From positions 25,278-89,277 of the forward strand of contig JAGXNO010000001.1 in NCBI GenBank assembly GCA_019894975.1: a stretch of 64,000 nt of DNA. The letters are read 5' to 3'. Positions 1 through 64,000 of this stretch are shown in pieces (the stretch's first letter is position 1; the number at the start of each line of letters is the position of its first letter). The notes below the pieces were generated by a model that searched no databases, was not told where the DNA came from, and saw only the letters and a list, made by a program, of their open reading frames with translations. The translations under genes were made by a program, and so were the position numbers. The DNA comes from Promethearchaeota archaeon. GTDB lineage: Archaea; Asgardarchaeota; Lokiarchaeia; Sigyniarchaeales; SOKP01.

Positions 1-250
1 TATCGTGTATCATGTATGTCATGGGAGCTCCAGTCCTAGTTCTCTTCATTTTTTGATCGGCATCAAAAGCCCGCCATTCTGGGCCATGATCAATATGGTT
101 TTCAGAATGTACTAAGCCACATTCTTCACAAACTAATAAACCTCGGTTTTCATCAAAAGAAATTGTATTTCCACATTCTGCGCATAGATTAGTATGTATG
201 CTTAAAATTTCATCGGATTCGTGTTTTAAATCTCTCCAATTTGAAATAAA
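1..250 (-). CDS. tfb: Transcription initiation factor B (TFIIB homologue), N-terminal part; the gene runs off the window start
   Basis: My own minus-strand translation gives ...HTNLCAECGNTISFDENRGLLVCEECGLVHSENHIDHGPEWRAFDADQKMKRTRTGAPMTYMIHD. This is the TFIIB Zn ribbon (CxxC..CxxC) plus the GPEWRAF motif. The frame is closed by TAA at 251-253. There is no in-frame ATG/GTG/TTG upstream of the ribbon, so the start is unresolved. Confidence 0.8.
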
Positions 251-302
251 TTACACCTTCCTTTATTAAATTTATATTTATTATTAAGAGACAGATAAAA
301 AA

Positions 303-554
303 CTAGGGTAGTTTGGTATAGACCTTTAAATTGGGATCAAACTGTTGATCAGGCAAGTCTTTGATTGAAATAAATGGCAAGTCAACTGGACCGAAGATAT
401 CCTTCACATAACCAATTTTCTCATATTTTTCATTATAAACAGGCTGTCTAAATACTTTTTCAAGATTCTTATTCCACTGTTTTGCTCTAAAAATTTGATG
501 TTTTTTAGATTTTCCAATATAGAATAGATTTAATTTAACCCAGTCTTTTTTCAA
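303..554 (-). CDS. gar1: H/ACA RNP protein Gar1
   Basis: 83 aa. It has the Gar1-like core ...IGYVKDIFGPVDLPFISIK.. and the small size typical of archaeal Gar1. It lies next to tfb. Confidence 0.7.
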   Translation of the reverse strand: MKKDWVKLNLFYIGKSKKHQIFRAKQWNKNLEKVFRQPVYNEKYEKIGYVKDIFGPVDLPFISIKDLPDQQFDPNLKVYTKLP

Positions 555-791
555 GAGATTCCCTTACTTGGGGGTTTAAAATTAAAATAAAAGATGGTGG
601 GTAACATTTAAACATAATGGTTTTTCATACAAAAATGGCAATTAATACCTTACTATATTAAACACCGTTTTCAATTCAAATATTCCTCGAATTAGAGTGA
701 ATTTTTTCGAATTTTATTTAAGCTTTCATTAATAAATTAAGAGATAATTGTTTAGAAACTTCTTAAAGGGATAGTGGAATATTTATAAAAT

Positions 792-1892
792 TTAGTGAAA
801 GAGTTTTTCAAATTGATATTGTCTTTTACATCCACATTCATATTCAGGTTCATCGAGAACATTTAAATCTTGAGAAAGAACAAATTCTCTAAGTTTGTTT
901 AATGACGATTTCTCACATTCTCTTTTTAAACAGTTATGGATACCTCTTTTTGTTGAAGCACCGGAAGGATCTGACAATATACGTGTATGTTTTAATTTAT
1001 CTTTATCTAATGATTTTTTCAAGACTTTAAAGAGGGAATAATACCAAGGAGGTCTGTACCTATTTTGCATATATAGACTTTCAACTAGAGTGCCTTTTTG
1101 AATATTTACGGGATTTATAGATATTGTATTAACACCCAAGTCTATTAAATTATTGATCGAACTAATGCAATCATCAATCGCTCCTTGTTCATTAAGAAAG
1201 GGTGGTTTCAATAATAAATACGTTTTTACACCAATATTATTTTCTTTGCAAATATTCAAAACAGTCTTAAAATCATTAAATAACATACCTTTATTGATGT
1301 AATGATTCCTAATATAATCATTCACAGTTTCAACTCCAATTGCTATTTCTATATGTTTATTTTTTAAATTGTCTTTCAATTCCGTTAATCTATCAGAAGT
1401 TATATATTCTATTCGACTTTCTATCACAACTTCCTTTATCTTGTCTAATTCTTCAATTTTTTCATATATATGTAGTCTGGCTTCATCAGATATTTCATTT
1501 TCATCAAAAAAACTCCCAGAATTGAAAACTTTTAAGCTAAAATTATCTTCATCACTGTTGATTTCTTTAATTTTACTGTTAAATGCATAATCAAACTGTT
1601 TTATAATATTTCCTGAGTTAACATTTTCAATATTCGCATCTTGGATATATCCACACATTGTACAACCCCCAGATTCTCCTAAAGACCAACTACAACCTTT
1701 GGTTCTTAAAATAATTGTGAATTCTTGTCCTATTTCATTCAACAACCTGTCTTTTTTTAACCAAAAACTTATCGGTTGTTCTAATGCTTGTGGTCTCAAA
1801 TTACTTCTCTTATTTAAAGCCCTTTGCCTTAAATGTTTAATTTTTTCCAATAAAAATAAATCACTCTCAACTTTTTTCATAGATCTCAACAA
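792..1892 (-). CDS. raSEA: Radical SAM enzyme for archaeosine formation (RaSEA-type)
   Basis: 366 aa with the Cys cluster GCSWSLGESGGCTMCG and a radical-SAM TIM-barrel-like body. It overlaps the 3' end of the upstream arcS gene by 26 nt, which is the known ArcS-RaSEA pairing. Confidence 0.7.
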   Translation of the reverse strand: MLRSMKKVESDLFLLEKIKHLRQRALNKRSNLRPQALEQPISFWLKKDRLLNEIGQEFTIILRTKGCSWSLGESGGCTMCGYIQDANIENVNSGNIIKQFDYAFNSKIKEINSDEDNFSLKVFNSGSFFDENEISDEARLHIYEKIEELDKIKEVVIESRIEYITSDRLTELKDNLKNKHIEIAIGVETVNDYIRNHYINKGMLFNDFKTVLNICKENNIGVKTYLLLKPPFLNEQGAIDDCISSINNLIDLGVNTISINPVNIQKGTLVESLYMQNRYRPPWYYSLFKVLKKSLDKDKLKHTRILSDPSGASTKRGIHNCLKRECEKSSLNKLREFVLSQDLNVLDEPEYECGCKRQYQFEKLFH

Positions 1893-3945
1893 CCTTTCCC
1901 GTTTTTGAATTCTTTAAGTAATTTGCCCCAACAACAAGCTTTCCTACCCCTATAATATTATTTCTTAATTTATCAATAACAGCAACATAATTTCCTGGAA
2001 TTAGATCTAAACTATAATCTATAACTCCTATTCGAAACAGATTATTTCCCCGAATAGTTTCTCCATCAAAAATAATCATATTTGAATCTAATGAAAATGG
2101 TTTTTGAGTTATACTCTTCATTCCATTAATTGTTATGCTTACTTGACCCGTTGAAGCGTTAAATGTACCAATATTTTGTTTTGTGTTCATATCTTTGAAA
2201 TTTATTCTATTATTAGCTTTATTTTTTTTCAATACTAAATCATTTTTTATTATTTTGTTTCCAGAGCCAATACCAAATTGATAATCCAATATTTTTATGA
2301 ATTTTCGAATCCAAGTTTTTGATAAATAATTACCCTTTGCCATCTCTTTTTTAGGGTTATAATCGTTTATATGTTCTTGTATAATCTCTTCAAGAACTTG
2401 AAGAGATTCATTTGAAGTAGGATTTTCTTTCACAACAGAAAAAAATAATTCATGTTCCAGATTTTGGTTAATTTTTTTCACTATTTCAAGAGATTCTCCT
2501 TCAAGATGGCAAATGATAGGGATCGATTTATCATATTTATTTAAAAGAGATAAAAGCATTTCTGAGGTAATTTTTTTTTCCTCCTCATCCCAATTCCCAG
2601 TGACAGAGATGTCATATGAATTAACTGGATAAATATCTTCCAATTGTCTAGGAATTGCTCCAAGAGGAGAAGTAATAATAATTTCTTGAAAATTGGGAAA
2701 TTCTGGAAATTTCCTTATTGATTTGGAAAATTTTTTGTGTGATTTGGAACTAGAATAAGGTTTTTTCGCAGAACAGGGGAGTAGGATGATTAAATTAGTC
2801 CATGCTTCTGGTTCAAAATTTGTTATAGTTCTCTTCCTAAATTCTTTAAAATCAGGTCTATGATATGAGGACTGGCCTAAACATATAATTTTTTTATCCT
2901 TTTGAGTGATCGGAGTTTCATATCTTACTAGTTTAAAGTATTCTTTATCTAATATTTTCAATGTTGAGATTATATTAATATCATCTAAAGATGATTTTTC
3001 AACAAATGCACGATAATCCTCGTATCGAAGATATTGCTTAATTTTCCTCATATAATTATTAGCTGAAATTAAATTATGCAAGCATAGTAGGTCTGTCTTC
3101 TCTTGAGAATACTTTACTTCAAACAAATTTTTTAAGTCTCCTTTACAAGCAACACAAGAACAAGGTAAATATTTAACTTTATAAATTGGGAGTAAATATT
3201 CTATTGTATCATAGAAATCTTCCGCTGACAAAAAGAGTAGAAATGTCGTATCAATTAAGTCCACTCCTAAGTAAACTAGAATCGGATAGAATTTAGGTAA
3301 AATCTTACCTGAAGCCATTATAATAAGGTTATTATCTAACCTATTTTTTATCGTAATAATTGTGCTAATATTATTCCTAAAATTGCCAAAATTATCGAAA
3401 ATTCCAAGGAGATTTAAAATTTTGATGTTTTCATTTGCTTTTATCACTGGTAAATATAATTCTAATAATTCAGAATAATCGAAAAGTCTTATTGACAATC
3501 CAAAGTTGATTTTAGGATGGTGTTCTAATATTCTCTCAACATTTTTGAGGTATATTTCTATTTCTCTTTCTGCAAAATCTCTGCCAATAGTAGTTGTGGG
3601 GATGTTGAAGGGAATGATTGATAAAACATTGTCGTCTGAAAAAATTTCTAAATTGTTCTCTAATATACTTTCAAATTTATCTAATGTTCCCGGATGTGTA
3701 AAAATAAATCCAGTGTCCTTAAATTTTTCTCGTAGAAATCCGATTTTCAAGAAAATCTCTTTAGAAATTATAAAAAGATTATGATCTTCAAATTCCTGTA
3801 AAAAAGTAAAGTTCATCAGCACACTCTTTATCGGAATAGCCACGTTTGGGGTTCTAATAAAGAGTTTTTTATCTTTAGAGAAATTCACCCGTCCTATTCT
3901 TGAAAAACCAATTCTGTTTTCTAATAATTCAAAAAAATTGCTCAT
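1867..3945 (-). CDS. arcS: Archaeosine synthase ArcS (TGT paralogue with C-terminal PUA region)
   Basis: 692 aa. It has a TGT-like N-terminus, a Zn motif CSCVAC, and the ArcS signature PC-x3-KPY-x2-S-x2-H, seen here as PCSAKKPYSSSKSH. Confidence 0.8.
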   Translation of the reverse strand: MSNFFELLENRIGFSRIGRVNFSKDKKLFIRTPNVAIPIKSVLMNFTFLQEFEDHNLFIISKEIFLKIGFLREKFKDTGFIFTHPGTLDKFESILENNLEIFSDDNVLSIIPFNIPTTTIGRDFAEREIEIYLKNVERILEHHPKINFGLSIRLFDYSELLELYLPVIKANENIKILNLLGIFDNFGNFRNNISTIITIKNRLDNNLIIMASGKILPKFYPILVYLGVDLIDTTFLLFLSAEDFYDTIEYLLPIYKVKYLPCSCVACKGDLKNLFEVKYSQEKTDLLCLHNLISANNYMRKIKQYLRYEDYRAFVEKSSLDDINIISTLKILDKEYFKLVRYETPITQKDKKIICLGQSSYHRPDFKEFRKRTITNFEPEAWTNLIILLPCSAKKPYSSSKSHKKFSKSIRKFPEFPNFQEIIITSPLGAIPRQLEDIYPVNSYDISVTGNWDEEEKKITSEMLLSLLNKYDKSIPIICHLEGESLEIVKKINQNLEHELFFSVVKENPTSNESLQVLEEIIQEHINDYNPKKEMAKGNYLSKTWIRKFIKILDYQFGIGSGNKIIKNDLVLKKNKANNRINFKDMNTKQNIGTFNASTGQVSITINGMKSITQKPFSLDSNMIIFDGETIRGNNLFRIGVIDYSLDLIPGNYVAVIDKLRNNIIGVGKLVVGANYLKNSKTGKVVEIYEKS

Positions 3946-4052
3946 TCTAATCGATAAATTAAATATTATTCACTTTAAGTTATCTTATTACCCAAAACTA
4001 TTAAGAATTTAGTAAAAATTTAGGAAATAAAATTAAAAGAATTACGGTGATA

Positions 4053-5072
4053 TTAAGAAAAATACTCTTGATTTAATACATTTGTTGGGGAAAATGACTT
4101 GGAAATTATAAAATTTGTATGGGATATTAATTCATCTAACACAAAATTTGTATAAGTATCTTCTATATTTTCTGAATTATATAGATCTCTAATAAAAGTT
4201 GCATAATCTTCAATATCCTTTACTCGAACTATGGCAAATAATCCATATTGTTCACCTATTCGAAATAAGTCAGTAATGTTTCGATATATATCCAATTTAA
4301 TCGCAAGATCATTGTATTTTGATGGATCTTTTGGCTTAATTCGAAGAAGATATTTTCCTTTGAAACCTATTTTCTTAGGATTAAAGTTTATTGTATAGTT
4401 TAAAATTACACCTTGTTCCTCGAGTTTTTTAATTCTGTTATGAATTGTTGATTGTGAAATTTCTATTTTAAGTTGTTCTTTAAAGATTTTACTTATCTCA
4501 TATGTAGATATTGGTTTGGCTCCTTGACCATCTCGTAATATACTCAAAATTTTATAATCTACATCGTCTATATCAAAAGAAACTGCTGAGTCTTTCATAC
4601 TAATCCCATTTGTTTTAAACACCTTAATTGTTTCAATAATTTGATATTTTTTAAAATGTGATTTAGCCATTATTTTATCAATTGTATTTAGTATCTGATA
4701 ATATTCTTCGGGGGATTTAAAGATAAATAAGGCAAATAGAGAAAAATCTCCAATTATCCCATCCAACATTCTAATCTGGGGGATTTCAAGCAATTCCTTG
4801 ACCAAATCAGGCTCTTTTGGGTTGGTTTTAATTTCAAGCATCACATATTTCAAATTATTTGGACGAATATTGGGATTAATGTTTATTGTAAAGTTTGTAA
4901 TTATTTTTTGATCTCTCATACCATCAAGTTTGTTTTGATAAGTTTGTCTAGAAAGTCCAATATCACGTGAATTTCTGGAAACAATAAATTTGGTTTTTCC
5001 GCTCATATTTTTTATGAAGCGTTGAGATTCTACTTGTTCATTAATATGTTTCATAGTATTACAATTTTGCAA
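4053..5072 (-). CDS. Tandem Lrp/AsnC-family transcriptional regulator (two HTH plus RAM modules)
   Basis: 339 aa. There are two repeats of HTH (..IGLSRQTYQNKL.. and ..ISQSTIHNRIKKLEEQGVI..), each followed by an AsnC-type ligand-binding domain. Confidence 0.7.
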   Translation of the reverse strand: MQNCNTMKHINEQVESQRFIKNMSGKTKFIVSRNSRDIGLSRQTYQNKLDGMRDQKIITNFTININPNIRPNNLKYVMLEIKTNPKEPDLVKELLEIPQIRMLDGIIGDFSLFALFIFKSPEEYYQILNTIDKIMAKSHFKKYQIIETIKVFKTNGISMKDSAVSFDIDDVDYKILSILRDGQGAKPISTYEISKIFKEQLKIEISQSTIHNRIKKLEEQGVILNYTINFNPKKIGFKGKYLLRIKPKDPSKYNDLAIKLDIYRNITDLFRIGEQYGLFAIVRVKDIEDYATFIRDLYNSENIEDTYTNFVLDELISHTNFIISKSFSPTNVLNQEYFS

Positions 5073-5191
5073 ATTTCTTAATTATTACTAATTAAATGTT
5101 AGATAAAATTTATATATATTTGCATTTGACCAAAAATAGTTTTATAAATTAATTAAACTTATTATTCTTATAAAATAAAAAGTGAAATTAA

Positions 5192-6460
5192 TTGACAAAT
5201 TATAAAGTAGCAGATGAAAGCTTAGCAGAGAAAGGAAAAGAAGCATTATATATTGCAGAAAATAAAATGCCTGTAACTGCTAAAGTCATTCGTGAAAGGT
5301 TTGCTAAAGAAAAACCGCTTAAAGGTATAACAATTGCTGGTTGTCTTCATGTAACTAAAGAAACTGCTAACCTTGCTCGAACCTTAAAGGCGGGAGGTGC
5401 TGATGTTTGGTTATGTGGAAGCAATCCACTCTCAACTCAAGATGATGTAGCCGCAGCTTTAGTAAAAGAAGATATAAATATATTTGCCTGGCATGGAAAC
5501 ACTGATGAGGAATTTTATTGGTGTATCAGAGAATGCCTAAAAGCAAAACCGAATATCTTAATAGATGATGGTGCAGATATGATTATAACAGCACATAAAG
5601 AATTTCCAGAATTGATAAAAGAAGGTATCATCATTGGTTGTCAAGAGGAAACTACAACAGGCGTAAAACGATTTAAAGCAATGGATGCTGCTGGAGATCT
5701 AAAAGTACCGCTCTTTCCTGTGAATGATGCAAGATGTAAAAATCAATTCGACAATGAACTAGGAACGGGTCAAGGAATTGTTGCTGCAATTTATGGGATG
5801 CATGTATTATTTGCAGGTAAAAATGTTGTTATTGCTGGTTATGGTCATTGTTCATCAGGGATGGCACTTCGAGCGAGAGGTTTAGGTGCGAATGTAACCG
5901 TTACTGAAGTTGATCCAATAAAAGCTTTACAAGCAAAATTTGCTGGTTTTAATGTGATGCCTATTGAAGTGACATTACCATATGCAGATATTATTTTAAC
6001 CGCTACCGGATGTAAACATGTAATTCAACCTACAAAGGAAATATTCGATAAATTGAAGGATGGAATTATACTCGGTAATCTTGGACATTTTGATATAGAA
6101 ATTCCAACCAAGGAGTTGTATGAATACGCTAAAGAAATTAAACCAGTTCGGTCAAACGTAGAAGAACTACTAATGCCTAATGGTAAAAAAGTCTATTTAC
6201 TTGCTAAGGGCCGTTTAGCTAACTTGGTACTCTCTGAAGGACACCCTGCTGAAGTAATGGATATGTCTTTTGGTTTACAATCCCTAATGTCTGAATATAT
6301 CGTTAAGAATAGAGATAAACTTAAACCTGGGATGGTTGATGTCCCCGTCGAGATTGATGACAGAGTAGGTTTCCTAAAACTTCAATCCATGGGCATTGAG
6401 ATTGATATTTTAACTAAAGAGCAATATGACTATATCCATGGGTATGCTGAGGGCACATAA
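5192..6460 (+). CDS. ahcY: S-adenosyl-L-homocysteine hydrolase
   Basis: 422 aa with motifs GCLHVTKETANLARTLKAGGADV, SNPLSTQDDVAAAL and the NAD-binding stretch VVIAGYGHCSSG. It has a TTG start. Confidence 0.9.
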   Translation: MTNYKVADESLAEKGKEALYIAENKMPVTAKVIRERFAKEKPLKGITIAGCLHVTKETANLARTLKAGGADVWLCGSNPLSTQDDVAAALVKEDINIFAWHGNTDEEFYWCIRECLKAKPNILIDDGADMIITAHKEFPELIKEGIIIGCQEETTTGVKRFKAMDAAGDLKVPLFPVNDARCKNQFDNELGTGQGIVAAIYGMHVLFAGKNVVIAGYGHCSSGMALRARGLGANVTVTEVDPIKALQAKFAGFNVMPIEVTLPYADIILTATGCKHVIQPTKEIFDKLKDGIILGNLGHFDIEIPTKELYEYAKEIKPVRSNVEELLMPNGKKVYLLAKGRLANLVLSEGHPAEVMDMSFGLQSLMSEYIVKNRDKLKPGMVDVPVEIDDRVGFLKLQSMGIEIDILTKEQYDYIHGYAEGT

Positions 6461-6740
6461 AACATGAAATTTAGTCTCAATTTAAAAAAGTTGAGTAAAA
6501 TAATGTTCTAATTATTATTTTTATTTTTTTAATTTCCTAAATATTAATACTACCTACTGAACATAAAATCCGTATACCCGAGATGCTTCTGCACCATGGG
6601 TCTCAGTAAGTGTGTAGCGTACAAGATTTTGAGGTATTTAAAACATGTAATTATATTAGAATTGTGGGGGGCAATTAAACTATTAATCCTCAATAATTCT
6701 GTCCTAAGACTCATGTTTCTAATAAAATTTTCTGTACTTT

Positions 6741-7775
6741 TTAACCTTTGGGATTCAAAATATCATCAGGATTGATTATTTCTCCATAAACTTCATGAGC
6801 TAATTTTTTAAGTCCATTTAAACCAAAAGGTTCATTTTCTAGCCTATTTGACTCCCATATCTTTAAATTACTAAATTCGTTTCTTATTTCTTCAATATAA
6901 TTAAGTTGAATTGATCGAGTATTAGTACAAAATTGACACTTTTTTGACTGAGGTGTTATCATATTAATATGAACTCCTTCAAGTGTAATGTACTTCTTAG
7001 TTAAGTCTCGAGCTCTTTTAATTTCTTCAAAACTAGGTTTTTCTGCTATAGTAACAAGTCTTAAAGACCCTATTGTGTGAATTAAGTCAGTAATTCTCTC
7101 TCCTCTTCTTTCAAGCTCTTCTAGCATTTGAAAAATCTCCTTTCCTAATTCTTTTCGTTTCTCATAGTCATCAAATGGTCTAATTAATTTCCGAAATAAT
7201 TTAGAAAATTCTCTTACTGCTTCTTTAATAGAATTATAAAAATTCAAAGAATATTTCAATATAACTTTAACTTGGTCCTCAGGAATTTCAAATAAAGCAA
7301 TCATATTCCCAGTTGGAGGAAAATCAGCGATAATAATATCAAATTGTATTGATTGTTTATTTTCAGCATCCAAAATTTCTTGAAAAAACATTGCATTCTT
7401 AAGAGCAAGAGGGATTGAATCTGCGGTAAATGTTGTATCCATAAACGTTTCTAATTGTGGGATCAAACCGACAATTGGCATTTCCTTCATTAAGGCTTTC
7501 ATTTTTGTTATTAGATTATTTGTATATTTCTTGGCGTTTATATTTGGATCAGGTTCGATGGCCCAAATGTTTTCTGATAAAAGTGTTATTTTATTTCCAA
7601 TTTCAGTATTAAATAAATCGGTAAGGTTATGTGCCATATCAAACGATATTAGTAAAATTTTTTTATCTGGAAGAAGATCTGCTAACTTCACAGCAGTAGC
7701 GGCACTAATAGAGCTTTTACCAACACCACCCTTTCCACCCAATACGATAATTTTCTCCATTTGGAATTTTCTCAT
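6741..7775 (-). CDS. ArsA/Get3-family ATPase (single-domain, Get3-like)
   Basis: 344 aa. It has the deviant Walker A GGKGGVGKSS and a CxxC pair (CQFC), as in the Get3 Zn-mediated dimer. Confidence 0.75.
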   Translation of the reverse strand: MRKFQMEKIIVLGGKGGVGKSSISAATAVKLADLLPDKKILLISFDMAHNLTDLFNTEIGNKITLLSENIWAIEPDPNINAKKYTNNLITKMKALMKEMPIVGLIPQLETFMDTTFTADSIPLALKNAMFFQEILDAENKQSIQFDIIIADFPPTGNMIALFEIPEDQVKVILKYSLNFYNSIKEAVREFSKLFRKLIRPFDDYEKRKELGKEIFQMLEELERRGERITDLIHTIGSLRLVTIAEKPSFEEIKRARDLTKKYITLEGVHINMITPQSKKCQFCTNTRSIQLNYIEEIRNEFSNLKIWESNRLENEPFGLNGLKKLAHEVYGEIINPDDILNPKG

Positions 7776-8022
7776 TCATTTTTCAAATTATATATCAAAA
7801 ATAAATATGGCATAAAAAACTAATCAATATATCTGAAAATTAGCAAAAAAATAAATTCTTTAATTAATTTAATTAATAATAATCATCACAATAAGATGAT
7901 TTCAAGTTTAAAATCACAAATAAAATTAAAGCATAAAAATCAAAATTATTCAAGTTCTTATTTAATTCGTATAACAACAAATAAAATTTGAGTATATATT
8001 AAAAATTTAGTTTATTTATAGA

Positions 8023-9250
8023 ATGGATGTGATAAAGATTACAGATCAGAATGAGTTTACTACAAAATATATTATTGAAGTTAAATTTTCAATTAAAGGA
8101 GTTGTTGAAAAAAGCGATATAGTCGGCGCCATTTTCGGTCAAAGATAAAAGTCAATAGCCATATCGGCAAATCGGCTAAACTGAAGGTCTTCTTTTAGAT
8201 TTAGATTTAAGAGATCTACAAAAATCTGGACGAATTGGACGGATAGAAGTAGATAATATTTCTAAAGAGGGTGTCTCAGAAGGAAATATTAAAATTCCAT
8301 CCTCATTAACTAGAAAGGAGACCGCACTCTTGGCGGCGACAGTCGAAACAGTCTCTCGCGTTGGCCCGTGCGAGGCTGAAATTACCCTAATTGAAATTAG
8401 AGATGTTCGTGAAACCAAACGTAAGAAAATTATTGAAAGAGCTGCCCAACTTCTAAAGCAATGGGACCAAAAGTCTTTAGAACAAAGTGAAATTGAAGAG
8501 AAGATGGATAAAGATATTAAACTCGGAGAAATAATATCTTGGGGTCCTGATAAACTCCCTGCAGGTCCAGATGTGGAAAAAAATCCAGATCTCATTATCG
8601 TAGAAGGAAGAGCCGACGTTTTAAATTTATTACGAATAGGTATTAAAAATACAATTGCAGTTCAAGGAACTCAAGTACCTAAATCAGTAATAAGTTTAGG
8701 AAAAAAGAAGAAGACAGTAACATGTTTTCTTGATGGGGATCGAGGAGGTACTATTATTTTAAATGAATTATTGCAATTGTTAAAAATTGACTTTGTTGCT
8801 AGAGCTCCTGACGGGCATGAGGTTGAAGAGCTAACGAGAAAACAAATGATTAAAGCACTGCAAAACAAAAGATCCGCGAAAGATTTAAGAGATATGACGT
8901 CTGGATCTACGGAAGGAAAAAAATATAATACTAAGGAAGAAACACTTCAAAAGTACCTCAAGAAAGTAAAAATAAAAGATGAAGCAATAATTGTGGAAGC
9001 AATTAATACTATTGAAACAGGGCACAGTATTGGGTTTAACAAGAGCCTTAATAAGTTATTTGATTTTCCCGTTGGGGGTATTTTTGAAAAAATTAGAGAT
9101 TTTAAAGATACTCAATATTTAATTATCGATGGAGTTTTAACAAAAAGACTTTTATCACTGTCTATAAACATGAAAATCAAGTTTATTGCATGCAAAAATA
9201 AGGAAGATGAATTAACAATTCCAGAGCATTTAGTTGTCTTTTATTTTTAA
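8023..9250 (+). CDS. dnaG: Archaeal DnaG primase / exosome-associated TOPRIM protein, interrupted by a 37-nt insert (8143-8179)
   Basis: Exon 1 (8023-8142) reads [40 protein letters not shown] and then hits TAA at 8146. Exon 2 (8180-9250, frame +1) reads [24 protein letters not shown]...RVGPCEAEI...[11 protein letters not shown]...FLDGDRGG (TOPRIM). Joined, they give 396 aa carrying the conserved AIFGQTEGLL motif. Confidence 0.85.
8143..8179 (+). other. Candidate BHB-type intron within the dnaG mRNA
   Basis: The outer helix is 8131-8136 / 8183-8188. The central 4-bp helix is GGTC (8137-8140) / GGCT (8174-8177). The 3-nt bulges are AAA (8141-8143) and AAA (8178-8180). The inner helix is GAT/ATC. 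Symmetric cuts remove exactly 37 nt and restore the frame. Confidence 0.6.
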
Positions 9251-9265
9251 TTAAAATATTAAATC

Positions 9266-9505
9266 TTATACAATTGGTAATGCTACAGAGAAGATTAGTT
9301 GTATAACAAATGATAAAGCACCTAAAACTAAGATACCTATTCCACAAATTTTAAAAACCAAAAAGTAATCTTTTCTATTAGGTTTATTCGCAATTTTTAG
9401 AATCCGTTTTGAATTTTGAAAGAAAAGCGACAGTCTTTCAAACAAACCAGGTTTCTTTTTCTTATCTAGTTTTGAATACTTATCATACTTTGGGTAATTT
9501 GACAC
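9266..9505 (-). CDS. secE: Preprotein translocase subunit SecE / Sec61-gamma
   Basis: 79 aa with a basic N-terminal part (..KPNRKDYFLV..) and one C-terminal TM helix. It lies next to ftsY. Confidence 0.6.
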   Translation of the reverse strand: MSNYPKYDKYSKLDKKKKPGLFERLSLFFQNSKRILKIANKPNRKDYFLVFKICGIGILVLGALSFVIQLIFSVALPIV

Positions 9506-9561
9506 AATAAAATAAATTAAAAAAGCTTTTTTAAGTTATCTGGTTAAATCAAATACAAATT

Positions 9562-10461
9562 TTAATCGAGGTCAAGAATACTTGAAATAAAAAGGTCTTT
9601 ATTAAAAGGTTTTAAATCGTTATAACCTTGACCTGTTCCTACAAACAGGATTGGTTTTTTAGTTTCGAATGAAATTGATAAAGCCGCACCACCTTTCGAG
9701 TCCGCGTCAAATTTTGTTAAGATATTTGCATCAATTCCTACATGACGATCGAATTCTCTAGCTTGATACAAAATATCGTTACCCGCAAGACTATCCCCTA
9801 TAAAAACAACCAGATCTGGTTGTACCACACGAACCATTTTCTGCATTTCCATCATTAAGTTTCGGTTTGTGGTTTGTCTTCCAGAGGTGTCTATTAAAAC
9901 TACCTCGATTTTTTTTGCTTTAGCATGCTCAATTGCATCATAAGCAACTGAAGAAGGATCAGATTTGTACCCATGTTTTATAACAGTGATACCTACATTG
10001 TCCATATGTTTAGATAGTTGTTCAATAGCTCCAGCTCGGAATGTATCTGAAGCAGCTGCAACACAATTTATATTATTTTTTTTTAAGAGATGAGCTACCT
10101 TAGCAATTGTAGTAGTTTTTCCCGTTCCGTTAATTCCAAGAAAAACAAGTATGTAAGGTTGTCCTGAGGAGATTTTTATTTTTATTTCATTCATTAAGTC
10201 AATTTCCTTTTCAGGGGTTAAAATACTTATAATAATATCTTTTAATGTATCAAATAAGATTTTTTTAGTTGATTTTAAACGAGTAATTTGTTGCCCCTCA
10301 AACGACTCAATAAGGTTTTTACAGATTTCATCTGCAGTGTCTATAGCAACGTCATTACTAATAAGGAGTATTCTTAAATCATTAATAGCATCCTCTATCT
10401 TATTTTCTGTTAATGTTTTTTTAACAAAAGTAGAAAACACATTTTTTAGTTTCTTCGCCAT
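9562..10461 (-). CDS. ftsY: Signal recognition particle receptor FtsY
   Basis: 299 aa with the SRP GTPase motifs GINGTGKTTT, DTSGR and TKFD, plus an N domain. Confidence 0.9.
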   Translation of the reverse strand: MAKKLKNVFSTFVKKTLTENKIEDAINDLRILLISNDVAIDTADEICKNLIESFEGQQITRLKSTKKILFDTLKDIIISILTPEKEIDLMNEIKIKISSGQPYILVFLGINGTGKTTTIAKVAHLLKKNNINCVAAASDTFRAGAIEQLSKHMDNVGITVIKHGYKSDPSSVAYDAIEHAKAKKIEVVLIDTSGRQTTNRNLMMEMQKMVRVVQPDLVVFIGDSLAGNDILYQAREFDRHVGIDANILTKFDADSKGGAALSISFETKKPILFVGTGQGYNDLKPFNKDLFISSILDLD

Positions 10462-10515
10462 TTATATCCCCCATGAAAATCAGCATATCCTAAAGGAAAT
10501 TTACACAATAAAGGG

Positions 10516-10932
10516 TTATTTTGGAAGGTAAGATCTTTGAATAAGTTGAGATGTTTTCTGCAAATTAAGATCAATGTTTTGCAATTGAGTTGCTATAAAT
10601 TGGATTTCCTTATCATGTTGTTCAATTCTTTTATCAAGAATTTCAATTGCACCATCCAAGTCTTTTTCAATTATAACGTCTTGAGTGATTGCAAGTAACA
10701 CTTTCTCAGGATCATTAATAGAGGCCTTAATATTTGCCATTCCCCCTATAGGTATTAATATCTCATCGTTTACTTTAACTCCTTCTTTAATATTCTCAAT
10801 AGTTATTTTTGTATTCACAATATTTGATCGAGATACATTTAGAATTTCAAATTGACCTTGGTACATATCCCGTTGTTCCTTCAACATTCTAAAAATTTGT
10901 AGTTGTTCTTGATAATCCTGAGAGGGTTCCAA
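10516..10932 (-). CDS. pfdA: Prefoldin alpha subunit
   Basis: 138 aa with a coiled-coil / beta-hairpin / coiled-coil layout. It holds the conserved position between rplX and ftsY. Confidence 0.7.
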   Translation of the reverse strand: MEPSQDYQEQLQIFRMLKEQRDMYQGQFEILNVSRSNIVNTKITIENIKEGVKVNDEILIPIGGMANIKASINDPEKVLLAITQDVIIEKDLDGAIEILDKRIEQHDKEIQFIATQLQNIDLNLQKTSQLIQRSYLPK

Positions 10933-10961
10933 ATTTTATCAAATCCGTTTGATTTTTTTAG

Positions 10962-11189
10962 TTATCCCGATAATTCTCTTATTAGGTAATCTTGAGATTC
11001 TTCTAAAGCTATTTCTTTTACTTCTTGAATGTTAATTTGACGCCTAAAAATTCCAATAGAGGTAATTTGGCTTAAAGCTTTTTCAAGAGCATCTTCCTCC
11101 TTCAACGCACGGACTTCTTTACGAAACAAATATTTCTTATGCTTCTTGCTGTAATTGCCAATTATTCTATATATTTTAATCTCTGACAT
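10962..11189 (-). CDS. rplX: Ribosomal protein LX (L18Ae/L20A family)
   Basis: 75 aa, beginning MSEIKIYRIIGNY...FRKEVRALKEEDALEKA. It sits in the conserved cluster position. Confidence 0.7.
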   Translation of the reverse strand: MSEIKIYRIIGNYSKKHKKYLFRKEVRALKEEDALEKALSQITSIGIFRRQINIQEVKEIALEESQDYLIRELSG

Positions 11190-11281
11190 TGTTATTTAGA
11201 TCCATTGAATCAAAGCTATTAAGAAAGGATAATATTTTAGAAAATATTAAATTTTGCTTTTTAGTAATACCTGATATTTCT

Positions 11282-11962
11282 CTACAATTGTAAAATTGAT
11301 GTGATTCTCATGAGTTCTGGGCCAGTGCAATCGACTCCAAAAATTCCACTCTTATCATTTACAATTGCACCTGAACCCAAATATGGTACACCACGGTTAA
11401 CCGTTGAAACATCAACCTCATCAACTTTCAAAATTGAAGTAATGAATTCTATCTCATCATCGTTTGAGAGAGGATGTACTAGACAGCCATTATTGTTTGT
11501 TAATGAAATTGAACCTGGAAGATAGTTATTAGCAAATTCATAAATAACAGTCTCAACGTTTAATGTGGTTTCAATTTCCTTTTTATACTCTTTCAGAAAT
11601 GAACTGATAATAGCACCCTTATCATTACAAAGAATCAAGTTTCCAAATGCATTATCTATAGATTTTAGAATACATATTTGAGGAGAATTATTTTCTTCTT
11701 TTAAGTGATCTTTTAGCTCTTCTAATTCATCGTCCTTAATGATATGAGGAACAATTATGCCATACTTATTAGATGCCGAATAGATACCTAATAAATCAGA
11801 ATTATTAATTGTTAGGGGATAAAAAGGTTCCGCAAATGTATTTCTAAACTTCTTAAGTATTGGTTTAATTAATGTTGGGGGATAAAGGACGTAAGAATTA
11901 TTCGCTGTAAGATATACTCCAATTAAACTACGTCCGAAAACTTGAGATCTTAAAATTGTCAT
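11282..11962 (-). CDS. eif6: Translation initiation factor 6 (aIF6)
   Basis: 226 aa with a pentein-repeat pattern (..GVYLTANNSYVLYP.., ..GNLILCNDKGAIIS.., ..GSGAIVNDKSGIFG..). Confidence 0.85.
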   Translation of the reverse strand: MTILRSQVFGRSLIGVYLTANNSYVLYPPTLIKPILKKFRNTFAEPFYPLTINNSDLLGIYSASNKYGIIVPHIIKDDELEELKDHLKEENNSPQICILKSIDNAFGNLILCNDKGAIISSFLKEYKKEIETTLNVETVIYEFANNYLPGSISLTNNNGCLVHPLSNDDEIEFITSILKVDEVDVSTVNRGVPYLGSGAIVNDKSGIFGVDCTGPELMRITSILQL

Positions 11963-12044
11963 TCTTAAATTGATAAAATTTTACTTTTTCTATTACTTTT
12001 TTATAAAAAAAGAATATGCTTTTTTGACTCATCCATTAAAGATA

Positions 12045-12497
12045 TTATGCTAGATATACAACGCATAGTCCGTCTATATTTTTTGTGACTCTTACTTTTA
12101 ATTTCCTTGGAGGTTTTTGAATTCCACGTGCCCAAATCCTCTCATTTACCTCTTGAGAAATTATCAAAGACTCAGGTTTAAAATGGCGGGTCATAAAATC
12201 TCTTAAAAACCGTATTGATTTTTTAGCCCATTTATTTCTTGGACCTATTCTCGCTTTGGCTAGAGGAACAACATAAATTCTTTCATCAATAATTTCTTCT
12301 TCTTTAGGGATTTCTTCTTCCTCAAATTCCTCTAAAGCCTCCTCTTCAAAAATTTCACTAATTTCTTCTTCTTCTGTAATTTCATCTAGACTGAATTCTT
12401 TGATCTCTTCAATTTCATCTTCTGCAATTTCTTCTTTCGAGTCGATTAACTCATCTTCTAACTCATCTAAACTAATTTCCTTTTCCTTTTTTGCCAT
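12045..12497 (-). CDS. rpl31e: Ribosomal protein L31e with an acidic N-terminal extension of about 70 aa
   Basis: The C-terminal 80 aa (RIYVVPLAKA...RNKWAKKSIRFLRDFMTRHF...IWARGIQKPPRKLKVRV) form the L31e core. The N-terminus is a run of E/D/I residues. Confidence 0.85.
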   Translation of the reverse strand: MAKKEKEISLDELEDELIDSKEEIAEDEIEEIKEFSLDEITEEEEISEIFEEEALEEFEEEEIPKEEEIIDERIYVVPLAKARIGPRNKWAKKSIRFLRDFMTRHFKPESLIISQEVNERIWARGIQKPPRKLKVRVTKNIDGLCVVYLA

Positions 12498-12532
12498 AAT
12501 TTTTCAGATCAATTATCCATTAAAATCTATTT

Positions 12533-12694
12533 TTAATCTCTCTTTAGCCTGGTATTTCTCCATGTTCTCCGTGAATAGGGACTACTTCTAACTTTTCCCC
12601 CTGTTCTCTGAATTACCCAATTGGGAACTGAACTATTCTGCTTCAGTTTCTTTGCTCTACGCACTTTCGATGGTAAATCTTTATTACGAGCCAT
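12533..12694 (-). CDS. rpl39e: Ribosomal protein L39e
   Basis: This ORF is not in the ORF track because it is under 60 aa. My translation is MARNKDLPSKVRRAKKLKQNSSVPNWVIQRTGGKVRSSPYSRRTWRNTRLKRD (53 aa). Confidence 0.85.
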   Translation of the reverse strand: MARNKDLPSKVRRAKKLKQNSSVPNWVIQRTGGKVRSSPYSRRTWRNTRLKRD

Positions 12695-12715
12695 TTTAGA
12701 TTCCTTATTTTATAA

Positions 12716-13069
12716 TTATTTTTTAATATTAAACTCTTTCTTTTTGTCAAACGTTGATATCTGCTCTAAGAGCTTTTTAAATGCTTTATCTGGTAGAGGT
12801 GTTGCTCCTCTTAACTTGCCACTTTGAAATAATTGAATTAATTGTAATTCTATTTGTTCCGCAAATTGTGGTTTAACAATTCGGATATTTTCTAATCGTT
12901 GTCTTCCTTCAACACTTAAGATCTTTCTCATTACTATATATTTTTTTTCTTCAAATTCTTGTTGTTGAGCTTGTGCCATTTGTTGGTGTGCTGCTTGTTG
13001 TCTTAACTCTTCCAACTTTCTCCTTCGGATATTTTCCAACTCGTCGTCGTCGCTCAATCTGAACACCAA
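12716..13069 (-). CDS. PDCD5 / MTH1615-family DNA-binding protein
   Basis: 117 aa containing ..ELENIRRRKLEELRQQ...ILSVEGRQRLENIRIVKPQFAEQIELQLIQL... It sits in the conserved position between S19e and L39e. Confidence 0.75.
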   Translation of the reverse strand: MVFRLSDDDELENIRRRKLEELRQQAAHQQMAQAQQQEFEEKKYIVMRKILSVEGRQRLENIRIVKPQFAEQIELQLIQLFQSGKLRGATPLPDKAFKKLLEQISTFDKKKEFNIKK

Positions 13070-13090
13070 AAATTATGATTATTAGTATAT

Positions 13091-13516
13091 TTATTCTTTA
13101 CTTCTTATAATCCCATATGACGTTCTTTCCAATAAACTAGTTCCTTCAGATGACAGAACTCTTCCTTTTTTATCTTTTACTTCAATTAATTTTGCATTTT
13201 CAAGTTGCTGTAATGCTACTCTTATTATTTTTCCACTTCCTCGAGCAGAATGATGCAATCCTTTTCCTTTTCTATTTTTTCCACCATAAAATTTTCGAAG
13301 TTTGTTGACACCTATAGGACCATATTTATTCACTTTTCTAAGCAATGAAGCGCTTCTGATATACCAGAAGTTTTCTGAATCGACTGGGGCTAATTCTTTA
13401 AAAAATGCAGTTTTCCAAAATTCTGAACCTTTAGGTGGTGAAATTTCGGGATATTCCTTTAACTTTTCTGCAATGATTTCAATAAGTTTTTCTGGTGAAA
13501 CAACATATATAGACAT
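13091..13516 (-). CDS. rps19e: Ribosomal protein S19e
   Basis: 141 aa containing ..WYIRSASLLRKVNKYGPIGVNKLRKFYGG...HHSARGSGKIIRVALQQLE. Confidence 0.9.
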   Translation of the reverse strand: MSIYVVSPEKLIEIIAEKLKEYPEISPPKGSEFWKTAFFKELAPVDSENFWYIRSASLLRKVNKYGPIGVNKLRKFYGGKNRKGKGLHHSARGSGKIIRVALQQLENAKLIEVKDKKGRVLSSEGTSLLERTSYGIIRSKE

Positions 13517-13591
13517 GATCTTTAATTCAATATTTCTTTATAATATTTAATACGTTTTTAAAGCTAGAATAAATTAAAAATTTTTGTATTC

Positions 13592-13876
13592 TTGAATTCT
13601 AAGACAATGGATTATCAGAAAGAATTTAAAAAAACTTTACTATCAAAACCACATTGTACATTGGGCAAGCAGGGAATAACTGAAGAGTTTATCCTGCATG
13701 TTATTAAACTACTGAAAAGATATAAAATAATTAAGATAAAGGCATTAAAAACAATCGCTTCTAAATCAAATATCGATAGTATTGCAGATGAAATTTCAAA
13801 ATTAACAAGTTCTTACTTGTTGGATGTAAGAGGTAAGATTTTCATTCTTTCATTAAAACCCATTAAGGAAAATTAA
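13592..13876 (+). CDS. YhbY / CRS1-type RNA-binding protein
   Basis: 94 aa containing ..LGKQGITEEFILHVIKLLKRYKIIKIKAL.., which matches the CRS1_YhbY pattern. Confidence 0.7.
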   Translation: MNSKTMDYQKEFKKTLLSKPHCTLGKQGITEEFILHVIKLLKRYKIIKIKALKTIASKSNIDSIADEISKLTSSYLLDVRGKIFILSLKPIKEN

Positions 13877-13901
13877 TCAAACGACTGCTTAACTAATTTA
13901 T

Positions 13902-14240
13902 ATGACTAGGAAAAATAGAAATTATAAGCCTATAATAAAAAAAATTGCATATAGTAGGATAAACTATTTGCTTCAAAGAGCTCATGAAATATTTCCTCTT
14001 AATAAACCATTAGCAAATAGATATACGTATTTAGCTAGCCGTTATTCTCAAAGAGCAAAAATTAAAATTCCTTATACCTGGAAAAAACGTTTATGTAAAA
14101 AATGTAAAAGATTTTTATATCCTGGATTGAATTATAGAGTCAGGTTACATTCTCATAGAGGAAAAGGTTCCCATGTGTCTCTAACATGCTTCGAATGCAA
14201 TAAAACAACCAGGTATTATATCAAAACTATAGGTGATTAG
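13902..14240 (+). CDS. rnp4: RNase P protein component 4 (Rpp21/Rpr2)
   Basis: 112 aa with a helical N-terminus (RINYLLQRAHEI..) and a Zn ribbon (CKKCKRF...CFECN). Confidence 0.8.
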   Translation: MTRKNRNYKPIIKKIAYSRINYLLQRAHEIFPLNKPLANRYTYLASRYSQRAKIKIPYTWKKRLCKKCKRFLYPGLNYRVRLHSHRGKGSHVSLTCFECNKTTRYYIKTIGD

Positions 14241-14279
14241 AAAGATCATTGAAAATTAAACTATTAATTTAAATTAACT

Positions 14280-14954
14280 ATGCCTTTAATCATATTTTTA
14301 GTGGAATGTGGTATTGAATTAATACCCAAAGAAATTAGAAGCCATTCTGCTGTAAGAAAAAATCTTTCAGCGCAAATATACTCATCACAACTATTAGATA
14401 ACGCTCTGCACCATAGTGCTATGGTAAATTTAAAAAATTCTGAAAAGAGAGGACGACCCGACATCGCTCATTTAAGTTTACTAAATGCTTTAGGATCACC
14501 TTTGAATAAAAATGGAAATCTCCGATTATTTTTACATACCATAAAAAACAAAATTTATGAATTCAATCCAGATATAAGAATATCCAGAAATTACAACCGC
14601 TTTAAAGGATTAATGGCAAAACTTTTGATTGATAACGATATCAACGTAAATGGTACAAAGTTGATTTCATTATTCAATGGAACTATTCAAGATCTTCTAA
14701 GCACTTTTAAAGATCCTAAAATCCTTCAATTTTCAAAGAAAGGTAAATTAATACAAAATTATAACGAATTATTTCTTGGAGACATATCTAAAAATAATAT
14801 AGCAATTATTGGTGGATTTCAGAAGAGTACCTTCTCAGATGAATTTTTAGATTTATCTAAAAACTTAATTTCTATATCTAATTATTCATTGGACGCTTGG
14901 GTGGTCGTAGGTAAGGTTATCAATTTTTATGAATTATCTCATAATATAATCTAA
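14280..14954 (+). CDS. nep1: Ribosomal RNA small subunit methyltransferase Nep1 (Emg1)
   Basis: 224 aa with the motif GRPDIAHLSLLNALGSPLNK, typical of Nep1 SPOUT methyltransferases. Confidence 0.85.
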   Translation: MPLIIFLVECGIELIPKEIRSHSAVRKNLSAQIYSSQLLDNALHHSAMVNLKNSEKRGRPDIAHLSLLNALGSPLNKNGNLRLFLHTIKNKIYEFNPDIRISRNYNRFKGLMAKLLIDNDINVNGTKLISLFNGTIQDLLSTFKDPKILQFSKKGKLIQNYNELFLGDISKNNIAIIGGFQKSTFSDEFLDLSKNLISISNYSLDAWVVVGKVINFYELSHNII

Positions 14955-15028
14955 ATACGCTAAAAAGAGAAAAGTTAAAAGAAATTAACCACTCAATTTA
15001 ATACTAATTTCATTCAAAAATGTATCAA

Positions 15029-15100
15029 GCGCTCGTTGTGTAGCGGTTATCATCCAGGACTTCCAATTCTGGGACCCGGGTTCAATTCCCGGCGAGCGCA
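15029..15100 (+). tRNA. tRNA-Gly (UCC), no intron
   Basis: 72 nt. The acceptor stem is GCGCTCG/CGAGCGC. The anticodon arm is CAGGA-CTTCCAA-TTCTG. The T arm is CCGGG-TTCAATT-CCCGG. The discriminator is A and no CCA is encoded. Confidence 0.9.
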
Positions 15101-15356
15101 CACTTTAAATTTAATATTGTTTTAGGATTTATAACTTTCTTGGTAATTTTTATTTTTTAAAATCCAAAAAATTATATTTACAAACTTGTATGTTATATAT
15201 GAAAAAACGTCAGCTAAATTTTTTTTTTTCATTTCCATATTAGATCACTTTTTTATTTATCTGGCGTTTTTTCCTTTTCTATAGAGGACTATGATGCTTC
15301 CAATAATCTTATATTATTAATTTTATTATGAAAATACAGAACTATTACTCGCAATC

Positions 15357-16493
15357 ATGGTTAATTATAGATATAAAGAATTTAAATCTGTTATAAACAA
15401 ATTGAAATATCCTGATTCTTGGTTTTGGTCTCGGTACACTTTAAATTCTTATTCGGGATGTGCTCACGCATGCATTTATTGTGATGCTCGGAGTGATCGA
15501 TATTATCTAGAAGATTTTGAAAATGAAGTTATAATTAAGCAAGATTTTGATAAAAAATTGGACTTAAGACTAAAACGAGCTCGAACACTGTTACCAGATG
15601 TCATTGCTGCAGGAGGAATCAACGATTCTTATCAACCGGTTGAAAAAGAGGTTGAACAAACAAGAAAAGTGCTACAAGTTATCGCAAAACATAAATTTCC
15701 CCTTAACATAGCAACAAAATCAAAACTCATTACTCGGGATATTGATATTCTCAATAATATTGCTGAAGACTCATGGTGTACAATCGGGTTTTCAATAAGT
15801 ACAATAAATGAAGAACTTGCGAATTTTTTAGAACCTTACTCTTCCCCTCCTTCTGAAAGATTTAACGCTTTAAAAATGATTAAAAAAGGAGCGTCGAATA
15901 TTCAAGTAGGTACATATTTTATGCCAATTATCCCGTTTCTAGCTGATGACGATTATAATATGGGAGATGTGATAAAACAATCAAAGAACGCTGGTGCTGA
16001 TTTTATTTTGTTTTCTCCCGGTTTAACATTGCGCGATTCTCAAGCTGCATATTTTATAAAAAAGCTAAGAAATAGTAAATATAAACAGACTGTTAAACCT
16101 TTACTCGAACTATATAAAGGTCAAATTTATCCTCCTGGTCATTATGTAAGAAACCTTCATTTAAAATTATTGAAGTTATGTGAAAAGTATAATCTGGCTG
16201 TTAGAGTAAAAAGGTGGATTCCTTCTGATTACCGCAAATGGAATTATAAGATCTCAGAACTTTTGCTAAATAAAGAATACATGAACTCCTTAAGAACAGG
16301 TAAATCAAATAAAAAGCTGATGTGGGCTGGCTTAAATTTAAATAATTTGGAAGAATCAATAGTAGATGTCTATAATAGAGGAGATTTGCATATGGTAAAA
16401 AACTTTAATTCCAAAATAATTGAATTTATAGCACCTTATTTAGAAAAAAGTAAGGAATTAAAACAAAAACAGGGGTTAGAAAAATTTCTCTGA
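15357..16493 (+). CDS. Radical SAM protein (SplB / DNA-repair-photolyase-like family)
   Basis: 378 aa with the CxxxCxxC motif CAHACIYC near the N-terminus. Confidence 0.65.
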   Translation: MVNYRYKEFKSVINKLKYPDSWFWSRYTLNSYSGCAHACIYCDARSDRYYLEDFENEVIIKQDFDKKLDLRLKRARTLLPDVIAAGGINDSYQPVEKEVEQTRKVLQVIAKHKFPLNIATKSKLITRDIDILNNIAEDSWCTIGFSISTINEELANFLEPYSSPPSERFNALKMIKKGASNIQVGTYFMPIIPFLADDDYNMGDVIKQSKNAGADFILFSPGLTLRDSQAAYFIKKLRNSKYKQTVKPLLELYKGQIYPPGHYVRNLHLKLLKLCEKYNLAVRVKRWIPSDYRKWNYKISELLLNKEYMNSLRTGKSNKKLMWAGLNLNNLEESIVDVYNRGDLHMVKNFNSKIIEFIAPYLEKSKELKQKQGLEKFL

Positions 16494-16525
16494 TAAATGT
16501 AATAACCCATGAAATTATCGAAGAA

Positions 16526-17230
16526 TTGAAAAACACTGCTCCTAAATTAACAACCGAACAGATTGATAGACGAAATAAAATATTAAATTCCAATAATCCA
16601 AACTTTTATGGATATGGTCATAAGCTATCTGATATAGAAAGAATTACTAGAACCATACATAAGAAGTATGAGTGTAGTTATGAGGATGCACTTTCTATTT
16701 GTAAAAGTTTTGTCAGTTCCAATATCCATGAAGAGAAGTTTTCCGGTATTTTTTTTCTCAATCACTTTAAAAGCAATTTTAATCAAACCACTATAAATTT
16801 TTTTGAGTTCCAATTATTGAATTACTGTGATACTTGGGCTTTTTGTGATAGCTTTTGCATCAGGATTATTGGACCATTTCTCGGGAAAAAGAATAACCAG
16901 CAATTAGCTGAAAAAACTATTGATAAATGGTCAAATTCTGAAAATCTTTGGGTTAGAAGAGCATCTCTGGTAATTCTTCTTAAAATTGTAATGATAAAAA
17001 GAGAATTCAATGAGGAATATGTATTTAAAATAATAGAAAAAATGCTTAAATACCCCGAAGATTATATTCAGAAAGGAGTTGGTTGGCTCTTTAAAACCTG
17101 TTCAAAATTTAATCCTGATTCAATTTTTCTTTACTTAATGAGTAATAAGAAAAGACTCCCTCACTTAATTCTAAGGTATGCTAGCGAAAAATTGCCTGAA
17201 GAAAAAAAAGTTAAGGTTTTAAAAAAATAA
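16526..17230 (+). CDS. DNA alkylation repair protein (AlkD-like HEAT-repeat family)
   Basis: 234 aa containing ..NLWVRRASLVILLK...YIQKGVGWLFK.., which are typical AlkD-like HEAT-repeat motifs. Confidence 0.65.
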   Translation: MKNTAPKLTTEQIDRRNKILNSNNPNFYGYGHKLSDIERITRTIHKKYECSYEDALSICKSFVSSNIHEEKFSGIFFLNHFKSNFNQTTINFFEFQLLNYCDTWAFCDSFCIRIIGPFLGKKNNQQLAEKTIDKWSNSENLWVRRASLVILLKIVMIKREFNEEYVFKIIEKMLKYPEDYIQKGVGWLFKTCSKFNPDSIFLYLMSNKKRLPHLILRYASEKLPEEKKVKVLKK

Positions 17231-17368
17231 AGTTCTCAATGTAAAATACATTAGGATGATATCAAAAACATAGTAAATAAGAAAAAATCCTTTAGAACCC
17301 TTTCAAAAGTATTAAATACTTTTAAGTCAAATTTATAATTAATCTAAAAAATTTTAGGTTAAGATTAT

Positions 17369-19750
17369 ATGAAATCTAGTGGAAGAAAAGCAGTATTTAT
17401 AGTAAGTTTAGGAATAATCTTCATAATTTCGAATGTTTACAATTACAATTTCTTCATTGATCAGCTGAATAATGATATAAATATACAAATTCGAGATGAT
17501 CTTTATTTAAAAACCGCAAATTCAGAGATCTTTATAATTTCTCCTGAAAACAAGACTTACACGGAACCAATGAGTGGATATTATCCTGGAGTATATGGAT
17601 TTGAAGATGAAATTATTGGGACAACTGGAACCGATATACAATTTGTGGATTCATGGAATGGTGCTCCTACCTCTGCTTCAATTGAATCAGAAATAGGTGG
17701 ACATAAAAATGTCTTAAGAGAAGAATATTCTGGAGCGACTCATGGTGATATCTTTCATTACTTTGATACTAACCATATTTCTGGGCAATACGAATTCTGG
17801 TTTCGATGTGGAAACCCGTTAACAGTAAGCCAATTTCTCTTTATGGAAGGAGGTTTAGCCGGGCCACATCCTCAAGTTAGAGACGGTTTTTTTAATTACT
17901 ATGATGGAGCACAACATAATCTAATTCCATGTAATCCAGATCAATGGTATCAACTAAAATTTGAATGGTATTCGAATAATACGTTTGATATGTATGTAGA
18001 CAGTACTAAAATATTGGTTGGAGGAGAAAATTTAAACAATATGACACTTGGTCCTGATAGAATTAGACTTACGGTATATGCAGTTACAACCAACTATTAC
18101 GATGCAGTAGGTTATTCATGGGACCCAGCTTATTTAGTTGGAGATAATTTGAATGAAGGTTTGTTGTTTAGCTTCGAAAATAGTACCACTCTTGATTGGA
18201 TGGGTTATTCTTTAGATGGTCAGACTAATAGAACAATTTTTGGGAATACAACTATTGCATTTCCTAATAGAGGATCACATATAATTCAAGTTTTTGGTAA
18301 TGACTCTCTTGGTAATATATATCATTCACCTATTCGGTATTTTAAAATCTTTTTAAATCTTACTGGGAGTCCAATATATATAAACGGTCCTGTTGATTGG
18401 AGTAATGCTATTCTCCAACCGTGGTGTTCTGGCTCTGGCACTTGGAGTGATCCATATATCATTGAATATTTAATGATCGATGGTCAAAATACTGATAGGT
18501 GTATAGAAATTAGAAATTCTAATGTCTTTTTTATTATTAGGCATTGCATCATCTACAACGGGGTTTTTGCAGGAATTTTTTTAATGGATACTACTAATGG
18601 ACAATTGATATGTAATAATATCTCCGATTGTGGGGGATTATATGGTGGTATATACTTTTATTCAAGTTGTAATAACAACACAATCTCAGGAAATACATTA
18701 AACAATAATGATTGGAGTGGGATACATATAGAAAGTGATTGCTATTTTAACACTATCTCAAGAAATTCATTTTACAATAATATTCAGTACGGGATAACTC
18801 TTACGGATAATAATGACTACAATAACGTTACTGATAATTTTTTTTATTTTAATAATGATGGAGCAATTAGAATAACACCTGCTACTTCTGAGAATAATAG
18901 AATTGAAAGAAATATCATGGTGAGTAAGGATGCAAAATATATCAATGATGCTGGCACAAATACAATTCTCATCTCAAACTATTATCTTACTGGAATTCCA
19001 TCTTTATTTATAGAAATTAGTGCCCAGTCGTTCTCAACATCAGAATTTATTATTATATTTAATGTCTCTAGTCAATGTATTAGTTTAGAAGTACTATTCC
19101 AATCTGTTCAAATATGGTGGAACGGAGCTGTAGTACCTTCAGATAACATTACTGACCTTGGAAACGGTTTATATAATGTATCGTTATATCCGATATTTGT
19201 CGAATCAGGTGAAGCTCCAATCTTATTGAACATGACAATTGTAGCAACTTATCATAGAGATACGTATTTCGAAACATATCTCGATGTAGAACCTCCAGAA
19301 GTTGTTAAATTTTTACAAATAGAGATGACTGAAAGTTCTTATTCAACTGAACACTTCAATTTGACCTTCTATATATTTGATGAGAATAATCAGAGTGTTA
19401 ACTCAACTATAATTCAGATGTGGTGGAATGGGAGCCTTGTCTCTGGTGATGTTATTAATCTTGGGAATGGACTATATTTTGTATCTTTAGCACCAATAAC
19501 CGTTGCTCCTGGAGAAAATCCAATATTGCTTACCATGATTGTTTCAGTTGATGGATATGAAGATAAACCTTTTGAAACATACATTGCAGTAGATCCTGAT
19601 ATCTTGGATAAAGACGGTGGAAGAGCTGCTGAAGAATTTCCTTTCGTATTAACCATTATTATCGCCTCATCAATCTCAGGTGGAATAGTAGCTGCTGGTG
19701 CTCTAATGTTTTTACTGCGTAAAAGAAAACAAATAAGTGAAGTTGCATGA
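17369..19750 (+). CDS. Large secreted, membrane-anchored surface protein with parallel beta-helix repeats
   Basis: 793 aa. It has an N-terminal hydrophobic signal/anchor and many N-x-S/T sequons. The central part has PbH1-like repeats (..NNTISGNTLNNNDWSGIHIE..NTISRNSFYNN..). Two C-terminal repeat domains carry WWNG...LGNGLY.VSL.P. The end is a TM helix followed by LRKRKQ. Confidence 0.7.
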   Translation: MKSSGRKAVFIVSLGIIFIISNVYNYNFFIDQLNNDINIQIRDDLYLKTANSEIFIISPENKTYTEPMSGYYPGVYGFEDEIIGTTGTDIQFVDSWNGAPTSASIESEIGGHKNVLREEYSGATHGDIFHYFDTNHISGQYEFWFRCGNPLTVSQFLFMEGGLAGPHPQVRDGFFNYYDGAQHNLIPCNPDQWYQLKFEWYSNNTFDMYVDSTKILVGGENLNNMTLGPDRIRLTVYAVTTNYYDAVGYSWDPAYLVGDNLNEGLLFSFENSTTLDWMGYSLDGQTNRTIFGNTTIAFPNRGSHIIQVFGNDSLGNIYHSPIRYFKIFLNLTGSPIYINGPVDWSNAILQPWCSGSGTWSDPYIIEYLMIDGQNTDRCIEIRNSNVFFIIRHCIIYNGVFAGIFLMDTTNGQLICNNISDCGGLYGGIYFYSSCNNNTISGNTLNNNDWSGIHIESDCYFNTISRNSFYNNIQYGITLTDNNDYNNVTDNFFYFNNDGAIRITPATSENNRIERNIMVSKDAKYINDAGTNTILISNYYLTGIPSLFIEISAQSFSTSEFIIIFNVSSQCISLEVLFQSVQIWWNGAVVPSDNITDLGNGLYNVSLYPIFVESGEAPILLNMTIVATYHRDTYFETYLDVEPPEVVKFLQIEMTESSYSTEHFNLTFYIFDENNQSVNSTIIQMWWNGSLVSGDVINLGNGLYFVSLAPITVAPGENPILLTMIVSVDGYEDKPFETYIAVDPDILDKDGGRAAEEFPFVLTIIIASSISGGIVAAGALMFLLRKRKQISEVA

Positions 19751-19811
19751 TTTAAAAATTCAAATTTAAAATTTTTGGACTCTTTTTTTTAATCACCTCT
19801 AACTTGAGGAT

Positions 19812-20117
19812 GTGGCATCAAAATCTGAAAATCTCTGGGTTAGAAGGGCATCTATGGTAATTCTGCTTAAAATTGTAGTGATAAAGAAAGAATTCGATGA
19901 GGAATATGTATTTGAATTAGTAGAAAACATGCTTAACTACACCGAAGATTATATTCAGAAAGGAATTGGGTGGCTCCTAAAAACCTGTTCTAAATTTAAT
20001 CCTGATTCAATTTTTGGTTATTTGATGAACAATAAAGAAAGACTCCCTCGCTTAATCCTCAGATATAGTAGTGAAAAACTGTCAAATGAAAAAAGAAAAC
20101 AAATTTTGAAGAAATAA
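19812..20117 (+). pseudogene. Duplicated 3' fragment of the AlkD-like gene (C-terminal 100 codons only)
   Basis: Region 19811-20117 aligns by eye to 16924-17230 with scattered substitutions. The frame is preserved up to the same stop, but the N-terminal 130 codons or so are missing. Only a GTG start is available. Confidence 0.55.
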
Positions 20118-20227
20118 AATCCTTCCATTGCTCCTGCATTACTTTCGCAATATTTTAACAAAGCTATTTAAAATCTAAAATATAAATAACTATTTAACAG
20201 AATAACTTTAGAGATGAAAAAAGTAAA

Positions 20228-21256
20228 ATGCGAGCCGCAATACTTCAAGAAATTGGAAAAGTAAGTATAATGGATGTTCCTAAACCCTCTCCCGAACGTG
20301 GAGAAGCCCTAATAAAAATTACAACTGCAGGTGTTTGTCATACAGACTTACATGTTGTGATGGGAGAATGGATGGAATTACCAACCCCACGCCCTTTAGG
20401 GCATGAAGGAATTGGTATAGTCGAGGAATTGGGCCCTGACTCGGGATCTGATATAAAAGTAGGTGATAGAGTTATATTGGGTCTTGGTGGAACAGGGGGA
20501 TACTGGTGTGGAACCTGTGAGTATTGTCTTTCGGGAGAAGCTATGTATTGTCCTGAAAGAAGACCCATATTCGGGATATTTAGTGAATATATTTCCGTAT
20601 GGGCTCAATCTTTGGTAAAAATCCCTGATGAACTAAGTGATAATGAAGTTTCTCTAGCATGTGGAGGTTTAACAGCATATAGGGCAATCAAAAAACTTGA
20701 GAGTCTCAAAATATCTCCTGGTAAAAATATTGCCATTATTGGGGCTGCTGGTGGACTTGGTCATTATGGTGTGCAGATCGCAAAAAGTTTTGGGTATAAA
20801 GTCATTGGAGTCGATAAAGGCGCTGAAAAATTAGAGATCGTCAAAAATCTCGGCGCTGATTATGCAATAGATGCGAATGAAGTTGGGAAGTTTGTTGAAA
20901 AAGAGTTAGGGGGTGTTCAAGCAAGCATAGTATTTGCAGCTAATATTTCAGCTTATAATGTTGGAATAAAATTACTCAAAGTGGGGGGAACATTAATTGG
21001 GGTAGGCCTACCACCATTCAGTGAGGGATCGATGTCATTAACCCCATTTGAAGTAATAATGAGAAATTTACACATAACCGGATCCTTAACAGGTACTATA
21101 GAAGATATGAGAGAATTAGTTCAATTAGCAGTAGAAGGCAAGGTTAAAACTCATATCGGTAGAACCGCAAATCTCTCAGAAATTAATGATGTATTTGAGG
21201 AAATGAGTAAAGGAAAATTCGTGGGAAGAGCTATTATTAATAATCTCATGAAATAA
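20228..21256 (+). CDS. Zn-dependent alcohol dehydrogenase (MDR family)
   Basis: 342 aa with GVCHTDLH, the GHEGIG catalytic Zn site, a structural Zn Cys cluster (CGTCEYCLSGEAMYC) and GAAGGLG NAD binding. Confidence 0.85.
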   Translation: MRAAILQEIGKVSIMDVPKPSPERGEALIKITTAGVCHTDLHVVMGEWMELPTPRPLGHEGIGIVEELGPDSGSDIKVGDRVILGLGGTGGYWCGTCEYCLSGEAMYCPERRPIFGIFSEYISVWAQSLVKIPDELSDNEVSLACGGLTAYRAIKKLESLKISPGKNIAIIGAAGGLGHYGVQIAKSFGYKVIGVDKGAEKLEIVKNLGADYAIDANEVGKFVEKELGGVQASIVFAANISAYNVGIKLLKVGGTLIGVGLPPFSEGSMSLTPFEVIMRNLHITGSLTGTIEDMRELVQLAVEGKVKTHIGRTANLSEINDVFEEMSKGKFVGRAIINNLMK

Positions 21257-21280
21257 ACTAGAAAGACACTCATAAGTCCT

Positions 21281-21961
21281 ATGAAATATCTGGCAATCAT
21301 TTTTGATCTATTTGGAACCCTTGTCGATAGCTATTCCGTTCAAGGCTACAACAGATTATTAGCAGATATGGCTTCAGCTCTCGAATTACCTACTGAAGAT
21401 TTTTCAAGACTTTGGCGTGATACAACTTATGAGCGTGGGATTGGGATTTTTAAAACCACCGAAGAGAGTATAAGATATATATGTAATAAACTTAAAATTT
21501 CTGTAAGTGATGATAACATTAGGAAATGCGAACAAATCAGATTAGAAACCACACGCAAAGCTTTAACTCCTAAAAATGGTGCTGTTGATATTTTAAAAAA
21601 ATTAAGAGGATTAGAATACAAAATCGGGTTAATTACAAATTGTTCTGCCGAAGTACCTCTTATGTGGAAAAATACAGAACTTTCTCATTTCTTTGATGTT
21701 ACTATATTCTCCGCTTCAGTAGGCCTGAAAAAGCCTGACTCTCAAATATATAATTTAGCATGTGAACAATTGGAAGTCGAACCAAACGAATGCCTCTACT
21801 TTGGAGATGGTGATAGCGATGAACTATCGGGAGCTTCTCAGCTAGGCATGGACGCTGTTATGATCCGTGATCCCAATGAGACGGATCCCTATCGCTTGGT
21901 TGAGGTAAATTGGGATGGAAGGAAAATTGAAATTTTCATAGAAATATTGGATCTACTTTGA
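21281..21961 (+). CDS. HAD-superfamily hydrolase
   Basis: 226 aa with motif I (IIFDLFGTL), motif II (LITN) and motif IV (GDGDSDE). Confidence 0.75.
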   Translation: MKYLAIIFDLFGTLVDSYSVQGYNRLLADMASALELPTEDFSRLWRDTTYERGIGIFKTTEESIRYICNKLKISVSDDNIRKCEQIRLETTRKALTPKNGAVDILKKLRGLEYKIGLITNCSAEVPLMWKNTELSHFFDVTIFSASVGLKKPDSQIYNLACEQLEVEPNECLYFGDGDSDELSGASQLGMDAVMIRDPNETDPYRLVEVNWDGRKIEIFIEILDLL

Positions 21962-22093
21962 TATTATTGATTTTTCAATACTTCCATTTATAGACTAAAA
22001 ATATTTTTATGAGATTCTTTACTTTAATTTCTATCTTATTTATTGATAATAATTTTTTATTTATCAAAAAATGAGAGAATACATCATTACCTA

Positions 22094-22231
22094 GCCAAGG
22101 TGGCGTAGCCCGGGAAGCTACATTGCGAATATAACGTAATGTGCACCGAACGCACTAGACTGAAGATCTAGGTATCGAGAGTTCAAAAGTAAAATCCTTT
22201 TCGGATTTTATAGAAATTCTCTCCCTTGGCA
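22094..22231 (+). tRNA. tRNA-Phe (GAA) with two non-canonical introns (D-loop about 34 nt; T-loop 30 nt at 59/60)
   Basis: The acceptor stem is GCCAAGG/CCTTGGC. The D stem is GCGT (22103-06) / ACGC (22150-53). The anticodon arm is CTAGA-CTGAAGA-TCTAG. The T stem is GAGAG (22177-81) / CTCTC (22219-23). The T-loop TTCAAA|T is split by 22188-22217. The total length is 138 nt. Confidence 0.8.
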
Positions 22232-22259
22232 TATATTTTTTGTTTTCTAAATTTTCTTT

Positions 22260-22769
22260 CTAGGATTTTCGTCTGTCATCATTTTTTATAAATTCGCTAA
22301 AAATTTCATTTTTCTCATCAATAAACTCCCAAAATTCATCATAAAGTTCCTTAAGTGATTTAGATTTTTCTTTAGGTTTGATCACTGTCTCTGATTTTGG
22401 TAGATTTTTACGATTTGGTTTATATTCAAGATAATTCCCTTCTAAGATTAAATTTTCAAATAATTCCTTATCATCTTTGACATAATTTGTAGGTTGATAT
22501 TTTTGGTCGATCTTTGTTTTTTCAAATTCAAAATCGACTCTCTGATAACCACGAACCATATAATTCTTGTCGACAAAGGCTTGAAATTGGTGTTTACAAA
22601 CCAGACCCTTTGCGATTGACATAGTAGTTAAACCTTTTGCATTAGTAATAACCGACTTAGGGAAATCCAAGGCTTTCTCAGATTTACAGACGGGGCAGAT
22701 AAATTGAATCTTGGCTGAATTATCTAAAGGAGTAATATCTGTATCCTGAGAAAGTTTAGTAACTGCCAT
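22260..22769 (-). CDS. Hypothetical protein with an N-terminal Zn-ribbon-like motif
   Basis: 169 aa with CPVCKSEK...CKHQF and a charged C-terminal half. I recognise no family. Confidence 0.4.
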   Translation of the reverse strand: MAVTKLSQDTDITPLDNSAKIQFICPVCKSEKALDFPKSVITNAKGLTTMSIAKGLVCKHQFQAFVDKNYMVRGYQRVDFEFEKTKIDQKYQPTNYVKDDKELFENLILEGNYLEYKPNRKNLPKSETVIKPKEKSKSLKELYDEFWEFIDEKNEIFSEFIKNDDRRKS

Positions 22770-22874
22770 AATGAATCCTCTTTATAATATTTAGAAATTA
22801 AACATAAAAACTCCTTTATAAATCTAAAGAGACTGAAATTATATCTAAAATATCTAATTTGAACCAAAATTTAT

Positions 22875-23420
22875 TTAGGTGTTTTTAGGATCAAATTTTA
22901 GATTCATGTTAGTTTCATCCAACTCAAAACTAATAATTAAGTTTGACACCAAATCACTTTCAATCTTGAAAGAGTGTTTCCCTTCAGTTAATATATTTAG
23001 AGATTCTGAATCAAGTTTAATCAAAACACTAATTATATCTCCGTAGGCAATAGTTCTTCCACTAAATTTACCCTTAAGGATATCCTCCACTTTAAATTCT
23101 ACTCCCTTGTGAAAAATTAAAAATCTGTCCTTAATTATTTCCAAGTTAACTGAATCTTTTGAAATATTAATTGGGGTATCATCTATGAATAACTTAGCAT
23201 ATTCAGAGAAATCGAAATTATTTAAATCAAAACTCTTTAGACTAAAATTCCCAATTTCTAAGTTCTCAGGAATTACGAATGGTATTAATAAATTTTTTAC
23301 TTTTATTTGGATTGAATCCCCTTTTCCATCTCCAGTAGTATCTACAGTTAATACACTTTCTTTTGGGGGGAAGATCTTCTTTATTAATACTTTAAATGCA
23401 GATAAATCAAACGTTATATT
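22875..23420 (-). CDS. Hypothetical protein; the open frame is longer than the track ORF and its start is unresolved
   Basis: The track lists 22875-23144 with a TTG start. The same frame stays open up to 23420 (..FDLSAFKVLIKKIFPPKESVLTVDTTGDGKGDSIQIKV..). An ATG at 23424 is out of frame by one T in a TTT run. Confidence 0.4.
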   Translation of the reverse strand, partial: NITFDLSAFKVLIKKIFPPKESVLTVDTTGDGKGDSIQIKVKNLLIPFVIPENLEIGNFSLKSFDLNNFDFSEYAKLFIDDTPINISKDSVNLEIIKDRFLIFHKGVEFKVEDILKGKFSGRTIAYGDIISVLIKLDSESLNILTEGKHSFKIESDLVSNLIISFELDETNMNLKFDPKNT

Positions 23421-23506
23421 TCATCAACCTATTAATCTGTATTGATAGTTTCTATTAATTAAAAATTAAAAATTTTGCGAAAAAATCAATAAAATCTTGT
23501 TTAGGA

Positions 23507-24529
23507 TTATGAAACAATTTCAGAGATTTTGACAGGACGATTCTCTTCATATGATTTTTGGGCAGCTATAGCTATGACAACATTTTGAAAACCATCATCT
23601 CCATTTGGTGAAGGTTCTCTATTATTTTGTAAACATTCGATGAAGTATCGTAGCTCTGCTGTATATGAATCCATATATCTTTGTAAGAAAAAGTATGGGA
23701 TGTTATCCTCCTTTATCTTTTCAGCAGTATATAAACGTACGGTATTTGAAGTCTCATTATCAGCAATAGCACAACCCTTAGATCCAAACACTTCAACACG
23801 CTGGTCATATCCATATACGGCTTGACGAGAATTATCAACCATACCAATAGCACCATTTTCAAATTTTAGTATTAAAACTACGGTGTCGATATCCCCTGCT
23901 TTACCTATTTCAGGATTAATGAGAACAGCACCTTTAGTATAAACTTCTTCAATTTCACTTCCTACCTGAAAACGGGCCATATCCCAATCATGAATTGTCA
24001 TATCGAAAAGCATCCCTCCCGAAGTCTTAATATAATCAATTGAAGGCGGTGCTGGATCACGAGCAGTAACTTTAACAATATGAGGGATACCTACTTGGCC
24101 TGAACTAACCATCTCTCTAACTCTTTGGAAATTTCTATCAAATCGCCTATTGAATCCGATCATTAGTTTCACACCTTCCTTTTTAACAATTTCTAAGGTT
24201 TCTTTGATACGTTTCAAGTCTGTGTCAATGGGTTTTTCACAGAATATATCTTTTTTCGCTTTAGCAGCTTCTTGAATGAATTTGATATGAGTATTTGTGG
24301 GTGAGGCAATAACTACTACATTTATTTCAGGATCGAGCATAAGTTCGTTTGGATCTTTCGTAAGACGAGGTACACCAATGTCATTAGCCCATTTTTCCAA
24401 TTTATCATCTCTATTGATATCAGCAACTACTTTTAACTTTAGATTCGGTATTTTGTATATAATATTTTCAATATGTATTTTCCCTATTCTACCGGCACCC
24501 AACACACCCGCAATATATGTTTTTTCCAT
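23507..24529 (-). CDS. Gfo/Idh/MocA-family oxidoreductase (inositol 2-dehydrogenase-like)
   Basis: 340 aa with the N-terminal Rossmann motif GVLGAGRIGKIH and the EKP motif (CEKPI). Confidence 0.75.
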   Translation of the reverse strand: MEKTYIAGVLGAGRIGKIHIENIIYKIPNLKLKVVADINRDDKLEKWANDIGVPRLTKDPNELMLDPEINVVVIASPTNTHIKFIQEAAKAKKDIFCEKPIDTDLKRIKETLEIVKKEGVKLMIGFNRRFDRNFQRVREMVSSGQVGIPHIVKVTARDPAPPSIDYIKTSGGMLFDMTIHDWDMARFQVGSEIEEVYTKGAVLINPEIGKAGDIDTVVLILKFENGAIGMVDNSRQAVYGYDQRVEVFGSKGCAIADNETSNTVRLYTAEKIKEDNIPYFFLQRYMDSYTAELRYFIECLQNNREPSPNGDDGFQNVVIAIAAQKSYEENRPVKISEIVS

Positions 24530-24698
24530 TCGATATCACTCACTATCTCTTATCATTATATTATATCATAAGATTTAATATTAAATTTGGAATATACTAT
24601 TTTATGTTTTTTCTAAGATATATTTTTATAGAAATAGAGCAAATCTTTAATCACCTTTCATTTATAAAAAATAGTTAATTAAAAACAAGATTGATTTT

Positions 24699-26111
24699 AT
24701 GAGTGATAACGAATCTCGAAATATTTCACTAAAAAAGAAAATTGTATTTGCAGTCGGGGAAGTAGGAGACAATACAGCTATGCAAACATTTACATTTCTT
24801 ATATTCACATTCTACTTTGCAATTGTAGGCGTTCCTGTAATATTGATTGGCAGTGGTTTTATTTTATGGAGTCTATGGAATGCTATTAATGACCCTCTGA
24901 TAGGATATCTTTCTGATAGAACAAAAACTAGATGGGGAAGAAGATTTCCTTGGATGGTTGCAGCTACGATACCCTTAGCTATTGTAACGATACTACTTTT
25001 TACTCCTCCTATTGATCTCAATTCTCCTTCCAGTAATTTTATCTATTTTATCGTAATCCTCATTTTATTTGACACGACCTACACAGCATTTAATTTGAAT
25101 TATAATGCTGTTTTCTCTGAAATGTACGTAACTATGGAAGAACGTAGTTCAACAGGAAGGATTAGAATAATTTTTGTAATGGTAGCTTTGATTTTCGCTT
25201 TTCTTCTTCCTACTCTTATTATAGAGAATATTTTAGGTTATGATGTTGATACATTAATACCCGATCCAAATACATTGGGTCAATACCAATTGACAGGAAT
25301 AATAGCAGCTGTAATAATTCTTGTTTCCTATATCATTTTATTGAAATGGGGTGTTCATGAACCTAAACATATTTCAAAAGATGCCGAAACTGCGATGTCT
25401 TTCACTAAAACGCTTAAGAATTCCTTTAAAAATAAATCCTTTCAATGGTTTTTGATACCCGCGCTAGGAACTTGGATTGTTATAAATATTTTACCTACTT
25501 TAGCACCACTTTTTATGACAGAAGCTTTAGATATTGACGATCCATTGCTTATTGGCATTCTTCTTGCGTTAGAATTTATTATAGCCGCAGCTTCTACACC
25601 ATTATGGGAAAAAATTCGAAATGCCAAAGGAGCTCGAATGACAGGATTAATAGGAATAATGACATGGATAGTTCCCATTTTGCTTTTTGCTTTCTCGGTT
25701 AATGTTCAAATGGTTTTTGTTGTGCAACTTTTCAATGGGATAGGTCTTGGTGGAGGATTGTATTTTTATGATCAATGTATCGCAGAAATAATTGATGAAG
25801 ATGAGATTACGCATGGAACACGACGATCTGGGATATATTACGCAATTTTTAATTTCTTTATCCGAATATCAATGATCATTAATTTCTTACTAATTATGAT
25901 TGTTTTTAGTACAACAGATTGGTATACTTACACACCGAAGCCAGGAATAGATACTCTATTAGGACTTCAAATTCTAATGGGTGTTTATCCTGCTATTGTT
26001 CTTATAATTTCTTGGATAGGTCTGTATTATTATCCAATAAAAGGAGAGAAACTGGCAGAAAATAGAAGAAAGCTGACGGAGTTGCATAAAAAGAAGTTGA
26101 AAGAATTATAA
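24699..26111 (+). CDS. GPH/MFS-family sugar:cation symporter (MelB-like)
   Basis: 470 aa with about 12 TM segments and the motif ..NDPLIGYLSDRTKTRWGRRFPWM.., typical of the glycoside-pentoside-hexuronide family. Confidence 0.75.
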   Translation: MSDNESRNISLKKKIVFAVGEVGDNTAMQTFTFLIFTFYFAIVGVPVILIGSGFILWSLWNAINDPLIGYLSDRTKTRWGRRFPWMVAATIPLAIVTILLFTPPIDLNSPSSNFIYFIVILILFDTTYTAFNLNYNAVFSEMYVTMEERSSTGRIRIIFVMVALIFAFLLPTLIIENILGYDVDTLIPDPNTLGQYQLTGIIAAVIILVSYIILLKWGVHEPKHISKDAETAMSFTKTLKNSFKNKSFQWFLIPALGTWIVINILPTLAPLFMTEALDIDDPLLIGILLALEFIIAAASTPLWEKIRNAKGARMTGLIGIMTWIVPILLFAFSVNVQMVFVVQLFNGIGLGGGLYFYDQCIAEIIDEDEITHGTRRSGIYYAIFNFFIRISMIINFLLIMIVFSTTDWYTYTPKPGIDTLLGLQILMGVYPAIVLIISWIGLYYYPIKGEKLAENRRKLTELHKKKLKEL

Positions 26112-26207
26112 AACTCAAACAAGTCTATATTTAAATTCCTAAACAAAACTTTTTATATTATTTTTATCTATTTATTGTTATTCTATAATTGTATAGGTCT
26201 GATTAAA

Positions 26208-26870
26208 ATGGATGAAAATTTAGAAATTGAAGATAATGATGAAGAATTAGAGGAAGCTGCAATCGAAAGTACGGGAGAAAAGGAAAAACAAAAACAAGAA
26301 ATAAATTTAAAGAAAAATCAATCATTCTACTTAAACCAATCAAAAGACTCATCAACAGATATTTCTGTATGGGGGTCATTTAAAACAAGATCAGCGGACT
26401 CTTTAGAAATTTTGGAAGATGAATCATTTTATAGAACTCCAGTAAGCAATATCGTCGAAAATGAAAGCGAATTTTGTCTTTTTGTGGAATTACCTGGTTT
26501 AGATAAGAAACATGTTAATATTACATTACAAGAGGGTGTCTTAGAAATAACAGGTGATAAATCTATGAAACATAAAGAGGAGAAGAAGGAGAAAGAAGAA
26601 AAGAAAGAGAAAGAAGAAAAAAAGGAGAAGAAGGAGAAAGATGAGAAAAAAGACAAGCATAAAGAGAAAAAAGATAAAATTAGGGATAAAGTAAAGGGAG
26701 ATTACCTAAGACGGGAATTTAGATCAGCAAGTTTCTATCGAAGTTTTCATTTACCTGAAGAGATAAATTTAGAAGGAATTGATGCAAGTTTTAAAAATGG
26801 GATTTTAAGATTAACAATCCCTAAAAAAACTACTGAAACTGACGATAAGAAAGTAATTGAAATAAAATAA
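26208..26870 (+). CDS. Small heat-shock protein (Hsp20 / alpha-crystallin) with an internal K/E-rich insertion
   Basis: The alpha-crystallin core is ..FCLFVELPGLDKKHVNITLQEGVLEITG...FYRSFHLPEEINLEGIDASFKNGILRLTIPK. It is split by about 40 aa of KEEKKEKEEKKEKEEKKEKKEKDEKKDKHKEKKDK. I prefer the ATG at 26208 over the track's TTG at 26175. Confidence 0.8.
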   Translation: MDENLEIEDNDEELEEAAIESTGEKEKQKQEINLKKNQSFYLNQSKDSSTDISVWGSFKTRSADSLEILEDESFYRTPVSNIVENESEFCLFVELPGLDKKHVNITLQEGVLEITGDKSMKHKEEKKEKEEKKEKEEKKEKKEKDEKKDKHKEKKDKIRDKVKGDYLRREFRSASFYRSFHLPEEINLEGIDASFKNGILRLTIPKKTTETDDKKVIEIK

Positions 26871-26958
26871 ACAAAAATCAGATTATTTTCTAATTTCTTA
26901 TTATTATCAAATAAAATGATAAATTAATAAAAAAAATTGAAAAATATTGGATAAACAG

Positions 26959-27441
26959 TTAAATTTTTCCACCACAATATGCACAATATTGAGCTGATTC
27001 TTTAGTAATAGGTGTACCACAATTAGAGCAATACTTTGAAGGTTCTCCTGGAGCAGTTTCTGTTTCTTTTGGCACGATACGTTTAACTTGACCGGTTTCA
27101 GAATTAAACTTTGCTCTTAATTGTCCTGAAGCTTTTAAATCTAAGATTATTGCGCGAATATCTTTTCTAGTAATTCCTGTACCCACACTCACTTGTTCTA
27201 TTGATGCTTCTGGGTTATCTTGAAATTCAGCTAATACAATGTTTCTCAACTTGCTTCTATTCGCTATTGCTAAGATTTGACCTACTAGAATCGCAACACC
27301 AATTCCCGTCGATATAAAACCCCACCAAGACCACTCATCCCACGGAATAAATGAGGAAATTCCCCAATATAAAAAAGCTCCAGCAATAATTAATGTACAT
27401 ATGGAAAAAGATTCAGAATATTGATTTTTTTCATACTTCAT
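26959..27441 (-). CDS. Membrane protein with a cytoplasmic wHTH-like segment and a C-terminal Zn ribbon
   Basis: 160 aa with about 3 N-terminal TM helices, then ..GTGITRKDIRAIILDLKASGQL.., and the ending CSNCG...CAYCG. Confidence 0.45.
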   Translation of the reverse strand: MKYEKNQYSESFSICTLIIAGAFLYWGISSFIPWDEWSWWGFISTGIGVAILVGQILAIANRSKLRNIVLAEFQDNPEASIEQVSVGTGITRKDIRAIILDLKASGQLRAKFNSETGQVKRIVPKETETAPGEPSKYCSNCGTPITKESAQYCAYCGGKI

Positions 27442-27576
27442 TTTATACTCATCAAATTTGTGATTGAACTAGTTCAGTAAAAGAAGATATTAAAATTTAT
27501 AATATTTAGCAAAAAATTTAAATTTACTAGGTTGTCTCATTAGGGTAATGTAATTGTGTTAAATTAACCCTACAAA

Positions 27577-27993
27577 TTAATTGGTAATTATGCAACTGTT
27601 TATAATATCAAAAATTCGAGAGAAGTCGAGTTGATCTTCCACCAAAGTAATTATAATATTCCCTAAAATTTTAATTGATAGTATATAAAAGTTATCAGAA
27701 TGAATAATATTAAAATCTGGACTATGTACTCCAATCTCTGAAGTAATCTCTTCAGCTAGCTCATACAATTGCGACATGTTTAACGCTATAGAAGTCTTAT
27801 TAAAATTCTGGTCAATATACGATTTCTTAACTGCCCCATTTTCAGTACAAATCAGTACGAAGTAGAGTCCAGAATCCCCAAATTCCTTGATCAAGGAATC
27901 TAGAACTAATTCAACTTCTAGAGCAGTCATTGTGATATTAATTATTGGTTTGTTTATATATAATTTTTGGTGAATTTTATTATTTCTATTCAA
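27577..27993 (-). CDS. Roadblock/LC7 (MglB-like) domain protein
   Basis: 138 aa with an alpha-beta-alpha pattern (..LYFVLICTENGAVKKSY...NFYILSIKILGNIIITLV..). The likely start is the internal Met (MTALEVE) near 27930. Confidence 0.45.
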   Translation of the reverse strand: MNRNNKIHQKLYINKPIINITMTALEVELVLDSLIKEFGDSGLYFVLICTENGAVKKSYIDQNFNKTSIALNMSQLYELAEEITSEIGVHSPDFNIIHSDNFYILSIKILGNIIITLVEDQLDFSRIFDIINSCIITN

Positions 27994-28084
27994 AATCTCA
28001 CATTAATTATACTTAATTATGGTTAAATGATTAAAAAGCCATTTTTTTTAGTAATTTTAATTATTTAAAACTCTCAAAATCAAT

Positions 28085-28549
28085 TTAGATCTCAAAATAT
28101 TGATTAATTATCCTATCAAAGCAGTGGAAAGGGCTAACTTCTCCTTTAAAATTCTTTATGTGAGAATTATAATATGTATCTATGAATTTTTCAATAACAA
28201 TTTGGACGCAACTCTTAAAATTGTCAGAAATCCTATGCTTTTCAACAAAATATGCGAATATAACTTTTCCTCTAGAACAAACGTAAAGATGGTGGTTTCC
28301 AAGATTAACATCTTCAAGTTTGATTCCTGAATCTTCACTACCAATAAGATCTTGAGAGTATATTAATATGGCTGAAATAAATCCAGCAATTTGAAAAATA
28401 TTTTTTTCAATTCTTAATTGATTTTTTGCAACTTTTGAAAAATACAATAGTCCTGTCTTATCTAGAACTAGAAACCCAATTAATCCATTTGCTTTAGGAA
28501 AATTCCCTTCCAAATTAAATTCCTGGCACTTATCATCTGAATTTATCAT
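28085..28549 (-). CDS. Longin/Roadblock-like domain protein
   Basis: 154 aa containing ..GLIGFLVLDKTGLLYFSKV...HHLYVCSRGKVIFAYFV.. with a flanking helix. The assignment rests on fold pattern only. Confidence 0.35.
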   Translation of the reverse strand: MINSDDKCQEFNLEGNFPKANGLIGFLVLDKTGLLYFSKVAKNQLRIEKNIFQIAGFISAILIYSQDLIGSEDSGIKLEDVNLGNHHLYVCSRGKVIFAYFVEKHRISDNFKSCVQIVIEKFIDTYYNSHIKNFKGEVSPFHCFDRIINQYFEI

Positions 28550-28691
28550 TATTACTAAAACAAAATTTGTGCAAAAATAATCTTTTGTACTAATAATGTT
28601 ATCACTTAACTAGTATATAAATCTTTTTTGATAAGAAACTGATCTTTTTGACCACAAAATCTACTTGATTAAACAAAATAGATTAAAAACC

Positions 28692-29441
28692 TTATTTTTT
28701 CTTCAAATACTTATAGATGACATCAAAATCAGTCAAATTAAAGGGTTTTGAAATTGAACCTGTAGCACCTAAATCTAATGCTTTTTTCTCTACTTCTATA
28801 CTCGGAATGGCTGTAAGGATGAAAATCGGGATATTTTTTAATTTATTATCTTCTTTAATTCTCTTTAAAATCTCATATCCATTAATATCTGGCAGTATAA
28901 TGTCGAGTAAAATCAGTTTTGGTGCATATCTTTTTAATTCTTTTAAGCCTTTAAAGCCACTCAAAACACCTTTACAAACAATCTTCATTGACTCAAAATA
29001 ACTCGTCAGTAAGTTAACAGTCTCTTGGTCATCTTCTATTAATAAAATATCATATTTTAGCTTTTGATTAAAATCTTCTGCTTCTAAATCAAATTCAAAA
29101 TTATCTAAATGTTCTACAATTTTGTTCTCTAGTACCGAACATTGGTTTAGTACATTCTTAAGTATAGAAATTATATTACTATCTATTGTATCCCCCTGTG
29201 TTTCAACAATTAGTTGTAAATATCCTTTGATTGATGTTAAAGGTTCTTTCAAATCATGAGATAAATTGGAAAGATCCAATCCTTTGCATTGAATAAAGAA
29301 TCTTAAAGCTTCTCTAATTAATTTAGATAATGTAGAATAATTCTGATTTTTAGCGAATGTTTGCCATTCTTCTTTGATATCTTTTGATACGTATAAAGAA
29401 ATTCTTTCTTTATCCTGGTTATAATCTGGACTAATTTCCAC
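28692..29441 (-). CDS. Response regulator with N-terminal RHH-like and HisKA (DHp) segments but no HATPase domain
   Basis: 249 aa. The RHH-like part is ISLYVSKDIKEEW...LSKLIREALRFF. The H-box is LSHDLKEPLTSIKGY. The REC domain has ILLIEDD, LILLDIILPDING, LTA and SKPF. Confidence 0.7.
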   Translation of the reverse strand: MEISPDYNQDKERISLYVSKDIKEEWQTFAKNQNYSTLSKLIREALRFFIQCKGLDLSNLSHDLKEPLTSIKGYLQLIVETQGDTIDSNIISILKNVLNQCSVLENKIVEHLDNFEFDLEAEDFNQKLKYDILLIEDDQETVNLLTSYFESMKIVCKGVLSGFKGLKELKRYAPKLILLDIILPDINGYEILKRIKEDNKLKNIPIFILTAIPSIEVEKKALDLGATGSISKPFNLTDFDVIYKYLKKK

Positions 29442-29642
29442 CCACCTTAAATAATTAAAAGTTAAGAAAAATTGTACTTTTTATACATATTTATACTATT
29501 TTACATATATATATATTTTTTTACACTTAGCTTTAAATAGAAAAATAATAAGATTATATTAGTTTTACTTGAAGTCTAAAATAAAATATAAAAAATATAA
29601 AAAGAAATAAAAATAATTGTTTAATTGCTTCTGTACTATTCT

Positions 29643-30473
29643 TTATTCATCTAATTTTAACGAATTTTTTAAATCTTCTGCTAAGGTTCCTAATTTGTGC
29701 GCAGTTGATGTTACTTCTTCCATTGATGCTGTCTGCTGTTCTGCTGATACACTTATTCCTTCCATAGAACCGAAAGAGTTATTAATTTTACTGATAACAT
29801 TACTAATTTTATCATTTGTTTCACGAACTGCTGATTTTGATTCCTCTGCTAATTTACGAACTTCATCAGCTACAACCGCAAATCCCCTTCCTTGTTCCCC
29901 TGCTCGTCCAGCTTCAATACTTGCATTTAATGCTAGTAAGTTGGTCTGATCAGATATATTTGTAATGATTCCCATTACCTTGCTTATATCCTTAGTTGCA
30001 GACATAACTTCTTGAGTTTCAAGCGTCATGCTCTGTGTTGATGTAGCAATTTCTTCTGATGCGGCATTCACTTCACTTGCACTTGCGGCTAATTCATTTG
30101 CTATATTTGCTACATTAATACTTGCATTAGAAGCAGCAGCAATCACACTTTTCATCTCATTATTTGTTTTTTCAATTTTTTGTTCAAGGAAAGGAAGAAC
30201 TGCAAAGAATAAAGCAGATACACCTATGAATAAACCAAAACTTTCACCAAAAGCATCTGCATAATCCGAATCCCAAAGCATCCATTTATCCAGAAAATTC
30301 CCTAAAGTATATAAAGCCCCTCCAATTAAAGAAAAGACATAAATCGCATTAGTTGGAGTTCTCCTTTTATAATATACAAGTACAGCGATAACAGCACCGA
30401 TCCAAAAGAAGATCATTCCCACTAAATTAAGACCTCCATCTCGAAAATCTATAGGATCAATTTGACCAAGCAT
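29643..30473 (-). CDS. Methyl-accepting chemotaxis protein (short, membrane-bound, no HAMP seen)
   Basis: 276 aa with about 4 TM helices and then the MCP signalling tip ..[38 protein letters not shown]... Confidence 0.8.
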
Positions 30474-30791
30474 TTATTTCTCCACCATCCCTCTGCTTTT
30501 ATGACTTACTTTAAGTTGTTTCCCTTTCAAAATCTTACCATAATATTCATATCCGGCCGCAACGCACATGAGAACCCCAGCTACCATAGCAAAAAAATGC
30601 TCCATAAAATTAAAAGTATCAGGTGCGTAAAAAGCCTCTAGGTTTGTGGAAAGAAAAGTTATGAAAAGAGCATAATAGGCTGGAAACCATTTCATAATAT
30701 CTCTTCTCTTCTTTAAAAGATAAGGAGAAAAGGCCACTGGAATGGATATAATGATTAAAACTATTAATTCGTTAATTTCTAAAACCGGCAT
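30474..30791 (-). CDS. Small integral membrane protein, directly abutting the MCP gene
   Basis: 105 aa with 3 predicted TM helices. Its stop lies immediately before the MCP start (30473). Confidence 0.4.
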   Translation of the reverse strand: MPVLEINELIVLIIISIPVAFSPYLLKKRRDIMKWFPAYYALFITFLSTNLEAFYAPDTFNFMEHFFAMVAGVLMCVAAGYEYYGKILKGKQLKVSHKSRGMVEK

Positions 30792-31261
30792 TTATCCAAA
30801 GCTCCTTTTTTTTGTTAATAAATTATTTCAAATTTTTTTTATGAAAATTGTATAGTACTAAAATGACGACACAATTTTATAACTAATAATTGAATTTGTA
30901 TATAAACTCTATTTTTTACAAACAAATACGCGATAATGGAAAAAAATTAGTATTATGTTATTTTTTTTATAACAACAAATGTCTAATGATAAAATAATCA
31001 TCCTTATTTCATCCTTTCAATGACCCCATTCAATGCTTCAAGATTGCTTTAATGTTTAATCTCAGAGCACAATAAAAGAAAACCAAATCCATCTAAAAAG
31101 AAAAAGATTTAAATTAACAAAATTTCTAAATTTATGTAAAAATACAAAAAAGTGATAAAATTTTCTTCTATAGTATCAATTCTTAAGAATTCATCAACAA
31201 AACACACATAAATTTACATTTATGAAAAAAAAAAATTACTATTATTTTATAAGAAATATAA

Positions 31262-34200
31262 ATGGTTTTTAAAATGGAAAAATCAAATCCTCAAATAAAG
31301 CAGTATAATAAAGGAGCTTTAGATGATAAAGATGAAGTACCTCAAAAAATTAATAAATTTGAAAATTTATATCATGAATTATTCTATAATTCTTTTAGTG
31401 GAATGGCATATCATAAAATTATTTATGATTCCGACGGAAAACCAATTAACTACTTAATAAAAGCAGTGAATCCACAGTATGAATCTGTTTTATTGATTAA
31501 ACGCGAGGATATAATAAATAAGACTGCTACTAAAGCATATAATGTTGAGAAACCACCATATTTAGAGATATTTTCAAGAGTAGCAGAAACGCAAAAATCA
31601 TTCTCATTTGAGACTTATTTTCAGCCGATGAATAAATATTTTCAAATTACCGTCATCTCTTCAGAAAAAGGAGAATTTATAACGGTATTTGATGATATTT
31701 CAGAAAAAAAAAAATTAATTGAATCAGAAGAAAAATATAGGCTTATTACAGAAAATGCAAATGACTTAATTTGCATATTAAATAAGAATTATAAATTTGA
31801 ATTTATTAATGAGAAAACCTACTTAAAAGTTTTAGGCTATTCAAAAACTGATTTAATTGGAAAATCCGCACTGAAATTAAATCATCCTAAAGATTTTGAA
31901 AGTTTTGTATCTTCCTTTTGGGGCAAAGATGAAATTGATGATAGAACGGTGGAATTAAGAGTAAAGCATAAAAATGGAAAATGGATATGGTTGAATATTA
32001 ACATTCAAAGATTTAATAATGAAGAAAATGAGAAAAAGTTTTTATTAGTCTCCAGAGAGATTACCTTCAGAAAACTAGCGGAACAAAAGATTAAGGAATC
32101 TGAAGAAAAATATCGGCATTTATTTGAAGATTCTCCTTTTGCAATCGCTTTATTTAATTTTGAGGGACAGATACTCGAATGTAATTCATATGTTGAACAA
32201 TTATTGGGATTTAAAAAAGAAGAACTAACAGGAAAAGATTATAAATTATTAAATCTAGTCCCAAAAGAATATAGACCTTCGGTTTTGAACGGTTTTAAAA
32301 GATTGGTTGAAGAAGATATTCCTAATCCAAAAAGAATTCAACTATATACGAAAGAGGGGAGTTTAATATGGGTTTTACTGCACACATCATTGATTAAATT
32401 ACAAGAAATGAAATTTATACAGGTAATCGTTGAAAATATCACAGAAATGAAAAAGGCTGAAGATGCCTTACGGGAAAGTGAAGCAAGATTTCGTTTACTC
32501 ACAGAACAAAATTTATTAGCTATTTCTATTATTCAGGATAATAAAATTGTATATGCAAATCAAGCACTTGCTGATTTAAATGAATACTCAATACAGGAGA
32601 TGCTTGATTGGAAACCAAATGAACTTACCAAAGCAATATATCCCGAAGATATTCCTTTTGTATTGAGCCAATCAGAAAAAAAACAAAGAGGAGACACCCA
32701 TGATGTTATTCCACATTATTCCTACCGAAAAATAATGAAGGATGGAAGAATCAAATGGGTTGACCTTTACTCAAAAACAATACACTATAATGGAAAACCA
32801 GCAGATTTAGTATCCCAAATAGATATCACTGAACAAAAGAAAATGGAAGAAAAATTAAGAGAGTCTGAAGAAAATTATCGAGAGTTAGTAAATGATGCTA
32901 ATAGTATCATTTTAAGGTGGGATATAGAAGGAAAAATTAATTTCATCAATGAATTTGGAGAAAGCTTTTTTGGGTATTCTAAATCGGGACTTGTTGGCAA
33001 ACAGGTTATAGGAACTATCGTTCCAGAAACCGAAACTACTGGGAGAGATTTAGAAAAATTAATGGAGAATATTTGCAAATCCCCTGATATATATAAAAAT
33101 AATGTAAATGAAAATATAACTAAATATGGAAGAAGAGTATGGATATCATGGACTAATAAAGCCATTAAAGATGTCGATGGGACTTTAATTGGGATTTTGT
33201 CCGTTGGAAATGATATTACAAAACAAAGAATAGCAACATTAAGGATATCTGAATCCGAAGAGAAATTTAGAACTATAACTGAACAATCTTTTATAGGTAT
33301 TGCTATTTTACAGAATTTTAAATTTAAATATGTAAATCAACAATTCGCTGATACTCTAGGATATGAATCTAAAGAAATTTTGAAATGGAATCCTAAAGAA
33401 TTTATTGAATTTATCCATCCTGATGATCGAAAAAGGGTTATGGAAATAGCTGAAAAAAAATATTTTGGTAAAAATGAAGTGTTAGAGGATTTACAGTTTA
33501 GAATAATAAAAAAAACGGGAGAAATAATTTGGTTAGAAATTATATCTAAAACTATCCCTTTCGAAGGGGACTTAGCAGATCTAATTGCAACATCGGATAT
33601 CACTAAGAAAAAAGAAGCAGAGCAAATTATCATTGAAGAAAATAAAGCTTTATTAGAATTAAATAAAATGAGGAAAGATATTATTACACGTGTTTCTCAT
33701 GAATTAAAAACACCCTTAACTTCTATATATGGTGCGTCTCAAATTCTTCTAAAACATTTCGATGGAAAAATAGGAGATGAAGCGTTAAATTTTATCGAAA
33801 TTCTTCATAGAGGTGCCTTAAGATTAAAAAAACTGGTAGAAAACTTAATAGATGCTTCAAGGATCGAATCTGGAAAGCTTGAATTAAATTTACAAAGAAA
33901 CGATCTTGTGAAGATTACAGTAGAGTGTGTTGAGGAAATGAGATACATATTAGAAAGTCGAAAATTATCTGTAGAACTTACATATCCAAATGAACTTGAT
34001 TTTAACGTAGATAAGCTTAGGCTTCAACAAGTCATAACTAATATTTTATCTAATGCTATTAAAAATACTCCCATGGAGGGAAAAATTTACATTAGTATTA
34101 TAGATAATCATGATTTTGTTGATATTAAAATTAGGGATACTGGAATTGGTATAACTGAAAAAGAAAAAGAGCTTTTATTCGAGAAATTTGGAAAGATGGA

Positions 34201-34351
34201 AAGGTACGGAATGGATTTAGGCGTTGACATTGAAGGTTCTGGTCTAGGATTATTCATTTCAAAGGAAATTGTAGAATTACATGGGGGAGAGATAATTGTT
34301 GAATCTGAAGGCAGAAATAAGGGTTCAACCTTCACAATTAGGTTATTTTAA
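31262..34351 (+). CDS. Cytoplasmic multi-PAS sensor histidine kinase
   Basis: 1029 aa with about six PAS/PAC units, each separated by the SEEKYR linker. It has the H-box RVSHELKTPLTSI, the N-box NAIKNT, G1 DTGIGI and G2 GSGLGL. No TM segment is evident. Confidence 0.85.
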   Translation: MVFKMEKSNPQIKQYNKGALDDKDEVPQKINKFENLYHELFYNSFSGMAYHKIIYDSDGKPINYLIKAVNPQYESVLLIKREDIINKTATKAYNVEKPPYLEIFSRVAETQKSFSFETYFQPMNKYFQITVISSEKGEFITVFDDISEKKKLIESEEKYRLITENANDLICILNKNYKFEFINEKTYLKVLGYSKTDLIGKSALKLNHPKDFESFVSSFWGKDEIDDRTVELRVKHKNGKWIWLNINIQRFNNEENEKKFLLVSREITFRKLAEQKIKESEEKYRHLFEDSPFAIALFNFEGQILECNSYVEQLLGFKKEELTGKDYKLLNLVPKEYRPSVLNGFKRLVEEDIPNPKRIQLYTKEGSLIWVLLHTSLIKLQEMKFIQVIVENITEMKKAEDALRESEARFRLLTEQNLLAISIIQDNKIVYANQALADLNEYSIQEMLDWKPNELTKAIYPEDIPFVLSQSEKKQRGDTHDVIPHYSYRKIMKDGRIKWVDLYSKTIHYNGKPADLVSQIDITEQKKMEEKLRESEENYRELVNDANSIILRWDIEGKINFINEFGESFFGYSKSGLVGKQVIGTIVPETETTGRDLEKLMENICKSPDIYKNNVNENITKYGRRVWISWTNKAIKDVDGTLIGILSVGNDITKQRIATLRISESEEKFRTITEQSFIGIAILQNFKFKYVNQQFADTLGYESKEILKWNPKEFIEFIHPDDRKRVMEIAEKKYFGKNEVLEDLQFRIIKKTGEIIWLEIISKTIPFEGDLADLIATSDITKKKEAEQIIIEENKALLELNKMRKDIITRVSHELKTPLTSIYGASQILLKHFDGKIGDEALNFIEILHRGALRLKKLVENLIDASRIESGKLELNLQRNDLVKITVECVEEMRYILESRKLSVELTYPNELDFNVDKLRLQQVITNILSNAIKNTPMEGKIYISIIDNHDFVDIKIRDTGIGITEKEKELLFEKFGKMERYGMDLGVDIEGSGLGLFISKEIVELHGGEIIVESEGRNKGSTFTIRLF

Positions 34352-34373
34352 GAAATTTGAATTCTTTAAAAAA

Positions 34374-34448
34374 TGGGCCTGGCAGGATTTGAACCTGCGA
34401 CATCCCAGTCCGAAGCCGGGCACCCTATCCAGGCTAGATTACAAGCCC
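34374..34448 (-). tRNA. tRNA-Arg (UCG), no intron
   Basis: The reverse complement folds with acceptor GGGCTTG/CAGGCCC, anticodon arm CCCGG-CTTCGGA-CTGGG and T arm GCAGG-TTCAAAT-CCTGC. The length is 75 nt. Confidence 0.85.
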
Positions 34449-34571
34449 TAATTTTCTTAGGTTATACATTGAAAATTCTTGATTTCAAAAAAATGTTTGC
34501 TAAAAGGCTAATTGAAATTACTTCATTTTCTGATATTAAAGAAATGAATTAGTTATAAAATGAAAATCTTC

Positions 34572-35015
34572 TTATATCTTTACCCCATTATTGATAAATT
34601 TAAGAAGCAGTCTAAATAATTTTATGAATCTTAATCCTTGTGTTAGATTTCCATCTACTTTTATATTTCCCTTCATAAAAGCGTCGGTTCCACTCATTTC
34701 CCGTTTAAGGATTTTTATAAATATATCTTTCTTATATTTAACTCTAAAGGAAGCTGCTCTGTTAATCCCTTTTTTATACATTATTGTGCCTTTAGACACC
34801 CTAATCCAGAAGTTAAAATTTAAATCAGTTATTAAAATTTGGTAAATGTCATCGTAATCTATTATTTCCTCACGGATATCTTCAGTATTCTTAATAATAC
34901 TAATCCCAAGCATAATGAATCGATTTAACCCTGTAATAAATTCCTCATTATTACTTTCTAAATCGTGGATTACCGACCTAAAACCCTTTGAATCAAGCAT
35001 ATATACTTGTGGCAA
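34572..35015 (-). CDS. SCP2 (sterol-carrier-protein-2-like) domain protein
   Basis: 147 aa with the C-terminal motif ..MSGTDAFMKGNIKVDGNLTQGLRFIKLF.., typical of SCP2 lipid-binding domains. Confidence 0.6.
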   Translation of the reverse strand: MPQVYMLDSKGFRSVIHDLESNNEEFITGLNRFIMLGISIIKNTEDIREEIIDYDDIYQILITDLNFNFWIRVSKGTIMYKKGINRAASFRVKYKKDIFIKILKREMSGTDAFMKGNIKVDGNLTQGLRFIKLFRLLLKFINNGVKI

Positions 35016-35056
35016 AATAGCTAATATATTATATAGTTATACCTAACTAGTACTTA

Positions 35057-35139
35057 TTATCTACATCGTCTTTTAAGCTTTTAAATGTTTCTAAAATTTT
35101 ATTCTGATTATCTACATCGTCTTTTAAGCTTTTAAATGT
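35057..35139. repeat. Two copies of a perfect 32-bp direct repeat, 51 bp apart, upstream of tRNA-Asp
   Basis: TTATCTACATCGTCTTTTAAGCTTTTAAATGT occurs at 35057-35088 and again at 35108-35139. Confidence 0.9.
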
Positions 35140-35200
35140 ATAAAAATAAAATTTTTATATTCTAATGTATTTCTTTGATTATTACTAATTTTTCTCACTA

Positions 35201-35337
35201 GCCCACATAGTGTAGCCCGGTCCAGCATTTTTTTGCTGTATTCCAGCGAAAAGCTAAATCGGGACTGTCAAGCTCTCTCCACGAAGGCGGAGCACAGAGC
35301 TCCTGCGACGCGGGTTCAAATCCCGCTGTGGGCGCCA
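35201..35337 (+). tRNA. tRNA-Asp (GUC) with two introns (about 30 nt near position 25/26-26/27; 29 nt canonical at 37/38) and a genomically encoded CCA
   Basis: The acceptor stem is GCCCACA/TGTGGGC. The D arm is GTGT-AGCCCGGTCCA-GCAT. The anticodon stem is CGGGA (35260-64) / TCCTG (35301-05). The loop is CTGTCA|C. The T arm is GCGGG-TTCAAAT-CCCGC. The 3' end is G-CCA (35334-37). The canonical intron 35271-35299 sits in a textbook BHB. Confidence 0.85.
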
Positions 35338-35523
35338 TTCTAACTTTCTCCTATTAATTTCTTAATATAAAGTGCAATTTTGCATTTGAAAACTTTATAA
35401 TGGAAAGCACTATAGACAAAAAATTGATGAATTTCTAAAAAAGTTCCCAGAATGATCTTGAATAGTATCATTAATTAAAGTGAATAATTAAAAAAAAAAG
35501 GTAAAAAAATACGTTAATATAAT

Positions 35524-36054
35524 TTAACAGCATCCATCATTGCATCCATCATTGCTGCTATGACCATCTCCACAGCCACAACCACATGCAGAAGGCAGAT
35601 CAGGCTCGCAATTAGTTTCAACAATCTTGATGTTAAAATTCAAAACCTTTCCCGCCATTGGATGGTTTAAATCAATCACAACCTCTTCTTCTTCAACAGA
35701 TTTTATCGAGGCAGGTGTTTGACCTTGGGGGCCCATAACCATGAGCATCAGGCCAGGTGCGAGGTCAACACCCTTTGGAAATTGCGCTTTTGGAACTTTT
35801 TGAGTCATTCCTTCCTTTAAATCACCATAAGCTTCGGAAGGCTCAAGTCTAATAGTATACTCCTCTCCAATATTTTTATCCATAACAGAGCTGTCGAAAC
35901 CTTTAATAAGTTGTCCCATCCCTACCTGGAATTTTAGGGGAGCCCCACCATTCATCTTTGTACTATCAAAAACTGTTCCATCATCAAAAGCCCCTTCGTA
36001 TTCGACTTTTATCCAATCGCCTTTTTCTACTTTTTTTACAGCCATCTTAATCAA
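35524..36054 (-). CDS. slyD: FKBP-type peptidyl-prolyl isomerase (SlyD-like) with a Cys/His/Gly-rich metal-binding tail
   Basis: 176 aa. It has an FKBP core (..VEYEGAFDDGTVFDST...FQVGMGQLIKGFD..), an IF insert and the tail CGCGCGDGHSSNDGCNDGCC. Confidence 0.8.
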   Translation of the reverse strand: MIKMAVKKVEKGDWIKVEYEGAFDDGTVFDSTKMNGGAPLKFQVGMGQLIKGFDSSVMDKNIGEEYTIRLEPSEAYGDLKEGMTQKVPKAQFPKGVDLAPGLMLMVMGPQGQTPASIKSVEEEEVVIDLNHPMAGKVLNFNIKIVETNCEPDLPSACGCGCGDGHSSNDGCNDGCC

Positions 36055-36183
36055 ATTTTAAATTCTTATAAAAATAGTAGAATTGATGACTTAAGAGTTG
36101 ATGGATTATAATTTATGAACTTTTAACCTGGATTTTAGATTTTTTAAAATAAATTATTTATTCACACTAATTCTTTACTACCT

Positions 36184-36999
36184 ATGTCAATAGAAGGTAT
36201 CAATCAAGATTTATGTTCAAAATGCAAAATTTGCATGAAAGTATGCGACAGACGGTATTTCAGAGAGGATTCATCTGGGAATATTGTCTATGAAAATCTC
36301 ACTAATAATTGTATTTTTTGTGGACATTGTATTGCTGCTTGTCCTGAAGATGCAATAAAACGCAGTCTTAACTGGGAAGATAATGTAAAGAAATATTCAG
36401 AGCCAGTTGTTTCCTATGAAAAAATAATGCAGTTATTAAGAATGAACCGCTCGATCAGAAATTATAAACAGAAGCAAGTTCCCAGAGAGTTAATTGAAAA
36501 AGTTTTTGATGCAATGAGGTATGCTCCCAGTGCTGGTAACGCAAGATTATGGAGATATAAAGTTCTTTCCAACCCAGAAAAGATCGCAGAATTAGGTGAT
36601 GTTATCTCAAGGACAATGTGGGGATATTGGGGTTACAGTTCATATGAGCAAGCAAAGGAATACTTTGAGTCTATGGGTAGAGATACTATTTTCAATAAAG
36701 CCCCGATAGTTATAATTCTCTATTTAGAAAGAGAAGTTCCAAATAATACTATGTATGCTATTTGGGGTGTGGATACAGGAATTGCGATTACTTATGGTCA
36801 ACTTGCCGCAGAGAGTCTTGGTCTCGGAACTTGTTGGATGAATGTTCTTTTGGGTGCTATTTCTGTGAAAAAAGAAGAAATATTAAAGATCATAGGAATT
36901 AAAGGACTTGTACTAGGAGCGATGACATTAGGCTATCCTGAAATCAAGTACAGCAGACCTACGCCACGTGAACCATTAGATGTAGAAGGATTAAATTAA
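36184..36999 (+). CDS. Nitroreductase-family protein with an N-terminal 2x[4Fe-4S] ferredoxin domain
   Basis: 271 aa with CSKCKICMKVC and CIFCGHCIAACP motifs, followed by a nitroreductase fold (..RSIRNYK...APSAGN..). Confidence 0.75.
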   Translation: MSIEGINQDLCSKCKICMKVCDRRYFREDSSGNIVYENLTNNCIFCGHCIAACPEDAIKRSLNWEDNVKKYSEPVVSYEKIMQLLRMNRSIRNYKQKQVPRELIEKVFDAMRYAPSAGNARLWRYKVLSNPEKIAELGDVISRTMWGYWGYSSYEQAKEYFESMGRDTIFNKAPIVIILYLEREVPNNTMYAIWGVDTGIAITYGQLAAESLGLGTCWMNVLLGAISVKKEEILKIIGIKGLVLGAMTLGYPEIKYSRPTPREPLDVEGLN

Positions 37000-37025
37000 A
37001 TTAATAAATAGATTCTATTTAGATA

Positions 37026-37574
37026 TTAATCCTGATTTTCTACAGCTTCTTTTCCTGCTTTACGAGCTAATTTTAATAAATCGGTATTTTTCCCTACCTC
37101 ACCCCGACGATTATAGCCTGGAGCAAGTATAGTTTCAACCAGTTCGATGTTTAGGTAATTAAAGACATCCTCAAGTAGACCAACTGTATGACGAGCATAT
37201 CTTTCATGGCCACCTCCTAACGGGATTACAATAATCACTTTTTTTCCCTTAAATTCCTGATGTTTTGGATGATACCACCTGTCTAAGAAAGCTTTAAATT
37301 GTGCTGTTGGTCCCCACCAATAGATCGGGGTCCCTAATATCCATACATCACTTTGCACCATCTTCTCTAGTAAACTAGGCATATCATCTTTATGCATGCA
37401 ATGTCCGGTTTTATAACAGCTATTACATGCTTGACAAGGGTTAATCTCTAATTTATTCAAAACAACTTGTTCAACTGAAGCCCCCGCTTCTTTAGCACCA
37501 GCTAATACTTCATCTACTAATACTTCCGTGTTTCCTCCAATTCGGGGACTCCCAATAATTCCTAGAACTTGCAT
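37026..37574 (-). CDS. NADPH-dependent FMN reductase / iron-sulfur flavoprotein family
   Basis: 182 aa beginning MQVLGIIGSPRIGGNTE, with the Cys cluster CQACNSCYKTGHC. Confidence 0.7.
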   Translation of the reverse strand: MQVLGIIGSPRIGGNTEVLVDEVLAGAKEAGASVEQVVLNKLEINPCQACNSCYKTGHCMHKDDMPSLLEKMVQSDVWILGTPIYWWGPTAQFKAFLDRWYHPKHQEFKGKKVIIVIPLGGGHERYARHTVGLLEDVFNYLNIELVETILAPGYNRRGEVGKNTDLLKLARKAGKEAVENQD

Positions 37575-37689
37575 AATTATACTATTATAATTAGATTAAA
37601 ATAGTTATCGCTTAGGTAAGGAGTTAGTCTGAAGCATTTTGAAATGAAGGAAAAAATAGAAAAAAAAATATCTATTTAAAATAGATTTA

Positions 37690-38628
37690 TTATGAAATAT
37701 CACGCTTTTTCAAATATAATGCCCCAACAACTAAGAAGATGACCGAAATCACAATTAGATAAATAAACGAAACTACAGGAGGATAGTAATTGGTTTTTTC
37801 AAAACTGCTAAAATCATCTGTTTTTGCAATTCCAAACATAACAAAAAAGAAGCCAAAATAATCTAAAATTTCAGGAACAAAAGATTCTCCGAACCATAAG
37901 AAAACCTGACCAAAATGATATCCAATGTCGACATTATAGAGTAAGTATTTTTCATACCAATTACTACCATAGAATAAGAGCGGTTTAAACATCATAATAA
38001 CAAGAAATGAAAAAATTACTAAAGCCAGCGGGATAAGTAGGACGTTTCGTGGTCTTCTAAATATTGATGAAAAACCCATTGTAATTCCCCCAAAGAACAA
38101 TGTAATAACTAAGGAATATAGAAAAAATATCCCAAAATATGCACCAATGTCATCAAATGGATTTTTTATTACAGCGAACACAGAAATAATAGATAAACTC
38201 AGAAAACTTACTACTATCCCAAATATATAAAGAGCGATAAATTTGCTTAGTACTATTCTTGTTCGATTAATTGGTTTACTTACTAAAAATAGCAACGTTC
38301 CCGTTCTTAATTCTTCAGAAATTAAAGGTCCTGTAGCACCTATAATAATAATTGGAAACATTATAGAAAAAGTGTAATACCACGTAGTAATTCCTAATAA
38401 TTGTAGTAAATGGTCATCTCCTGAAAGATTATCAGGTGGTGTAAAAGCTAAAATTAATGCAGGAACTAATACAAGGAAAAAAACAGACATAATTATTCTT
38501 TTTATAGTGCATAAATCAAATATTAGTGTCTTTTTGATTAATACTAGAGATGGTGATGAGCTTATTCCTGGAAATGGTTTTAATTCCCTATTTTTTTGTT
38601 TTTCCATACTAGGTTCGGTAGCATTCAT
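37690..38628 (-). CDS. ABC-2-type transporter permease
   Basis: 312 aa with 6 or more TM helices. It overlaps the upstream ATPase gene by 4 nt. Confidence 0.65.
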   Translation of the reverse strand: MNATEPSMEKQKNRELKPFPGISSSPSLVLIKKTLIFDLCTIKRIIMSVFFLVLVPALILAFTPPDNLSGDDHLLQLLGITTWYYTFSIMFPIIIIGATGPLISEELRTGTLLFLVSKPINRTRIVLSKFIALYIFGIVVSFLSLSIISVFAVIKNPFDDIGAYFGIFFLYSLVITLFFGGITMGFSSIFRRPRNVLLIPLALVIFSFLVIMMFKPLLFYGSNWYEKYLLYNVDIGYHFGQVFLWFGESFVPEILDYFGFFFVMFGIAKTDDFSSFEKTNYYPPVVSFIYLIVISVIFLVVGALYLKKRDIS

Positions 38629-39623
38629 TTATTATTCACATCCTCTTCCATTATTTCGATAAATATATCCTGTAATGAAGTTTCGGGCTGACGAAATTCT
38701 CGTAAAATTACGTTATTATCGATAATCATTTTAGGAATAGCCTTCTGAAGCATTTCGATATCTTTTGGTAATATATGTATTTTTTTATCATTCTCGTCAA
38801 TCCAGGTATTAGTAATAAAATCCTTTTCCTTTAATTGTTGAATTACTTTTTCATTTGAACTTGTGTCTAAAATAATGATGATGCGATCTTCTTTGATAGA
38901 ATGCATCTTTTTAATATTCTTAATAGTGTCTGCTAAAACTATTTTTCCTTTGTTAATCATCGTGACGTTTACGCACATTTGTTCTATTTCAGATAATATG
39001 TGACTTGAAACAAAAACACTCACTTCTTTTGATAATGTTTTAATATCTCCTATAATCTTTTTACGTCCTATAGGATCTAAATTCGATGTTGGTTCATCCA
39101 ATATTAATATTTCGGGTTCATGTATAAGAGCTGCTGCAATACCGATTCGTTGTTTCATTCCTTCTGAATATTTTTCAATTCTTCTTTCTCGAGCTCCTAA
39201 TAATTCTAATTTCTCTAGTAATTCAAGAGTTTTTTTCTTAGCTTCACTTCTTCTCAATCCACTTAGTTCTCCTACATAATTTAAATATTGTTCTCCACTC
39301 ATATTATCATAAAAAGCGGGATCCTGAGGTAAAAATCCTATTATTCGGCGAGCTCTTAAAGAACCAGCATCTTGGCCTTTAATACTTGCTTTACCATTTG
39401 TAATTGAGATTGCTCCTATTAACATATTGATTGTTGAAGTTTTCCCTGCACCGTTTGGACCTAAAAAACCATGAACTCCTGGTTCCATTGATATATCAAT
39501 TTTGTTAACAGCTTTTACACTGGTTTCTCCTTTTCCATAAATTTTAGTTAGTTGTTGGGTCCATATTTCTGGTGTTGAAGAGTTTTCTTTAAGCATTTTT
39601 CTACACCTAAATTTTAGAATCAA
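38625..39623 (-). CDS. ABC transporter ATP-binding protein
   Basis: 332 aa with Walker A GPNGAGKTS, signature YSEGMKQR, Walker B ILILDEPT and an H-loop. Confidence 0.85.
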   Translation of the reverse strand: MILKFRCRKMLKENSSTPEIWTQQLTKIYGKGETSVKAVNKIDISMEPGVHGFLGPNGAGKTSTINMLIGAISITNGKASIKGQDAGSLRARRIIGFLPQDPAFYDNMSGEQYLNYVGELSGLRRSEAKKKTLELLEKLELLGARERRIEKYSEGMKQRIGIAAALIHEPEILILDEPTSNLDPIGRKKIIGDIKTLSKEVSVFVSSHILSEIEQMCVNVTMINKGKIVLADTIKNIKKMHSIKEDRIIIILDTSSNEKVIQQLKEKDFITNTWIDENDKKIHILPKDIEMLQKAIPKMIIDNNVILREFRQPETSLQDIFIEIMEEDVNNK

Positions 39624-39767
39624 ATTTTTTAATTGGATGATTCGTAAGGTTTTTTATCACGCATTATATTAAATGCTTTCTAATTTGTCACTCACTTAAG
39701 CTAGATAATATTTTGAATTATAAGAAGAGCGAATTTTAAATACTCTTAGAGTTATAGTTAAAGAAAC

Positions 39768-40466
39768 CTAGAAGTCAAAAAGGTAGGCATTTCCTCTTTT
39801 TCCTACGACATTAAGCATTCCCATCTTTCTAAGGCAATAACTTATTTTTCCAGCTAATCTTACAGGTTTTTTGAGTGATTGTGCCAATTCCAAGTTAGTG
39901 AAGGGTGTTTCTAAACTCTTAGGTATAAAACATAAGAAGTCATCAGGATTCTTAAATTGTTTCCTTTCTAATATTCTTACTAATTTCTTATCATTAATAC
40001 CCCAACCTTTTCTTCTCCAGCTTACTTGGCTATTTTTTTCACGGATTTCTTCAATTTGAACTAAAAGTAGTTCTATAGAAAAATTTGGGTGAGTAATCAT
40101 AGTAGGGATTCTTATTAATTCCTCGAATATATCTATATAAGAGCAATGTTTCGGTGATAGTCTTCTTCGAATAACCTTATTCAATTGAGAATCCAAACTA
40201 CCTATCCACTTATCCCTAACAATGGGATGAACTAGATGAATTCTGTAGTTTTGAAGGAGATTTTCAAGCTTTTTTCTAATATTTGCAAAATTACTTGTTT
40301 GTATTTCAATTAGAAGATCATCTCTAACAATATCAATTACATAATTTTCAACCTGTTTTTCAAGCTGATCATGAGATTCACTTAAAAACCATTTTAAATC
40401 AGCATGAAGAGTTGTTTCGTTTAGGGTTCCTATAAAGTTGGATTGAATATTTTTAGTGCCAGTCAT
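39768..40466 (-). CDS. Hypothetical protein; possible PD-(D/E)xK-like nuclease core plus a C-terminal wHTH
   Basis: 232 aa. The stretch ..VIDIVRDDLLIEIQTSNF.. resembles a D...E-x-K/Q restriction-endonuclease-like motif. This assignment is weak. Confidence 0.3.
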   Translation of the reverse strand: MTGTKNIQSNFIGTLNETTLHADLKWFLSESHDQLEKQVENYVIDIVRDDLLIEIQTSNFANIRKKLENLLQNYRIHLVHPIVRDKWIGSLDSQLNKVIRRRLSPKHCSYIDIFEELIRIPTMITHPNFSIELLLVQIEEIREKNSQVSWRRKGWGINDKKLVRILERKQFKNPDDFLCFIPKSLETPFTNLELAQSLKKPVRLAGKISYCLRKMGMLNVVGKRGNAYLFDF

Positions 40467-40586
40467 GTACTTATTATTTCATTTGAAAAAATTAAGTAAA
40501 AGACTTACAATTTGTATTAAAAAAGACAATATTATCTAGAGATTATTGATTTATCCTCAAGATGAGAGTGAATTATATTCAGGATA

Positions 40587-41402
40587 TTATAAACCAATCA
40601 ATTCTTTTAATTTGTTAAACTCATCTTCTTGAGCCCTTTCCATATCATTTTGCTCAATATCAAATTCTTGATCCCATTTCATCTTTTTTAATTTTTCATC
40701 AACTGATAAACCTAGTTCAGTTATATAATAACTTTTAGCAGGTGAAAATTCTCTTAGAAATCCCTTTTTTTTAAACTCGGTAAATAGTTGCCATCCTTTC
40801 CCCTGAGTGCATTTATTTAGATAATTAAGTATTTTTTTATGAATAATCCCATCATTATCTTCAGTTCTTTTGTTAAAAATCATTTCTTTATCATTCCGAA
40901 TGAACATTAAAAAATCATGAAGAGGATCATTTTGTTTTTTCTCTTGTAATTCCCCAACAATATTATTGTAGTCTTCTTTTTCAATTTCCATAGAATCCAG
41001 GTGTCCTATAGATTTTTTGGCAAATTCAAGGCAAGTATGTAGTTTTTCTTCATAATCTTCGCAGCCTTCTTCAGGGGTTAAATTTTCCGTCAGTTCAATA
41101 AGTTCATTTTTCTTTCTTTTCCTTCTCCAAATCTCAACTTTTAGAAAATCAATCTTCTCTTGATGTTTTTCATAAAAATAATTCTCCAATTTATCAAGAT
41201 AAAAAATATAAGTTTTTACAGCTTCTTTATCGATTATTAATCCTTTGTCTAATAAAGGTCGAATTTCAGCATATTTTCTATTAATATCTCCTAAAAATAC
41301 TGAAATTTTCTCAGAAGATCTCTTAAAATAACTAATTAAATCAATATTTTTTACATCATCGTTAAAGATCATCTCTATACTTGATTCAAGAGATTCTTCC
41401 AT
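40587..41402 (-). CDS. Hypothetical protein
   Basis: 271 aa, charged and helical. I recognise no motif. Confidence 0.3.
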   Translation of the reverse strand: MEESLESSIEMIFNDDVKNIDLISYFKRSSEKISVFLGDINRKYAEIRPLLDKGLIIDKEAVKTYIFYLDKLENYFYEKHQEKIDFLKVEIWRRKRKKNELIELTENLTPEEGCEDYEEKLHTCLEFAKKSIGHLDSMEIEKEDYNNIVGELQEKKQNDPLHDFLMFIRNDKEMIFNKRTEDNDGIIHKKILNYLNKCTQGKGWQLFTEFKKKGFLREFSPAKSYYITELGLSVDEKLKKMKWDQEFDIEQNDMERAQEDEFNKLKELIGL

Positions 41403-41565
41403 GATCGATCGTATAGTATCACCGCAATTTAAAAATATTTTTTAGTTTGATAGTTTTTGCGCTAAAAAAGATCCTAAATATACGGGAAATATTTTTTTAA
41501 CATTTTTAAGCAATAGAGAATAAGAAAAACTAAATAACAATTAATTAATAGAATTTGGTGATTTA

Positions 41566-42051
41566 TTGAACGAACAATTCATAAAAGATTTATCTAGTGG
41601 GATAAATGGATTTTTAACTCACCTAGAACCAATGAAAGCAGTTGAAGGATTAACCCCAAGTACTGCAAGAAAGAAACCTTCCGATAAATATCATTCTTGT
41701 TGGGATTTATTGCATCATACTGTTTATTGGCAGGATATTTTACTAAAGAATCTTGACGGGAAATTCATTGATTGGATGACACTTGGTAATGAAGACAACT
41801 GGCCGTCTAATGAAAAATTAAGTAAGGATGAGTACTTCCTAGAACTTGTTAAAAAGTTTAAAAAAAATCTTGAAATAACTGCTAATAAGCTTGAGAATAT
41901 TGATTTGATGGAAAAAATCAAGATTGGTCCAGAACATACTCCAGACGTCACAAATTTTAGGTTAATTCTTGTTTTTCTTCAGCACACTTCTTATCATCTA
42001 GGACAAATAGTTACTACTAGAAAACTGTTAGGAGATTGGAAAGAAGAATAA
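41566..42051 (+). CDS. DinB-superfamily (four-helix-bundle, metal-binding) protein
   Basis: 161 aa with the His triad pattern ..LLHHTVYWQD.. and ..LQHTSYHLGQI... Confidence 0.6.
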   Translation: MNEQFIKDLSSGINGFLTHLEPMKAVEGLTPSTARKKPSDKYHSCWDLLHHTVYWQDILLKNLDGKFIDWMTLGNEDNWPSNEKLSKDEYFLELVKKFKKNLEITANKLENIDLMEKIKIGPEHTPDVTNFRLILVFLQHTSYHLGQIVTTRKLLGDWKEE

Positions 42052-42190
42052 TTATTGCGCTATTTAAGTATCTTTATACTTTTTTTTTGTTTCAATAATT
42101 AAGTATTTCAGGTTCTAAGTTATATATAGTAAATAAAAAAAAAGAATGAAAAACGAATTTAAAACTTAAAATTTGGAAATGTTATTCACC

Positions 42191-42616
42191 TTAATCGTAT
42201 CTCTTATACGTGAAAAGTAACCAGAAAAAGCCTACGACACCAACTATAGTGGCAACAATTATTAAATAATTAGGCCAATATGCACCATCAAAAGATCCAC
42301 CACCCCAAGAAATCATTGTCATAATGCCTGACGCGGCCATTATGCTTAGTACAACTAACCCCATTCCCATGGCGTATTCTTCTTCTTTAAACATTCCAAT
42401 ACCAGAGATTAAACACCAGATTCCTAATAGTATTGAAATCGTACCTTGTCCGCCGAAAATAGAAAGTACTGCATCATCAACAGCCCATTCTGGGGTATAG
42501 ATGTCCGCCCAAGCTAAAAATTCCATGACTGCTTTAAAGATAAAAAGGAGTCCAATGATAATCATTAAGAAATTTAATAACTCATTTGAGTCTTTCTTTT
42601 TTTTAGTTTCGCTCAT
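42191..42616 (-). CDS. Small integral membrane protein (4 TM)
   Basis: 141 aa with four hydrophobic segments. No family assigned. Confidence 0.4.
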   Translation of the reverse strand: MSETKKKKDSNELLNFLMIIIGLLFIFKAVMEFLAWADIYTPEWAVDDAVLSIFGGQGTISILLGIWCLISGIGMFKEEEYAMGMGLVVLSIMAASGIMTMISWGGGSFDGAYWPNYLIIVATIVGVVGFFWLLFTYKRYD

Positions 42617-42771
42617 ATTAGAATCAACCCTTTAAGTTCAAAAATATAATTGAGAGTTATTGATGTAATTATCATCCCATTATTTAAACTTATTCCACTT
42701 ATTTTCTAAAAGCCTATTCTATAGGTCTTGCTATAAAATAATCTGATTCATTTTGGAATTTGAGATGTAAC

Positions 42772-44214
42772 CTAACCTAAATCAACTGCTTTATATGTCA
42801 TCATAGATTCATTGCCACGTTCTATATAGAAAAATTCGGCTTTTTCAGGTTTAAATTTTTCTTTTAAATATCGAATGACTTGTATCCCTTTCGAAAATTT
42901 ATCACATATAAAGATATCTAGGCTGATATAACCGTGCTCTGGCCAAGTATGAATTGCGGCATGGCTAGTCTGTAATGTTGCAATAGCACTATATCCATAT
43001 GGTTGATAATTATGATGATAAATGTCGAGTACTGTTAAATTTGCTAATTGCAGTGAATTTATAAATATTTTTTGAATTAACTCATTGTCTAAAAGTGATT
43101 TCTGCTTTGAAAAGTGTAACTCTCCAATAAAATGAAACCCAACAGGGAGGAACGGAGGTTTGGATCCTCTTTTTATTTCTGAGGTGTAAATTGGACCAGA
43201 AGCGAAGCTAAGTTTATATTTACTCTCGGGTTCTGCTACAGTTTGTAAGTAGTAAAGATGAGAAAATTGTCCTATAATGCTGGCTCCTTTATAATGATTG
43301 AAATCAGGGATCATTTCGGTTATTATAAATCCATGGTCTAATATTGACAATTGCAATTTTTGCATTTCATTCGGGGGTTTGTTTCCAAAACTGAGAACAC
43401 ATCTTTTACCAACTAAGAGATAATTTGTATCATTTATAGTAATATTTGATTTCAATACTTGTTTTGCTCTTTTTAGGAATAATCTTAAACCTTCATTTGT
43501 ATAAGGAGGATCCATTACAGCTACATCATATTTATTAACAATACTTTTAGGGATACTTTCTCTTAAATCGTGATGCAGAACATTAAAATTTTTTAAAGAG
43601 AGTTTGCTTGCGGAATTTGAGAGAAAATCTAAAATTCTATCGTCTATATCCACGACTGTAATTTCATTTGCTAACTTTGTCAATCCAACAGATAATGAAA
43701 TGAAATCATCATCACCTAAGAAGATAAGTCGTCTTCCTTCAATATCTCCTTTTTTTAGTAAGTACAATGTCTTTTTTAAAACTGTTGGGAAATCTGCATG
43801 AGATTGGTCGAGAGCGAACTCTGGAGATGGTCGATTTTCAAGATAGCTCTTTATTTCATTTAAATAAGAAAATTCATCAGGTAATTCTCGTAGTATACTG
43901 TCAAAGTTTTCAGGAAGAGGATCATATTCAAAATTCAAATTAAGGTTTCTCTTTACCCAATTCCTTCCTTTATCTCCAAGAAAATTCCTTTTTTCAATAA
44001 TACCGGCTTTCACCAACTCACTTCGCACTGCGGTAAGTGTAGGGATCGCTATACCTGTTTTTTGCGATACTTTCTTGTTTTTAAGAGAAGGAAATCGATA
44101 CATCGTTAGGAGTATTGATCGAACACCCTCAATACCTTCGCTTAATTGTGCTCTCTCAGCGACTAATGTAAGTATTTTCTCTATTTCTTTATTCATTGTA
44201 TAATAATTATACAT
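42772..44214 (-). CDS. Fusion protein: wHTH plus BpsA/DUF43-like aminopropyltransferase plus SpeH-type S-adenosylmethionine decarboxylase domain
   Basis: 480 aa. The middle part matches the DUF43/BpsA pattern (..LIFLGDDDFISLSVGL...ITVVDIDDRIL...HHDLRESIP...YDVAVMDPPYT..). The C-terminus (..YGYSAIATLQTSHAAIHTWPEHGYISLDIFICD..) matches the class 1 AdoMetDC core. Confidence 0.7.
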   Translation of the reverse strand: MYNYYTMNKEIEKILTLVAERAQLSEGIEGVRSILLTMYRFPSLKNKKVSQKTGIAIPTLTAVRSELVKAGIIEKRNFLGDKGRNWVKRNLNLNFEYDPLPENFDSILRELPDEFSYLNEIKSYLENRPSPEFALDQSHADFPTVLKKTLYLLKKGDIEGRRLIFLGDDDFISLSVGLTKLANEITVVDIDDRILDFLSNSASKLSLKNFNVLHHDLRESIPKSIVNKYDVAVMDPPYTNEGLRLFLKRAKQVLKSNITINDTNYLLVGKRCVLSFGNKPPNEMQKLQLSILDHGFIITEMIPDFNHYKGASIIGQFSHLYYLQTVAEPESKYKLSFASGPIYTSEIKRGSKPPFLPVGFHFIGELHFSKQKSLLDNELIQKIFINSLQLANLTVLDIYHHNYQPYGYSAIATLQTSHAAIHTWPEHGYISLDIFICDKFSKGIQVIRYLKEKFKPEKAEFFYIERGNESMMTYKAVDLG

Positions 44215-44336
44215 TTTACAATAATAATATTATACTATTATCATTATGTTAGATCTTTACTTTAAGTAATCCTTTCTAAGGAAGAAAACTTATTTAGTAA
44301 ATTGTCAAAAATGAAGATATAATTGGTGATTAAGTA

Positions 44337-44765
44337 ATGGATAACAATTTAGCCCCACCTTGTGGTATGTACTGTGGAACGTGTAGAGCATACTTATTAT
44401 TAAAAAAAGATTTATTTAAGAAGAAGGGGTACAAAACTGGATGTAAGGGTTGTAGGATTCAAAATAAAAACTGTGCTCACCTTAAAAGAGATTGTCAGGC
44501 ATTGAAAAAAAATGAATTTGAATTTTGTTTCGAATGTCAAAAATTTCCTTGTCAAAGGTTAGAAAGACTTGATAATCGTTATAAAACGAAATATAATGTT
44601 AGTTTTATTAGTAATTTGAAAAGAAATAAAGAAATCGGAACCAATAATTGGCTCGAAGAACAAGTGGAACTTTATACATGCCCTGATTGTAAAGGTGAAA
44701 TTTGTGTTCATGATGCAGAGTGTTATGATTGTGGTAAGAATATCAACCAAAATAAATCAAAATAA
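44337..44765 (+). CDS. Cys-rich protein (DUF3795-like)
   Basis: 142 aa with several Cys clusters: PPCGMYCGTCRAY, GCKGC, CFECQKFPC and CPDCKGEICVHDAECYDCG. Confidence 0.5.
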   Translation: MDNNLAPPCGMYCGTCRAYLLLKKDLFKKKGYKTGCKGCRIQNKNCAHLKRDCQALKKNEFEFCFECQKFPCQRLERLDNRYKTKYNVSFISNLKRNKEIGTNNWLEEQVELYTCPDCKGEICVHDAECYDCGKNINQNKSK

Positions 44766-44788
44766 AATAAAAGAAGAATAAAGAAGAA

Positions 44789-45460
44789 ATGTCAGAAGAA
44801 ATTTTAAACGAATTAAATGCAGAAGGTCTTCGATCAGTGTTTCTCAAATATACAAGAGAAGCATTTGCAAATATCCCACAGATGAATAAACCTCGTATCC
44901 TCGATATTGGATGCGGTACGGGAATGCCTACATTAGAGTTAGCGGCATTAAGTAATGGTGAAATAACAGGGATTGACATTGATCAGGGAGTTTTGGATAA
45001 ATTAAACCTTAAAATTAAGCAAGAAGGTCTTTCAAGTAGGATCAATGTGTATAATCGTTCAATATACGACACACGATTTGAAGACGAGACTTTTGACATT
45101 TTATGGGAAGAAGGAGTCATACATTTACTTGATCTCAAGAAGACATTAACAGAGTGTAATAGAGTGCTGAAAATGAATGGTTTCATGGTAACAGGTGAAG
45201 CAACTAACTGGGTAGATAGAAAGCTCAAACATTTTCCTAAATTTGGTTTTAATCTCATCAAGCAAATTTCTTGGGAAAAAGGATGTTGGTGGTCGCAATA
45301 CTATGCCCCATTGGAGGAAAAAATCAATATTTTACGTAAGAAGTATGATAATTTCGATGATGTTGAAGAAGTTAAGCGTCATTTAATGGAAATAGAGATG
45401 GTTAAAAAAGATCCCACGGGATTTGATTGTGTAACTTATATAATGCAAAAAATTAATTAG
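44789..45460 (+). CDS. Class I SAM-dependent methyltransferase
   Basis: 223 aa with motif I (ILDIGCGTGMPTLEL) and motif II (FDILWEEG). Confidence 0.75.
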   Translation: MSEEILNELNAEGLRSVFLKYTREAFANIPQMNKPRILDIGCGTGMPTLELAALSNGEITGIDIDQGVLDKLNLKIKQEGLSSRINVYNRSIYDTRFEDETFDILWEEGVIHLLDLKKTLTECNRVLKMNGFMVTGEATNWVDRKLKHFPKFGFNLIKQISWEKGCWWSQYYAPLEEKINILRKKYDNFDDVEEVKRHLMEIEMVKKDPTGFDCVTYIMQKIN

Positions 45461-45511
45461 AAAAAGAAATGAGTTAAAAATCCTAAATAAAATATAAGAT
45501 TATTAAATTCG

Positions 45512-48500
45512 ATGGAAATAGAGATTAAAGGAGCAAGAGAAAACAATTTAAAGAATATCGATGTTAAATTCAAAGACGGTTTAACTGTTGTTACTGGGAT
45601 TTCTGGATCTGGGAAATCATCTCTTGTTTTCGATACATTATATCATGAGTCAAATCGTCGATTAATAGAGTTATTCGGTTATAGTCGCAAATGGTCAAGT
45701 CAAAGATCTTCTTATAAATTAGCTCCAGCTAAAGTTGGGTCAATAACCGGATTGGGTCCAGCAGTTGCAGTTGGACAAAACCTACTAAATAGAAATCCAA
45801 ACTCTACTTTAGCTACAGCATCAGGATTACATCCTTTATTTAGGTTACTCTATGCAAGGTTTGGGGTAAGAACGTGTCATAAATGCGGTACCAATATAAC
45901 TGTCCTAACTCAGGATGAAATAATTAATTATCTTTTTAGTTTAGCTAGAGAAAAATCTGTTGTTATTTATTCTCAGCTCGTAAACAATTCTATTGGAAGC
46001 CACAAAACATTACTAAATTTTCTTTCAGAGCAATTTTCTACAGAAAATATATATATTGATGACAAAAAATGGGAAGGATTAGCTCTCAATCCAAGTAAAC
46101 CACATAAAATCTTAATAAAACTCGCTCAAATCGATAAATCAACTGCAGATGAAAATGTACAAGAAATTGTCCAAAGAAGTCAGATATTAGGTTCAAATAT
46201 ACTTCAAATAGAGGTTGGTAAAAAAATCGAGAAAATTACAAGAGTAAAATCTTGTGTAGAATGTGGTACATGGTTAAAAGATATTGAACCCAAGCACTTT
46301 TATATGTCTTGTCCGTTCTGTAAAAGAAAGGGATGCAAAGAATGTAATTTTACGGGGTTACATCCTTTAGCTTCGTCTGTATATTTTTCAGGTCAGATTA
46401 TCACCCAATTGTTAAAATATTCAGTAAAAGATGCACTAAAGCTTTTTAAAGACACTAGACTATCGATTCCTACAAATCGATTGATAACTGAAATAACAAA
46501 AAGGTTAGTCGCATTAAAAGATGTAGGCCTTGATTACTTAACACTGAACCGTTCATCTCCTACATTATCGCGAGGTGAATCACAACGAGTAAGAATCGCA
46601 CTCACTTTGATTAACCAATTAGAAGATGTTTTGCACGTACTTGATGAACCAACAATCGGTCAACATGTTACAGATATTACTAAGTTTTTACCAATTTTCC
46701 ACAAATTACCTGGACCCGTTATCTTTGTAGAGCATGATAGAATAGCAGCATCTGCGGCGAATAATGCAATTGATATAGGACCTGGCGCAGGAACGAGTGG
46801 GGGATCAATAATATTTAATGGTTCTCCTTCGGAATTATGGGAGTCAAATACACCTACAGGAGAATTCTTTAGTTTAAGAAAAAAAGTCATTGTACCAAAA
46901 TTAAGGCCAAAACCAAATCTCTTTTTAAAAATTGAAGCTGCTGATAAGCATAATCTTAAGGAAATAACTGTGGAAATCCCTTTAAATCGATTAACAGTTA
47001 TAACGGGTGTTTCAGGTTCAGGTAAGAGTACCTTAATCGAAGATGTCCTTCATGCTTCACTACATAAGAAAAAACCAATCGGTTGCGGAAAGATTAATGG
47101 ACCATCTTTAAAGTCAGTAATGGTTGATCAGAGCCCTATTGGAAAAAATCCCCGCTCAAATCCAGCTACCTATACAAAAATATCAGAAATTATAAGAAAA
47201 CTATTTTCAAAAGAAACAGGTCTTAGTGCTTCTCACTATTCATTCAATAGACCAGAAGGTGCTTGTCCTACTTGTAAGGGAATGGGTGCTCTGGAGATAA
47301 GGATGCGGTATATACCTTCATCTTGGATCTCTTGTCCAGACTGTAAACAAGCACGATTTAAGGAAAAAGTTCTAAAGAATAAAGTAGTTTTCGGTGATAA
47401 ATCATATTCTATTTCTGAATTCTATAATTTATCTGTATCTGAGATTGCTGATTTAATAGAAAATGAAAATCGTTTATCTTCTAACGATTTACAAAAGTTG
47501 AAAGAAATGTTAAAGACTCTTAAAGAGATCGGTTTAGGGTATTTATCCCTTGGACAACCAAGTCCATCTTTATCGGGAGGAGAGGCTCAACGTATTAAGT
47601 TATCAAAATACTTAGGAAAAACATCTCTAATAAATCAGATAATTATATTAGATGAACCAAGCACAGGTCTTCATCCTCAAGATTTGAAGGGATTACTAGT
47701 AATCTTAGATCGATTAGTTAGAGCAAGAGCGACAGTTATCATTGTAGAACATAATTTGGATGTCATTAAAGCAGCAGACTGGGTTATTGATCTTGGTCCT
47801 GGAGCTGGTGATGAGGGGGGTAATATAATTTACTCTGGTCCTATTGAAGGATTATTAAAATGTAAAGATTCAAAAACGGCCAAAGCTTTGAAACTCGATG
47901 AATTAATAACACCAAGTTCAAAAAGAGGGAAAAAAAAACTACTCGATAAAATCACAATCAAAAATGCCCACATTCACAATTTGAAGGGAATCGATGTTGA
48001 ATTCCCAAAAAACGCAATTAATGTAGTTACTGGTGTTTCTGGAAGTGGTAAGTCTAGTTTAGTGAGTGATGTAATCGAAGCTGAAGCCAAACGTCGCTTT
48101 TTTGAAACCTTATCCATGTATGAGCGCCAAGGGATTCGTGGGGGTCCTGAAGTACTGGTAGATGAAATATCTGGTTTAGGAGTTACTTCTCATGTTATAT
48201 CAACTAGAGCACTGCATTCACGTTTTTTCATGATAAGGAATACAATAGGAAAGGCTACAGAAATTTCCCTTCATATTGCAAATTTATTAGCGTATGTTGG
48301 AGAAATTAATTGTCCAAAATGTGGAGTTTTAATGATACATAAGACAAAGATGGTATGTGATAAATGTAATACCATCATTAAATTACCCAATCCTATTCAT
48401 TTTGATCCCGCATCATATCAAGCAGCATGTCGAAATTGCCATGGTATAGGAACTGTTAACGTCCCACAACCAGATAAGCTAATTATTAATCCGGAAAAAC

Positions 48501-50401
48501 CATTGTGTAAGGGTGCGATGCATTCCCCCGGATTTTTTCCTCAGGGATATTTATGTAAACCATACAATGGAGGATATTATGTTGTCCAAGCCCTTGCAAA
48601 ACGTTATGATTTTGATCCAGCTAGTACCCCTTGGAATGAAATGACTAAGGAGGCTCAAGACGCATTCCTATTCGGAAACGATGAACCATTGGAAATACAT
48701 TATGAGAATCGTAAAGGTGATAAACGTACCTATCAAAGTAAATTTAATGGATTTTATCATGGATGGGTAGATGAATGGGATATTGGTGGTACATACACAG
48801 ATATAAAACCATGTGAAAGTTGTAAAGGTGCTAAACTTCGACCAGAATATTTAGCTGTTACATTAAATGGTTATAATATGCATCAGTTAAGTGAACTTCC
48901 CCTAGTGGTTTTGCTAAAAGTTTTAAAAAGTATCTCCATAAAGCATGAAATTCCTGATATTGTTCATAGGAGTTATAAAACGGTCCTAGAGCGTTTGAAT
49001 TTCTTAATCAAGACAGGTCTAGGATATGTTCATTTGAATAGAATAGCAGCATCTCTTTCAGCTGGCGAAGCTCAGCGGATTAGATTAGCAGGAGTTTTAG
49101 GTAGTGGTCTTACATCTCTTACAATTGTTTTGGATGAACCCTCGAGAGGTTTACACCCTTCGGAACTTGAAGCTTTATTGGAAGCACTTGTGGAATTACG
49201 TGATATGGGGAACACCATCTTAATGGTAGAGCATGATATGCTTTTGATTAATTCAGCAGATTTTATTGTTGATATGGGACCAAAAGCTGGAATTGAGGGT
49301 GGTGAAATAGTTGCAACTGGTCCCCCGATTGAAATAAAAAAAAAGAACACTATCACCGCAAATTGGTTGGATGGGAGAAAAAAGTTCAAGTACAATGAAC
49401 AAAAAAGAACCCCAAAAAAATGGTTAAAGATATATGGTGTGAAAGAAAATAATCTTAAAGGTGAAACAATAGAGATACCTCATGGCCTTCTGGTAGGCTT
49501 ATGTGGAGTATCTGGTTCAGGCAAATCTACGCTATTGATAGATACTATTGGAAGGGCTTTAGCCCCAAAAAAACATACCACGTCAATGGCACACGAACCC
49601 ATAGAGCCAGGAAAACATGATAAAATCGAAGGTGAATTATCTCAAACAATCATCATTGACCAAACCAGAGCAAGCATAACAAGCCCAATGAACTATCTTG
49701 GTTTAAAAAAAAACTTTTTCAAAATCTTTGCTGAAAGTGAGGATGCAATATCATTAGGTTTAAGCGAAAAAGACCTTAAAAAGAGATGTACTGCATGCAA
49801 AGGATATGGGTTAAACAAGACAGATATGGGATTCTTACCAGATATTTACGACTTATGTGAAGTATGTAATGGAACTGGATATTCTATGGATGCTTGGAAA
49901 GTGAAAGTAAATGGTATATCACTTCCCGAATTAAATGAATTGACTATTGATGAGATTCATAGATTGTTTAAAGAAGAAGATTCTATTGAAAAAAAATTAA
50001 AGTTCGTTAAAGATGTTGGACTAGGATATTTAGTAATGAATCAACCTGCTTATACTCTTTCGGGTGGAGAAGTCCAGAGACTTAAAATTGCGAAAGAATT
50101 AAGTAAGAAGAGTACAAACAAAACTATGTACATTTTGGACGAACCTACAGTAGGACAGCATATGGAAGATGTTTCTCGTCTTATTAATGTTTTACAAAGG
50201 TTAGTTAAAAAAGGACATACAGTAGTCGTTATTGAACACCATCCACACCTTCTTGCTGCATGTGATTGGTTAATAGAACTCGGTCCTGGTGCAGGTGATG
50301 AGGGTGGAAGGTTAATCGCAGCTGGGACGCCTGTAATGATAGCTGAGGGGATAACACCTACAGCACCCTACATAAAAGAGGTTTTGGAGGAGATTGCATG
50401 A
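45512..50401 (+). CDS. Tandem (double-length) UvrA-like ABC ATPase with four nucleotide-binding domains
   Basis: 1629 aa. There are four Walker A motifs (GISGSGKSS, GVSGSGKST, GVSGSGKSS, GVSGSGKST). There are four signature motifs (LSRGESQR, LSGGEAQR, LSAGEAQR, LSGGEVQR). There are four Walker B motifs (LDEPTIGQH, LDEPSTGLH, LDEPSRGLH, LDEPTVGQH). Several CxxC Zn modules are present. The second UvrA unit starts near 47950. Confidence 0.8.
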   Translation: MEIEIKGARENNLKNIDVKFKDGLTVVTGISGSGKSSLVFDTLYHESNRRLIELFGYSRKWSSQRSSYKLAPAKVGSITGLGPAVAVGQNLLNRNPNSTLATASGLHPLFRLLYARFGVRTCHKCGTNITVLTQDEIINYLFSLAREKSVVIYSQLVNNSIGSHKTLLNFLSEQFSTENIYIDDKKWEGLALNPSKPHKILIKLAQIDKSTADENVQEIVQRSQILGSNILQIEVGKKIEKITRVKSCVECGTWLKDIEPKHFYMSCPFCKRKGCKECNFTGLHPLASSVYFSGQIITQLLKYSVKDALKLFKDTRLSIPTNRLITEITKRLVALKDVGLDYLTLNRSSPTLSRGESQRVRIALTLINQLEDVLHVLDEPTIGQHVTDITKFLPIFHKLPGPVIFVEHDRIAASAANNAIDIGPGAGTSGGSIIFNGSPSELWESNTPTGEFFSLRKKVIVPKLRPKPNLFLKIEAADKHNLKEITVEIPLNRLTVITGVSGSGKSTLIEDVLHASLHKKKPIGCGKINGPSLKSVMVDQSPIGKNPRSNPATYTKISEIIRKLFSKETGLSASHYSFNRPEGACPTCKGMGALEIRMRYIPSSWISCPDCKQARFKEKVLKNKVVFGDKSYSISEFYNLSVSEIADLIENENRLSSNDLQKLKEMLKTLKEIGLGYLSLGQPSPSLSGGEAQRIKLSKYLGKTSLINQIIILDEPSTGLHPQDLKGLLVILDRLVRARATVIIVEHNLDVIKAADWVIDLGPGAGDEGGNIIYSGPIEGLLKCKDSKTAKALKLDELITPSSKRGKKKLLDKITIKNAHIHNLKGIDVEFPKNAINVVTGVSGSGKSSLVSDVIEAEAKRRFFETLSMYERQGIRGGPEVLVDEISGLGVTSHVISTRALHSRFFMIRNTIGKATEISLHIANLLAYVGEINCPKCGVLMIHKTKMVCDKCNTIIKLPNPIHFDPASYQAACRNCHGIGTVNVPQPDKLIINPEKPLCKGAMHSPGFFPQGYLCKPYNGGYYVVQALAKRYDFDPASTPWNEMTKEAQDAFLFGNDEPLEIHYENRKGDKRTYQSKFNGFYHGWVDEWDIGGTYTDIKPCESCKGAKLRPEYLAVTLNGYNMHQLSELPLVVLLKVLKSISIKHEIPDIVHRSYKTVLERLNFLIKTGLGYVHLNRIAASLSAGEAQRIRLAGVLGSGLTSLTIVLDEPSRGLHPSELEALLEALVELRDMGNTILMVEHDMLLINSADFIVDMGPKAGIEGGEIVATGPPIEIKKKNTITANWLDGRKKFKYNEQKRTPKKWLKIYGVKENNLKGETIEIPHGLLVGLCGVSGSGKSTLLIDTIGRALAPKKHTTSMAHEPIEPGKHDKIEGELSQTIIIDQTRASITSPMNYLGLKKNFFKIFAESEDAISLGLSEKDLKKRCTACKGYGLNKTDMGFLPDIYDLCEVCNGTGYSMDAWKVKVNGISLPELNELTIDEIHRLFKEEDSIEKKLKFVKDVGLGYLVMNQPAYTLSGGEVQRLKIAKELSKKSTNKTMYILDEPTVGQHMEDVSRLINVLQRLVKKGHTVVVIEHHPHLLAACDWLIELGPGAGDEGGRLIAAGTPVMIAEGITPTAPYIKEVLEEIA

Positions 50402-51438
50402 CTTGGGTTCCATTATTATTAACTGATCCTTCACCTAACTTAAGATTACTTGTATTAAGTGAGTTATTACACCGTCCAGATGATGATGAGGAAGTGCAAG
50501 AATTACTTCAATTGCGTGAAAAGGACCCAATTGTTGAATCGCTCATCAAGACTCAGCTACCTGATGGTTCTTGGAGTAGTGTAGATCTTACAGGGAAAGC
50601 TTCTAGTAAAGGAAATCTACAGTCAACTTCACAGGCATTAGTGAGATTAGGATATCTTGGATATGATAAAGATCATGAAATTGTCCGAAAAGCTGCGAAC
50701 TATATTTTTTCGAAACAAAAAACCGATAATTCATGGCCAATTCCCACTACTAGAAAAGGACCATTTGAAGAAATTCGTGGATATGACATGATCCCTTTGC
50801 AAGTCGCAACACCTCTAGAAGGTTTAGCCGCTTGTGGATATTCTACTGATAAACGAGCTGAAAAGGCTTATGAGTGGTTGATGGAACAACGACTTGATGA
50901 TGGAACATGGTCTACTGGAACTGCTTCAGGTGTTTATGGAGGTGTTGGGGGTTATCGGAAAATTCCACACAGTCGCTGGGGGTGCAGATCTTCAACCATT
51001 GCTACATTAAACTGTTTAGCTTATCATCCAACAAGAAGTAAGAGTAGTATAGCAAAAAGAGCACTTGATTTAATCTTAGGATGTGAAACTAAGCAAAAAA
51101 ATTTGTTGGGGTTCGTAATTTCTCGTCTAATTGGATTGGAAGAATCAAGGGGATGGAGAACTTATTATCCTAAAATGGATGCTGCTCACATTTTAAGTCT
51201 CTGTTGGAAGATTGGTGCTTCATCAGAAGATGAGAGGATTTCAGAATTAATTGATTTTGTGAAAGATGAACAAGGTAAATATGGAATGTGGGAATGCTCA
51301 TTACACCCCCAAGCATCTAGATGGTTAACCTTTGACTTATTGCTGTCACTTTCTAATTTGAGTGAAGAAACAGATTGGTTTTCTACAGAACCTCGTACTC
51401 CTTTTCAAGAATACCCCAAAAAAATGAAGAGATTCTAA
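50398..51438 (+). CDS. Prenyltransferase / squalene-cyclase-repeat (alpha/alpha toroid) protein
   Basis: 346 aa with spaced repeats DGSWS, DNSWP, DGTWS and YGMWE, typical of terpenoid-cyclase/prenyltransferase toroids. Its ATG overlaps the UvrA-like stop (ATGA). Confidence 0.5.
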   Translation: MTWVPLLLTDPSPNLRLLVLSELLHRPDDDEEVQELLQLREKDPIVESLIKTQLPDGSWSSVDLTGKASSKGNLQSTSQALVRLGYLGYDKDHEIVRKAANYIFSKQKTDNSWPIPTTRKGPFEEIRGYDMIPLQVATPLEGLAACGYSTDKRAEKAYEWLMEQRLDDGTWSTGTASGVYGGVGGYRKIPHSRWGCRSSTIATLNCLAYHPTRSKSSIAKRALDLILGCETKQKNLLGFVISRLIGLEESRGWRTYYPKMDAAHILSLCWKIGASSEDERISELIDFVKDEQGKYGMWECSLHPQASRWLTFDLLLSLSNLSEETDWFSTEPRTPFQEYPKKMKRF

Positions 51439-51514
51439 AAGCCTTACGTGCTTTTTAATACTTGAATCAACATGGGTTCGTCCCAATGGCAATTGATGGT
51501 CTAGCACTTCAAAA

Positions 51515-52645
51515 TTATTTAAATTTGTATCGACAGGCATCATAGACTTTTGAGACTATTGCCTCTCTACGCATTAAATTTTGTTCTTGAGATAACATCG
51601 TATTGCTGTTGAGATTAAAAATCAGATCTACCTGAGGATCACAGAAATTTACACAAGAACTTCTACCTCCATGACCAAAAGTATCTCTTGAGCAACCTAT
51701 AGAACTACTTTTCCCTTTTGTAAAACCTAAGCCCCAATCTGGGGCAATTTGAAATGAAAGGATACTAAATGTTAAATCAGCAATGCCCATTCTATGTGTT
51801 GCAGTGAAATATTTAACAGTTTCTTCCTTAAGAATCCGTTTTCCATCCCATTCACCCCCATTCCAAAGGGTTCTGTAGAACTTTCCCATATCATTCGCAG
51901 TACTATAACCATTGGTACCAGGATAAATCCTTCCTTCGAAATTATTAATCCACAAATGCATTTTTTCAGCTTCATCCGGAGTATCTTTTAAGGCTAGACG
52001 ATCACCAAGATTCTTAGCTCTTTCTTTTGTCATACCTAAATATGAGGAATCCATCCCTAAAGGAACGAATATTTCTTCGTTCAAATAATCATCAATTCGA
52101 CGTCCATCAATCCTGCGAATAATTTCACCTAGGATTATCCAACTAGCTCGGGGATGATAACCACATTGTGTTCCTGGTTTATACTCGGCAGTTTCATTGC
52201 AAATATCTACAATAATTTCTTCCCAATTGGCAGTAAGCCATTTTGGGTATAGCAACATTGGAAACCCACCAGCATGTATTAAAACATGTCTAATTGTGCA
52301 AGTTTCTTTCCCATTTTTGAATTCAGGAATAATACTCTGGACTGTTTGATTTATGCTAAGTTTCCCACTTTCCCATAGTTGTGCGATTGCCACAGTAGTC
52401 CAAGGTTTTCCACTAGACCACAATGCCAAGATTGAATCATTTCGCATCTGAATGCCGGGTTTAGCTTCTCCAACAGCAACATCAAGCACTATCTGTCCTT
52501 TTCTTGATACGTGAAGTTGAACACCTGTATGTAACCCCTCAGATACTTGATTTTCAAGCGTTTTAATTACTTTATCTAAACTTGTTTTGTCCATCCCAAC
52601 TTCTTCTGGTTTACCTATTATACCACCAATCATTATAACGCTCAA
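51515..52645 (-). CDS. Serine hydrolase (class C beta-lactamase / esterase family)
   Basis: 376 aa with the S-x-x-K motif (SSGK) and general beta-lactamase-family similarity. Confidence 0.65.
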   Translation of the reverse strand: MSVIMIGGIIGKPEEVGMDKTSLDKVIKTLENQVSEGLHTGVQLHVSRKGQIVLDVAVGEAKPGIQMRNDSILALWSSGKPWTTVAIAQLWESGKLSINQTVQSIIPEFKNGKETCTIRHVLIHAGGFPMLLYPKWLTANWEEIIVDICNETAEYKPGTQCGYHPRASWIILGEIIRRIDGRRIDDYLNEEIFVPLGMDSSYLGMTKERAKNLGDRLALKDTPDEAEKMHLWINNFEGRIYPGTNGYSTANDMGKFYRTLWNGGEWDGKRILKEETVKYFTATHRMGIADLTFSILSFQIAPDWGLGFTKGKSSSIGCSRDTFGHGGRSSCVNFCDPQVDLIFNLNSNTMLSQEQNLMRREAIVSKVYDACRYKFK

Positions 52646-52743
52646 ACTTTTTTTAATTCTTAATACAGTAAAAAATCCTTTAAAAATAAAGTCTTCAAAT
52701 CTTCTTTTTCAGTTAAGAGAAGTAATACTCTCTCTCATTCTAT

Positions 52744-53100
52744 TTAATTGTTATAGCTTTCACTAGGTTGGTAATCTGATTGAATTATATCTACACTTTC
52801 TAATTCTTGTAAATGATAATAAAGGCTAGGTTTTTTTAAATTTTTAAAATCCCCCTTACCACACATTCCTTTACATTGATTTTCATCGGAATCTAAATTT
52901 TCGTTCATATCTTTAAGAAAATTAAATATTTCATCAGAAGATTTAGGACCCTCTTTTAAATAATCAAGGATGACCCATCGAATATGACAATGTAATTCTT
53001 TTACATATTTTTCTATCTCATTAAGGGTAAGATTACTTTTCGATATAGCACTTTTACTTGCTTTTGGATTTGGATTTCTCTTTTTAGCTTTTGCATTACA
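52744..53100 (-). pseudogene. ArsR-like wHTH ORF with no in-frame start (possible frameshift or sequencing indel)
   Basis: The open frame reads KAKKRNPNPKASKSAISKSNLTLNEIEKYVKELHCHIRWVILDYLKEGPKSSDEIFNFLKDMNEN...LYYHLQELESVDIIQ... An ATG at 53096 is out of frame. One extra A in the A4 run would join it. Confidence 0.4.
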
Positions 53101-53169
53101 TCAGAAGACTTTAGAAAAGAGATTCAAAGGATAATCAGAAAAGACCAATTTATTAAATTTTTTTTTAAC

Positions 53170-53760
53170 TTATTTTTCTTCTTTAATTTTATTATAAAAC
53201 TCTAATATTATTTCTTGCCTATCATTTGCGATTTGTTTTGTTAGATCTAGGTGCATTAAATCTTTTAATTTCATGATTTTGCTCTCAAAGTGCTTCACTA
53301 CATTATCGAGATCACCACCTCTCTGAAGTGTAAATCCAATAGTTCTATATAGGCCAATTGCTCCGAGAGCGTCTAATTTATCAGCATCTGACAAAATTTT
53401 TGCTTCTAATGTTTTTGGTACAACATTATTTGAAAAAGAATGTGCTCTGATCATATGGATTATATTCTCCAAATCTGTTTGAGGAATTATGTATTCATAA
53501 GATTTTAAGAGGTTTAGTGCTATTTCTGCAGAATATTCGGCATGATTTTTATCATCTTTTGTGTCTTCTACGCGAATCCTGCCCACATCATGTAGATATG
53601 CTGCGATCTTTAGTAAAAATAGATTTGCTCCTAGTTTTTTTCCTATTTGGAGACAGAGATTATATACACGCTCAACATGTGGAAAACCATGGATATCATT
53701 ATCTTCAGAGTTTTCAAGGGCGTAATTCTTAACGTATGAAAGTATTTCTTCTTCTGACAT
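53170..53760 (-). CDS. HD-domain phosphohydrolase
   Basis: 196 aa with ..HGFPHVERV.. and ..YLHDVGR.. (the H...HD motif). Confidence 0.75.
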   Translation of the reverse strand: MSEEEILSYVKNYALENSEDNDIHGFPHVERVYNLCLQIGKKLGANLFLLKIAAYLHDVGRIRVEDTKDDKNHAEYSAEIALNLLKSYEYIIPQTDLENIIHMIRAHSFSNNVVPKTLEAKILSDADKLDALGAIGLYRTIGFTLQRGGDLDNVVKHFESKIMKLKDLMHLDLTKQIANDRQEIILEFYNKIKEEK

Positions 53761-53802
53761 GCTAGTAACTTCTTTTTTAAAAATGAATATTCCCCAAAGT
53801 TA

Positions 53803-54771
53803 TTAAAATCTAGGAAATCCCCATCTCTTTAATGGCCCAAACCCTTCTTCTTTGGAAATTACTATATTAGATTTTTTATCAAAAACAACTGAAATATAAT
53901 AGGCGTTTTTTCTTGATAATGCTTCGCATAAAATGAGAATAGTATTGATTTTATCTCGATTTTCTTGAAAGAACGGGATAATATAATCCCATTTATGAAA
54001 GAACCTAAAATCTTTACTCAATTCTTTTGCTCTATCAAAAAGTTTCATGTTACTTGAATTCTTTACAATAGTATTTGTCAAGAGTTTTTTTTTTCTTAGT
54101 GTAAATAGAGAACTTTTACTTATTGTGAAATTTACTTTATCAATGGTAGATTCGTTTTCATAAATAAAATAAAAGAAAGGAATAAAATTAGGAAGATAAT
54201 GGGAGTTCTTAGGTAATATTAATTGTACTATAATTCTTAAAAGGATCCTCACCCCAAAGTAGATTAGATAAGAATATAAATAGAAGTAAGCAAGTGCCAT
54301 AAAGAATTCATAATACGGTTTCGTAAAAAAACTTACAATAAGAGTTGCTATGTTGATCCCTGAAAATAAAATTAGTAAAGGGTTGATTGTTCTGTCAATG
54401 ATAAACCTAAATTCTTTTTTAGTAATTGGATAAAATATGGGTACTTTTGAGGCCGTTAGGAAATCTAATGTTACGTGAATACTATAGCCTATAAAAGCCG
54501 CTAACCATACTTCGAGGAATGAAAAATTTCCTATTATTGAAACAAGAAAACTAATAATTCCGGTAAATAAAAGACCAATAATATAGGAATGAGAAGCGGC
54601 CTTATGGGATAAGAAATAACTTTTTTTTAATCTCCGCAATGGTTCTAAAAACACATCAAAATCAGGAAGAAAGGTCATTATCCAAAGAAGTATTATTGCT
54701 GCCGGACTAAAGATTTTCAGTGTGAATAATCCAACTAATATACCCATAAATTGATGTGTAAAAATATCCAT
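53803..54771 (-). CDS. Membrane-bound metal-dependent hydrolase (YdjM/DUF457-like) with a C-terminal soluble extension
   Basis: 322 aa. The N-terminus MDIFTHQFMG and the spacing of later His residues within TM helices resemble DUF457. Confidence 0.5.
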   Translation of the reverse strand: MDIFTHQFMGILVGLFTLKIFSPAAIILLWIMTFLPDFDVFLEPLRRLKKSYFLSHKAASHSYIIGLLFTGIISFLVSIIGNFSFLEVWLAAFIGYSIHVTLDFLTASKVPIFYPITKKEFRFIIDRTINPLLILFSGINIATLIVSFFTKPYYEFFMALAYFYLYSYLIYFGVRILLRIIVQLILPKNSHYLPNFIPFFYFIYENESTIDKVNFTISKSSLFTLRKKKLLTNTIVKNSSNMKLFDRAKELSKDFRFFHKWDYIIPFFQENRDKINTILILCEALSRKNAYYISVVFDKKSNIVISKEEGFGPLKRWGFPRF

Positions 54772-54995
54772 ATATAGTTTTAAAATAAAACGATATTTTT
54801 ATACAATTTGATTCTTTTTAATAGGAAGCAATCCTATTGTCAATCTCTCACTAACGTTTTTTGAAAGATGTCATCCAACTTTTATCTTTTTAGTTTAAAA
54901 TAATGAGCAAATGTCTCATTTTCTTTTCCATAGGTTTCCATGATAAATTTTTTGAAAGCACCATAATCTAATCGCTCTTTCATAATATCAGCTCA

Positions 54996-55367
54996 TCAAT
55001 CAGCGTGTACAACGATAGTTATATTACTATTGGGATAGAGATTAGTATTTATATCATCTTGCAAGTTCATAAATTCTCTATTTGGTCCATATGCATTAAC
55101 TGCACAGTCCTCATAAATTTTATTCTCCTCTCCATCCCAAATTAATTGCAAATAACTGTTTATCAACCCTTTATAGATAGGAAAAATTTTATTTTCTGGA
55201 TTAGAATAAACTTGCTTATCTATAACACTTAATGCGTCTATAATAGTTCCTTTGTCTTTTATAGTTATCGTGTATTCTAATCCTTTTGACAACCTTTTTT
55301 CAGGGTCAGGTGCAAAAATTGAAACCCGTACAGTCTTTTGTTTTTGTTTTTCTACCATGATAATCAC
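54996..55367 (-). CDS. Hypothetical protein (last gene of the acr3 operon)
   Basis: 123 aa, co-directional and closely spaced behind the ArsD-like gene. No motif recognised. Confidence 0.35.
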   Translation of the reverse strand: MIIMVEKQKQKTVRVSIFAPDPEKRLSKGLEYTITIKDKGTIIDALSVIDKQVYSNPENKIFPIYKGLINSYLQLIWDGEENKIYEDCAVNAYGPNREFMNLQDDINTNLYPNSNITIVVHAD

Positions 55368-55401
55368 CCCAAATGAGCTAAAATAATAGATTTACTAAAT
55401 T

Positions 55402-55683
55402 CTATATAAGACCTTTAGCTCTAAGGATTTTTGGTAATTCTTTCTTAAGGATAAACGATGAAGAAAACTTTTTCTCACCATCAACGACAACGCACTTACT
55501 ACTAATGTTTAGATTTTTCGCTTCTTCTGAATTAAGATTCTTAGTGTCAAAATCGATATGTTTAATATAAGGAGTAAGTTCAACAAATACTCGATTCATA
55601 AACTTATCCCATTCACAAGCGCATGCATCTAGAGGAACATAGATATCTATCTTTAATTTCCCATTTGACTTTTCATTACTCAT
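55402..55683 (-). CDS. ArsD-like thioredoxin-fold protein (candidate arsenic metallochaperone)
   Basis: 93 aa. The layout IDIYVPLDACACEW...DFDTKNLN...VVVDGEKKF...ELPKILRAKG parallels ArsD (VFDPAMCC...ERFNL...LLLDGE...AELARWFG). Confidence 0.45.
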   Translation of the reverse strand: MSNEKSNGKLKIDIYVPLDACACEWDKFMNRVFVELTPYIKHIDFDTKNLNSEEAKNLNISSKCVVVDGEKKFSSSFILKKELPKILRAKGLI

Positions 55684-55707
55684 CTCTAACGATTCCTCTA
55701 TACTTGT

Positions 55708-55926
55708 TTAATTTGTTTTATTAATAGGTTGATTCTGCTCGCAGTGAAGTTTAACGCCACAATGTATCCCTTTCTTCAAGCGTTTAGGATTTTCAGGATC
55801 ACAGGGCTCCTCATGTGAACATTGTGATTCAGCATTAGCACTACAAGAATGACCTGAATAATCAGGTGATTCTCTCATTTCTTTCATAATTATTTCTATT
55901 GTTTTATCTATTTCTTCATCAGACAT
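55708..55926 (-). CDS. Small Cys/His-rich protein
   Basis: 72 aa containing ..GHSCSANAESQCSHEEPCDPE...IHCGVKLHCEQ... It lies inside the arsenic operon. Confidence 0.4.
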   Translation of the reverse strand: MSDEEIDKTIEIIMKEMRESPDYSGHSCSANAESQCSHEEPCDPENPKRLKKGIHCGVKLHCEQNQPINKTN

Positions 55927-55997
55927 TTCTACTTATATCCTCTTTTCTATATATATTAATTAGTTTTCTAAGAAATATATTTTTTGGATATTTTTAT

Positions 55998-57017
55998 TTA
56001 TTGTGATTTCCAAAAACCTCGTTTACTAAGCAATCGTCCTAAATATACAACTGAAAGCATGACTGGAACTTCCCAAAATAATCCCATGGTTGTACCTAAC
56101 GCTGCAATAGTATTATTCATAGCAATAGCAGTAGCTATAGCAATCTCAAAATGGCTAGAGGAACCGATTATTACTGTAATGATTGCCTCCCTGTATTTCA
56201 TCTTAAATATTTTTGTCATTAGTATATTATAGCCCACAACTATGACAAATCCTACTAGAAGTGGAATTGTAACTATTAATAAGTAATCCGGATGATCTAA
56301 GAGGGCCGTACCATTCATAGAAAAAAGGATTATTAATGTTGCTAGAAGCGCGATAATGGAAATCTTCCCAAGAAATGGGCGATAAGTGTCGGTGAACCAT
56401 TCTTCTCCTTTAGAAGAAATCAGAACTTTCTTACTAGTTAACCCCACTATTAATGGAAGACCAATGAAGAAAAATAGCGAAATCAATAACAACACCCAAT
56501 CAAGGGAAATATTTTGTATTCCTGTCAAAAATGTAACAATAGGAATATATAAAAAGATGATGGTAATCGTATTTAAGCTGGTATTAACTACATTTTGCTC
56601 TTGGTTTCCTTTCGCCATCCAACCCCACACTAAAACCATTGCTGTGCAAGGAGAACTAGAAAGTAATATAATTGCAAGGATTAAGTCATCATTCCCTTGT
56701 AAAAATATTCGTGCCATAAGCAATCCGATGAAGGGGGCCACAATCCAATTTGAAATAAGGGTTAGGATTATTGGTTTAGGATTTTTACCCAATTTTTTCA
56801 ATTCAGATGCCTTAAGGTTTAACATTGCAGGATACATCATTAGAAACAAACAAATTCCAATTGGTACTGAAATTCCCCCAATCTTTAGAGCGTTAAGAGC
56901 GTCACTAATACCAGGTATGATTTGGGAAATGAGAACACCAATAAGTATACATAATAAGACCCAAAGCGGTAAAAACTTTTCAAAAAAGCTGATTGTTCTT
57001 CCTTCTTCTTCACTCAT
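55998..57017 (-). CDS. acr3: Arsenite efflux permease, ACR3 family
   Basis: 339 aa with 10 TM helices, the start ..FEKFLPLWVL.. and the conserved SSSPCTAMV motif. Confidence 0.85.
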   Translation of the reverse strand: MSEEEGRTISFFEKFLPLWVLLCILIGVLISQIIPGISDALNALKIGGISVPIGICLFLMMYPAMLNLKASELKKLGKNPKPIILTLISNWIVAPFIGLLMARIFLQGNDDLILAIILLSSSPCTAMVLVWGWMAKGNQEQNVVNTSLNTITIIFLYIPIVTFLTGIQNISLDWVLLLISLFFFIGLPLIVGLTSKKVLISSKGEEWFTDTYRPFLGKISIIALLATLIILFSMNGTALLDHPDYLLIVTIPLLVGFVIVVGYNILMTKIFKMKYREAIITVIIGSSSHFEIAIATAIAMNNTIAALGTTMGLFWEVPVMLSVVYLGRLLSKRGFWKSQ

Positions 57018-57075
57018 ATTATTTAAATCCTTCTCTTATACCAATATATGAAATTTAATTGATTCTTAAATAAGA

Positions 57076-57099
57076 AAATTTTTATCCAAATAAAAATTT
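57076..57099. promoter_or_regulatory. Perfect 10-bp inverted repeat in the divergent acr3/arsR intergenic region (candidate operator)
   Basis: AAATTTTTAT-CCAA-ATAAAAATTT at 57076-57099. It is made only of A/T apart from the spacer, so a chance match is possible. Confidence 0.3.
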
Positions 57100-57177
57100 A
57101 TTGATTTGAATAAGTTTTTATAAATCTGCTTATCTTTAATAATTATTAGACATTGAGAATCTGAAGTGGTGTTATAA

Positions 57178-57564
57178 ATGGATCCTGATCATAAAAAAGA
57201 AATTTTGGATAAATTGATTAAATGTGAAGATATAAATAATCCAGATCTTCATTTCAAACAATTGCGTGAATTAGGTAATCACTTAATTCAAAATCCTAGT
57301 TTTGATGACTTAATTAAATTTGTAAACGCTGTTGCAAATAGAAAACGCCTAATAATTATTAATACATTAAAAGAGAAGGATCGATGTGTCTGTGAATTAG
57401 AAGCTGTTTTAGACGAGTCCCAACCGGCCATATCACATCATTTAAAAATACTTGAAAATGCTGGATTGATTAGAGGATGGAAAAAAGGTAAGTTTACACA
57501 TTATGACATTGTTAAAGAACAAATTATCTCATATATGGATATTTTAAATCAAAAATTAATATAA
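57178..57564 (+). CDS. arsR: ArsR-family metalloregulator
   Basis: 128 aa with the CVCEL metal site followed by ..SQPAISHHLKILENAGLI.. (wHTH). Confidence 0.85.
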   Translation: MDPDHKKEILDKLIKCEDINNPDLHFKQLRELGNHLIQNPSFDDLIKFVNAVANRKRLIIINTLKEKDRCVCELEAVLDESQPAISHHLKILENAGLIRGWKKGKFTHYDIVKEQIISYMDILNQKLI

Positions 57565-57634
57565 ATAAGCCTTCCACTAAAATTAATAGTCTATAACTAT
57601 TAAGTTTAAAAGCTAATCTAAGTATTTTAATCGT

Positions 57635-57651
57635 AATCTAAAATTTAGATT
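57635..57651. promoter_or_regulatory. Palindrome AATCTAAA-A-TTTAGATT upstream of the 57696 ORF (candidate operator)
   Basis: The arms are 8 bp with a 1-nt spacer. The half-site TAATCTA also occurs at 57614-57620. Confidence 0.35.
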
Positions 57652-57695
57652 TACTTGACATAATTTAATTTTAGTGAAGAAAATTTTTTGAAAAC

Positions 57696-57953
57696 GTGAA
57701 ATTTATGGCAAAACCAGTACCAGATACCGAAGAGTCAATGAATGAATGCAGAAAATTCTGTGGTCCTTGTCCTTCTTTCAAACCAAACCAACTCAATGAA
57801 TTTGAACCTCATGCTCTATTCTGTTCAAGAGGAATATCACAAAAACCAAAAGACCAAATAGAAAACAAAGGATGCAGTTGTTTTGGATGTGGATTGTTCT
57901 CAAAGTATGAATTGGAAAAGGGATTTTTCTGTGCACCTCATTTTCAACAATAA
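57696..57953 (+). CDS. Small Cys-rich protein (DUF2769-like)
   Basis: 85 aa containing ..CRKFCGPCPSF...CSRG...GCSCFGCGLF..FC... Confidence 0.4.
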   Translation: MKFMAKPVPDTEESMNECRKFCGPCPSFKPNQLNEFEPHALFCSRGISQKPKDQIENKGCSCFGCGLFSKYELEKGFFCAPHFQQ

Positions 57954-58055
57954 AAAATTACTACTTCATATAATCTCTTTTTTTTTAATTTTCCTATGAA
58001 ATTTTTATTAAATATTACAGTGAATATTTTAAATGTACAAGTATATCACAATATA

Positions 58056-58124
58056 ATGAGAATTAATTTTTCGAATAAGGTAAGAGTTCTTACCTCTTGT
58101 TGCTGTAGTACTTGTTGTTGTTAA
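58056..58124 (+). promoter_or_regulatory. Poly-Cys upstream ORF (22 codons), candidate leader peptide for the cysteine synthase gene
   Basis: ATG AGA ATT AAT TTT TCG AAT AAG GTA AGA GTT CTT ACC TCT TGT TGC TGT AGT ACT TGT TGT TGT TAA translates to MRINFSNKVRVLTSCCCSTCCC. A TATA-like TTTTAAAT lies about 25 nt upstream of the ATG. Confidence 0.6.
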
Positions 58125-58223
58125 ACAACAGTTTCATTAATTCTCAAATAACCATCAGAAATCTTTCTTTTATAAAACTCTCGTTGGTTAAAATTGTAGA
58201 ATTTTAATTGTGAAATCTAAAAT

Positions 58224-59225
58224 TTGGGTGATAGAATGAAGTCATTATCGTATAGTAGGGAAAAAGGAAAAATTGAATTTAATAATAAATTAAGAGTGTA
58301 TGAAAGTATTGAAGATTTAATTTCAAATAGAGAAAATCCTTCACCATTGGTTAAACTAAATGAAAGAATTAATCCAAATAAGAATTTTCCGATTTATATG
58401 AAATTAGAGCGCTACAATCCTTTTGGATCAATAAAAGATAGAGTTGCTTATTCAATGCTTAAAGATGTAGTATTTAAGGAGGGGCAACGGATCATAGAAC
58501 CGTCATCTGGGAATACTGGAATCGCTTTAGCATCATTAGCAAATGCGAGGGGTATTCCTATTGAAATAGCTGTACCGAGTAGAATTCCCGAAGAAAAAAA
58601 GATACTTTTAAAATTACTCGGTGTGAAAGAATTATGGGAAGCTGATGATAATCTATGTCCTAAGTTTCCTAATGAAGGGGCGAGAGGTGTTGTAAATGGA
58701 ATATTGGAGAGTAAGGGTGGAGAACGGTATTTTAATCCAGATCAATATGGAAATGACTTGAATGTAGAGGCTCATTATAGAACCACAGGTCCAGAAATTT
58801 GGGATCAAACTAATGGGGAAATTGATTATTTTTTTGCAGCTATGGGTACATGTGGCACTATTACAGGAGTTGGAAAATTCTTAAAAGAAAATAAACCCTC
58901 GGTTAAAATAATAGGAGTAGAACCTTCAGAAACATTACATAATATACCAGGCTTGAAAAGAATAACTGACCTTGATGAAGATTTGATTCCAAAAATCTTA
59001 GATAAAACTGTAATTGATGAAATTATTGAAGTAAACGATAAAGAAGCTTATAGAACCGGTATTGACTTAGCAAGAAAAAATGGCATATTAGTTGGGCCTT
59101 CTACCGGTGCAATTTTAGCCGCTGCTTTAAAGTATGCAAAATCACATGAAGGGATAGCAGTTATTATTGCCCCCGATGATGCTACTAAATATATTAGTTC
59201 ATATGCGCCCTATATTAAAGAATAG
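58224..59225 (+). CDS. Cysteine synthase family PLP enzyme (CysK/CysM-like)
   Basis: 333 aa with the PLP-lysine motif NPFGSIKDR plus SSGNTGIALA and GTCGTITG. The ATG at 58236 is the more likely start. Confidence 0.85.
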   Translation: MGDRMKSLSYSREKGKIEFNNKLRVYESIEDLISNRENPSPLVKLNERINPNKNFPIYMKLERYNPFGSIKDRVAYSMLKDVVFKEGQRIIEPSSGNTGIALASLANARGIPIEIAVPSRIPEEKKILLKLLGVKELWEADDNLCPKFPNEGARGVVNGILESKGGERYFNPDQYGNDLNVEAHYRTTGPEIWDQTNGEIDYFFAAMGTCGTITGVGKFLKENKPSVKIIGVEPSETLHNIPGLKRITDLDEDLIPKILDKTVIDEIIEVNDKEAYRTGIDLARKNGILVGPSTGAILAAALKYAKSHEGIAVIIAPDDATKYISSYAPYIKE

Positions 59226-59489
59226 TTTTCTAATAAAATTTCATTGTAAATTAGAAAATACCTTTTCTCTAAGATTTTTATTTAAAATTGATAGATAATA
59301 GCTTAAAAAGGAGATATATAGAGGAAAGCAAAATAAGTAATATTTTTTAGAGTTTAAGAAATAAAACCCTATTTTATAAATTTTGTGGTCTTTGTCGGAT
59401 ATCTGTTTACCCTCTAATATAATCAACGCTAAATATATATGTATAAAAGGTCTTTAAAATAGTGTTCAAAAAATCAATAGTAAGTTAGG

Positions 59490-60761
59490 TTGAAATTTCG
59501 CATGAAAGATTTAAACGATATCCCGGAGTTTTCAAACTATTTCCGAGTGATTTCACCATCAGATGTAGAGGTTAACAAAGGTGATATATTTTATCGAGAT
59601 AAATATAATGATATAATTAATTACATTAAAGCTATGTCCACCTTCAATAGTGATAATCCCTTAAATGAGTATATTTCGCCTAAAGGAACTATTTTAATTA
59701 ATGTTAATCCCGGAACTGATATATCTGAGTTTCTAAAATTAATATCGATGAATTATTCTTTAGATTTAATTGAATTTAATGATACTGAAATTAAAAAAAC
59801 CCCAGATAAGTTTTTAAAAAGTTTTCTTCAAATTTTAAAATCAATTAGAGATGCTGTTGCTGTAGAAGCAGAAGAAAAATCTGAAGAAGATACTAATAAT
59901 AACTTAGATGATTCTGACACTCCCCTTGAGAAGAAATTGTTAATAATTAATCAACACTCAATTTTTAGGACGATATTAAGTGAGAATAATTTACTTGAAG
60001 TTTTTGTTACCTCAGAAAAGGAGGTTTATTCCAATTTTCTTCACTCTAATATAATTTTAATATGGATTAATTATGATCTCCGAGATGTAATAGAAATCTC
60101 TTCGAAAGTCTATGAAGTTTTTGATATCTTTATTAAAATCAGCTTATTGAATAAAATTGAAAGAGAGACGATACTTAGAGATTTTTTAGAGAAGAACTCT
60201 AAAATAGTATTTGATGTGGATGCATTAGTAAATTATACAGATAATTGGGAAGTTAAAGACATAAAACAATTGTTAAAGGTTGGAATTTTTAAGCACTTTC
60301 TAAATTCAGAATTAAATGAGACTAGTAATGAAATAACACACATTTTACTCGATCTAATTGAAACAGGAGAATTTTTACCTTCTATTAATTCTAAGAATTC
60401 AAACGATACCCAAAATGGTGAAGAAGGTGAAGAAAGTAAACATATCCAATATATAACTAAAATTGAAGAGGAGAATTCTAGAAAAGCTAACAATATAGAT
60501 GACTATATAAATTCTATACGAGATTCACGTCCATCAGAATTCATGATAAATCAATTATATGAAAATGCTGCCTTTTCAAATTACAATGAACTATTACTCA
60601 TAATTGATAAAATTGATAAGAAGGAACCGTTAGAAGAAAACGACCGGAAAATATTAGCAGAGTATCCTTTTATTTTAACTGAGACGCCTAAAAGGGCTCA
60701 AATTAAATTGGAAAAGGCTAAAAAGAGAGTTGATCGTATAAGGCAAGCTTTTGGTAAATAA
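59490..60761 (+). CDS. Hypothetical protein with a degenerate AAA+-like core
   Basis: 423 aa. The stretch PKGTILINVNPGTDISEFLKLIS sits where AAA proteins have PKGILLYGPPGTGKT. The position expected for Walker B reads LLIINQHS, so the catalytic residues are missing. Confidence 0.35.
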   Translation: MKFRMKDLNDIPEFSNYFRVISPSDVEVNKGDIFYRDKYNDIINYIKAMSTFNSDNPLNEYISPKGTILINVNPGTDISEFLKLISMNYSLDLIEFNDTEIKKTPDKFLKSFLQILKSIRDAVAVEAEEKSEEDTNNNLDDSDTPLEKKLLIINQHSIFRTILSENNLLEVFVTSEKEVYSNFLHSNIILIWINYDLRDVIEISSKVYEVFDIFIKISLLNKIERETILRDFLEKNSKIVFDVDALVNYTDNWEVKDIKQLLKVGIFKHFLNSELNETSNEITHILLDLIETGEFLPSINSKNSNDTQNGEEGEESKHIQYITKIEEENSRKANNIDDYINSIRDSRPSEFMINQLYENAAFSNYNELLLIIDKIDKKEPLEENDRKILAEYPFILTETPKRAQIKLEKAKKRVDRIRQAFGK

Positions 60762-60784
60762 ATGATAATAAGATGATATAAAAA

Positions 60785-63700
60785 GTGGCTTCCCAAATCC
60801 AACTAAAGAATAAAGAAACTGTAGGTCAAAAAAATAGGAAAGTATTTGTTAAGAAAGTCATTTTAGAGAATTTCTTATCATTCCAAAAAGATGAAGTTGA
60901 TTTTGGGGAAGCTAAGTTTGTCATTATTGTAGGTCCAAATTGGAGTGGAAAAACATCGATTTTTCAAGCTATTAAATTTGCTTTAGGAAGTAATGAAAGA
61001 GACGATCGTTATACTAAATGGTCTAACTTTATAAGAAATGGTCAAAATCATGCCATGGTTGAAATTCATATTCAAAAAGAGGAGGACTTAATACAGCTTC
61101 GGAGATATGTTGTGAGAGGGCAATCCCCATATTTTCAAATAAAAGAGAAGAATGAAAAAGAATTTCATAAAGTTCAGGCTCACGATATTCAGAATATAAT
61201 TAGTGAAATAAATATCAATCCCGATAATCAATTTGCTTTTGTAAGTCAAGGAAAGATTGATGCTATTAAAAACTTAAAACCTTCAGATTTATGTTCTTTC
61301 CTTGAAGATGGTATTGGCTTAAAACCCCTTCGAGATGAGATTTTCCTCCAAAAAAGAAATGTATTTACTTTAGATAATGATCTCAAATCGATGAAGGCTA
61401 GAAAAAACACTTTGAACTTTTCATTGGAACTTTTAACACCAAAATTGAATCGTTTGGAACAGAAAAACAAGTTGTTGATTGTTAGAGAAAAATATAATGA
61501 TGAGCTGTTATGGGCAAATAAAGATAAACTGGAAAAGGAAATAAAAAAAATTGAAGAAGTTATTGATAACCTCAAATTAGTCATAGATGGGATTAAAAAA
61601 CGAAAGGAAAAACATGATGCCGAAATCAAGGAATTAATTAGCAAAATTTCTGTTGAGGAAGAGAATATAATTGAACTAACTAAAACAATCGGTGAACTCT
61701 CTTTTGAGAAAACTGATTTAATAGGGAAAATTCAAAACTGGCAAAAAGAAAAGATAAAGGCGAAGCAAGAATTAGATCATCTTTCCAATAAAGTAAGAGA
61801 AATTGAAAAAATTATTACTAATTATACAAAACAAGCAGAAAGTCTAGAAAATGAATTAAAAATTGTTAAAATTGAGAAAAAAAAAATAGATACAAAAATT
61901 GAGGGTTTAATAAAAGAACAGGAGCAGTTAGTTAAGAAAATCAAGCAAAATAAAATGGTATTAGCAGAATATAATAAAATTAATGAGGATAAAAAAATAA
62001 AGAAATCAAAAATTCAAGACAATCAAAAGTTAATATTTTCTATTAACGATGAAATCAACCAATTATTTCAAAGTTTTAAGGATATAGAACATAAGTTAGA
62101 AAGCAATAAATGGTTTCTAGATAATCCCTCAAAAAGCTTACTACAGGAACTTGAAAAAGATCTAAGAAGCGTTTCTTTAAAAATTTATGATATTGAGGCT
62201 GAAATAAAAAAATTAGAATTTGAAAAGTCAAAAAGAATAAAGAAATTACAAATGTTACAGACTTCCTTAAGAGAACGGCGAGTTATCCTTCCTTCAAATA
62301 TATCTATTCTTAAGGAAGAAATTGATAGAAGAGATTTGAAAGTTAAAGGACCCTTGATTGAATATTTGAAATACGATGATGAGTTAAGCTACGCGATTGA
62401 GTCTGTATTAGGTGAGAAATTGTTATATAGTTTTGTAGCAGAGGATTGGGATACACTAACTCTATTAAAAAGATTAAAACAGAAATATAATGCCTACTGT
62501 AATATATATCTTCCAAAAAAAAGAGATATTGAACGATTACTGCCAATTTCTGCAGATGGCATTCTAGGTTATCTAGCTCAACTAGTTAAGGTTGTTGGCG
62601 ACGATAAAGATATTAAAAAAGTAATTTACTCCAAGGTAAAAAACTGCTTAGTGGTAAAAGATTACCATTCAGGAAGAGAAATTTATAATAAAATTGGTTT
62701 CAAGGGCAAATGTGTTACCTTAGCAGGAGAACAAATTATATCATATAAATATGTGTATGAAACACCTTATGTGAAAAAACTAAAGGGATTGCTAAGCGCA
62801 GCAACACAAAAGGAGCAGTCTAGTTTATTAGAATCAGAAATCAAGTCAATAAATGAATCGATTTCTCAATTAAGGATTGAACAGTCTAAATTGGATAACA
62901 TTCAAAAAGAAAATTTCAAAAAGAAAGAAACTTTCAATGATCTTTTATATAATTTCAACCAAAAACAGCGGATCACGACTAAAAAGAATCAATTATATGA
63001 ACAAATGCACGGTTTGGAGAAACTAAATTCAGAATTTGAAGGAGATCTAAAAGAATTAGATTTGAAAATCAATGAGTTGAAATCTCAAACTGATCCTGAT
63101 TTTTTTAAATGGTCTGACAGAATTAACGAGATTCCAAGTGAATTAACTTCTTTTAATGAGGAAAAGAAAAAATGGGATCTAAAATTAGATGAAAATTCAG
63201 GGATACTAAAGGAAGTAAAAGAGGAATTAACTAATCAAAAAATTGAAATAAAGGTTCAAAAATTAGAATATGAAAAAAAGAAAGAAAATTTTCAAAAAGC
63301 AGATAAAACTGCTTTTGAAATTTATCGACGATTAGAAAATGTTGAAGATAAACTTGAGAAAATTGAGAAAGAAATTACTGACTTGAAAGAATCTAAACTA
63401 CAATATCAAAATAGGAAGAATGAAATTGATAAAAAAAGTATAGAAATAACTCTGAATTTGGAACATGAAAATGTCAAATTAAACACATTTAATCAAGAAT
63501 TTGAACTGAAAAAAAGCGATTTTGAACGGATTAATTCTGAAATAAGTCCCTTAGTTTCTGAACAGCTTATGGTAATTCGTCCAATAGAAGATATAAATGA
63601 GGACTTGTCAAAAATCAACAAACAATTACTCCAATATCTCGATGTTGATGATTCGCTTTTAGTTGAAAAAGATCAAATAATAGCCTCCCTAAAGGAAATT

Positions 63701-64000
63701 AATAGAAGGCAAAAAGATTTAGAATACGATATAAAAGCAGCAATTAAAACTGAGGGTAAGCTAGAAAAAACGTATTATGACAAATTTAGTGTAGTACTTG
63801 ATGAGATTCAATCCAAAGTAAACAAAAAGTTTGAAGATTCTCAAATCAAGTCATTTTGCTCTCTTGCTCTAAAAGGAAAATTTGAAGATCTAGGGATTGA
63901 TATAAGAGCAGCAACTTCTAAGGAACAGTTAAAATCATTCACTGCACTTAGTGGAGGACAAGTATCTCTTATCTCAATATGTCTGATTTTGTCCTTACAA
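60785..64000 (+). CDS. SMC-like ATPase (SMC5/6-like head, long coiled coils, hinge); partial, continuing beyond the window end
   Basis: This ORF is not in the ORF track because its 3' end is open. It starts at GTG 60785. It has Walker A GPNWSGKTS, ..FAFVSQGKIDAIKNLKPSDL.., about 1000 aa of K/E/L coiled coil, a hinge-like segment (KGPLIEYLKYDDELSYAIESVLGEKLL..) near 62340-62700, and the signature LSGGQ at 63947-63961. Confidence 0.8.
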   Translation, partial: MASQIQLKNKETVGQKNRKVFVKKVILENFLSFQKDEVDFGEAKFVIIVGPNWSGKTSIFQAIKFALGSNERDDRYTKWSNFIRNGQNHAMVEIHIQKEEDLIQLRRYVVRGQSPYFQIKEKNEKEFHKVQAHDIQNIISEININPDNQFAFVSQGKIDAIKNLKPSDLCSFLEDGIGLKPLRDEIFLQKRNVFTLDNDLKSMKARKNTLNFSLELLTPKLNRLEQKNKLLIVREKYNDELLWANKDKLEKEIKKIEEVIDNLKLVIDGIKKRKEKHDAEIKELISKISVEEENIIELTKTIGELSFEKTDLIGKIQNWQKEKIKAKQELDHLSNKVREIEKIITNYTKQAESLENELKIVKIEKKKIDTKIEGLIKEQEQLVKKIKQNKMVLAEYNKINEDKKIKKSKIQDNQKLIFSINDEINQLFQSFKDIEHKLESNKWFLDNPSKSLLQELEKDLRSVSLKIYDIEAEIKKLEFEKSKRIKKLQMLQTSLRERRVILPSNISILKEEIDRRDLKVKGPLIEYLKYDDELSYAIESVLGEKLLYSFVAEDWDTLTLLKRLKQKYNAYCNIYLPKKRDIERLLPISADGILGYLAQLVKVVGDDKDIKKVIYSKVKNCLVVKDYHSGREIYNKIGFKGKCVTLAGEQIISYKYVYETPYVKKLKGLLSAATQKEQSSLLESEIKSINESISQLRIEQSKLDNIQKENFKKKETFNDLLYNFNQKQRITTKKNQLYEQMHGLEKLNSEFEGDLKELDLKINELKSQTDPDFFKWSDRINEIPSELTSFNEEKKKWDLKLDENSGILKEVKEELTNQKIEIKVQKLEYEKKKENFQKADKTAFEIYRRLENVEDKLEKIEKEITDLKESKLQYQNRKNEIDKKSIEITLNLEHENVKLNTFNQEFELKKSDFERINSEISPLVSEQLMVIRPIEDINEDLSKINKQLLQYLDVDDSLLVEKDQIIASLKEINRRQKDLEYDIKAAIKTEGKLEKTYYDKFSVVLDEIQSKVNKKFEDSQIKSFCSLALKGKFEDLGIDIRAATSKEQLKSFTALSGGQVSLISICLILSLQ

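Follow-up and report, generated by a model that had tools for sequence, protein, structure and literature searches.

The window analysed here, a stretch of 64,000 nucleotides (64 kb) from a member of the Lokiarchaeia, carries a dnaG gene that is interrupted within a conserved motif, which raises the question how, if at all, a full-length DnaG can be made from this locus. The dnaG frame opens with ATG at 8023 on the forward strand, as do all features described below, and runs for 40 codons that end in ...GAIFGQ (exon 1, 8023-8142, supported by its translation and pN/pS), after which a TAA at 8146-8148 ends the frame. DnaG resumes at 8180 with TEGLLLDL... in a different frame, directly preceded by an in-frame TAA (8177-8179), and continues to the stop codon at 9248-9250 (exon 2, 8180-9250, 356 codons plus stop, with the Toprim domain). 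Between the exons lies a 37-nt intervening sequence, AGAUAAAAGUCAAUAGCCAUAUCGGCAAAUCGGCUAA (8143-8179). Deletion of exactly these nucleotides gives GGT CAA ACT GAA GGT and restores the frame, and the resulting DnaG of 396 amino acids scores 416 bits against the DnaG equivalog NF003108. The predicted mature junction reads ...UUCGGUCAA|ACUGAAGG..., with the 37 nt gone. Due to flanking A's the borders are ambiguous, and removal of 8141-77, 8142-78 or 8144-80 leads to the same product.

The original prediction, a 37-nt intron of the bulge-helix-bulge (BHB) type, was correct on re-check in every statement about the sequence: both frames, the two stops and the GQTEG junction obtained by the deletion were reproduced, and the equivalent borders bear out its remark that AAA in both bulges makes all symmetric cuts yield the same excision. 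Gene callers break the locus into ORFs of 41 and 306 amino acids. The latter (8330-9250), which had been noted as a possible separate product, does exist; it includes Toprim and starts with the TTG at 8330, which is codon 50 of exon 2 and its first in-frame start codon.

Recurrence of the interruption among Lokiarchaeia

The interruption is not peculiar to this genome. The identical 37-mer is present in three independent assemblies (L001-L003), and an insert also occurs in the dnaG of the relatives L004 and L005 (93% and 89% protein identity). Sources of the identical intron include the samples behind ERZ27271168 and SRR14373431/2 and those of JGI Ga0114925 and Ga0209536. Alignment with DnaG orthologues, which had been proposed together with the original prediction, places an insert at the same codon, exactly at GQ|TEG, in 24 of 51 Lokiarchaeial genomes (GTDB species representatives) and shows an uninterrupted GQ|TEG in 27 relatives. 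Inserts at this position were also found in 35 JGI metagenome contigs. Insert-bearing lineages diverge down to 62-70% DnaG identity while the codon position stays the same and no further lesion appears. The intron is thus common to many Lokiarchaeia, in which it is probably ancestral and has been lost repeatedly.

For further comparison we aligned 45 distinct homologous inserts at this position (position A, GQ|TEG) from related Lokiarchaeia. Their lengths are 29, 34, 36, 37, 38, 39, 40, 42 and 43 nt and cover all three classes modulo 3. An in-frame stop follows 1-5 codons past the junction in all 45, and a TAA in the frame of exon 2 closes the insert in 44. As the lengths fall into all classes modulo 3 and every insert brings in a stop, these patterns point to removal of the insert rather than to read-through. 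Given its resemblance in shape to archaeal tRNA introns and its recurrence at one codon in dozens of related species, it is very probably spliced from the mRNA.

The coding sequence on both sides is constrained. Among intron-bearing species, pN is 0.058 against a pS of 0.63 in exon 1, and dN/dS is about 0.1 in exon 2, which starts at its very first base with the invariant TEG... motif. These values indicate that both exons are translated, each in its own frame, and are under strong purifying selection.

Two species, L019 and L041, instead carry a similar intron 21 nt (7 codons) upstream. Its central helix would be AGAU/GUUU in L019 and AGAU/AUCU in L041, and both copies have a 3-nt 5' bulge, a long inner hairpin and the same geometry, in which the predicted cuts lie 2 nt from a 4-bp helix. 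A model of the position-A intron gives a weak score to the L019 copy and none to the L041 copy.

RNA structure of the insert

In the aligned inserts the end of exon 1 pairs with the end of the intervening sequence. The 5' strand of this central helix H is GGUC (8137-8140), formed by the Gly39 codon and the C of Gln40, and the 3' strand is GGCU (8174-8177) within the intron. All four base pairs are present in 45 of the 45 inserts (100% paired), and the pair 8139-8175 occurs as CG (33 sequences), UG (9), GU (2) and AU (1). The predicted splice sites lie 2 nt 3' of each strand of H in every insert, a pseudo-two-fold symmetry. The predicted 5' cut, after 8142, falls in the bulge AAA (8141-8143), and the predicted 3' cut, after 8179, in the bulge AAA (8178-8180), which is followed by an unpaired CU (8181-8182), so that the single-stranded stretch spans 8178-8182. 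An inner helix h', GAU (8144-8146) with AUC (8171-8173), is 95.6% paired and spans 2-6 bp across sequences; it shows a compensatory U-A to A-U change in L081 and a G-U pair in L061, and is lengthened to 6 bp in L046 and L047. Further inside, a hairpin of GCC (8158-60), the loop AUAUC (8161-65) and GGC (8166-68), together 8158-8168, is 94.8% paired, with a closing pair that is AU in 12, UA in 5 and GU in 4 sequences. An outer helix between the exons, AUUUUC (8131-8136) with GAAGGU (8183-8188), is 91% paired. Over the 45 inserts 94.9% of the cells are paired, compared with 21-52% when the partners are slid against each other. Covariation is modest, as most paired positions are invariant and those in the exons are also constrained by coding.

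The exact borders, central helix, bulges and inner helix of the original prediction are therefore kept in 45/45 inserts, with compensatory changes, but not the canonical topology that it assigned to them. The pairs of its outer helix exist in displaced form: a strict outer helix that abuts the 3' bulge is absent in all aligned sequences and can be placed only with a shift of 2 nt, and the extra CU that had been listed as a weakness is indeed unpaired. These two extra nucleotides and the lack of an abutting helix exclude the strict hBHBh' form. The relaxed HBh' form consists of a central helix, a single canonical bulge of 3 nt and an inner helix that is 2 bp or longer, and all of these are found. 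We therefore classify the predicted motif as a relaxed HBh'-type bulge-helix-bulge whose 3' bulge is effectively 5 nt. A cut between bulge nucleotides 2 and 3 would give a functional GQ|TEG, as in the 27 uninterrupted relatives.

For a single sequence the structure does not exceed chance, whereas for the 45 homologous inserts it does. A match of 4 + 3 bp in fixed register is expected by chance with a probability of about 0.0015-0.006 at the local base composition. Folding of 8120-8200, which had been suggested as a check, came out against the prediction, as the minimum free energy structure is a different fold (z = -1.96). Such single-sequence folding is uninformative, since BHB motifs are not thermodynamic optima. 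RNAalifold finds H independently from the alignment, with a consensus energy of only -2.4 kcal/mol.

Synonymous sites in the exons point in the same direction. The wobble base of Gly39 is Y in 25/26 intron-bearing genes and in 5/27 insert-free genes (Fisher 4e-9, uncorrected for phylogeny), and the sole exception, a G, stands opposite a compensating U. Phe38 is encoded by TTC in 17/26 intron-bearing and 1/27 insert-free genes and Gly43 by GGT in 24/26 and 14/27, respectively. This skew towards pairing of the outer helix is restricted to intron-bearing genes and gives weaker support than there is for H.

Probable removal of the insert and alternative explanations

The best explanation of these observations, in which we place high confidence, is that 8143-8179 is a relaxed BHB pre-mRNA intron, excised by the tRNA-splicing endonuclease with subsequent joining of the exons by an RNA ligase. 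In the transcript, GGUC at the end of exon 1 (8137-40) would pair with GGCU shortly before the end of the intron (8174-77). The resulting 4-bp helix would give the splice sites a symmetrical placement, 2 nt 3' of either strand, while the short helix GAU/AUC closes the three-base 5' bulge. EndA would then cut after 8142 and after 8179, and an RtcB-type ligase would join the exons to ...GGU CAA|ACU GAA GGU..., restoring GAIFGQ|TEGLL and the 396-aa DnaG. The excised 37-mer is probably circularised, like other BHB introns.

The window contains a spliced tRNA gene, which implies that the splicing machinery exists in this genome. tRNA-Asp(GUC) (35201-35334; Rfam RF00005, 33.9 bits) has a canonical hBHBh' intron at 35271-35299, for which the BHB scan gives H as CUGU/ACAG, bulges CAA/AGC, and inner and outer helices of 5 bp each. 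Its cut lies after bulge nucleotide 2, so that Rfam and the scan agree with the textbook BHB that had been read from the sequence. ARAGORN misses this intron-containing gene. Pfam searches of 58 stop-free segments found neither EndA nor RtcB encoded in the 64-kb window, and no split domain that would indicate another interrupted gene. According to the literature on Asgard archaea, from which the presence of both enzymes in this genome is assumed, their EndA is of the broad-specificity (alpha-beta)2 type, with an L1 loop through which relaxed motifs are tolerated (PMC5829648). L1-loop (alpha-beta)2 endonucleases are known to cut such motifs (PMC5829648, PMC2738675).

Spliced products were searched for in sequence collections. 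For 28 predicted spliced DnaG sequences, exact look-up in a collection of 15 billion proteins gave no match, and the spliced junction of the clade of this window had no match in JGI contigs. This is weak negative evidence because both sources derive mostly from DNA assemblies. The full-length proteins P0001 and P0006, nearest to that of an intron-bearing species, were considered as spliced products and turned out to be encoded by ordinary intron-less, L006-like genes.

Of the other explanations, the one that retains some, though small, probability is that the insert is excised by a nuclease and ligase other than the EndA system, or in another register. The motif is not a strict BHB, its fold is weak, and most sequences (98% paired) allow an alternative 4-bp H, UCGG/UCGG (8135-38/8172-75), with cuts after 8140 and 8177. 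However, the inner helix and the compensatory changes belong to the 8137-40/8174-77 register; the alternative lacks covariation and is broken in three 29-nt introns, exactly where the preferred register is compensated. The relaxed motif already suits the L1-loop enzymes discussed above, and Rfam detected no ribozyme or other family at 8000-8300, even with E up to 1. No second archaeal system that excises inserts of some 30-40 nt from RNA is known to us. A self-splicing group I or II intron was rejected, as this class measures hundreds of nucleotides and the insert has only 37 and no Rfam match. A repeated, MITE-like mobile element was rejected as well: the 37-mer is unique within the 64-kb window at up to 3 mismatches, a covariance model built on just the intron matches no place in the window other than dnaG (the runner-up reaches 12 bits), and over 443 kb of related loci it recovers dnaG introns only.

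It seems improbable that ribosomes bypass the insert, leaving the mRNA at Gln40 and landing 37 nt further on without any RNA processing. The early stops in all 45 inserts and the hairpin within the gap give a superficial resemblance to gene 60 of phage T4, in which an untranslated coding gap with an early stop is passed between matching take-off and landing codons without RNA cleavage. The dnaG insert lacks such a match. The take-off codon is CAA or CAG, but the codon before ACN is UAA in 44 and UAU in 1 of the 45 inserts, and at the second site AUA would face AAA or AAU. Moreover, exon 1 pairs with the 3' end of the insert in such a way that the sites show two-fold symmetry, a requirement of the endonuclease but not of bypassing. 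To our knowledge, bypassing has no description in archaea.

Just as improbable is a genuinely split gene, which would yield a 41-aa peptide from the N-terminal part and a C-terminal protein with its own start, the two perhaps in association. Two ORFs can be called, and the TTG at 8330 could start the 306-aa Toprim product. Residues 41-90, however, are under purifying selection and have no in-frame start upstream, the break falls inside a single invariant motif, and insert-free relatives have the exact fused sequence.

It is less likely still that dnaG is a pseudogene, inactivated by a small insertion that is never removed, with no full-length DnaG made. The two called ORFs and the missing spliced product in protein collections would agree with this, but a dead gene would gather more frameshifts and stops, whereas the insert is kept at one codon at 62-70% DnaG identity with no other lesion, both exons are strongly purified in their own frames, and the ends and paired positions of the insert are conserved with compensatory changes. 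An assembly or sequencing artefact, which the original prediction had named as a finding that would overturn it and which is conceivable a priori for a metagenome-assembled genome, has a negligible probability, as the same 37-mer occurs in independently assembled ENA, Logan and JGI contigs and over 60 contigs, drawn from many studies, carry homologous variants.

Conservation of the intron goes well past the demands of the cleavage motif, for example in the 5' end AGAUAA, in the GCC-ANWUC-GGC hairpin and in a duplicated UCGGC(U/A) element, whose upstream copy could offer exon 1 an alternative pairing partner to the true 3' end. This extra conservation and the upstream intron in two species suggest, as a rather doubtful idea, that the intron is more than a passive insert, either (a) because it has relocated within a coding gene or (b) because it regulates DnaG production.

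Comparison with known introns and significance

The closest known case is the intron in the cbf5 pre-mRNA of Crenarchaeota, reportedly described by Watanabe in 2002 and Yoshinari in 2006. Like it, the dnaG insert is a short, predicted BHB-type intron that interrupts the reading frame of a conserved housekeeping gene, and it hits the most conserved motif (the catalytic Asp codon in cbf5, GQ|TEG in dnaG). The cbf5 introns mostly have an 'unconventional BHB' that is cut between bulge residues 2 and 3, are cleaved by a hetero-oligomeric endonuclease and have been gained and lost among species (Yokobori 2009, PMC2738675). The predicted dnaG intron shares the relaxed motif, the cut between residues 2 and 3, a host with a hetero-oligomeric endonuclease of broad specificity (for Asgard according to the literature, PMC5829648) and a patchy phylogenetic distribution that points to loss or gain. 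It differs in its gene, dnaG, a Toprim primase/exosome-associated protein, and in its phylum (Asgard, Lokiarchaeia). Its sequence is also strongly conserved with an internal GCC-N5-GGC hairpin, and two species have a second, possibly homologous, site at a distance of 21 nt. We do not regard it as a homologue of the cbf5 family: the host gene is dnaG (NF003108), and the mechanism class is shared while the intron is different. Splicing of cbf5 has been shown by cDNA and in vitro cleavage, whereas that of dnaG is predicted from sequence.

Relaxed tRNA introns were reportedly described by Marck and Grosjean in 2003. The HBh'/hBH introns in tRNA genes of TACK and Asgard archaea (PMC5829648; PMC11291895) resemble the dnaG insert in their 4-bp helix, cuts 2 nt 3' of each strand and similar sizes (29-43 nt), and would be processed by the same enzyme. 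Unlike theirs, the exons of dnaG are mRNA, with no tRNA body to aid recognition, and the exon part of the motif encodes Gly-Gln/Thr-Glu-Gly, which constrains synonymous sites. An mRNA as substrate of the archaeal splicing endonuclease, as predicted here, is also found in Haloferax volcanii, where HVO_1309 has a BHB intron in its 5' UTR (PMC7714728). In that case, unlike in dnaG, the intron lies in an untranslated leader and need not be removed to restore a protein, and the enzyme of the euryarchaeal host is of the alpha'2 type.

In eukaryotes, HAC1 and XBP1 mRNAs contain a short coding intron that is cut at stem-loops by the endonuclease Ire1 and joined by a tRNA ligase (RtcB in metazoa); this splicing is cytoplasmic, changes the reading frame and is regulated by stress. 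It differs in its use of Ire1 instead of the tRNA-splicing endonuclease, and no homology is implied.

That BHB introns in archaeal protein-coding genes are very rare, with cbf5 as the classic case, agrees with a 2020 study which, besides its own 5'-UTR case, named only the crenarchaeal cbf5 intron as reported (PMC7714728). The original prediction knew of no example in dnaG, and our literature search likewise found no report of dnaG introns or of mRNA introns in Asgard archaea. If confirmed, the dnaG intron would, as far as we found, be the second known intron of the BHB kind in a coding sequence, with no earlier example from Asgard archaea, which are the closest lineage to eukaryotes. Its approximately 45 natural variants, repeated precise losses and second site would offer a system for intron gain, movement and loss, and for coding sequence that co-evolves with a splicing motif. 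In practical terms, gene calling breaks dnaG into a pair of ORFs in 24 of the 51 Lokiarchaeial species genomes retrieved, or about half. If relocation is real, the prokaryotes most closely related to eukaryotes would show a trace of mobile introns or of reverse splicing. If regulation is real, splicing or the excised circular RNA would control production of DnaG, which belongs to the exosome and primase machinery of archaea.

Interruption of dnaG and its distribution

The archaeal dnaG gene at 8023-9250 (+) is interrupted. On translation, the frame opening at ATG 8023 closes at TAA 8146-8148, and the frame from 8180, directly preceded by an in-frame TAA (8177-8179), spans the Toprim domain and stops at 9248-9250. 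Once 8143-8179 is taken out, a 396-aa protein results that matches the NCBIfam DnaG equivalog NF003108 with 416 bits (cut-off 300), which bears out the original prediction that dnaG is split and that a 37-nt deletion restores it. Because of the flanking A's, three neighbouring excision registers lead to the identical product. The top database matches of the predicted spliced DnaG are 394-aa DnaG proteins with 78-86% identity, of which the named ones carry Promethearchaeota or Lokiarchaeota labels and a few Thorarchaeota.

The TTG-initiated 306-aa ORF, also predicted originally, is present in the window, and its product was found on contigs of three independent assemblies, every one with the identical 37-mer. 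The split recurs in relatives at protein identities of 93% and 89%, and the insert of one of these carries two substitutions. A GTDB scan with one genome per species yielded 51 Lokiarchaeial dnaG loci. The insert lies exactly between GQ and TEG (position A) in 24 of them and is absent from that site in 27, two of which (L019 and L041) have an insert seven codons upstream (position B), between ...EKSDI and VGAIFGQ. None of the 51 loci contained further interruptions of dnaG. Scanning for the 3' junction added 35 JGI metagenome contigs, all with the insert at the same codon (35/35), and the position-A set comprises 45 distinct sequences in total. This recurrence rules out an assembly artefact. 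Several MAGs among the loci L006-L056 carry Thorarchaeota, Hodarchaeota, Hermodarchaeota or Odinarchaeota labels; the DnaG of these MAGs is 74-83% identical to the Lokiarchaeial DnaG of the window and nests among 'Promethearchaeota' records in the tree, and these phylum labels look unreliable.

The window (G+C about 30%) has a neighbourhood typical of archaeal information processing, with FtsY, SecE, prefoldin, eIF6, L31e, S19e, RNase P Rpr2 and Nep1. Two other segments of the window lack a regular start. The 181-codon stop-free segment at 22878-23420 (-), without a Pfam match, reaches its first ATG/GTG/TTG only at codon 92. A well-placed ATG at 23424 lies in a frame shifted by 1 nt, which closes after 5 codons. 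The segment may have a frameshift, an atypical start or a further small interruption. The 118-codon stop-free segment at 52747-53100 (-) resembles a winged-helix regulator (...HCHIRWVILDYLKEGPKSSDEIFNFL...), and its first 63 codons include no start codon. Its 5' part is overlapped in another frame by a 27-codon ORF that begins with an ATG at about 53096, and a frameshift or an interruption of the segment is possible. The 104-aa ORF at 19803-20114 (+) covers no more of the Pfam DNA_alkylation repair family than its C-terminal 85 positions (129-213 of 213) and is probably a gene fragment; a complete family copy lies 2.6 kb upstream (16454-17227, +). Lastly, a 1636-aa UvrA-like ORF at 45491-50398 (+) contains an ABC_tran domain, a UvrA DNA-binding domain and further P-loop matches; the next ORF shows weak matches to squalene-hopene-cyclase repeats, and this neighbourhood is unusual.

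Structure of the insert and its imprint on the coding sequence

The pairs, bulges and two unpaired bases (8181-82) of the predicted bulge-helix-bulge (BHB) are all present. The single-sequence minimum free energy structure differs, pairing 8120-26 with 8172-78 (z = -1.96). Comparative data support the predicted fold: over the 45 distinct sequences 94.9% of its positions are paired, compared with 21-52% once the 3' partners are displaced by 1-3 columns, and no shuffle reached the observed pairing or covariation score. The central helix (8137-40/8174-77) is formed in 45/45 sequences, with the pair 8139-8175 occurring as C-G (33), U-G (9), G-U (2) and A-U (1). The G-U and A-U pairs belong to the divergent 29-nt introns, where Gly is encoded by GGG or GGA and U has replaced G as the partner. 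In the inner helix GAU/AUC, 95.6% of positions pair; a single U-A to A-U swap occurs in L081 and a G-U variant in L061, and in L046/L047 the helix reaches 6 bp. An intron-internal hairpin GCC-N5-GGC (8158-68, +) has 94.8% of its positions paired and is closed by AU, UA or GU. RNAalifold, which was not given the model, also finds the central helix, with a weak energy of -2.4 kcal/mol. An alternative register (helix 8135-38/8172-75) is possible in most sequences, but it lacks covariation and fails at precisely those places where the predicted register is compensated.

An outer helix adjoining the 3' bulge is absent from every sequence. The motif is therefore of the relaxed HBh' type and not the strict hBHBh' form; of the canonical topology proposed originally, the central helix, bulges and inner helix stand. 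With this refinement and the second site, the original interpretation is supported.

The motif leaves an imprint on synonymous sites. The wobble base of Gly39 is a pyrimidine in 25/26 insert-bearing and 5/27 insert-free genes (Fisher 4e-9, not corrected for phylogeny), and in the sole insert-bearing exception the partner base compensates. Phe38 is TTC in 17/26 versus 1/27 and Gly43 is GGT in 24/26 versus 14/27, skews consistent with a displaced outer helix. At the unpaired Thr41 wobble base all four values occur.

The intron also contains a tandem near-repeat, AUCGGC(A/U) AA AUCGGCU (8161-8177 and the homologous columns of alignment A2), whose first copy supplies the 3' side of the internal hairpin and whose second copy supplies that of the central helix. 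Exon 1 has a third similar copy (UUCGGYC) and could therefore pair with either. This could point to an alternative conformer or to a trace of intron origin by duplication.

Probable removal of the insert and its putative mechanism

Ribosomal bypassing, in which the insert would be skipped during translation, is contradicted by a mismatch of take-off and landing codons at both insert sites. Several facts bear on the other alternatives. Firstly, position-A inserts are 29, 34, 36, 37, 38, 39, 40, 42 or 43 nt long, covering all three classes modulo 3, with an in-frame stop 1-5 codons past the junction in 45/45 sequences and the final TAA in the exon-2 frame in 44/45. Secondly, in insert-bearing species both exons change in the manner of coding sequence (exon 1, pN 0.058 vs pS 0.63; exon 2, dN/dS about 0.1). 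Thirdly, the first base of exon 2 begins an invariant 17-residue stretch, and there is no in-frame start codon ahead of it. Together these exclude a pseudogene, separate initiation of the C-terminal part in a split gene, and any read-through or frameshift scheme; the insert must be removed.

Judged from sequence, the 37-nt insert is very probably an endonuclease-spliced intron. The archaeal splicing endonuclease recognises a 4-bp helix in which each strand is followed, 2 nt further 3', by a scissile bond, and this is the geometry of the insert. In cbf5 the cut falls between the second and third bulge residues (PMC2738675), and the intron of tRNA-Asp in the window obeys the same rule of cutting after bulge nucleotide 2. 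Asgard archaea reportedly have an (alpha-beta)2 enzyme with an L1 loop that confers tolerance of relaxed motifs (PMC5829648), and their tRNA genes are described as rich in non-canonical introns (PMC11291895). From this combination we infer that the tRNA-splicing endonuclease EndA would cleave after 8142 and after 8179 and that an RtcB-type RNA ligase would then join the exons; the excised 37-mer would probably be circular. Genes for EndA and RtcB were not found within the 64-kb window.

The tRNA-Asp(GUC) gene (35201-35334, +; 134 nt), whose canonical BHB intron was correctly predicted (29 nt at 37/38, 35271-35299), was not detected by ARAGORN. It has about 30 extra nt between D arm and anticodon stem (about 35227-35258), with a GCUG-UAUUC-CAGC hairpin and the 3' end ...GCUAAAU. 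This stretch is probably a second intron, of non-canonical type, whose hairpin loop and 3' end are loosely similar to those of the dnaG intron.

Among known systems, the pre-mRNA intron of crenarchaeal cbf5 comes closest: its class of mechanism is the same, its motif is likewise relaxed, it interrupts an invariant catalytic motif and it is patchily distributed. Gene and phylum are different, and splicing of cbf5 has been demonstrated by experiment, whereas that of dnaG is predicted. A 2020 study of Haloferax endonuclease substrates stated that, its own 5'-UTR case apart, no mRNA BHB intron other than that of cbf5 had been reported (PMC7714728). Full-text searches, in which coverage of subscription journals was incomplete, gave no report of an intron in dnaG or in Asgard mRNAs, and an earlier mention is possible.

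The second insert site and proposed intron history

The position-B inserts lie between Ile33 and Val34 and contain stops; they measure 30 nt in L019 (160-200, JBHLQA010000297.1) and 31 nt in L041 (about 1582-1612, CAZOYD010000026.1). Assuming cuts (^) at GAUAU^A...UAA^N, they would have a 4-bp central helix (AGAU/GUUU in one species, AGAU/AUCU in the other), a 5' bulge AUA and, as inner helix, a long hairpin whose loop (AGUUC/AUUUC) is similar to ANWUC in the hairpin at position A. With a covariance model derived from position-A introns only, the L019 intron scored 19.7 bits (E = 0.011 in 443 kb, 1.7e-4 in the two loci); in the same search the L041 copy was not above background. This suggests, but does not prove, that the introns at the two positions are homologous, and position B could reflect intron relocation. 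In a rough neighbour-joining tree of the predicted spliced proteins, the position-A intron occurs on the deepest branches and scattered in the crown among insert-free clades, with L041 grouping as sister to position-A species. This is most simply read as an ancestral intron that was lost precisely several times and occasionally changed site, a history that parallels the 'gain and loss' described for cbf5.

Follow-up and report, generated by a model that had tools for sequence, protein, structure and literature searches.

A stretch of 64,000 nucleotides from the genome of a Promethearchaeota archaeon (called here the window) carries a gene that encodes two UvrA units in one chain, followed at once by a gene for a toroid protein. 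Work on UvrA over several decades has treated it as a symmetric homodimer. The division of labour between its protomers is still debated, and so is the composition of the damage sensor, UvrA2B2 or UvrA2B1 (review, PMC7835731). What is a UvrA with two unlike halves for, and what does a barrel protein do beside it? The initial annotation of the locus had placed both reading frames exactly where they are found here (Table 1).

Table 1. Features of the tandem UvrA gene, the toroid gene and their upstream neighbours, numbered from the first nucleotide of the window
Feature	Residues	Position	Strand	Basis or remark
DUF3795 Cys-rich gene		44337-44765	+	Pfam; conserved solely within Asgard loci
SAM methyltransferase		44789-45460	+	Pfam; conserved solely within Asgard loci
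Tandem UvrA gene, ATG start, four ABC nucleotide-binding sites	1629 aa	45512-50401	+	ORF; UvrA structure and profile matches
N-unit, architecture B-	1-813	45512-47950	+	UvrB-binding fold kept, insertion domain lost
Zn1 module and UvrB/Mfd-docking-fold domain	118-262	45863-46297	+	AF2 model and Foldseek
Zn2 knuckle, CPFCKRKGCKEC, no insertion domain between Cys pairs	267-278	46310-46345	+	Sequence
Inter-unit linker, poorly conserved, Lys/Ser/Pro-rich	~782-814	47855-47953	+	Mean identity 0.38 (family alignment)
C-unit, architecture -I	814-1629	47951-50398	+	UvrB-binding domain lost, insertion domain kept
Insertion (DNA-binding) domain, PF17755	987-1081	48470-48754	+	Pfam, E 9.4e-11 to 5.5e-12
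Coupling signal: GGAGGAG (50386-50392), then ATGA stop/start overlap (50398-50401)		50386-50401	+	Sequence
Toroid, single (alpha/alpha)-barrel, terpene-cyclase/prenyltransferase repeat superfamily	346 aa	50398-51438	+	Pfam PF13243, PF13249
Toroid loop, SGVYGGVGGYRKIPHSRWGCRSSTI, highly conserved	176-200	50923-50997	+	Alignment; residues 176-194 of low confidence in the model
Toroid C-terminal tail, TPFQEYPKKMKRF, conserved, modelled as disordered		51397-51435	+	Alignment and AF2

Two complementary UvrA units in one chain

The reading of the long gene as a double UvrA with four nucleotide-binding domains holds, as all four sets of Walker A, signature, Walker B and H-loop motifs are found. The Cys pairs that had been assigned to CxxC zinc modules are present, and in the family alignment the four motif sets and the zinc ligands are invariant across 16 members. 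Both halves match solved UvrA structures by phmmer (E 1e-149 to 1e-164). The N-unit and the C-unit are 34% identical, and each is 34-38% identical to the E. coli protein, such that the units resemble each other no more than they resemble E. coli UvrA. Asgard archaea, Bathyarchaeia and Chloroflexota have full-length homologues that are 55-100% identical to the tandem protein. The database names that these proteins and their partners carry at present are uninformative: "excinuclease ABC subunit A", "ATP-binding cassette domain-containing protein" and [quoted passage not shown].

Two UvrA units in one chain are nothing unusual by themselves, which corrects the initial annotation. About 130 of the 150 best representatives of 50% UvrA clusters are tandem, with lengths of 1567-2343 aa and several architectures. 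If each unit is described by its UvrB-binding (B) and insertion (I) domains, with a dash for a domain that is lost and a slash between the units, the clusters include 44 of BI/B-, 33 of -I/-I and 25 of BI/BI, and the window protein is B-/-I. It shares the head-to-tail duplication with the other four-site tandem UvrAs, but it scores 844.5 bits against a cut-off of 3054 with NCBIfam NF001885 (PRK00635, 1809 positions), which we take to model the chlamydial-type tandem UvrA.

Could the locus be an artefact or a coincidence, with two uvrA genes joined by a mis-assembly or a missed stop and an unrelated isoprenoid enzyme that happens to lie downstream? The possibility of an assembly join or a missed stop had been raised with the annotation itself, and split reading frames at five related loci (L017, L054, L061, L084 and L085) could be cited for it. 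The splits are frameshifts, however, mostly in long-read MAGs (L054, L061, L084 and L085), and another locus, L056, is cut by an N-gap. An intact tandem frame of 1609-1689 aa with the same 4-nt overlap to the toroid gene recurs in about 55 independent genomes, and therefore the fusion is neither an assembly join nor a missed stop. By our own estimate, the chance of a 1629-codon open frame in DNA of 30% GC is about e^-130. Coincidence has next to no chance of accounting for the locus, and it was rejected on the basis of the intact frames, inspection of the split loci and the invariable linkage to the toroid described below.

The domain content of the two units is complementary. The N-unit can be mapped on E. 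coli UvrA at residues 3-271 and then 400-937. In the phmmer alignment to T. maritima UvrA, query residues 2-281 correspond to 3-285, with a jump from query 264 to chain residue 373. The residues that UvrA carries between the Zn2 ligands are skipped in these alignments, and the Cys pairs of the resulting knuckle are invariant in the family. The C-unit aligns with C. thermocellum UvrA at 1-131 to 26-152 and then at 127-812 to 263-960, and with D. radiodurans UvrA2 (2vf7) in a single stretch. Its insertion domain, among the most conserved segments of the protein, carries the family-specific motif GAMxSPGFFPxGYLCKPxNGGYY. The initial annotation had proposed that both units had lost domains in the manner of class II UvrAs; each has indeed lost one, but the two are not both class-II-like, given that the N-unit keeps the docking domain and the C-unit the insertion domain. 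Of the profile searches that had been suggested for each half, PF17755 was found in the C-unit, and PF17760 scored below its cut-off in the N-unit (17.4 against 23.3 bits).

A confident model nevertheless indicates that the N-unit retains the UvrB/Mfd-docking fold. The AF2 model of residues 118-262 has a pLDDT of 92.7, and Foldseek matches it to 3uwx_A (TMq 0.80), 3fpn_A (TMt 0.81) and 4dfc_B (TMt 0.76), such that it superposes on the UvrA side of the complexes with UvrB domain 2 and Mfd D2 (3FPN and 4DFC). The fold is kept throughout the B-/-I clade, and the domain is the least conserved stretch of the tandem protein in the family alignment. The partner encoded alongside the tandem UvrA is an alpha/alpha barrel and bears no resemblance to UvrB domain 2 or Mfd D2, both of which are small and rich in beta structure. 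Unlike in the known docking complexes, the family residues aligned to E. coli R216 and E222, which we take to be the UvrB/Mfd-contact pair, are variable and mostly Gln, in an alignment of below 20% identity. An E. coli UvrA mutant at R216 and E222 was used in repair assays (PMC3025350).

The units can be compared with both classes of UvrA. They are clear homologues of class I UvrA, the UvrA2 homodimer of UvrABC (2R6F, 3PIH, 3UWX, 9GXK), with which they share two ABC modules per unit, the Zn modules, the Zn3 hairpin region, the insertion domain in the C-unit and the UvrB-binding fold in the N-unit. Class I UvrA is a single homodimeric chain of about 940 aa, whereas here two non-identical units lie in one chain of 1629 aa, the docking and insertion domains never occur in one unit but once each per pseudo-dimer, the gene is obligately coupled to that of the toroid, and neither uvrB nor uvrC is linked to it. 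The tandem protein exceeds the cut-offs of the NCBIfam models NF001503 (1318.8 against 1147 bits) and TIGR00630 (1304.3 against 729.8), with scores that are summed over four stretches in two units. With class II UvrAs (D. radiodurans UvrA2, 2VF7; DrrC; Ecm16, 7SH1) the C-unit shares its layout, aligning end to end with 2vf7. As far as is known, class II UvrAs are homodimers, and we know of no toroid partner described for them. They are single units in place of a fused pair, and are defined as keeping the insertion domain and lacking the UvrB-binding one (and Zn1) (PMC9328131); the N-unit, on the contrary, keeps the docking domain and is without the insertion domain.

A translationally coupled toroid

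The stop codon of the tandem UvrA and the start codon of the toroid share four nucleotides, as had been annotated: the junction reads ...GAG ATT GCA TGA, with the toroid ATG at 50398-50400. An overlap of the NTGA type is kept at 73 of 79 related loci, and a GGAG-type ribosome-binding motif, usually TGGAGG, lies upstream at 73 of 79, in archaea and bacteria alike. Since the toroid is translationally coupled to UvrA, the two proteins would be expected in amounts of about 1:1.

The DGSW-type repeats from which the toroid had been recognised match the QW repeats of squalene cyclases (PF13243 at 4.9e-11, 42.7 bits against a cut-off of 26.1; family profile against squalene-hopene cyclase, SHC, at 1e-17). 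The AF2 model (pLDDT 80.8, pTM 0.85) has its best Foldseek matches, all of them weak, to SHC, MstE, drimenyl-PP synthase and the complement thioester domain (TED), with TM of about 0.45 and 12-17% identity. The toroid thus shares the alpha/alpha-barrel and the QW-like (Q..DGSW) repeats of class II terpene cyclases (2SQC; MstE, 6SBB; drimenyl-PP synthase). Unlike the two-barrel (beta-gamma) cyclases of about 630 aa, it is a single domain of 346 aa without DxDD, and its context is a DNA-repair ATPase rather than isoprenoid genes. No DxDD is invariant in the family, where PDDDEE at residues 27-32 varies, and NCBIfam cyclase models score 19-31 bits against cut-offs of 322-851. The barrel likewise resembles complement and alpha-2-macroglobulin thioester domains by Foldseek, but the family alignment is without the thioester CGEQ motif. 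The toroid has no recognised catalytic motif, and searches of Pfam, NCBIfam, Foldseek, PADLOC and profiles gave no match to known nuclease or glycosylase families. At the loci inspected, neither a gene for a protein prenyltransferase alpha-subunit among the neighbours nor isoprenoid genes near the module were found.

Conservation of the toroid is strong. At E<=1e-5 there are 1723 homologues, the best 120 of which span 291-357 aa, nearly all of them 340-348. Mean column identity is 69%, and 36 residues stay invariant even in relatives of 35-45% identity, including C196, R197, H210, D168, D261, Y129 and W160. Within the conserved loop, Y186, R187, S192, G195, C196, R197 and T200 are invariant even in these relatives, as is R345 at the terminus of the protein. 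The C-terminal tail is a candidate docking peptide, because it is conserved and yet modelled as disordered.

The tandem UvrA and the toroid are a conserved two-gene module, and the toroid is an obligate partner of the B-/-I architecture. Conservation of the pairing beyond this genome, on which the initial annotation had let its claim depend, is borne out strongly: wherever more than 5.2 kb of DNA precedes the toroid gene, at 58 of 58 loci, the N-unit and then the C-unit lie directly upstream, one of the 58 being interrupted solely by a scaffold gap. Toroid identity tracks UvrA identity, with r = 0.96-0.97 overall and 0.77 among distant loci. The toroid follows all five B-/-I clusters examined, down to about 43% identity, and is absent after four tandem UvrAs of other architectures that were looked up (-I/-I, BI/B-, BI/BI and B-/BI). 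One tandem UvrA of another architecture, P0258, has a 4-nt overlap with a downstream gene for an XPB/ERCC3-like helicase, and this coupling in the same manner suggests that the downstream gene encodes a working partner.

The module is spread over at least 152 species-level genomes. The 80 loci retained comprise 37 from Asgard archaea, 10 from Bathyarchaeia, 4 from other archaea, 26 from Chloroflexota and 3 from other bacteria. So patchy an occurrence in distant phyla hints at horizontal exchange between Chloroflexota and archaea of sediments. The literature searched yielded no paper that describes the two-gene module.

Neighbouring genes and the absence of uvrB and uvrC nearby

The two genes upstream are a DUF3795 gene and a SAM methyltransferase gene, as had been proposed and as Pfam confirms, with gaps of 23 nt between them and of 51 nt from the methyltransferase to UvrA. 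They are not parts of the conserved module: of about 83 loci, 16 have the DUF3795 gene and 19 the methyltransferase gene, all of these loci being Asgard, and both genes are absent from the Bathyarchaeota and other loci inspected. Neighbours of a xenobiotic type were seen in some lineages: PadR, a protein of the glyoxalase/bleomycin-resistance fold, an additional class-II-like UvrA, and AraC with Cass2, which belongs to the GyrI-like fold. They are lineage-specific and absent from the 64-kb window. The separate class-II-like UvrA lies beside the module at some Asgard loci.

The absence of uvrB and uvrC from the window was confirmed by tblastn with E. coli UvrB and UvrC, which found no homologue at E<=1e-3. 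None was found in 1.34 Mb of related loci, nor within 10 kb at any of 85 loci. In ordinary genomes uvrA is often unlinked to uvrB and uvrC, and their absence nearby is therefore weak evidence. According to a 2026 review (PMC12993045), Asgards appear to have taken up UvrABC. The proposal that the locus acts outside classical nucleotide excision repair (NER) is not established, in light of that review and of the docking fold, the retention of which means that hand-off to UvrB may still occur.

What the module may do

The overall best explanation, to which we give a probability of about 0.4, is that an asymmetric UvrA pseudo-dimer and its coupled barrel partner handle lesions or adducts. We infer that the two anciently diverged units pair within the chain to form a counterpart of the UvrA2 dimer that is covalent and asymmetric, with four working ATPase sites, two Zn3 damage-sensing hairpins, one insertion domain that would clamp DNA and one UvrB/Mfd-type docking domain, in a 1:1 complex with the toroid. 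The tandem protein would scan double-stranded DNA with ATP, lock onto distortions as UvrA2 does and place the barrel at the site, where the conserved loop (GYRR..SRWGCR) and the cavity may bind or process a lesion, an adduct or an intercalated hydrophobic compound. By analogy with class II UvrAs such as Ecm16, a UvrA paralogue that acts without UvrB or UvrC on drug-bound DNA (PMC9328131), we lean towards a genotoxin- or adduct-handling unit that would need neither protein. This precedent, the lack of uvrB and uvrC near the loci and the unconserved R216/E222 positions count for such independence. Against it, the modelled docking domain would be explained most simply by ongoing UvrB binding. For the explanation as a whole, the xenobiotic-type neighbours of some lineages count in favour, whereas their restriction to those lineages, their absence from the window and the lack of a recognised catalytic motif in the toroid count against.

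That binding is central to a possible, if somewhat doubtful, alternative, in which the tandem UvrA and an accessory toroid are the front end of NER: they would recognise damage and load a single UvrB, after which UvrC would incise. The toroid would then be a specificity or regulatory subunit, and in Asgards the tandem protein could even be the main UvrA. Given that functionless domains were lost in the other unit, retention of the docking domain argues for a function, and the high confidence of its model, its matches to 3uwx, 3fpn and 4dfc and its clade-wide presence point the same way. Many other tandem UvrAs also keep UvrB-binding domains, the NCBIfam UvrA equivalog is exceeded, and Asgards are credited with UvrABC. 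On the other hand, neither uvrB nor uvrC is found in the window or within 10 kb at the 85 loci, and the same docking domain is the least conserved, scores below threshold in Pfam and varies at the R216/E222 positions. Chloroflexota are expected to own a canonical UvrA already, so the module would be an extra system there, and the obligatory toroid is left unexplained.

If the toroid is instead a catalytic or lesion-capturing effector, to which the fused UvrA heterodimer hands the lesion in place of UvrB, the module would constitute a new repair or genotoxin-resistance pathway, common to Asgard archaea, Bathyarchaeia and Chloroflexota; this is unlikely. A fully enzymatic form of the idea is improbable. 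There the toroid would process lesions in place of UvrB and UvrC, for example as a glycosylase, a lyase or a thiol-dependent dealkylase that uses C196, H210 and acidic residues, and the tandem UvrA would deliver it to bulky adducts or cross-links in a two-protein excision pathway. The 36 invariant residues, the prevalence of enzymes among barrel folds of the superfamily, the 1:1 amounts that coupling suggests and the analogous pairing with an XPB-like helicase are consistent with catalysis. The toroid, however, matches no known nuclease or glycosylase family, and the model leaves its most conserved loop disordered, as would suit a loop for interaction no less than an active site.

A role in anti-phage or anti-plasmid defence, with the UvrA-like ATPase as a sensor of foreign DNA, is very improbable. 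The mad3 and mad8 models of the MADS system in PADLOC match the ABC domains with 377 and 177 bits, and the patchy, possibly horizontal distribution would suit defence. Those matches, though, are generic to ABC domains and fall in 5-6 stretches; the toroid has no match in PADLOC-DB 2.0, and the two proteins do not fit the components of any one system catalogued there. The neighbours are housekeeping or stress genes and not defence islands, 2.9 million viral contigs hold no toroid homologue, and no nuclease or other effector domain is present.

In the tandem protein evolution has fixed an asymmetric UvrA, in which the proposed pseudo-dimer has a single docking domain and a single insertion domain but retains all four ATPase sites. 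An obligate partner with a terpene-cyclase fold is without a DNA-repair precedent in the literature searched. Asgard archaea are the closest known prokaryotic relatives of eukaryotes, and many of them are among the carriers of the module. Should the toroid prove to be an effector or a ligand trap, the module would represent a new repair or resistance pathway; should it be an accessory NER factor, NER would gain a new subunit. By its natural asymmetry the fusion already provides a construct in which the tasks of the two protomers can be told apart, and if the toroid is the effector it would also show directly which UvrA protomer needs which accessory domain.

The UvrA-toroid junction and its conservation

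The window is AT-rich (GC about 30%), and it is archaeal: it carries a tRNA match with a long intron, probably an archaeal tRNA gene (see table), and the closest homologues are named for Asgard archaea, as Promethearchaeota, Hodarchaeales, Thorarchaeota or Hermodarchaeota. The initial annotation had described a head-to-tail double UvrA in a single ORF, overlapping the start of a 346-codon ORF, with genes for a DUF3795 protein and a SAM methyltransferase closely upstream on the same strand, and with neither uvrB nor uvrC nearby. All of this holds. Each half of the 1629-codon frame matches solved UvrA structures (E 1e-149 to 1e-164), and the upstream genes and gaps are as described. The junction reads GCA TGA with the toroid ATG at 50398, an ATGA overlap of stop and start with GGAGGAG 6 nt upstream, and a tblastn search with E. 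coli UvrB and UvrC as queries found neither gene in the 64-kb window.

The toroid is obligately co-encoded with the tandem UvrA, with conserved signals for translational coupling. Homologues at 82%, 60%, 57% and 56% identity are each followed by a gene for a 344-346-aa toroid that overlaps the UvrA stop by 4 nt, and the remaining neighbours differ among these four neighbourhoods. When one genome per species was scanned with the toroid alignment, relatives turned up in 152 of them; 80 loci were retained, 37 from Asgard archaea, 10 from Bathyarchaeia, 4 from unclassified archaea, 26 from Chloroflexota and 3 from other bacteria. Where more than 5.2 kb of upstream sequence is available, an N-unit followed by a C-unit lies directly upstream of the toroid in 57 of 58 loci, which come from Asgard archaea, Bathyarchaeia and Chloroflexota; the remaining locus is broken by a 100-N scaffold gap. 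The overlap, as NTGA, is kept in 73 of 79 loci, and a GGAG-type motif (usually TGGAGG) lies upstream in 73 of 79, in archaea and bacteria alike. Divergence of the toroid is correlated with that of UvrA (r = 0.96-0.97 over all loci, and 0.77 for those with less than 70% identity). Local tblastn of 85 related loci, 1.34 Mb in total, found no uvrB or uvrC.

The frame is intact in about 55 loci, at 1609-1689 aa, which argues against an assembly join or a missed stop and leaves the chance of an artefact negligible. The other loci have frameshifts, mostly in long-read MAGs, or an insertion of 1.4-2.3 kb. In five loci with split genes (L017, L054, L061, L084 and L085) the uvrA-unit matches run contiguously over the breaks, interpreted here as frameshifts. 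A 100-N gap interrupts L056, and in L051 and L060 the insertion separates UvrA from the toroid.

Features of the window and of related loci, with coordinates local to each
Locus	Feature	Coordinates	Strand	Basis or remark
Window	ORF, 1029 aa	31262-34351	+	
Window	tRNA match, 134 nt	35201-35334	+	Rfam, 33.9 bits; no ARAGORN call
Window	DinB-superfamily protein	41566-42051		
Window	BpsA_C/S-adenosylmethionine decarboxylase fusion, 480 aa	42772-44214	-	N-terminal winged-helix region
Window	Antisense ORF	44983-45261	-	Rejected as a gene
Window	DUF3795 gene, then SAM methyltransferase	Upstream of tandem UvrA	+	Gaps 23 and 51 nt
Window	Tandem UvrA, 1629 codons	45512-50401	+	ORF reading; ATG start
Window	Antisense ORF	49072-49395	-	Rejected as a gene
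Window	Toroid, 346 codons	50398-51438	+	ORF reading
Window	HD-domain protein	53170-53760		
Window	YdjM-family membrane protein	53803-54771		
Window	SBF/ACR3-type transporter adjoining ArsR-family regulator	55998-57564	-, +	
L001	Extra class-II-like UvrA	7388-9943		
L002	Extra class-II-like UvrA	4160-6670		
L002	Actin-family gene	18112-19113		6.5 kb downstream of module
L025	Extra class-II-like UvrA	~2612-5104		
L091	AraC and Cass2	4432-4863		Immediately upstream of module
L096	P0258, tandem UvrA, 1828 aa, with overlapping helicase gene	4001-11226		JGI metagenome 3300036861

Domain content and relatives of the tandem UvrA

The tandem UvrA is asymmetric and has four intact ATPase sites; the insertion domain and the UvrB/Mfd-docking fold each occur once per chain. 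An alignment of 16 family members shows no variation in the four sets of Walker A, signature, Walker B and H-loop motifs or in any of the Zn-ligand cysteine pairs, and conservation is lowest in the docking domain and the inter-unit linker. The two units are complementary in domain content, because their alignments skip different accessory domains. Residues 2-281 of the N-unit align unbroken to residues 3-285 of T. maritima UvrA, with the UvrB-binding domain included, and the alignment then resumes at residue 373, skipping the insertion domain. The C-unit aligns to UvrA 26-152 and then to 263-960, skipping the UvrB-binding domain and keeping the insertion domain, which has the strongly conserved family motif GAMxSPGFFPxGYLCKPxNGGYY; Pfam model PF17755 matches the C-unit at residues 987-1081 of the tandem protein.

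On the N-unit, the UvrB-interaction model PF17760 does not reach its cut-off (17.4 versus 23.3 bits). Therefore, the structure of residues 118-262 was predicted from a 36-sequence family alignment. The resulting model is confident (pLDDT 92.7). It is closest to 3uwx_A, UvrA bound to UvrB (TMq 0.80), to 3fpn_A, the UvrB-interaction domain on its own (TMt 0.81), and to 4dfc_B from the UvrA/Mfd core complex (TMt 0.76), so the N-unit retains the UvrB/Mfd-docking fold. The earlier view that both halves are class-II-like, with lost accessory domains, can be kept only for the absence of the UvrB-binding domain from the C-unit. The insertion domain is present in that unit, and the N-unit, which has no insertion domain, aligns with the UvrB-binding domain and is modelled with the docking fold, so the two cannot both be class II. 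Identity is 34% between the units and 34-38% between either unit and E. coli UvrA, values that point either to an ancient fusion or to the joining of two paralogues that had diverged beforehand. The antisense ORFs within the UvrA gene (90-125 aa) form clusters across loci solely as a by-product of sense-gene conservation, and they are rejected as genes.

To place the protein among its relatives, residues 430-1629 were searched against all 50%-identity cluster representatives. About 130 of the best 150 matches (P0241-P0390) are tandem four-NBD UvrAs of 1567-2343 aa. Their architectures were mapped on E. coli UvrA, in which the UvrB-binding domain (B) spans residues 131-248 and the insertion domain (I) residues 290-400 (PMC3025350). 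With a hyphen for an absent domain and a slash for the boundary between units, the best matches include 44 of type BI/B-, 33 of -I/-I, 25 of BI/BI and 10 of B-/-I, the window protein among these last, plus rarer types. With so many tandem matches in several architectures, the tandem UvrA is therefore a common, largely unstudied theme, and almost no literature on tandem four-NBD UvrAs was found. What is specific here is the complementary B-/-I layout together with the toroid. The toroid gene follows all five B-/-I clusters examined, down to 43% identity and always with a 4-nt overlap, and it does not follow the -I/-I, BI/B-, BI/BI and B-/BI examples looked up.

The gene for P0258, a B-/BI protein, shares its last 4 nt with the start of the gene for a 580-aa XPB/ERCC3-like helicase with ResIII, ERCC3_RAD25_C and Helicase_C_3 domains, and a second Helicase_C_3 protein comes next. 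At this locus a bacterial-type damage sensor is thus coupled to a eukaryote/archaeal-type NER helicase.

The window protein belongs to the UvrA superfamily. It falls outside class I, since the UvrB-binding and insertion domains are split between its units, and the class II layout is seen in its C-unit but not in the N-unit, where the docking domain is kept. Against the curated tandem-UvrA model NF001885 it scores 844 bits, below the cut-off of 3054.

The toroid and the genes around the module

The alpha/alpha-toroid repeats first noticed in the 346-aa protein are borne out by matches to squalene-cyclase repeat models, and the family profile matches squalene-hopene cyclase (1e-17) via QW-type repeats. 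The AF2 model is an all-helical barrel (pLDDT 80.8, pTM 0.85). Its likeness to class II terpene cyclases (SHC, MstE, drimenyl-PP synthase) is distant, as is that to complement-type thioester domains, with TM about 0.45 and 12-17% identity. The toroid has no conserved DxDD motif and scores far under the curated cyclase cut-offs; it is placed in the terpene-cyclase/prenyltransferase repeat superfamily, though without the features that define class II cyclases.

Mean column identity in the toroid family is 69%. After relatives from the 43-47% UvrA clusters are added, 36 residues are still invariant, including Y129, P133, Q135, W160, D168, W171, Y186, R187, S192, G195, C196, R197, T200, H210, R243 and D261. 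Loop 176-194 and the C-terminal tail 334-346 are highly conserved yet modelled with low confidence, and may become ordered only on a partner or ligand. A metal site formed by H191, C196, C206 and H210 was considered and set aside, since one predicted helix carries both C196 and C206, spaced by 10 residues, making a single site unlikely.

The genes for the DUF3795 protein and the methyltransferase, like those for a BtrH_N/DUF4872 protein and a glyoxalase-fold protein, are shared by just 16-19 loci, all of them Asgard, and the first two are excluded from the module because of this limited conservation. In some Asgards (L001, L002 and L025) the methyltransferase is separated from the tandem UvrA by an extra single class-II-like UvrA of 836-851 aa, with an insertion domain and without a UvrB-binding domain; the window has no such gene in its 51-nt gap. 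PadR, BtrH_N/DUF4872, glyoxalase/bleomycin-resistance fold, FUR and catalase/peroxiredoxin genes occur near the module in some lineages. Stress- or xenobiotic-type genes lie downstream of the toroid in L001, L002, L024 and about 15 other Asgard loci; in L024 the gene immediately following the toroid is of the glyoxalase/bleomycin-resistance fold. AraC and Cass2 precede the module in L091, a GC-poor locus. These xenobiotic-type neighbours are lineage-specific and absent from the window itself. In the window, an S-adenosylmethionine decarboxylase domain is fused to BpsA_C (branched-chain polyamine synthase), and L001, the 82%-identity locus, has this fusion at the same position. The window's genes for the transporter with its ArsR-family regulator and for the DinB-superfamily, HD-domain and YdjM-family proteins (see table) lie near the module as well. 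The actin-family gene in L002, a Promethearchaeota MAG, is consistent with an Asgard origin of these loci.

Possible roles of the module

The module may be a self-contained unit for handling lesions, adducts or genotoxins that works without UvrB and UvrC, as does the class II UvrA Ecm16 (PMC9328131); a probability of roughly 40% is given to this reading. It is suggested by the exclusive coupling to the toroid, by the lack of any uvrB or uvrC linkage in the window and related loci, by the xenobiotic-type neighbours in some lineages (PadR, the glyoxalase/bleomycin-resistance fold, the extra class-II-like UvrA, and AraC with Cass2), and by the parallel with the XPB-coupled tandem UvrA. In the module, the N-unit and C-unit would pair like UvrA2 protomers, as the inter-unit linker of about 30 poorly conserved residues would permit, and the toroid would bind the tandem UvrA 1:1 and act at the lesion.

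It is somewhat unlikely that the module is instead a specialised NER front end that loads one UvrB via the retained docking domain. Parsimony speaks for such a front end, in that the docking fold was kept while unused domains were lost, as does a review according to which UvrABC seems to have been taken up by Asgards (PMC12993045). The residues that align with E. coli R216 and E222, read as a UvrB/Mfd-contact pair, are not conserved in a phmmer pairwise alignment of below 20% identity, which argues for the self-contained unit. A variant in which the toroid would be catalytic is improbable. A role in defence is very unlikely and was rejected, given that PADLOC gave only generic ABC matches and that a scan of 2.9 million viral contigs found no toroid relative.

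Full-text searches of the literature turned up neither a paper that describes a tandem UvrA paired with a toroid nor one on UvrA architecture in Asgards. In databases the tandem UvrA is named "excinuclease ABC subunit A" or "ATP-binding cassette domain-containing protein", and the toroid [quoted passage not shown]. The module is classed with the UvrA-family damage sensors, its fixed asymmetry and its obligate partner both being new.

Follow-up and report, generated by a model that had tools for sequence, protein, structure and literature searches.

The window analysed here, the whole 64,000-nucleotide stretch of Promethearchaeota archaeon DNA whose positions are used throughout, carries on its + strand a gene for a cysteine-synthase-family enzyme and, ahead of it, a short upstream open reading frame (uORF) rich in Cys codons. 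The features of the locus are the following:

58003–58034, + strand: putative archaeal promoter, two conserved AT-rich blocks, the proximal one containing the TATA-like TTTTAAAT (58027–58034)
58056–58124, + strand: poly-Cys uORF of 22 sense codons plus TAA, MRINFSNKVRVLTSCCCSTCCC
58057–58067, + strand: S1, the 5′ strand of the predicted long-range helix P1 (uORF nucleotides 2–12, TGAGAATTAAT)
58078–58095, + strand: H1, a hairpin GGTAAGA/TCTTACC inside the uORF in which 58078–58084 pairs with 58089–58095
58098–58121, + strand: Cys-codon tract, TGT TGC TGT AGT ACT TGT TGT TGT, a candidate ribosome stall site
58112–58131, + strand: H2, a hairpin across the stop codon in which the last Cys codons TTGTTGTT pair with AACAACAG
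58133–58146, + strand: S3, the switch segment, partner of S1 (fold A) or of S5 (fold B)
58149–58190, + strand: H3, a hairpin TAACCA...TGGTTA whose pyrimidine-rich loop of about 30 nt contains TCTTTCTTTT (58162–58171)
58194–58216, + strand: S5, TTGTAGAATTTTAATTGTGAAAT, which takes the place of S1 as partner of S3 in fold B and includes a short T run
58226–58238, + strand: Shine-Dalgarno sequence (SD) GGGTGAT (58226–58232) and start codon ATG (58236–58238) of the cysteine synthase, neither of them sequestered by a conserved structure in fold A or B
58236–59225, + strand: cysteine-synthase-family PLP enzyme of 329 aa, the presumed regulated gene

The product of the downstream gene, referred to here as cysK, is a PALP/cysteine-synthase-family enzyme (Pfam 1.1e-61); its nearest NCBIfam models are cysKM, cysM and cysK, at scores under their cut-offs, and its PDB relatives are CysK/CysM enzymes. 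Translation of cysK starts at the ATG at 58236, 111 nt beyond the uORF stop and preceded by the SD, while the TTG at 58224, which the initial annotation had listed as an alternative start, is not conserved. Many Asgard loci share one gene order: ACR3(–), ArsR, DUF2769 (a Cys-rich protein), leader, cysK.

A check of the sequence places the start of the uORF at the ATG at 58056, with no SD ahead of it, and its stop at the TAA at 58122–58124. Cys occupies codons 15–17 and 20–22, that is, six of the final eight, in a window whose long ORFs contain only 1.1% Cys. Across all six frames of the 64 kb, an eight-codon stretch with six Cys occurs this once where 0.0004 are expected, and none of 100 Markov-1 simulations attained such a density. 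When 13 less common amino acids were tested, this was the sole ATG-started ORF of 8–40 codons that placed a comparable run before a long ORF. The short ORF thus lies just where it had been described, with the Cys content and against the scarcity of Cys that had been noted, and it exceeds chance by a wide margin; its peptide does not occur among the 15 billion predicted proteins of the collection searched. A longer, 42-codon ORF from the ATG at 57996 was rejected, because the upstream start varies (GTG, ACT or absent) and conservation there resembles that of promoter DNA.

The initial annotation had proposed looking for similar uORFs ahead of orthologous genes, and in this comparison every cysteine synthase orthologue at least 76% identical and with enough upstream DNA has the same kind of uORF, conserved and in frame in Asgard, which yields 26 distinct leaders, metagenomes included. 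MAGs labelled Loki-, Hod- and Thorarchaeota are among those that bear it, and in the genome collection all 7 Asgard loci have it, as opposed to 0 of 31 bacterial orthologue loci. Stretches with five or more Cys in eight codons fall almost exclusively within these uORFs (33 of 35 matches in about 700 kb of loci). Changes in length by 3, 6 or 9 nt leave the frame intact, TAA is the stop codon of all 28 tabulated leaders, and each of the 28 uORFs has 4–8 Cys codons in its C-terminal third, which alternate between TGT and TGC among relatives and follow 9–16 other codons (14–16 in the Asgard core). Identity over the 180-nt leader is 67–90% between orthologues, as against only 31–52% at four-fold sites of cysK, and the 111 non-coding nucleotides after the uORF are conserved as strongly as the uORF. 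By these comparisons the uORF is a conserved, unannotated ORF of 22 codons under strong selection, and the substitution pattern indicates strong purifying selection on the leader as a whole. A MITE with terminal inverted repeats was rejected as an origin of the element, which is single-copy in the window and occupies the orthologous position in all relatives. A degenerate leader pattern run against viral contigs gave 7 matches, all in other-frame coding contexts and attributable to chance.

Upstream of the uORF, both promoter blocks are conserved (alignment A2). The TATA-like box reported earlier is present and conserved in sequence, and its distance from the uORF ATG varies by no more than 1 nt. 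It lies at −29 to −22 relative to the ATG at 58056, the position expected of a leaderless mRNA. Transcription probably starts at or beside the A of this ATG, and the mRNA would therefore be leaderless.

Comparative folding of the leader predicts two mutually exclusive, conserved folds that share S3. Fold A joins the first 12 nt of the uORF to the conserved block just past the stop codon in helix P1 (9–11 bp), which closes a three-way junction; in fold B this block, S3, pairs with the downstream S5 and so excludes fold A. RNAalifold returns fold A when unconstrained and fold B once the 5′ end is masked. Paired cells amount to 95% for P1 and 88% for S3:S5 versus 29–54% with slid partners (35–51% in the case of S3:S5). 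The S1:S3 duplex is worth −10.7 kcal/mol versus −2.5 for shuffled partners, and the fold A domain reaches −24.2 kcal/mol (z = −4.1); for the window sequence the two folds are nearly isoenergetic, at −37.5 kcal/mol for fold A and −36.4 to −38.6 kcal/mol for fold B. When the growing leader is folded, P1 appears at a prefix of 92 nt.

The segments that build these folds barely vary. Nucleotides 3–11 of S1, among them the synonymous sites at nucleotides 6 and 9, do not vary among the 24 core leaders, and variation sets in at nucleotide 12, where pairing begins to fail. Within S3, TTCATTAATTCTC (58133–58145) is the most conserved block of the leader and matches exactly nowhere else in the window; all 25 rows of alignment A2 agree in its 3′ part ATTAATTCTC, and its 5′ TTC deviates in L006 (C deleted) and in L047/L050/L053 (ATC). 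Invariance of the key segments leaves little covariation: no pair of P1 has changed on both sides, and two have in S3:S5, including the change from UUCAU/AUGAA to AUCAU/(A,G)UGAU in L047/L050/L053. The case for the predicted fold B rests on the pair counts, on these two pairs and on a hairpin z-score of −2.2; taken as a bimolecular duplex, S3:S5 is not better than with shuffled partners. We rejected a pairing of UUCAU with the AUGAA of cysK: shuffled sequences do equally well, and S5 is the partner to which the compensatory change in L047/L050/L053 points. A small ORF from an ATG or GTG within S5 was likewise discarded, as neither its frame nor its presence is conserved.

Of the local hairpins, H1 is paired in 90.5% of cells with two pairs changed on both sides, and H3 in 97%, with C to U changes retained as G·U. 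H2, in which 58112–58119 pairs with 58124–58131, is paired in 96% of cells and shows a compensatory series among leaders from U-A through U·G to C-G; in L047/L050 it reads TGTCGT TAA ACGACA, and its counterpart in L107 is CTGCTG/CAGCAG. Both palindromes recorded in the initial annotation therefore exist, H2 in a register a few nucleotides different. P1, the strongest RNA feature, and the conserved alternative downstream partner of S3 had been overlooked there.

Poly-Cys uORFs are not confined to this leader family. In three more distant low-GC lineages, one of them probably archaeal, unrelated ones (four further distinct leaders) precede cysteine synthase or sulfur-assimilation operons. In L076/L119–121 a different poly-Cys uORF stands ahead of a complete sulfate-assimilation/siroheme/cysteine operon, which comprises cysK-TusA, sulfite reductase, siroheme genes, PAPS reductases and CysN; in L122, a related operon with another gene order, the uORF precedes PAPS reductase, the new first gene; and in L107/L124 it lies upstream of cysK-DsrE-TusA. 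The nearest named relatives of the L076/L119 ALAD are from Altiarchaeales and Hadarchaeota (57–59% identity), with Clostridium next. The available DNA upstream of the cysH-cysK operons of L064–66, L082, L084 and L025 contains no poly-Cys uORF. Beyond a short motif past the stop, the four leader families have little nucleotide likeness, and P1, significant in the Asgard core and not in the three others, was rejected as a universal feature.

We propose that the leader is, more probably than any other account we weighed, a ribosome-dependent cysteine sensor in the mRNA for cysteine synthase and, broadly speaking, a leader-peptide attenuator. The attenuator reading of the initial annotation is supported in part, by the conserved poly-Cys ORF, H2 and the TATA-like box, and it loses the T-rich tract as a terminator. 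Without ribosomes the leader would adopt fold A once 92 nt have been transcribed, and the resulting three-way junction would enclose the entire uORF (with H1 and H2) and hide its 5′-terminal start codon. When charged tRNA-Cys is scarce, a translating ribosome would stall in the Cys tract and block H2, and the 14–16 codons ahead of the first Cys would leave space for one more initiating ribosome over nucleotides 1–18. S3 would then switch to S5 and fold B would form. From this geometry alone we infer that the position of the ribosome on the uORF selects between the two conserved folds and so sets cysteine synthase expression, which would be expected to be high at low Cys. Since the start-codon region is itself an arm of the predicted switch, the uORF would close itself off at times of abundant cysteine. 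P1 might form all the same with a ribosome stalled inside it, and the switch logic would then change.

How the choice of fold would be read out is a guess, as no conserved sequestration of the cysK SD or AUG is found in the core leaders. The T-rich tract TCTTTCTTTT, for which an oligo-T terminator had been suggested, is present, but in the H3 loop, and is merely a variable pyrimidine-rich stretch: T runs of at least 5 occur in about half of the core leaders, L001, L002/L043 and L047/L050/L053 have no run of at least 4 in this tract, and the L013-type leader has none of that length throughout. The leader contains no canonical intrinsic terminator (hairpin plus U run), and its T runs are not conserved. 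Because both folds leave the cysK ribosome-binding site open, our preferred guess for the Asgard core is that transcripts end prematurely or are cleaved in the U-/pyrimidine-rich region 58162–58205, which is predicted to be single-stranded in fold A.

Control might instead be purely translational and exactly as in mycobacteria, a stalled ribosome keeping an anti-SD off the cysK ribosome-binding site and the switch between folds A and B being incidental. The mechanism itself has been demonstrated in M. smegmatis (10.1101/834739), and two divergent leaders would suit it. In L013, ACCUCA, 8–13 nt past the stop, perfectly complements the cysK SD UGAGGU, an anti-SD seen in this variant only; the start-codon region of L107 pairs with the segment after the stop, and masking the last Cys codons leaves the initiation region unpaired with a probability of 0.56, up from 0.38. 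Among the 24 core leaders, however, the cysK SD and AUG lie in no conserved helix, whether the sequences are folded singly with ribosome masks, jointly with RNAalifold or over the 3′ part alone; ribosome masks bring no consistent shift in SD accessibility, and the duplex of S3 with the initiation region is no better than shuffled sequences. Nor has the Cys tract any conserved pairing with the SD, its partner being AACAACAG right after the stop. We therefore consider purely translational control unlikely as an account of the family, although for the divergent L013 leader a translational step is the more likely one.

A structured cis-regulatory RNA, be it riboswitch-like, a protein-bound 5′ UTR or a 5′-end stabiliser, would have its state set by a ligand or protein, with the ORF tolerated or merely translatable. 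Conservation of TTCATTAATTCTC with its invariant 3′ part, and of the leader as a whole, above that of most of the peptide is consistent with such an RNA, as is the unusual stability of the three-way junction; moreover, an inverted repeat TTAAATATT-N6-AATATTTTAA (58008–58032) overlaps the putative promoter next to an ArsR-family gene. Yet a Cys-dense, in-frame ATG...TAA ORF is kept in four leader families, which structure alone does not need, and (TGT)n always stays in the Cys frame of the conserved ATG despite indels. The Rfam 15 covariance models have no match at gathering score in the window except tRNAs, and over 57950–58300 only noise matches (E 1.8 and 2.6) appear in a search up to E 10. 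On this evidence we judge a purely structural element quite improbable.

Selection could also act on the product of the uORF, a functional thiol- or metal(loid)-binding micropeptide tied to the ArsR, ACR3 and DUF2769 neighbours, in which case conservation of the RNA would be secondary. The extreme Cys richness of the peptide and the gene order retained in Asgard loci fit this idea. However, Cys count (4–8) and spacing vary (CCCSTCCC, CCIFGCC, CCCCCR, CCFFSCCCRK), and in L047/L050 the final Cys has become Arg exactly where the RNA pair is thereby restored. The conserved N-terminus MRIN is accounted for by RNA pairing, because synonymous sites are frozen only within the helix, and the non-coding sequence downstream is no less conserved than the ORF. 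Outside the Asgard core the poly-Cys ORFs have only Cys residues in common, and the loci examined there contain sulfur-assimilation genes and no ars genes. A micropeptide function is thus very unlikely. Finally, TGTTGTTGT is a simple repeat of the kind that replication slippage might produce, but a functionless (TGT)n repeat is effectively refuted by its retention in the same place and frame in all Asgard orthologues (76–100% protein identity), by its interruption with TGC and other codons, and by the purifying selection on the leader and the chance expectation given above.

Leader-peptide attenuation is a textbook bacterial mechanism that relies on coupled transcription and translation. Such coupling exists in Archaea, and uORFs appear in archaeal Ribo-seq data. 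With the enterobacterial leader-peptide transcription attenuators trpL, hisL, leuL, thrL and pheL the cysteine sensor proposed here would share a short uORF rich in codons of the amino acid made, mutually exclusive pairings with a common middle segment, and a stop whose position lets a terminating ribosome reach the following segment. As in that class, a Cys-enriched uORF precedes a cysteine gene on the same strand, and ORF, frame and codon bias are conserved and track the operon. In contrast, the core leaders have neither a GC-rich terminator hairpin with a U run nor a sequestered ribosome-binding site, the mRNA is putatively leaderless, and among the competing strands is the start-codon region of the uORF itself. 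The Rho-dependent tnaC of E. coli senses free tryptophan through the nascent peptide and not through charged tRNA. There too a ribosome held at the end of the leader ORF governs the access of a termination factor just downstream, a factor that in the Asgard leader would, purely hypothetically, be the U-tract-binding aCPSF1/FttA. Termination by archaeal RNA polymerase involves U tracts, aCPSF1/FttA or both (PMC8716108, PMC11616081), and the output may run through such termination and not through a bacterial-type terminator.

Closest in kind are the polycysteine attenuators of mycobacteria, leaderless sORFs at Ms5788A and five other loci that form the ‘Cys ribulon’ (Canestrari et al., bioRxiv 10.1101/834739). 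In each system a short ORF lies at the 5′ end (of a leaderless mRNA there, an apparently leaderless one here), with a Cys run at its 3′ end and cysteine or sulfur genes downstream, and a stalled ribosome is the proposed cause of leader RNA remodelling. The Asgard leader differs in being archaeal and without sequence homology, in the pairing of its Cys tract just past the stop and not with a downstream SD, in a cysK SD that is not sequestered, and, in the core leaders, in the added helix that captures the start codon and the conserved alternative partner. Cys leader peptides have further been predicted in Actinobacteria, at the cys operon of Mycobacterium and Propionibacterium and at cbs of Bifidobacterium (Seliverstov et al. 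2005, PMC1262725), with factor-dependent termination proposed and Rho as the factor; in these bacterial leaders the helix between 5′ end and post-stop block has no counterpart.

Our literature search found no example of leader-peptide attenuation in Archaea, in line with the initial view that it is essentially undescribed there. We see the arguments as evenly balanced on whether this leader is the first ribosome-mediated, amino-acid-sensing attenuator in Archaea, widespread in Loki-, Hod- and Thor-type Asgard MAGs, with analogues in at least three other low-GC lineages and built on a leaderless mRNA whose 5′-terminal start-codon region serves as a switch arm. The Asgard case would provide a natural test bed for leaderless initiation and aCPSF1/FttA-linked termination, and its layout of a leaderless start, 10–16 codons, a run of one amino acid, TAA and a complementary post-stop segment offers a search template that may bring further sensors to light.

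The short upstream open reading frame (uORF) lies where the initial annotation had placed it, with its ATG at 58056, 22 sense codons (MRINFSNKVRVLTSCCCSTCCC) and a TAA stop at 58122-58124 on the + strand. The gene 3′ of it encodes a cysteine-synthase-family enzyme of the PALP fold (Pfam, 1.1e-61), whose top NCBIfam models are cysKM, cysM and cysK, with scores under the equivalog cut-off for all, and whose PDB relatives are CysK/CysM enzymes; the database record of the identical protein is a ‘Candidatus Lokiarchaeota archaeon’ MAG. Orthologue alignment sets the start of this gene, here cysK, at ATG 58236, 111 nt from the uORF stop and behind a strong Shine-Dalgarno (SD) sequence, GGGTGAT (58226-58232). 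The window has a G+C content of ~30%, and 1.1% of the residues encoded by its long ORFs are Cys; across six frames a single 8-codon stretch holds 6 Cys, that of the uORF (expectation 0.0004), a density reached in 0/100 Markov-1 simulations. When the 13 less common amino acids were each tested for comparable runs in ATG-started ORFs of 8-40 codons upstream of a long ORF, the uORF was the sole case. None of the uORF peptides, here or in relatives, has a match in a 15-billion protein collection, so the uORF is unannotated everywhere.

The poly-Cys leader is real and strongly conserved. With one representative genome per species, an upstream ORF of the type MRI(N/K)...poly-Cys-stop precedes the enzyme relative at 7/7 Asgard and 0/31 bacterial loci (38 in total), and in JGI metagenomes a poly-Cys uORF accompanies all orthologues that reach 76% identity and have sufficient upstream DNA, as it does on contigs of MAGs labelled Thorarchaeota and Hodarchaeales. 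The expectation that such uORFs would recur upstream of cysK orthologues in related genomes was borne out by 26 distinct core leaders (Asgard leaders resembling that of the window), of which 24 were tabulated and aligned, with 108-115 nt between uORF stop and cysK ATG. Eight-codon windows containing 5 or more Cys number 35 across ~700 kb of fetched loci, and 33 of them fall in these uORFs. No poly-Cys uORF was found within the upstream DNA examined of more distant orthologues (L064-L066, L082, L084, L025; 62-73% identity), which lie directly behind a PAPS/APS-reductase gene, and the leader is thus not universal for the enzyme family. Between window and orthologues, four-fold degenerate sites of cysK are near saturation (31-52% identical), and the ~180-nt leader is 67-90% identical. 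Its best conserved block lies not in the peptide but right after the uORF stop; this block, TTCATTAATTCTC (58133-58145), occurs once in the window. Its 3′ part, ATTAATTCTC, is identical in 25/25 aligned sequences, and the 5′ TTC deviates only in the leaders L006 and L047/L050/L053.

The pattern of variation indicates that the uORF is read as a protein-coding frame. Indels within the alignment measure 3, 6 or 9 nt, the (TGT)n tract read from the conserved ATG is always in the Cys frame and never in that of Val or Leu, Cys codons total 144 TGT and 27 TGC, and the stop is TAA in 28/28 tabulated leaders. The uORFs span 18-27 codons with 4-8 Cys within the last third, the first Cys being preceded by 14-16 codons in the Asgard core and by 9-13 in other lineages.

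RNAalifold on the 24 core leaders gives a consensus, fold A, with the following elements (+ strand):

58057-58067 with 58136-58146: P1, long-range helix pairing uORF nt 2-12 (UGAGAAUUAAU, segment S1) with AUUAAUUCUCA in the post-stop segment S3 (58133-58146)
58078-58095: H1, hairpin within the uORF
58112-58131: H2, last Cys codons paired with AACAACAG, spanning the stop
58149-58190: H3, downstream hairpin

The whole uORF is enclosed in a three-way junction of P1, H1 and H2 (-24.2 kcal/mol, z = -4.1; 0/200 shuffles as stable), and 95% of fold A cells are paired versus 29-54% with slid partners. P1 shows no covariation in the 24 core leaders because both of its strands are invariant; its synonymous sites nt 6 and nt 9 are frozen and nt 12, where pairing starts failing, is variable, a pattern that accounts for the conserved ‘MRIN’ by constraint on the RNA. 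The hairpin between Cys codons and post-stop sequence proposed in the initial annotation (H2) keeps its pairing through the compensatory series U-A to U·G to C-G. In L047 and L050 (UGUCGU UAA ACGACA) the last Cys is lost to Arg and the H2 pair is kept, and the counterpart in the groundwater leader L107 is CUGCUG/CAGCAG.

Masking the 5′ 20 nt shifts the consensus to fold B, in which the post-stop block and UUCAU pair with S5 (AGAAUU...AUGAA, ~58194-58216), lengthening H3 into a long hairpin. The pair count is 88%, versus 35-51% with slid partners, and two pairs have changed on both sides, one of them UUCAU/AUGAA to AUCAU/(A,G)UGAU in the L047/L050/L053 clade. Fold B is nevertheless the weaker prediction, since S3:S5 as a free duplex is no better than with shuffled partners, whereas S1:S3 reaches -10.7 versus -2.5 kcal/mol. 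In prefix folding, P1 forms once 92 nt are made, well ahead of S5. The complete folds are nearly isoenergetic in the window sequence (fold A -37.5, fold B -36.4 to -38.6 kcal/mol), and in orthologues the 5′-masked fold costs 0.3-10 kcal/mol.

Three more distant low-GC lineages also carry poly-Cys uORFs, with unrelated N-termini.

Poly-Cys uORFs in other lineages (L numbers are loci)
L013/L079/L080: MRFRQQNQPNSYFCNCCRDCCC; Asgard ‘Promethearchaeia’ MAG
L076/L119-121: MKYGEDSRKDSCFLCSCSCMCCC; at the head of a sulfur/cysteine operon
L122, related to the L076 lineage: MGKIQLNKVNNCFCCSCCCCC; ahead of PAPS reductase, now the first gene
L107/L124, groundwater: MATNKLSNSCTCCCTYCC; before cysK-DsrE-TusA

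The L076/L119-121 operon comprises cysK-TusA, DUF169, sulfite reductase, TusA, six siroheme/tetrapyrrole genes, two PAPS-reductase-family genes and CysN, and its gene order differs in L122. In the lineages compared the uORF sits at the 5′ end of the first cysteine/sulfur gene, whichever that is, a placement consistent with a cis-regulatory leader. An archaeal origin is probable for the L076 lineage, judging from the nearest named relatives of its ALAD (Altiarchaeales and Hadarchaeota, 57-59% identity). Common to the four leader families are an AT-rich TATA-like octamer, whose end lies ~22 nt ahead of the uORF ATG, and a post-stop sequence complementary to the Cys codons, followed by (U)UUCAUU; none has an SD ahead of the uORF. 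In L013, ACCUCA (3882-3887), 8-13 nt past the uORF stop, is the perfect complement of the cysK SD UGAGGU (3964-3969), and the L107 post-stop segment has the start-codon region as its pairing partner. These variants look like the mycobacterial translational (anti-SD) mechanism.

In L076 and L119-L121 the poly-Cys uORF and cysK-TusA are separated by a second small ORF, MLKLNDYQMINPDDKFKDFEEK (L076 1595-1663), whose SD (GAGGTGAT) is strong; as this ORF ends 5 nt ahead of the cysK ATG, it may be a translationally coupled relay. In this marine low-GC lineage cysteine synthase carries a fused TusA sulfur-carrier domain (L076 1678-2880), L122 has two tandem PALP genes and then a separate TusA (2025-3984), and in L107 DsrE and TusA lie downstream of cysK; this family of enzymes appears linked to proteins of persulfide relay.

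In the window, ACR3 arsenite efflux (-), an ArsR-family regulator (+) and a DUF2769 Cys-rich small protein (+) (55998-57953) precede leader and cysK, after which come a 420-aa protein without Pfam domain and SMC. This ACR3-to-SMC order is conserved in the window and at L001, L002, L005, L043, L098, L133 and L134, and cysteine synthase may be part of a thiol/arsenic stress neighbourhood. A T9 run (57978-57986), 25 nt past the DUF2769 stop codon, is a likely archaeal terminator between that gene and the leader promoter and exemplifies a strong T tract here. An inverted repeat, TTAAATATT-N6-AATATTTTAA (58008-58032), overlaps the TATA-like box of the putative leader promoter 500 nt downstream of the ArsR-family gene; kept in most, not all, Asgard leaders, it could be a transcription factor operator. 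SD-like motifs precede the first ATG of only ~11/48 long ORFs in the window, that of cysK being among the strongest, which fits a genome rich in leaderless or SD-less mRNAs with SDs for genes after long leaders or inside operons. Elsewhere, a 134-nt Rfam tRNA match missed by ARAGORN (35201-35334, +) is probably an intron-containing archaeal tRNA, and a 1629-aa UvrA/ABC-type ATPase ORF (45512-50401, +) coincides with the sole G+C-richer stretch (0.37 versus ~0.30).

We consider a ribosome-dependent cysteine-sensing leader in Archaea the best explanation of the comparative data, and a reasonably probable one. A structured UTR controlled by a ligand or protein would accommodate the folds, but leaves unexplained an in-frame Cys-dense ORF kept in four leader families sharing little nucleotide sequence, and we regard it as unlikely. 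Still less probable is a functional Cys-rich micropeptide: the conserved ACR3/ArsR/DUF2769 neighbourhood speaks for it, but Cys number and spacing vary, a Cys-to-Arg change serves RNA pairing, the lineages share no non-Cys residues and the non-coding part of the leader is conserved equally strongly. Chance or replication slippage as the source of the Cys run is excluded by the comparative data.

The conservation, the reading frame, the two folds and the operon association come from the comparisons; stalling, start site, switch direction and output are proposed on that basis. For the cysteine-sensing leader, we suggest that the transcript begins at the uORF ATG or beside it and that a ribosome loads on the mRNA 5′ end while S3 has yet to be made. 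If Cys-tRNA is plentiful, the ribosome would complete the 22 codons and depart, whereupon fold A would close, bury the 5′ AUG and lock the uORF off. When Cys-tRNA is scarce, it would stall within 58098-58121 and block H2, the 14-16 codon spacer leaving room for one further ribosome on nt 1-18; with S1 so occupied, S3 would pair with S5. Fold B is the expected ‘on’ state by the logic of a biosynthetic gene.

As to output, the core leaders show no conserved helix involving the cysK SD or AUG in either fold; both elements lie in weakly structured AU-rich sequence in folds A and B, and simulated ribosome masks cause no consistent change in their accessibility. The T-rich tract taken in the initial annotation for a possible terminator lies in the H3 loop and is merely a variable pyrimidine-rich stretch, and no hairpin plus U run was found in core leaders. 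Because the ribosome-binding site appears constitutively open, we hypothesize that in the core clade control of transcript extension or survival is more likely than control of initiation. In fold A, S5 (which includes a short U run) and the pyrimidine-rich loop would remain unpaired, and in fold B some of S5 would be paired. Termination in Archaea occurs at U tracts and needs no hairpin. Single-stranded U tracts are bound by the KH domains of the termination factor aCPSF1/FttA, as described in work covering Lokiarchaeota orthologues (PMC8716108), and FttA has been proposed to act against lapses in the coupling of transcription and translation (PMC11616081).

The nearest known system is the set of mycobacterial polycysteine leaderless sORFs, where stalled ribosomes block a structure sequestering the downstream RBS (10.1101/834739); an earlier study had predicted Cys leader peptides without terminators in Actinobacteria (PMC1262725). 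The systems agree in principle and differ in wiring: unlike in mycobacteria, the Asgard Cys tract pairs with post-stop sequence rather than an SD, and the uORF's own start-codon region would serve as switch strand. No Rfam family matches the leader. Archaeal uORFs are known from Ribo-seq, and our literature search found no amino-acid-sensing leader peptide or attenuator in Archaea, in agreement with the initial annotation. The mechanism class is thus already known from bacteria; what would be new, as proposed here from sequence and predicted folds, is the occurrence in the domain Archaea, the self-locking design of a leaderless mRNA and probably the step at which output is controlled.
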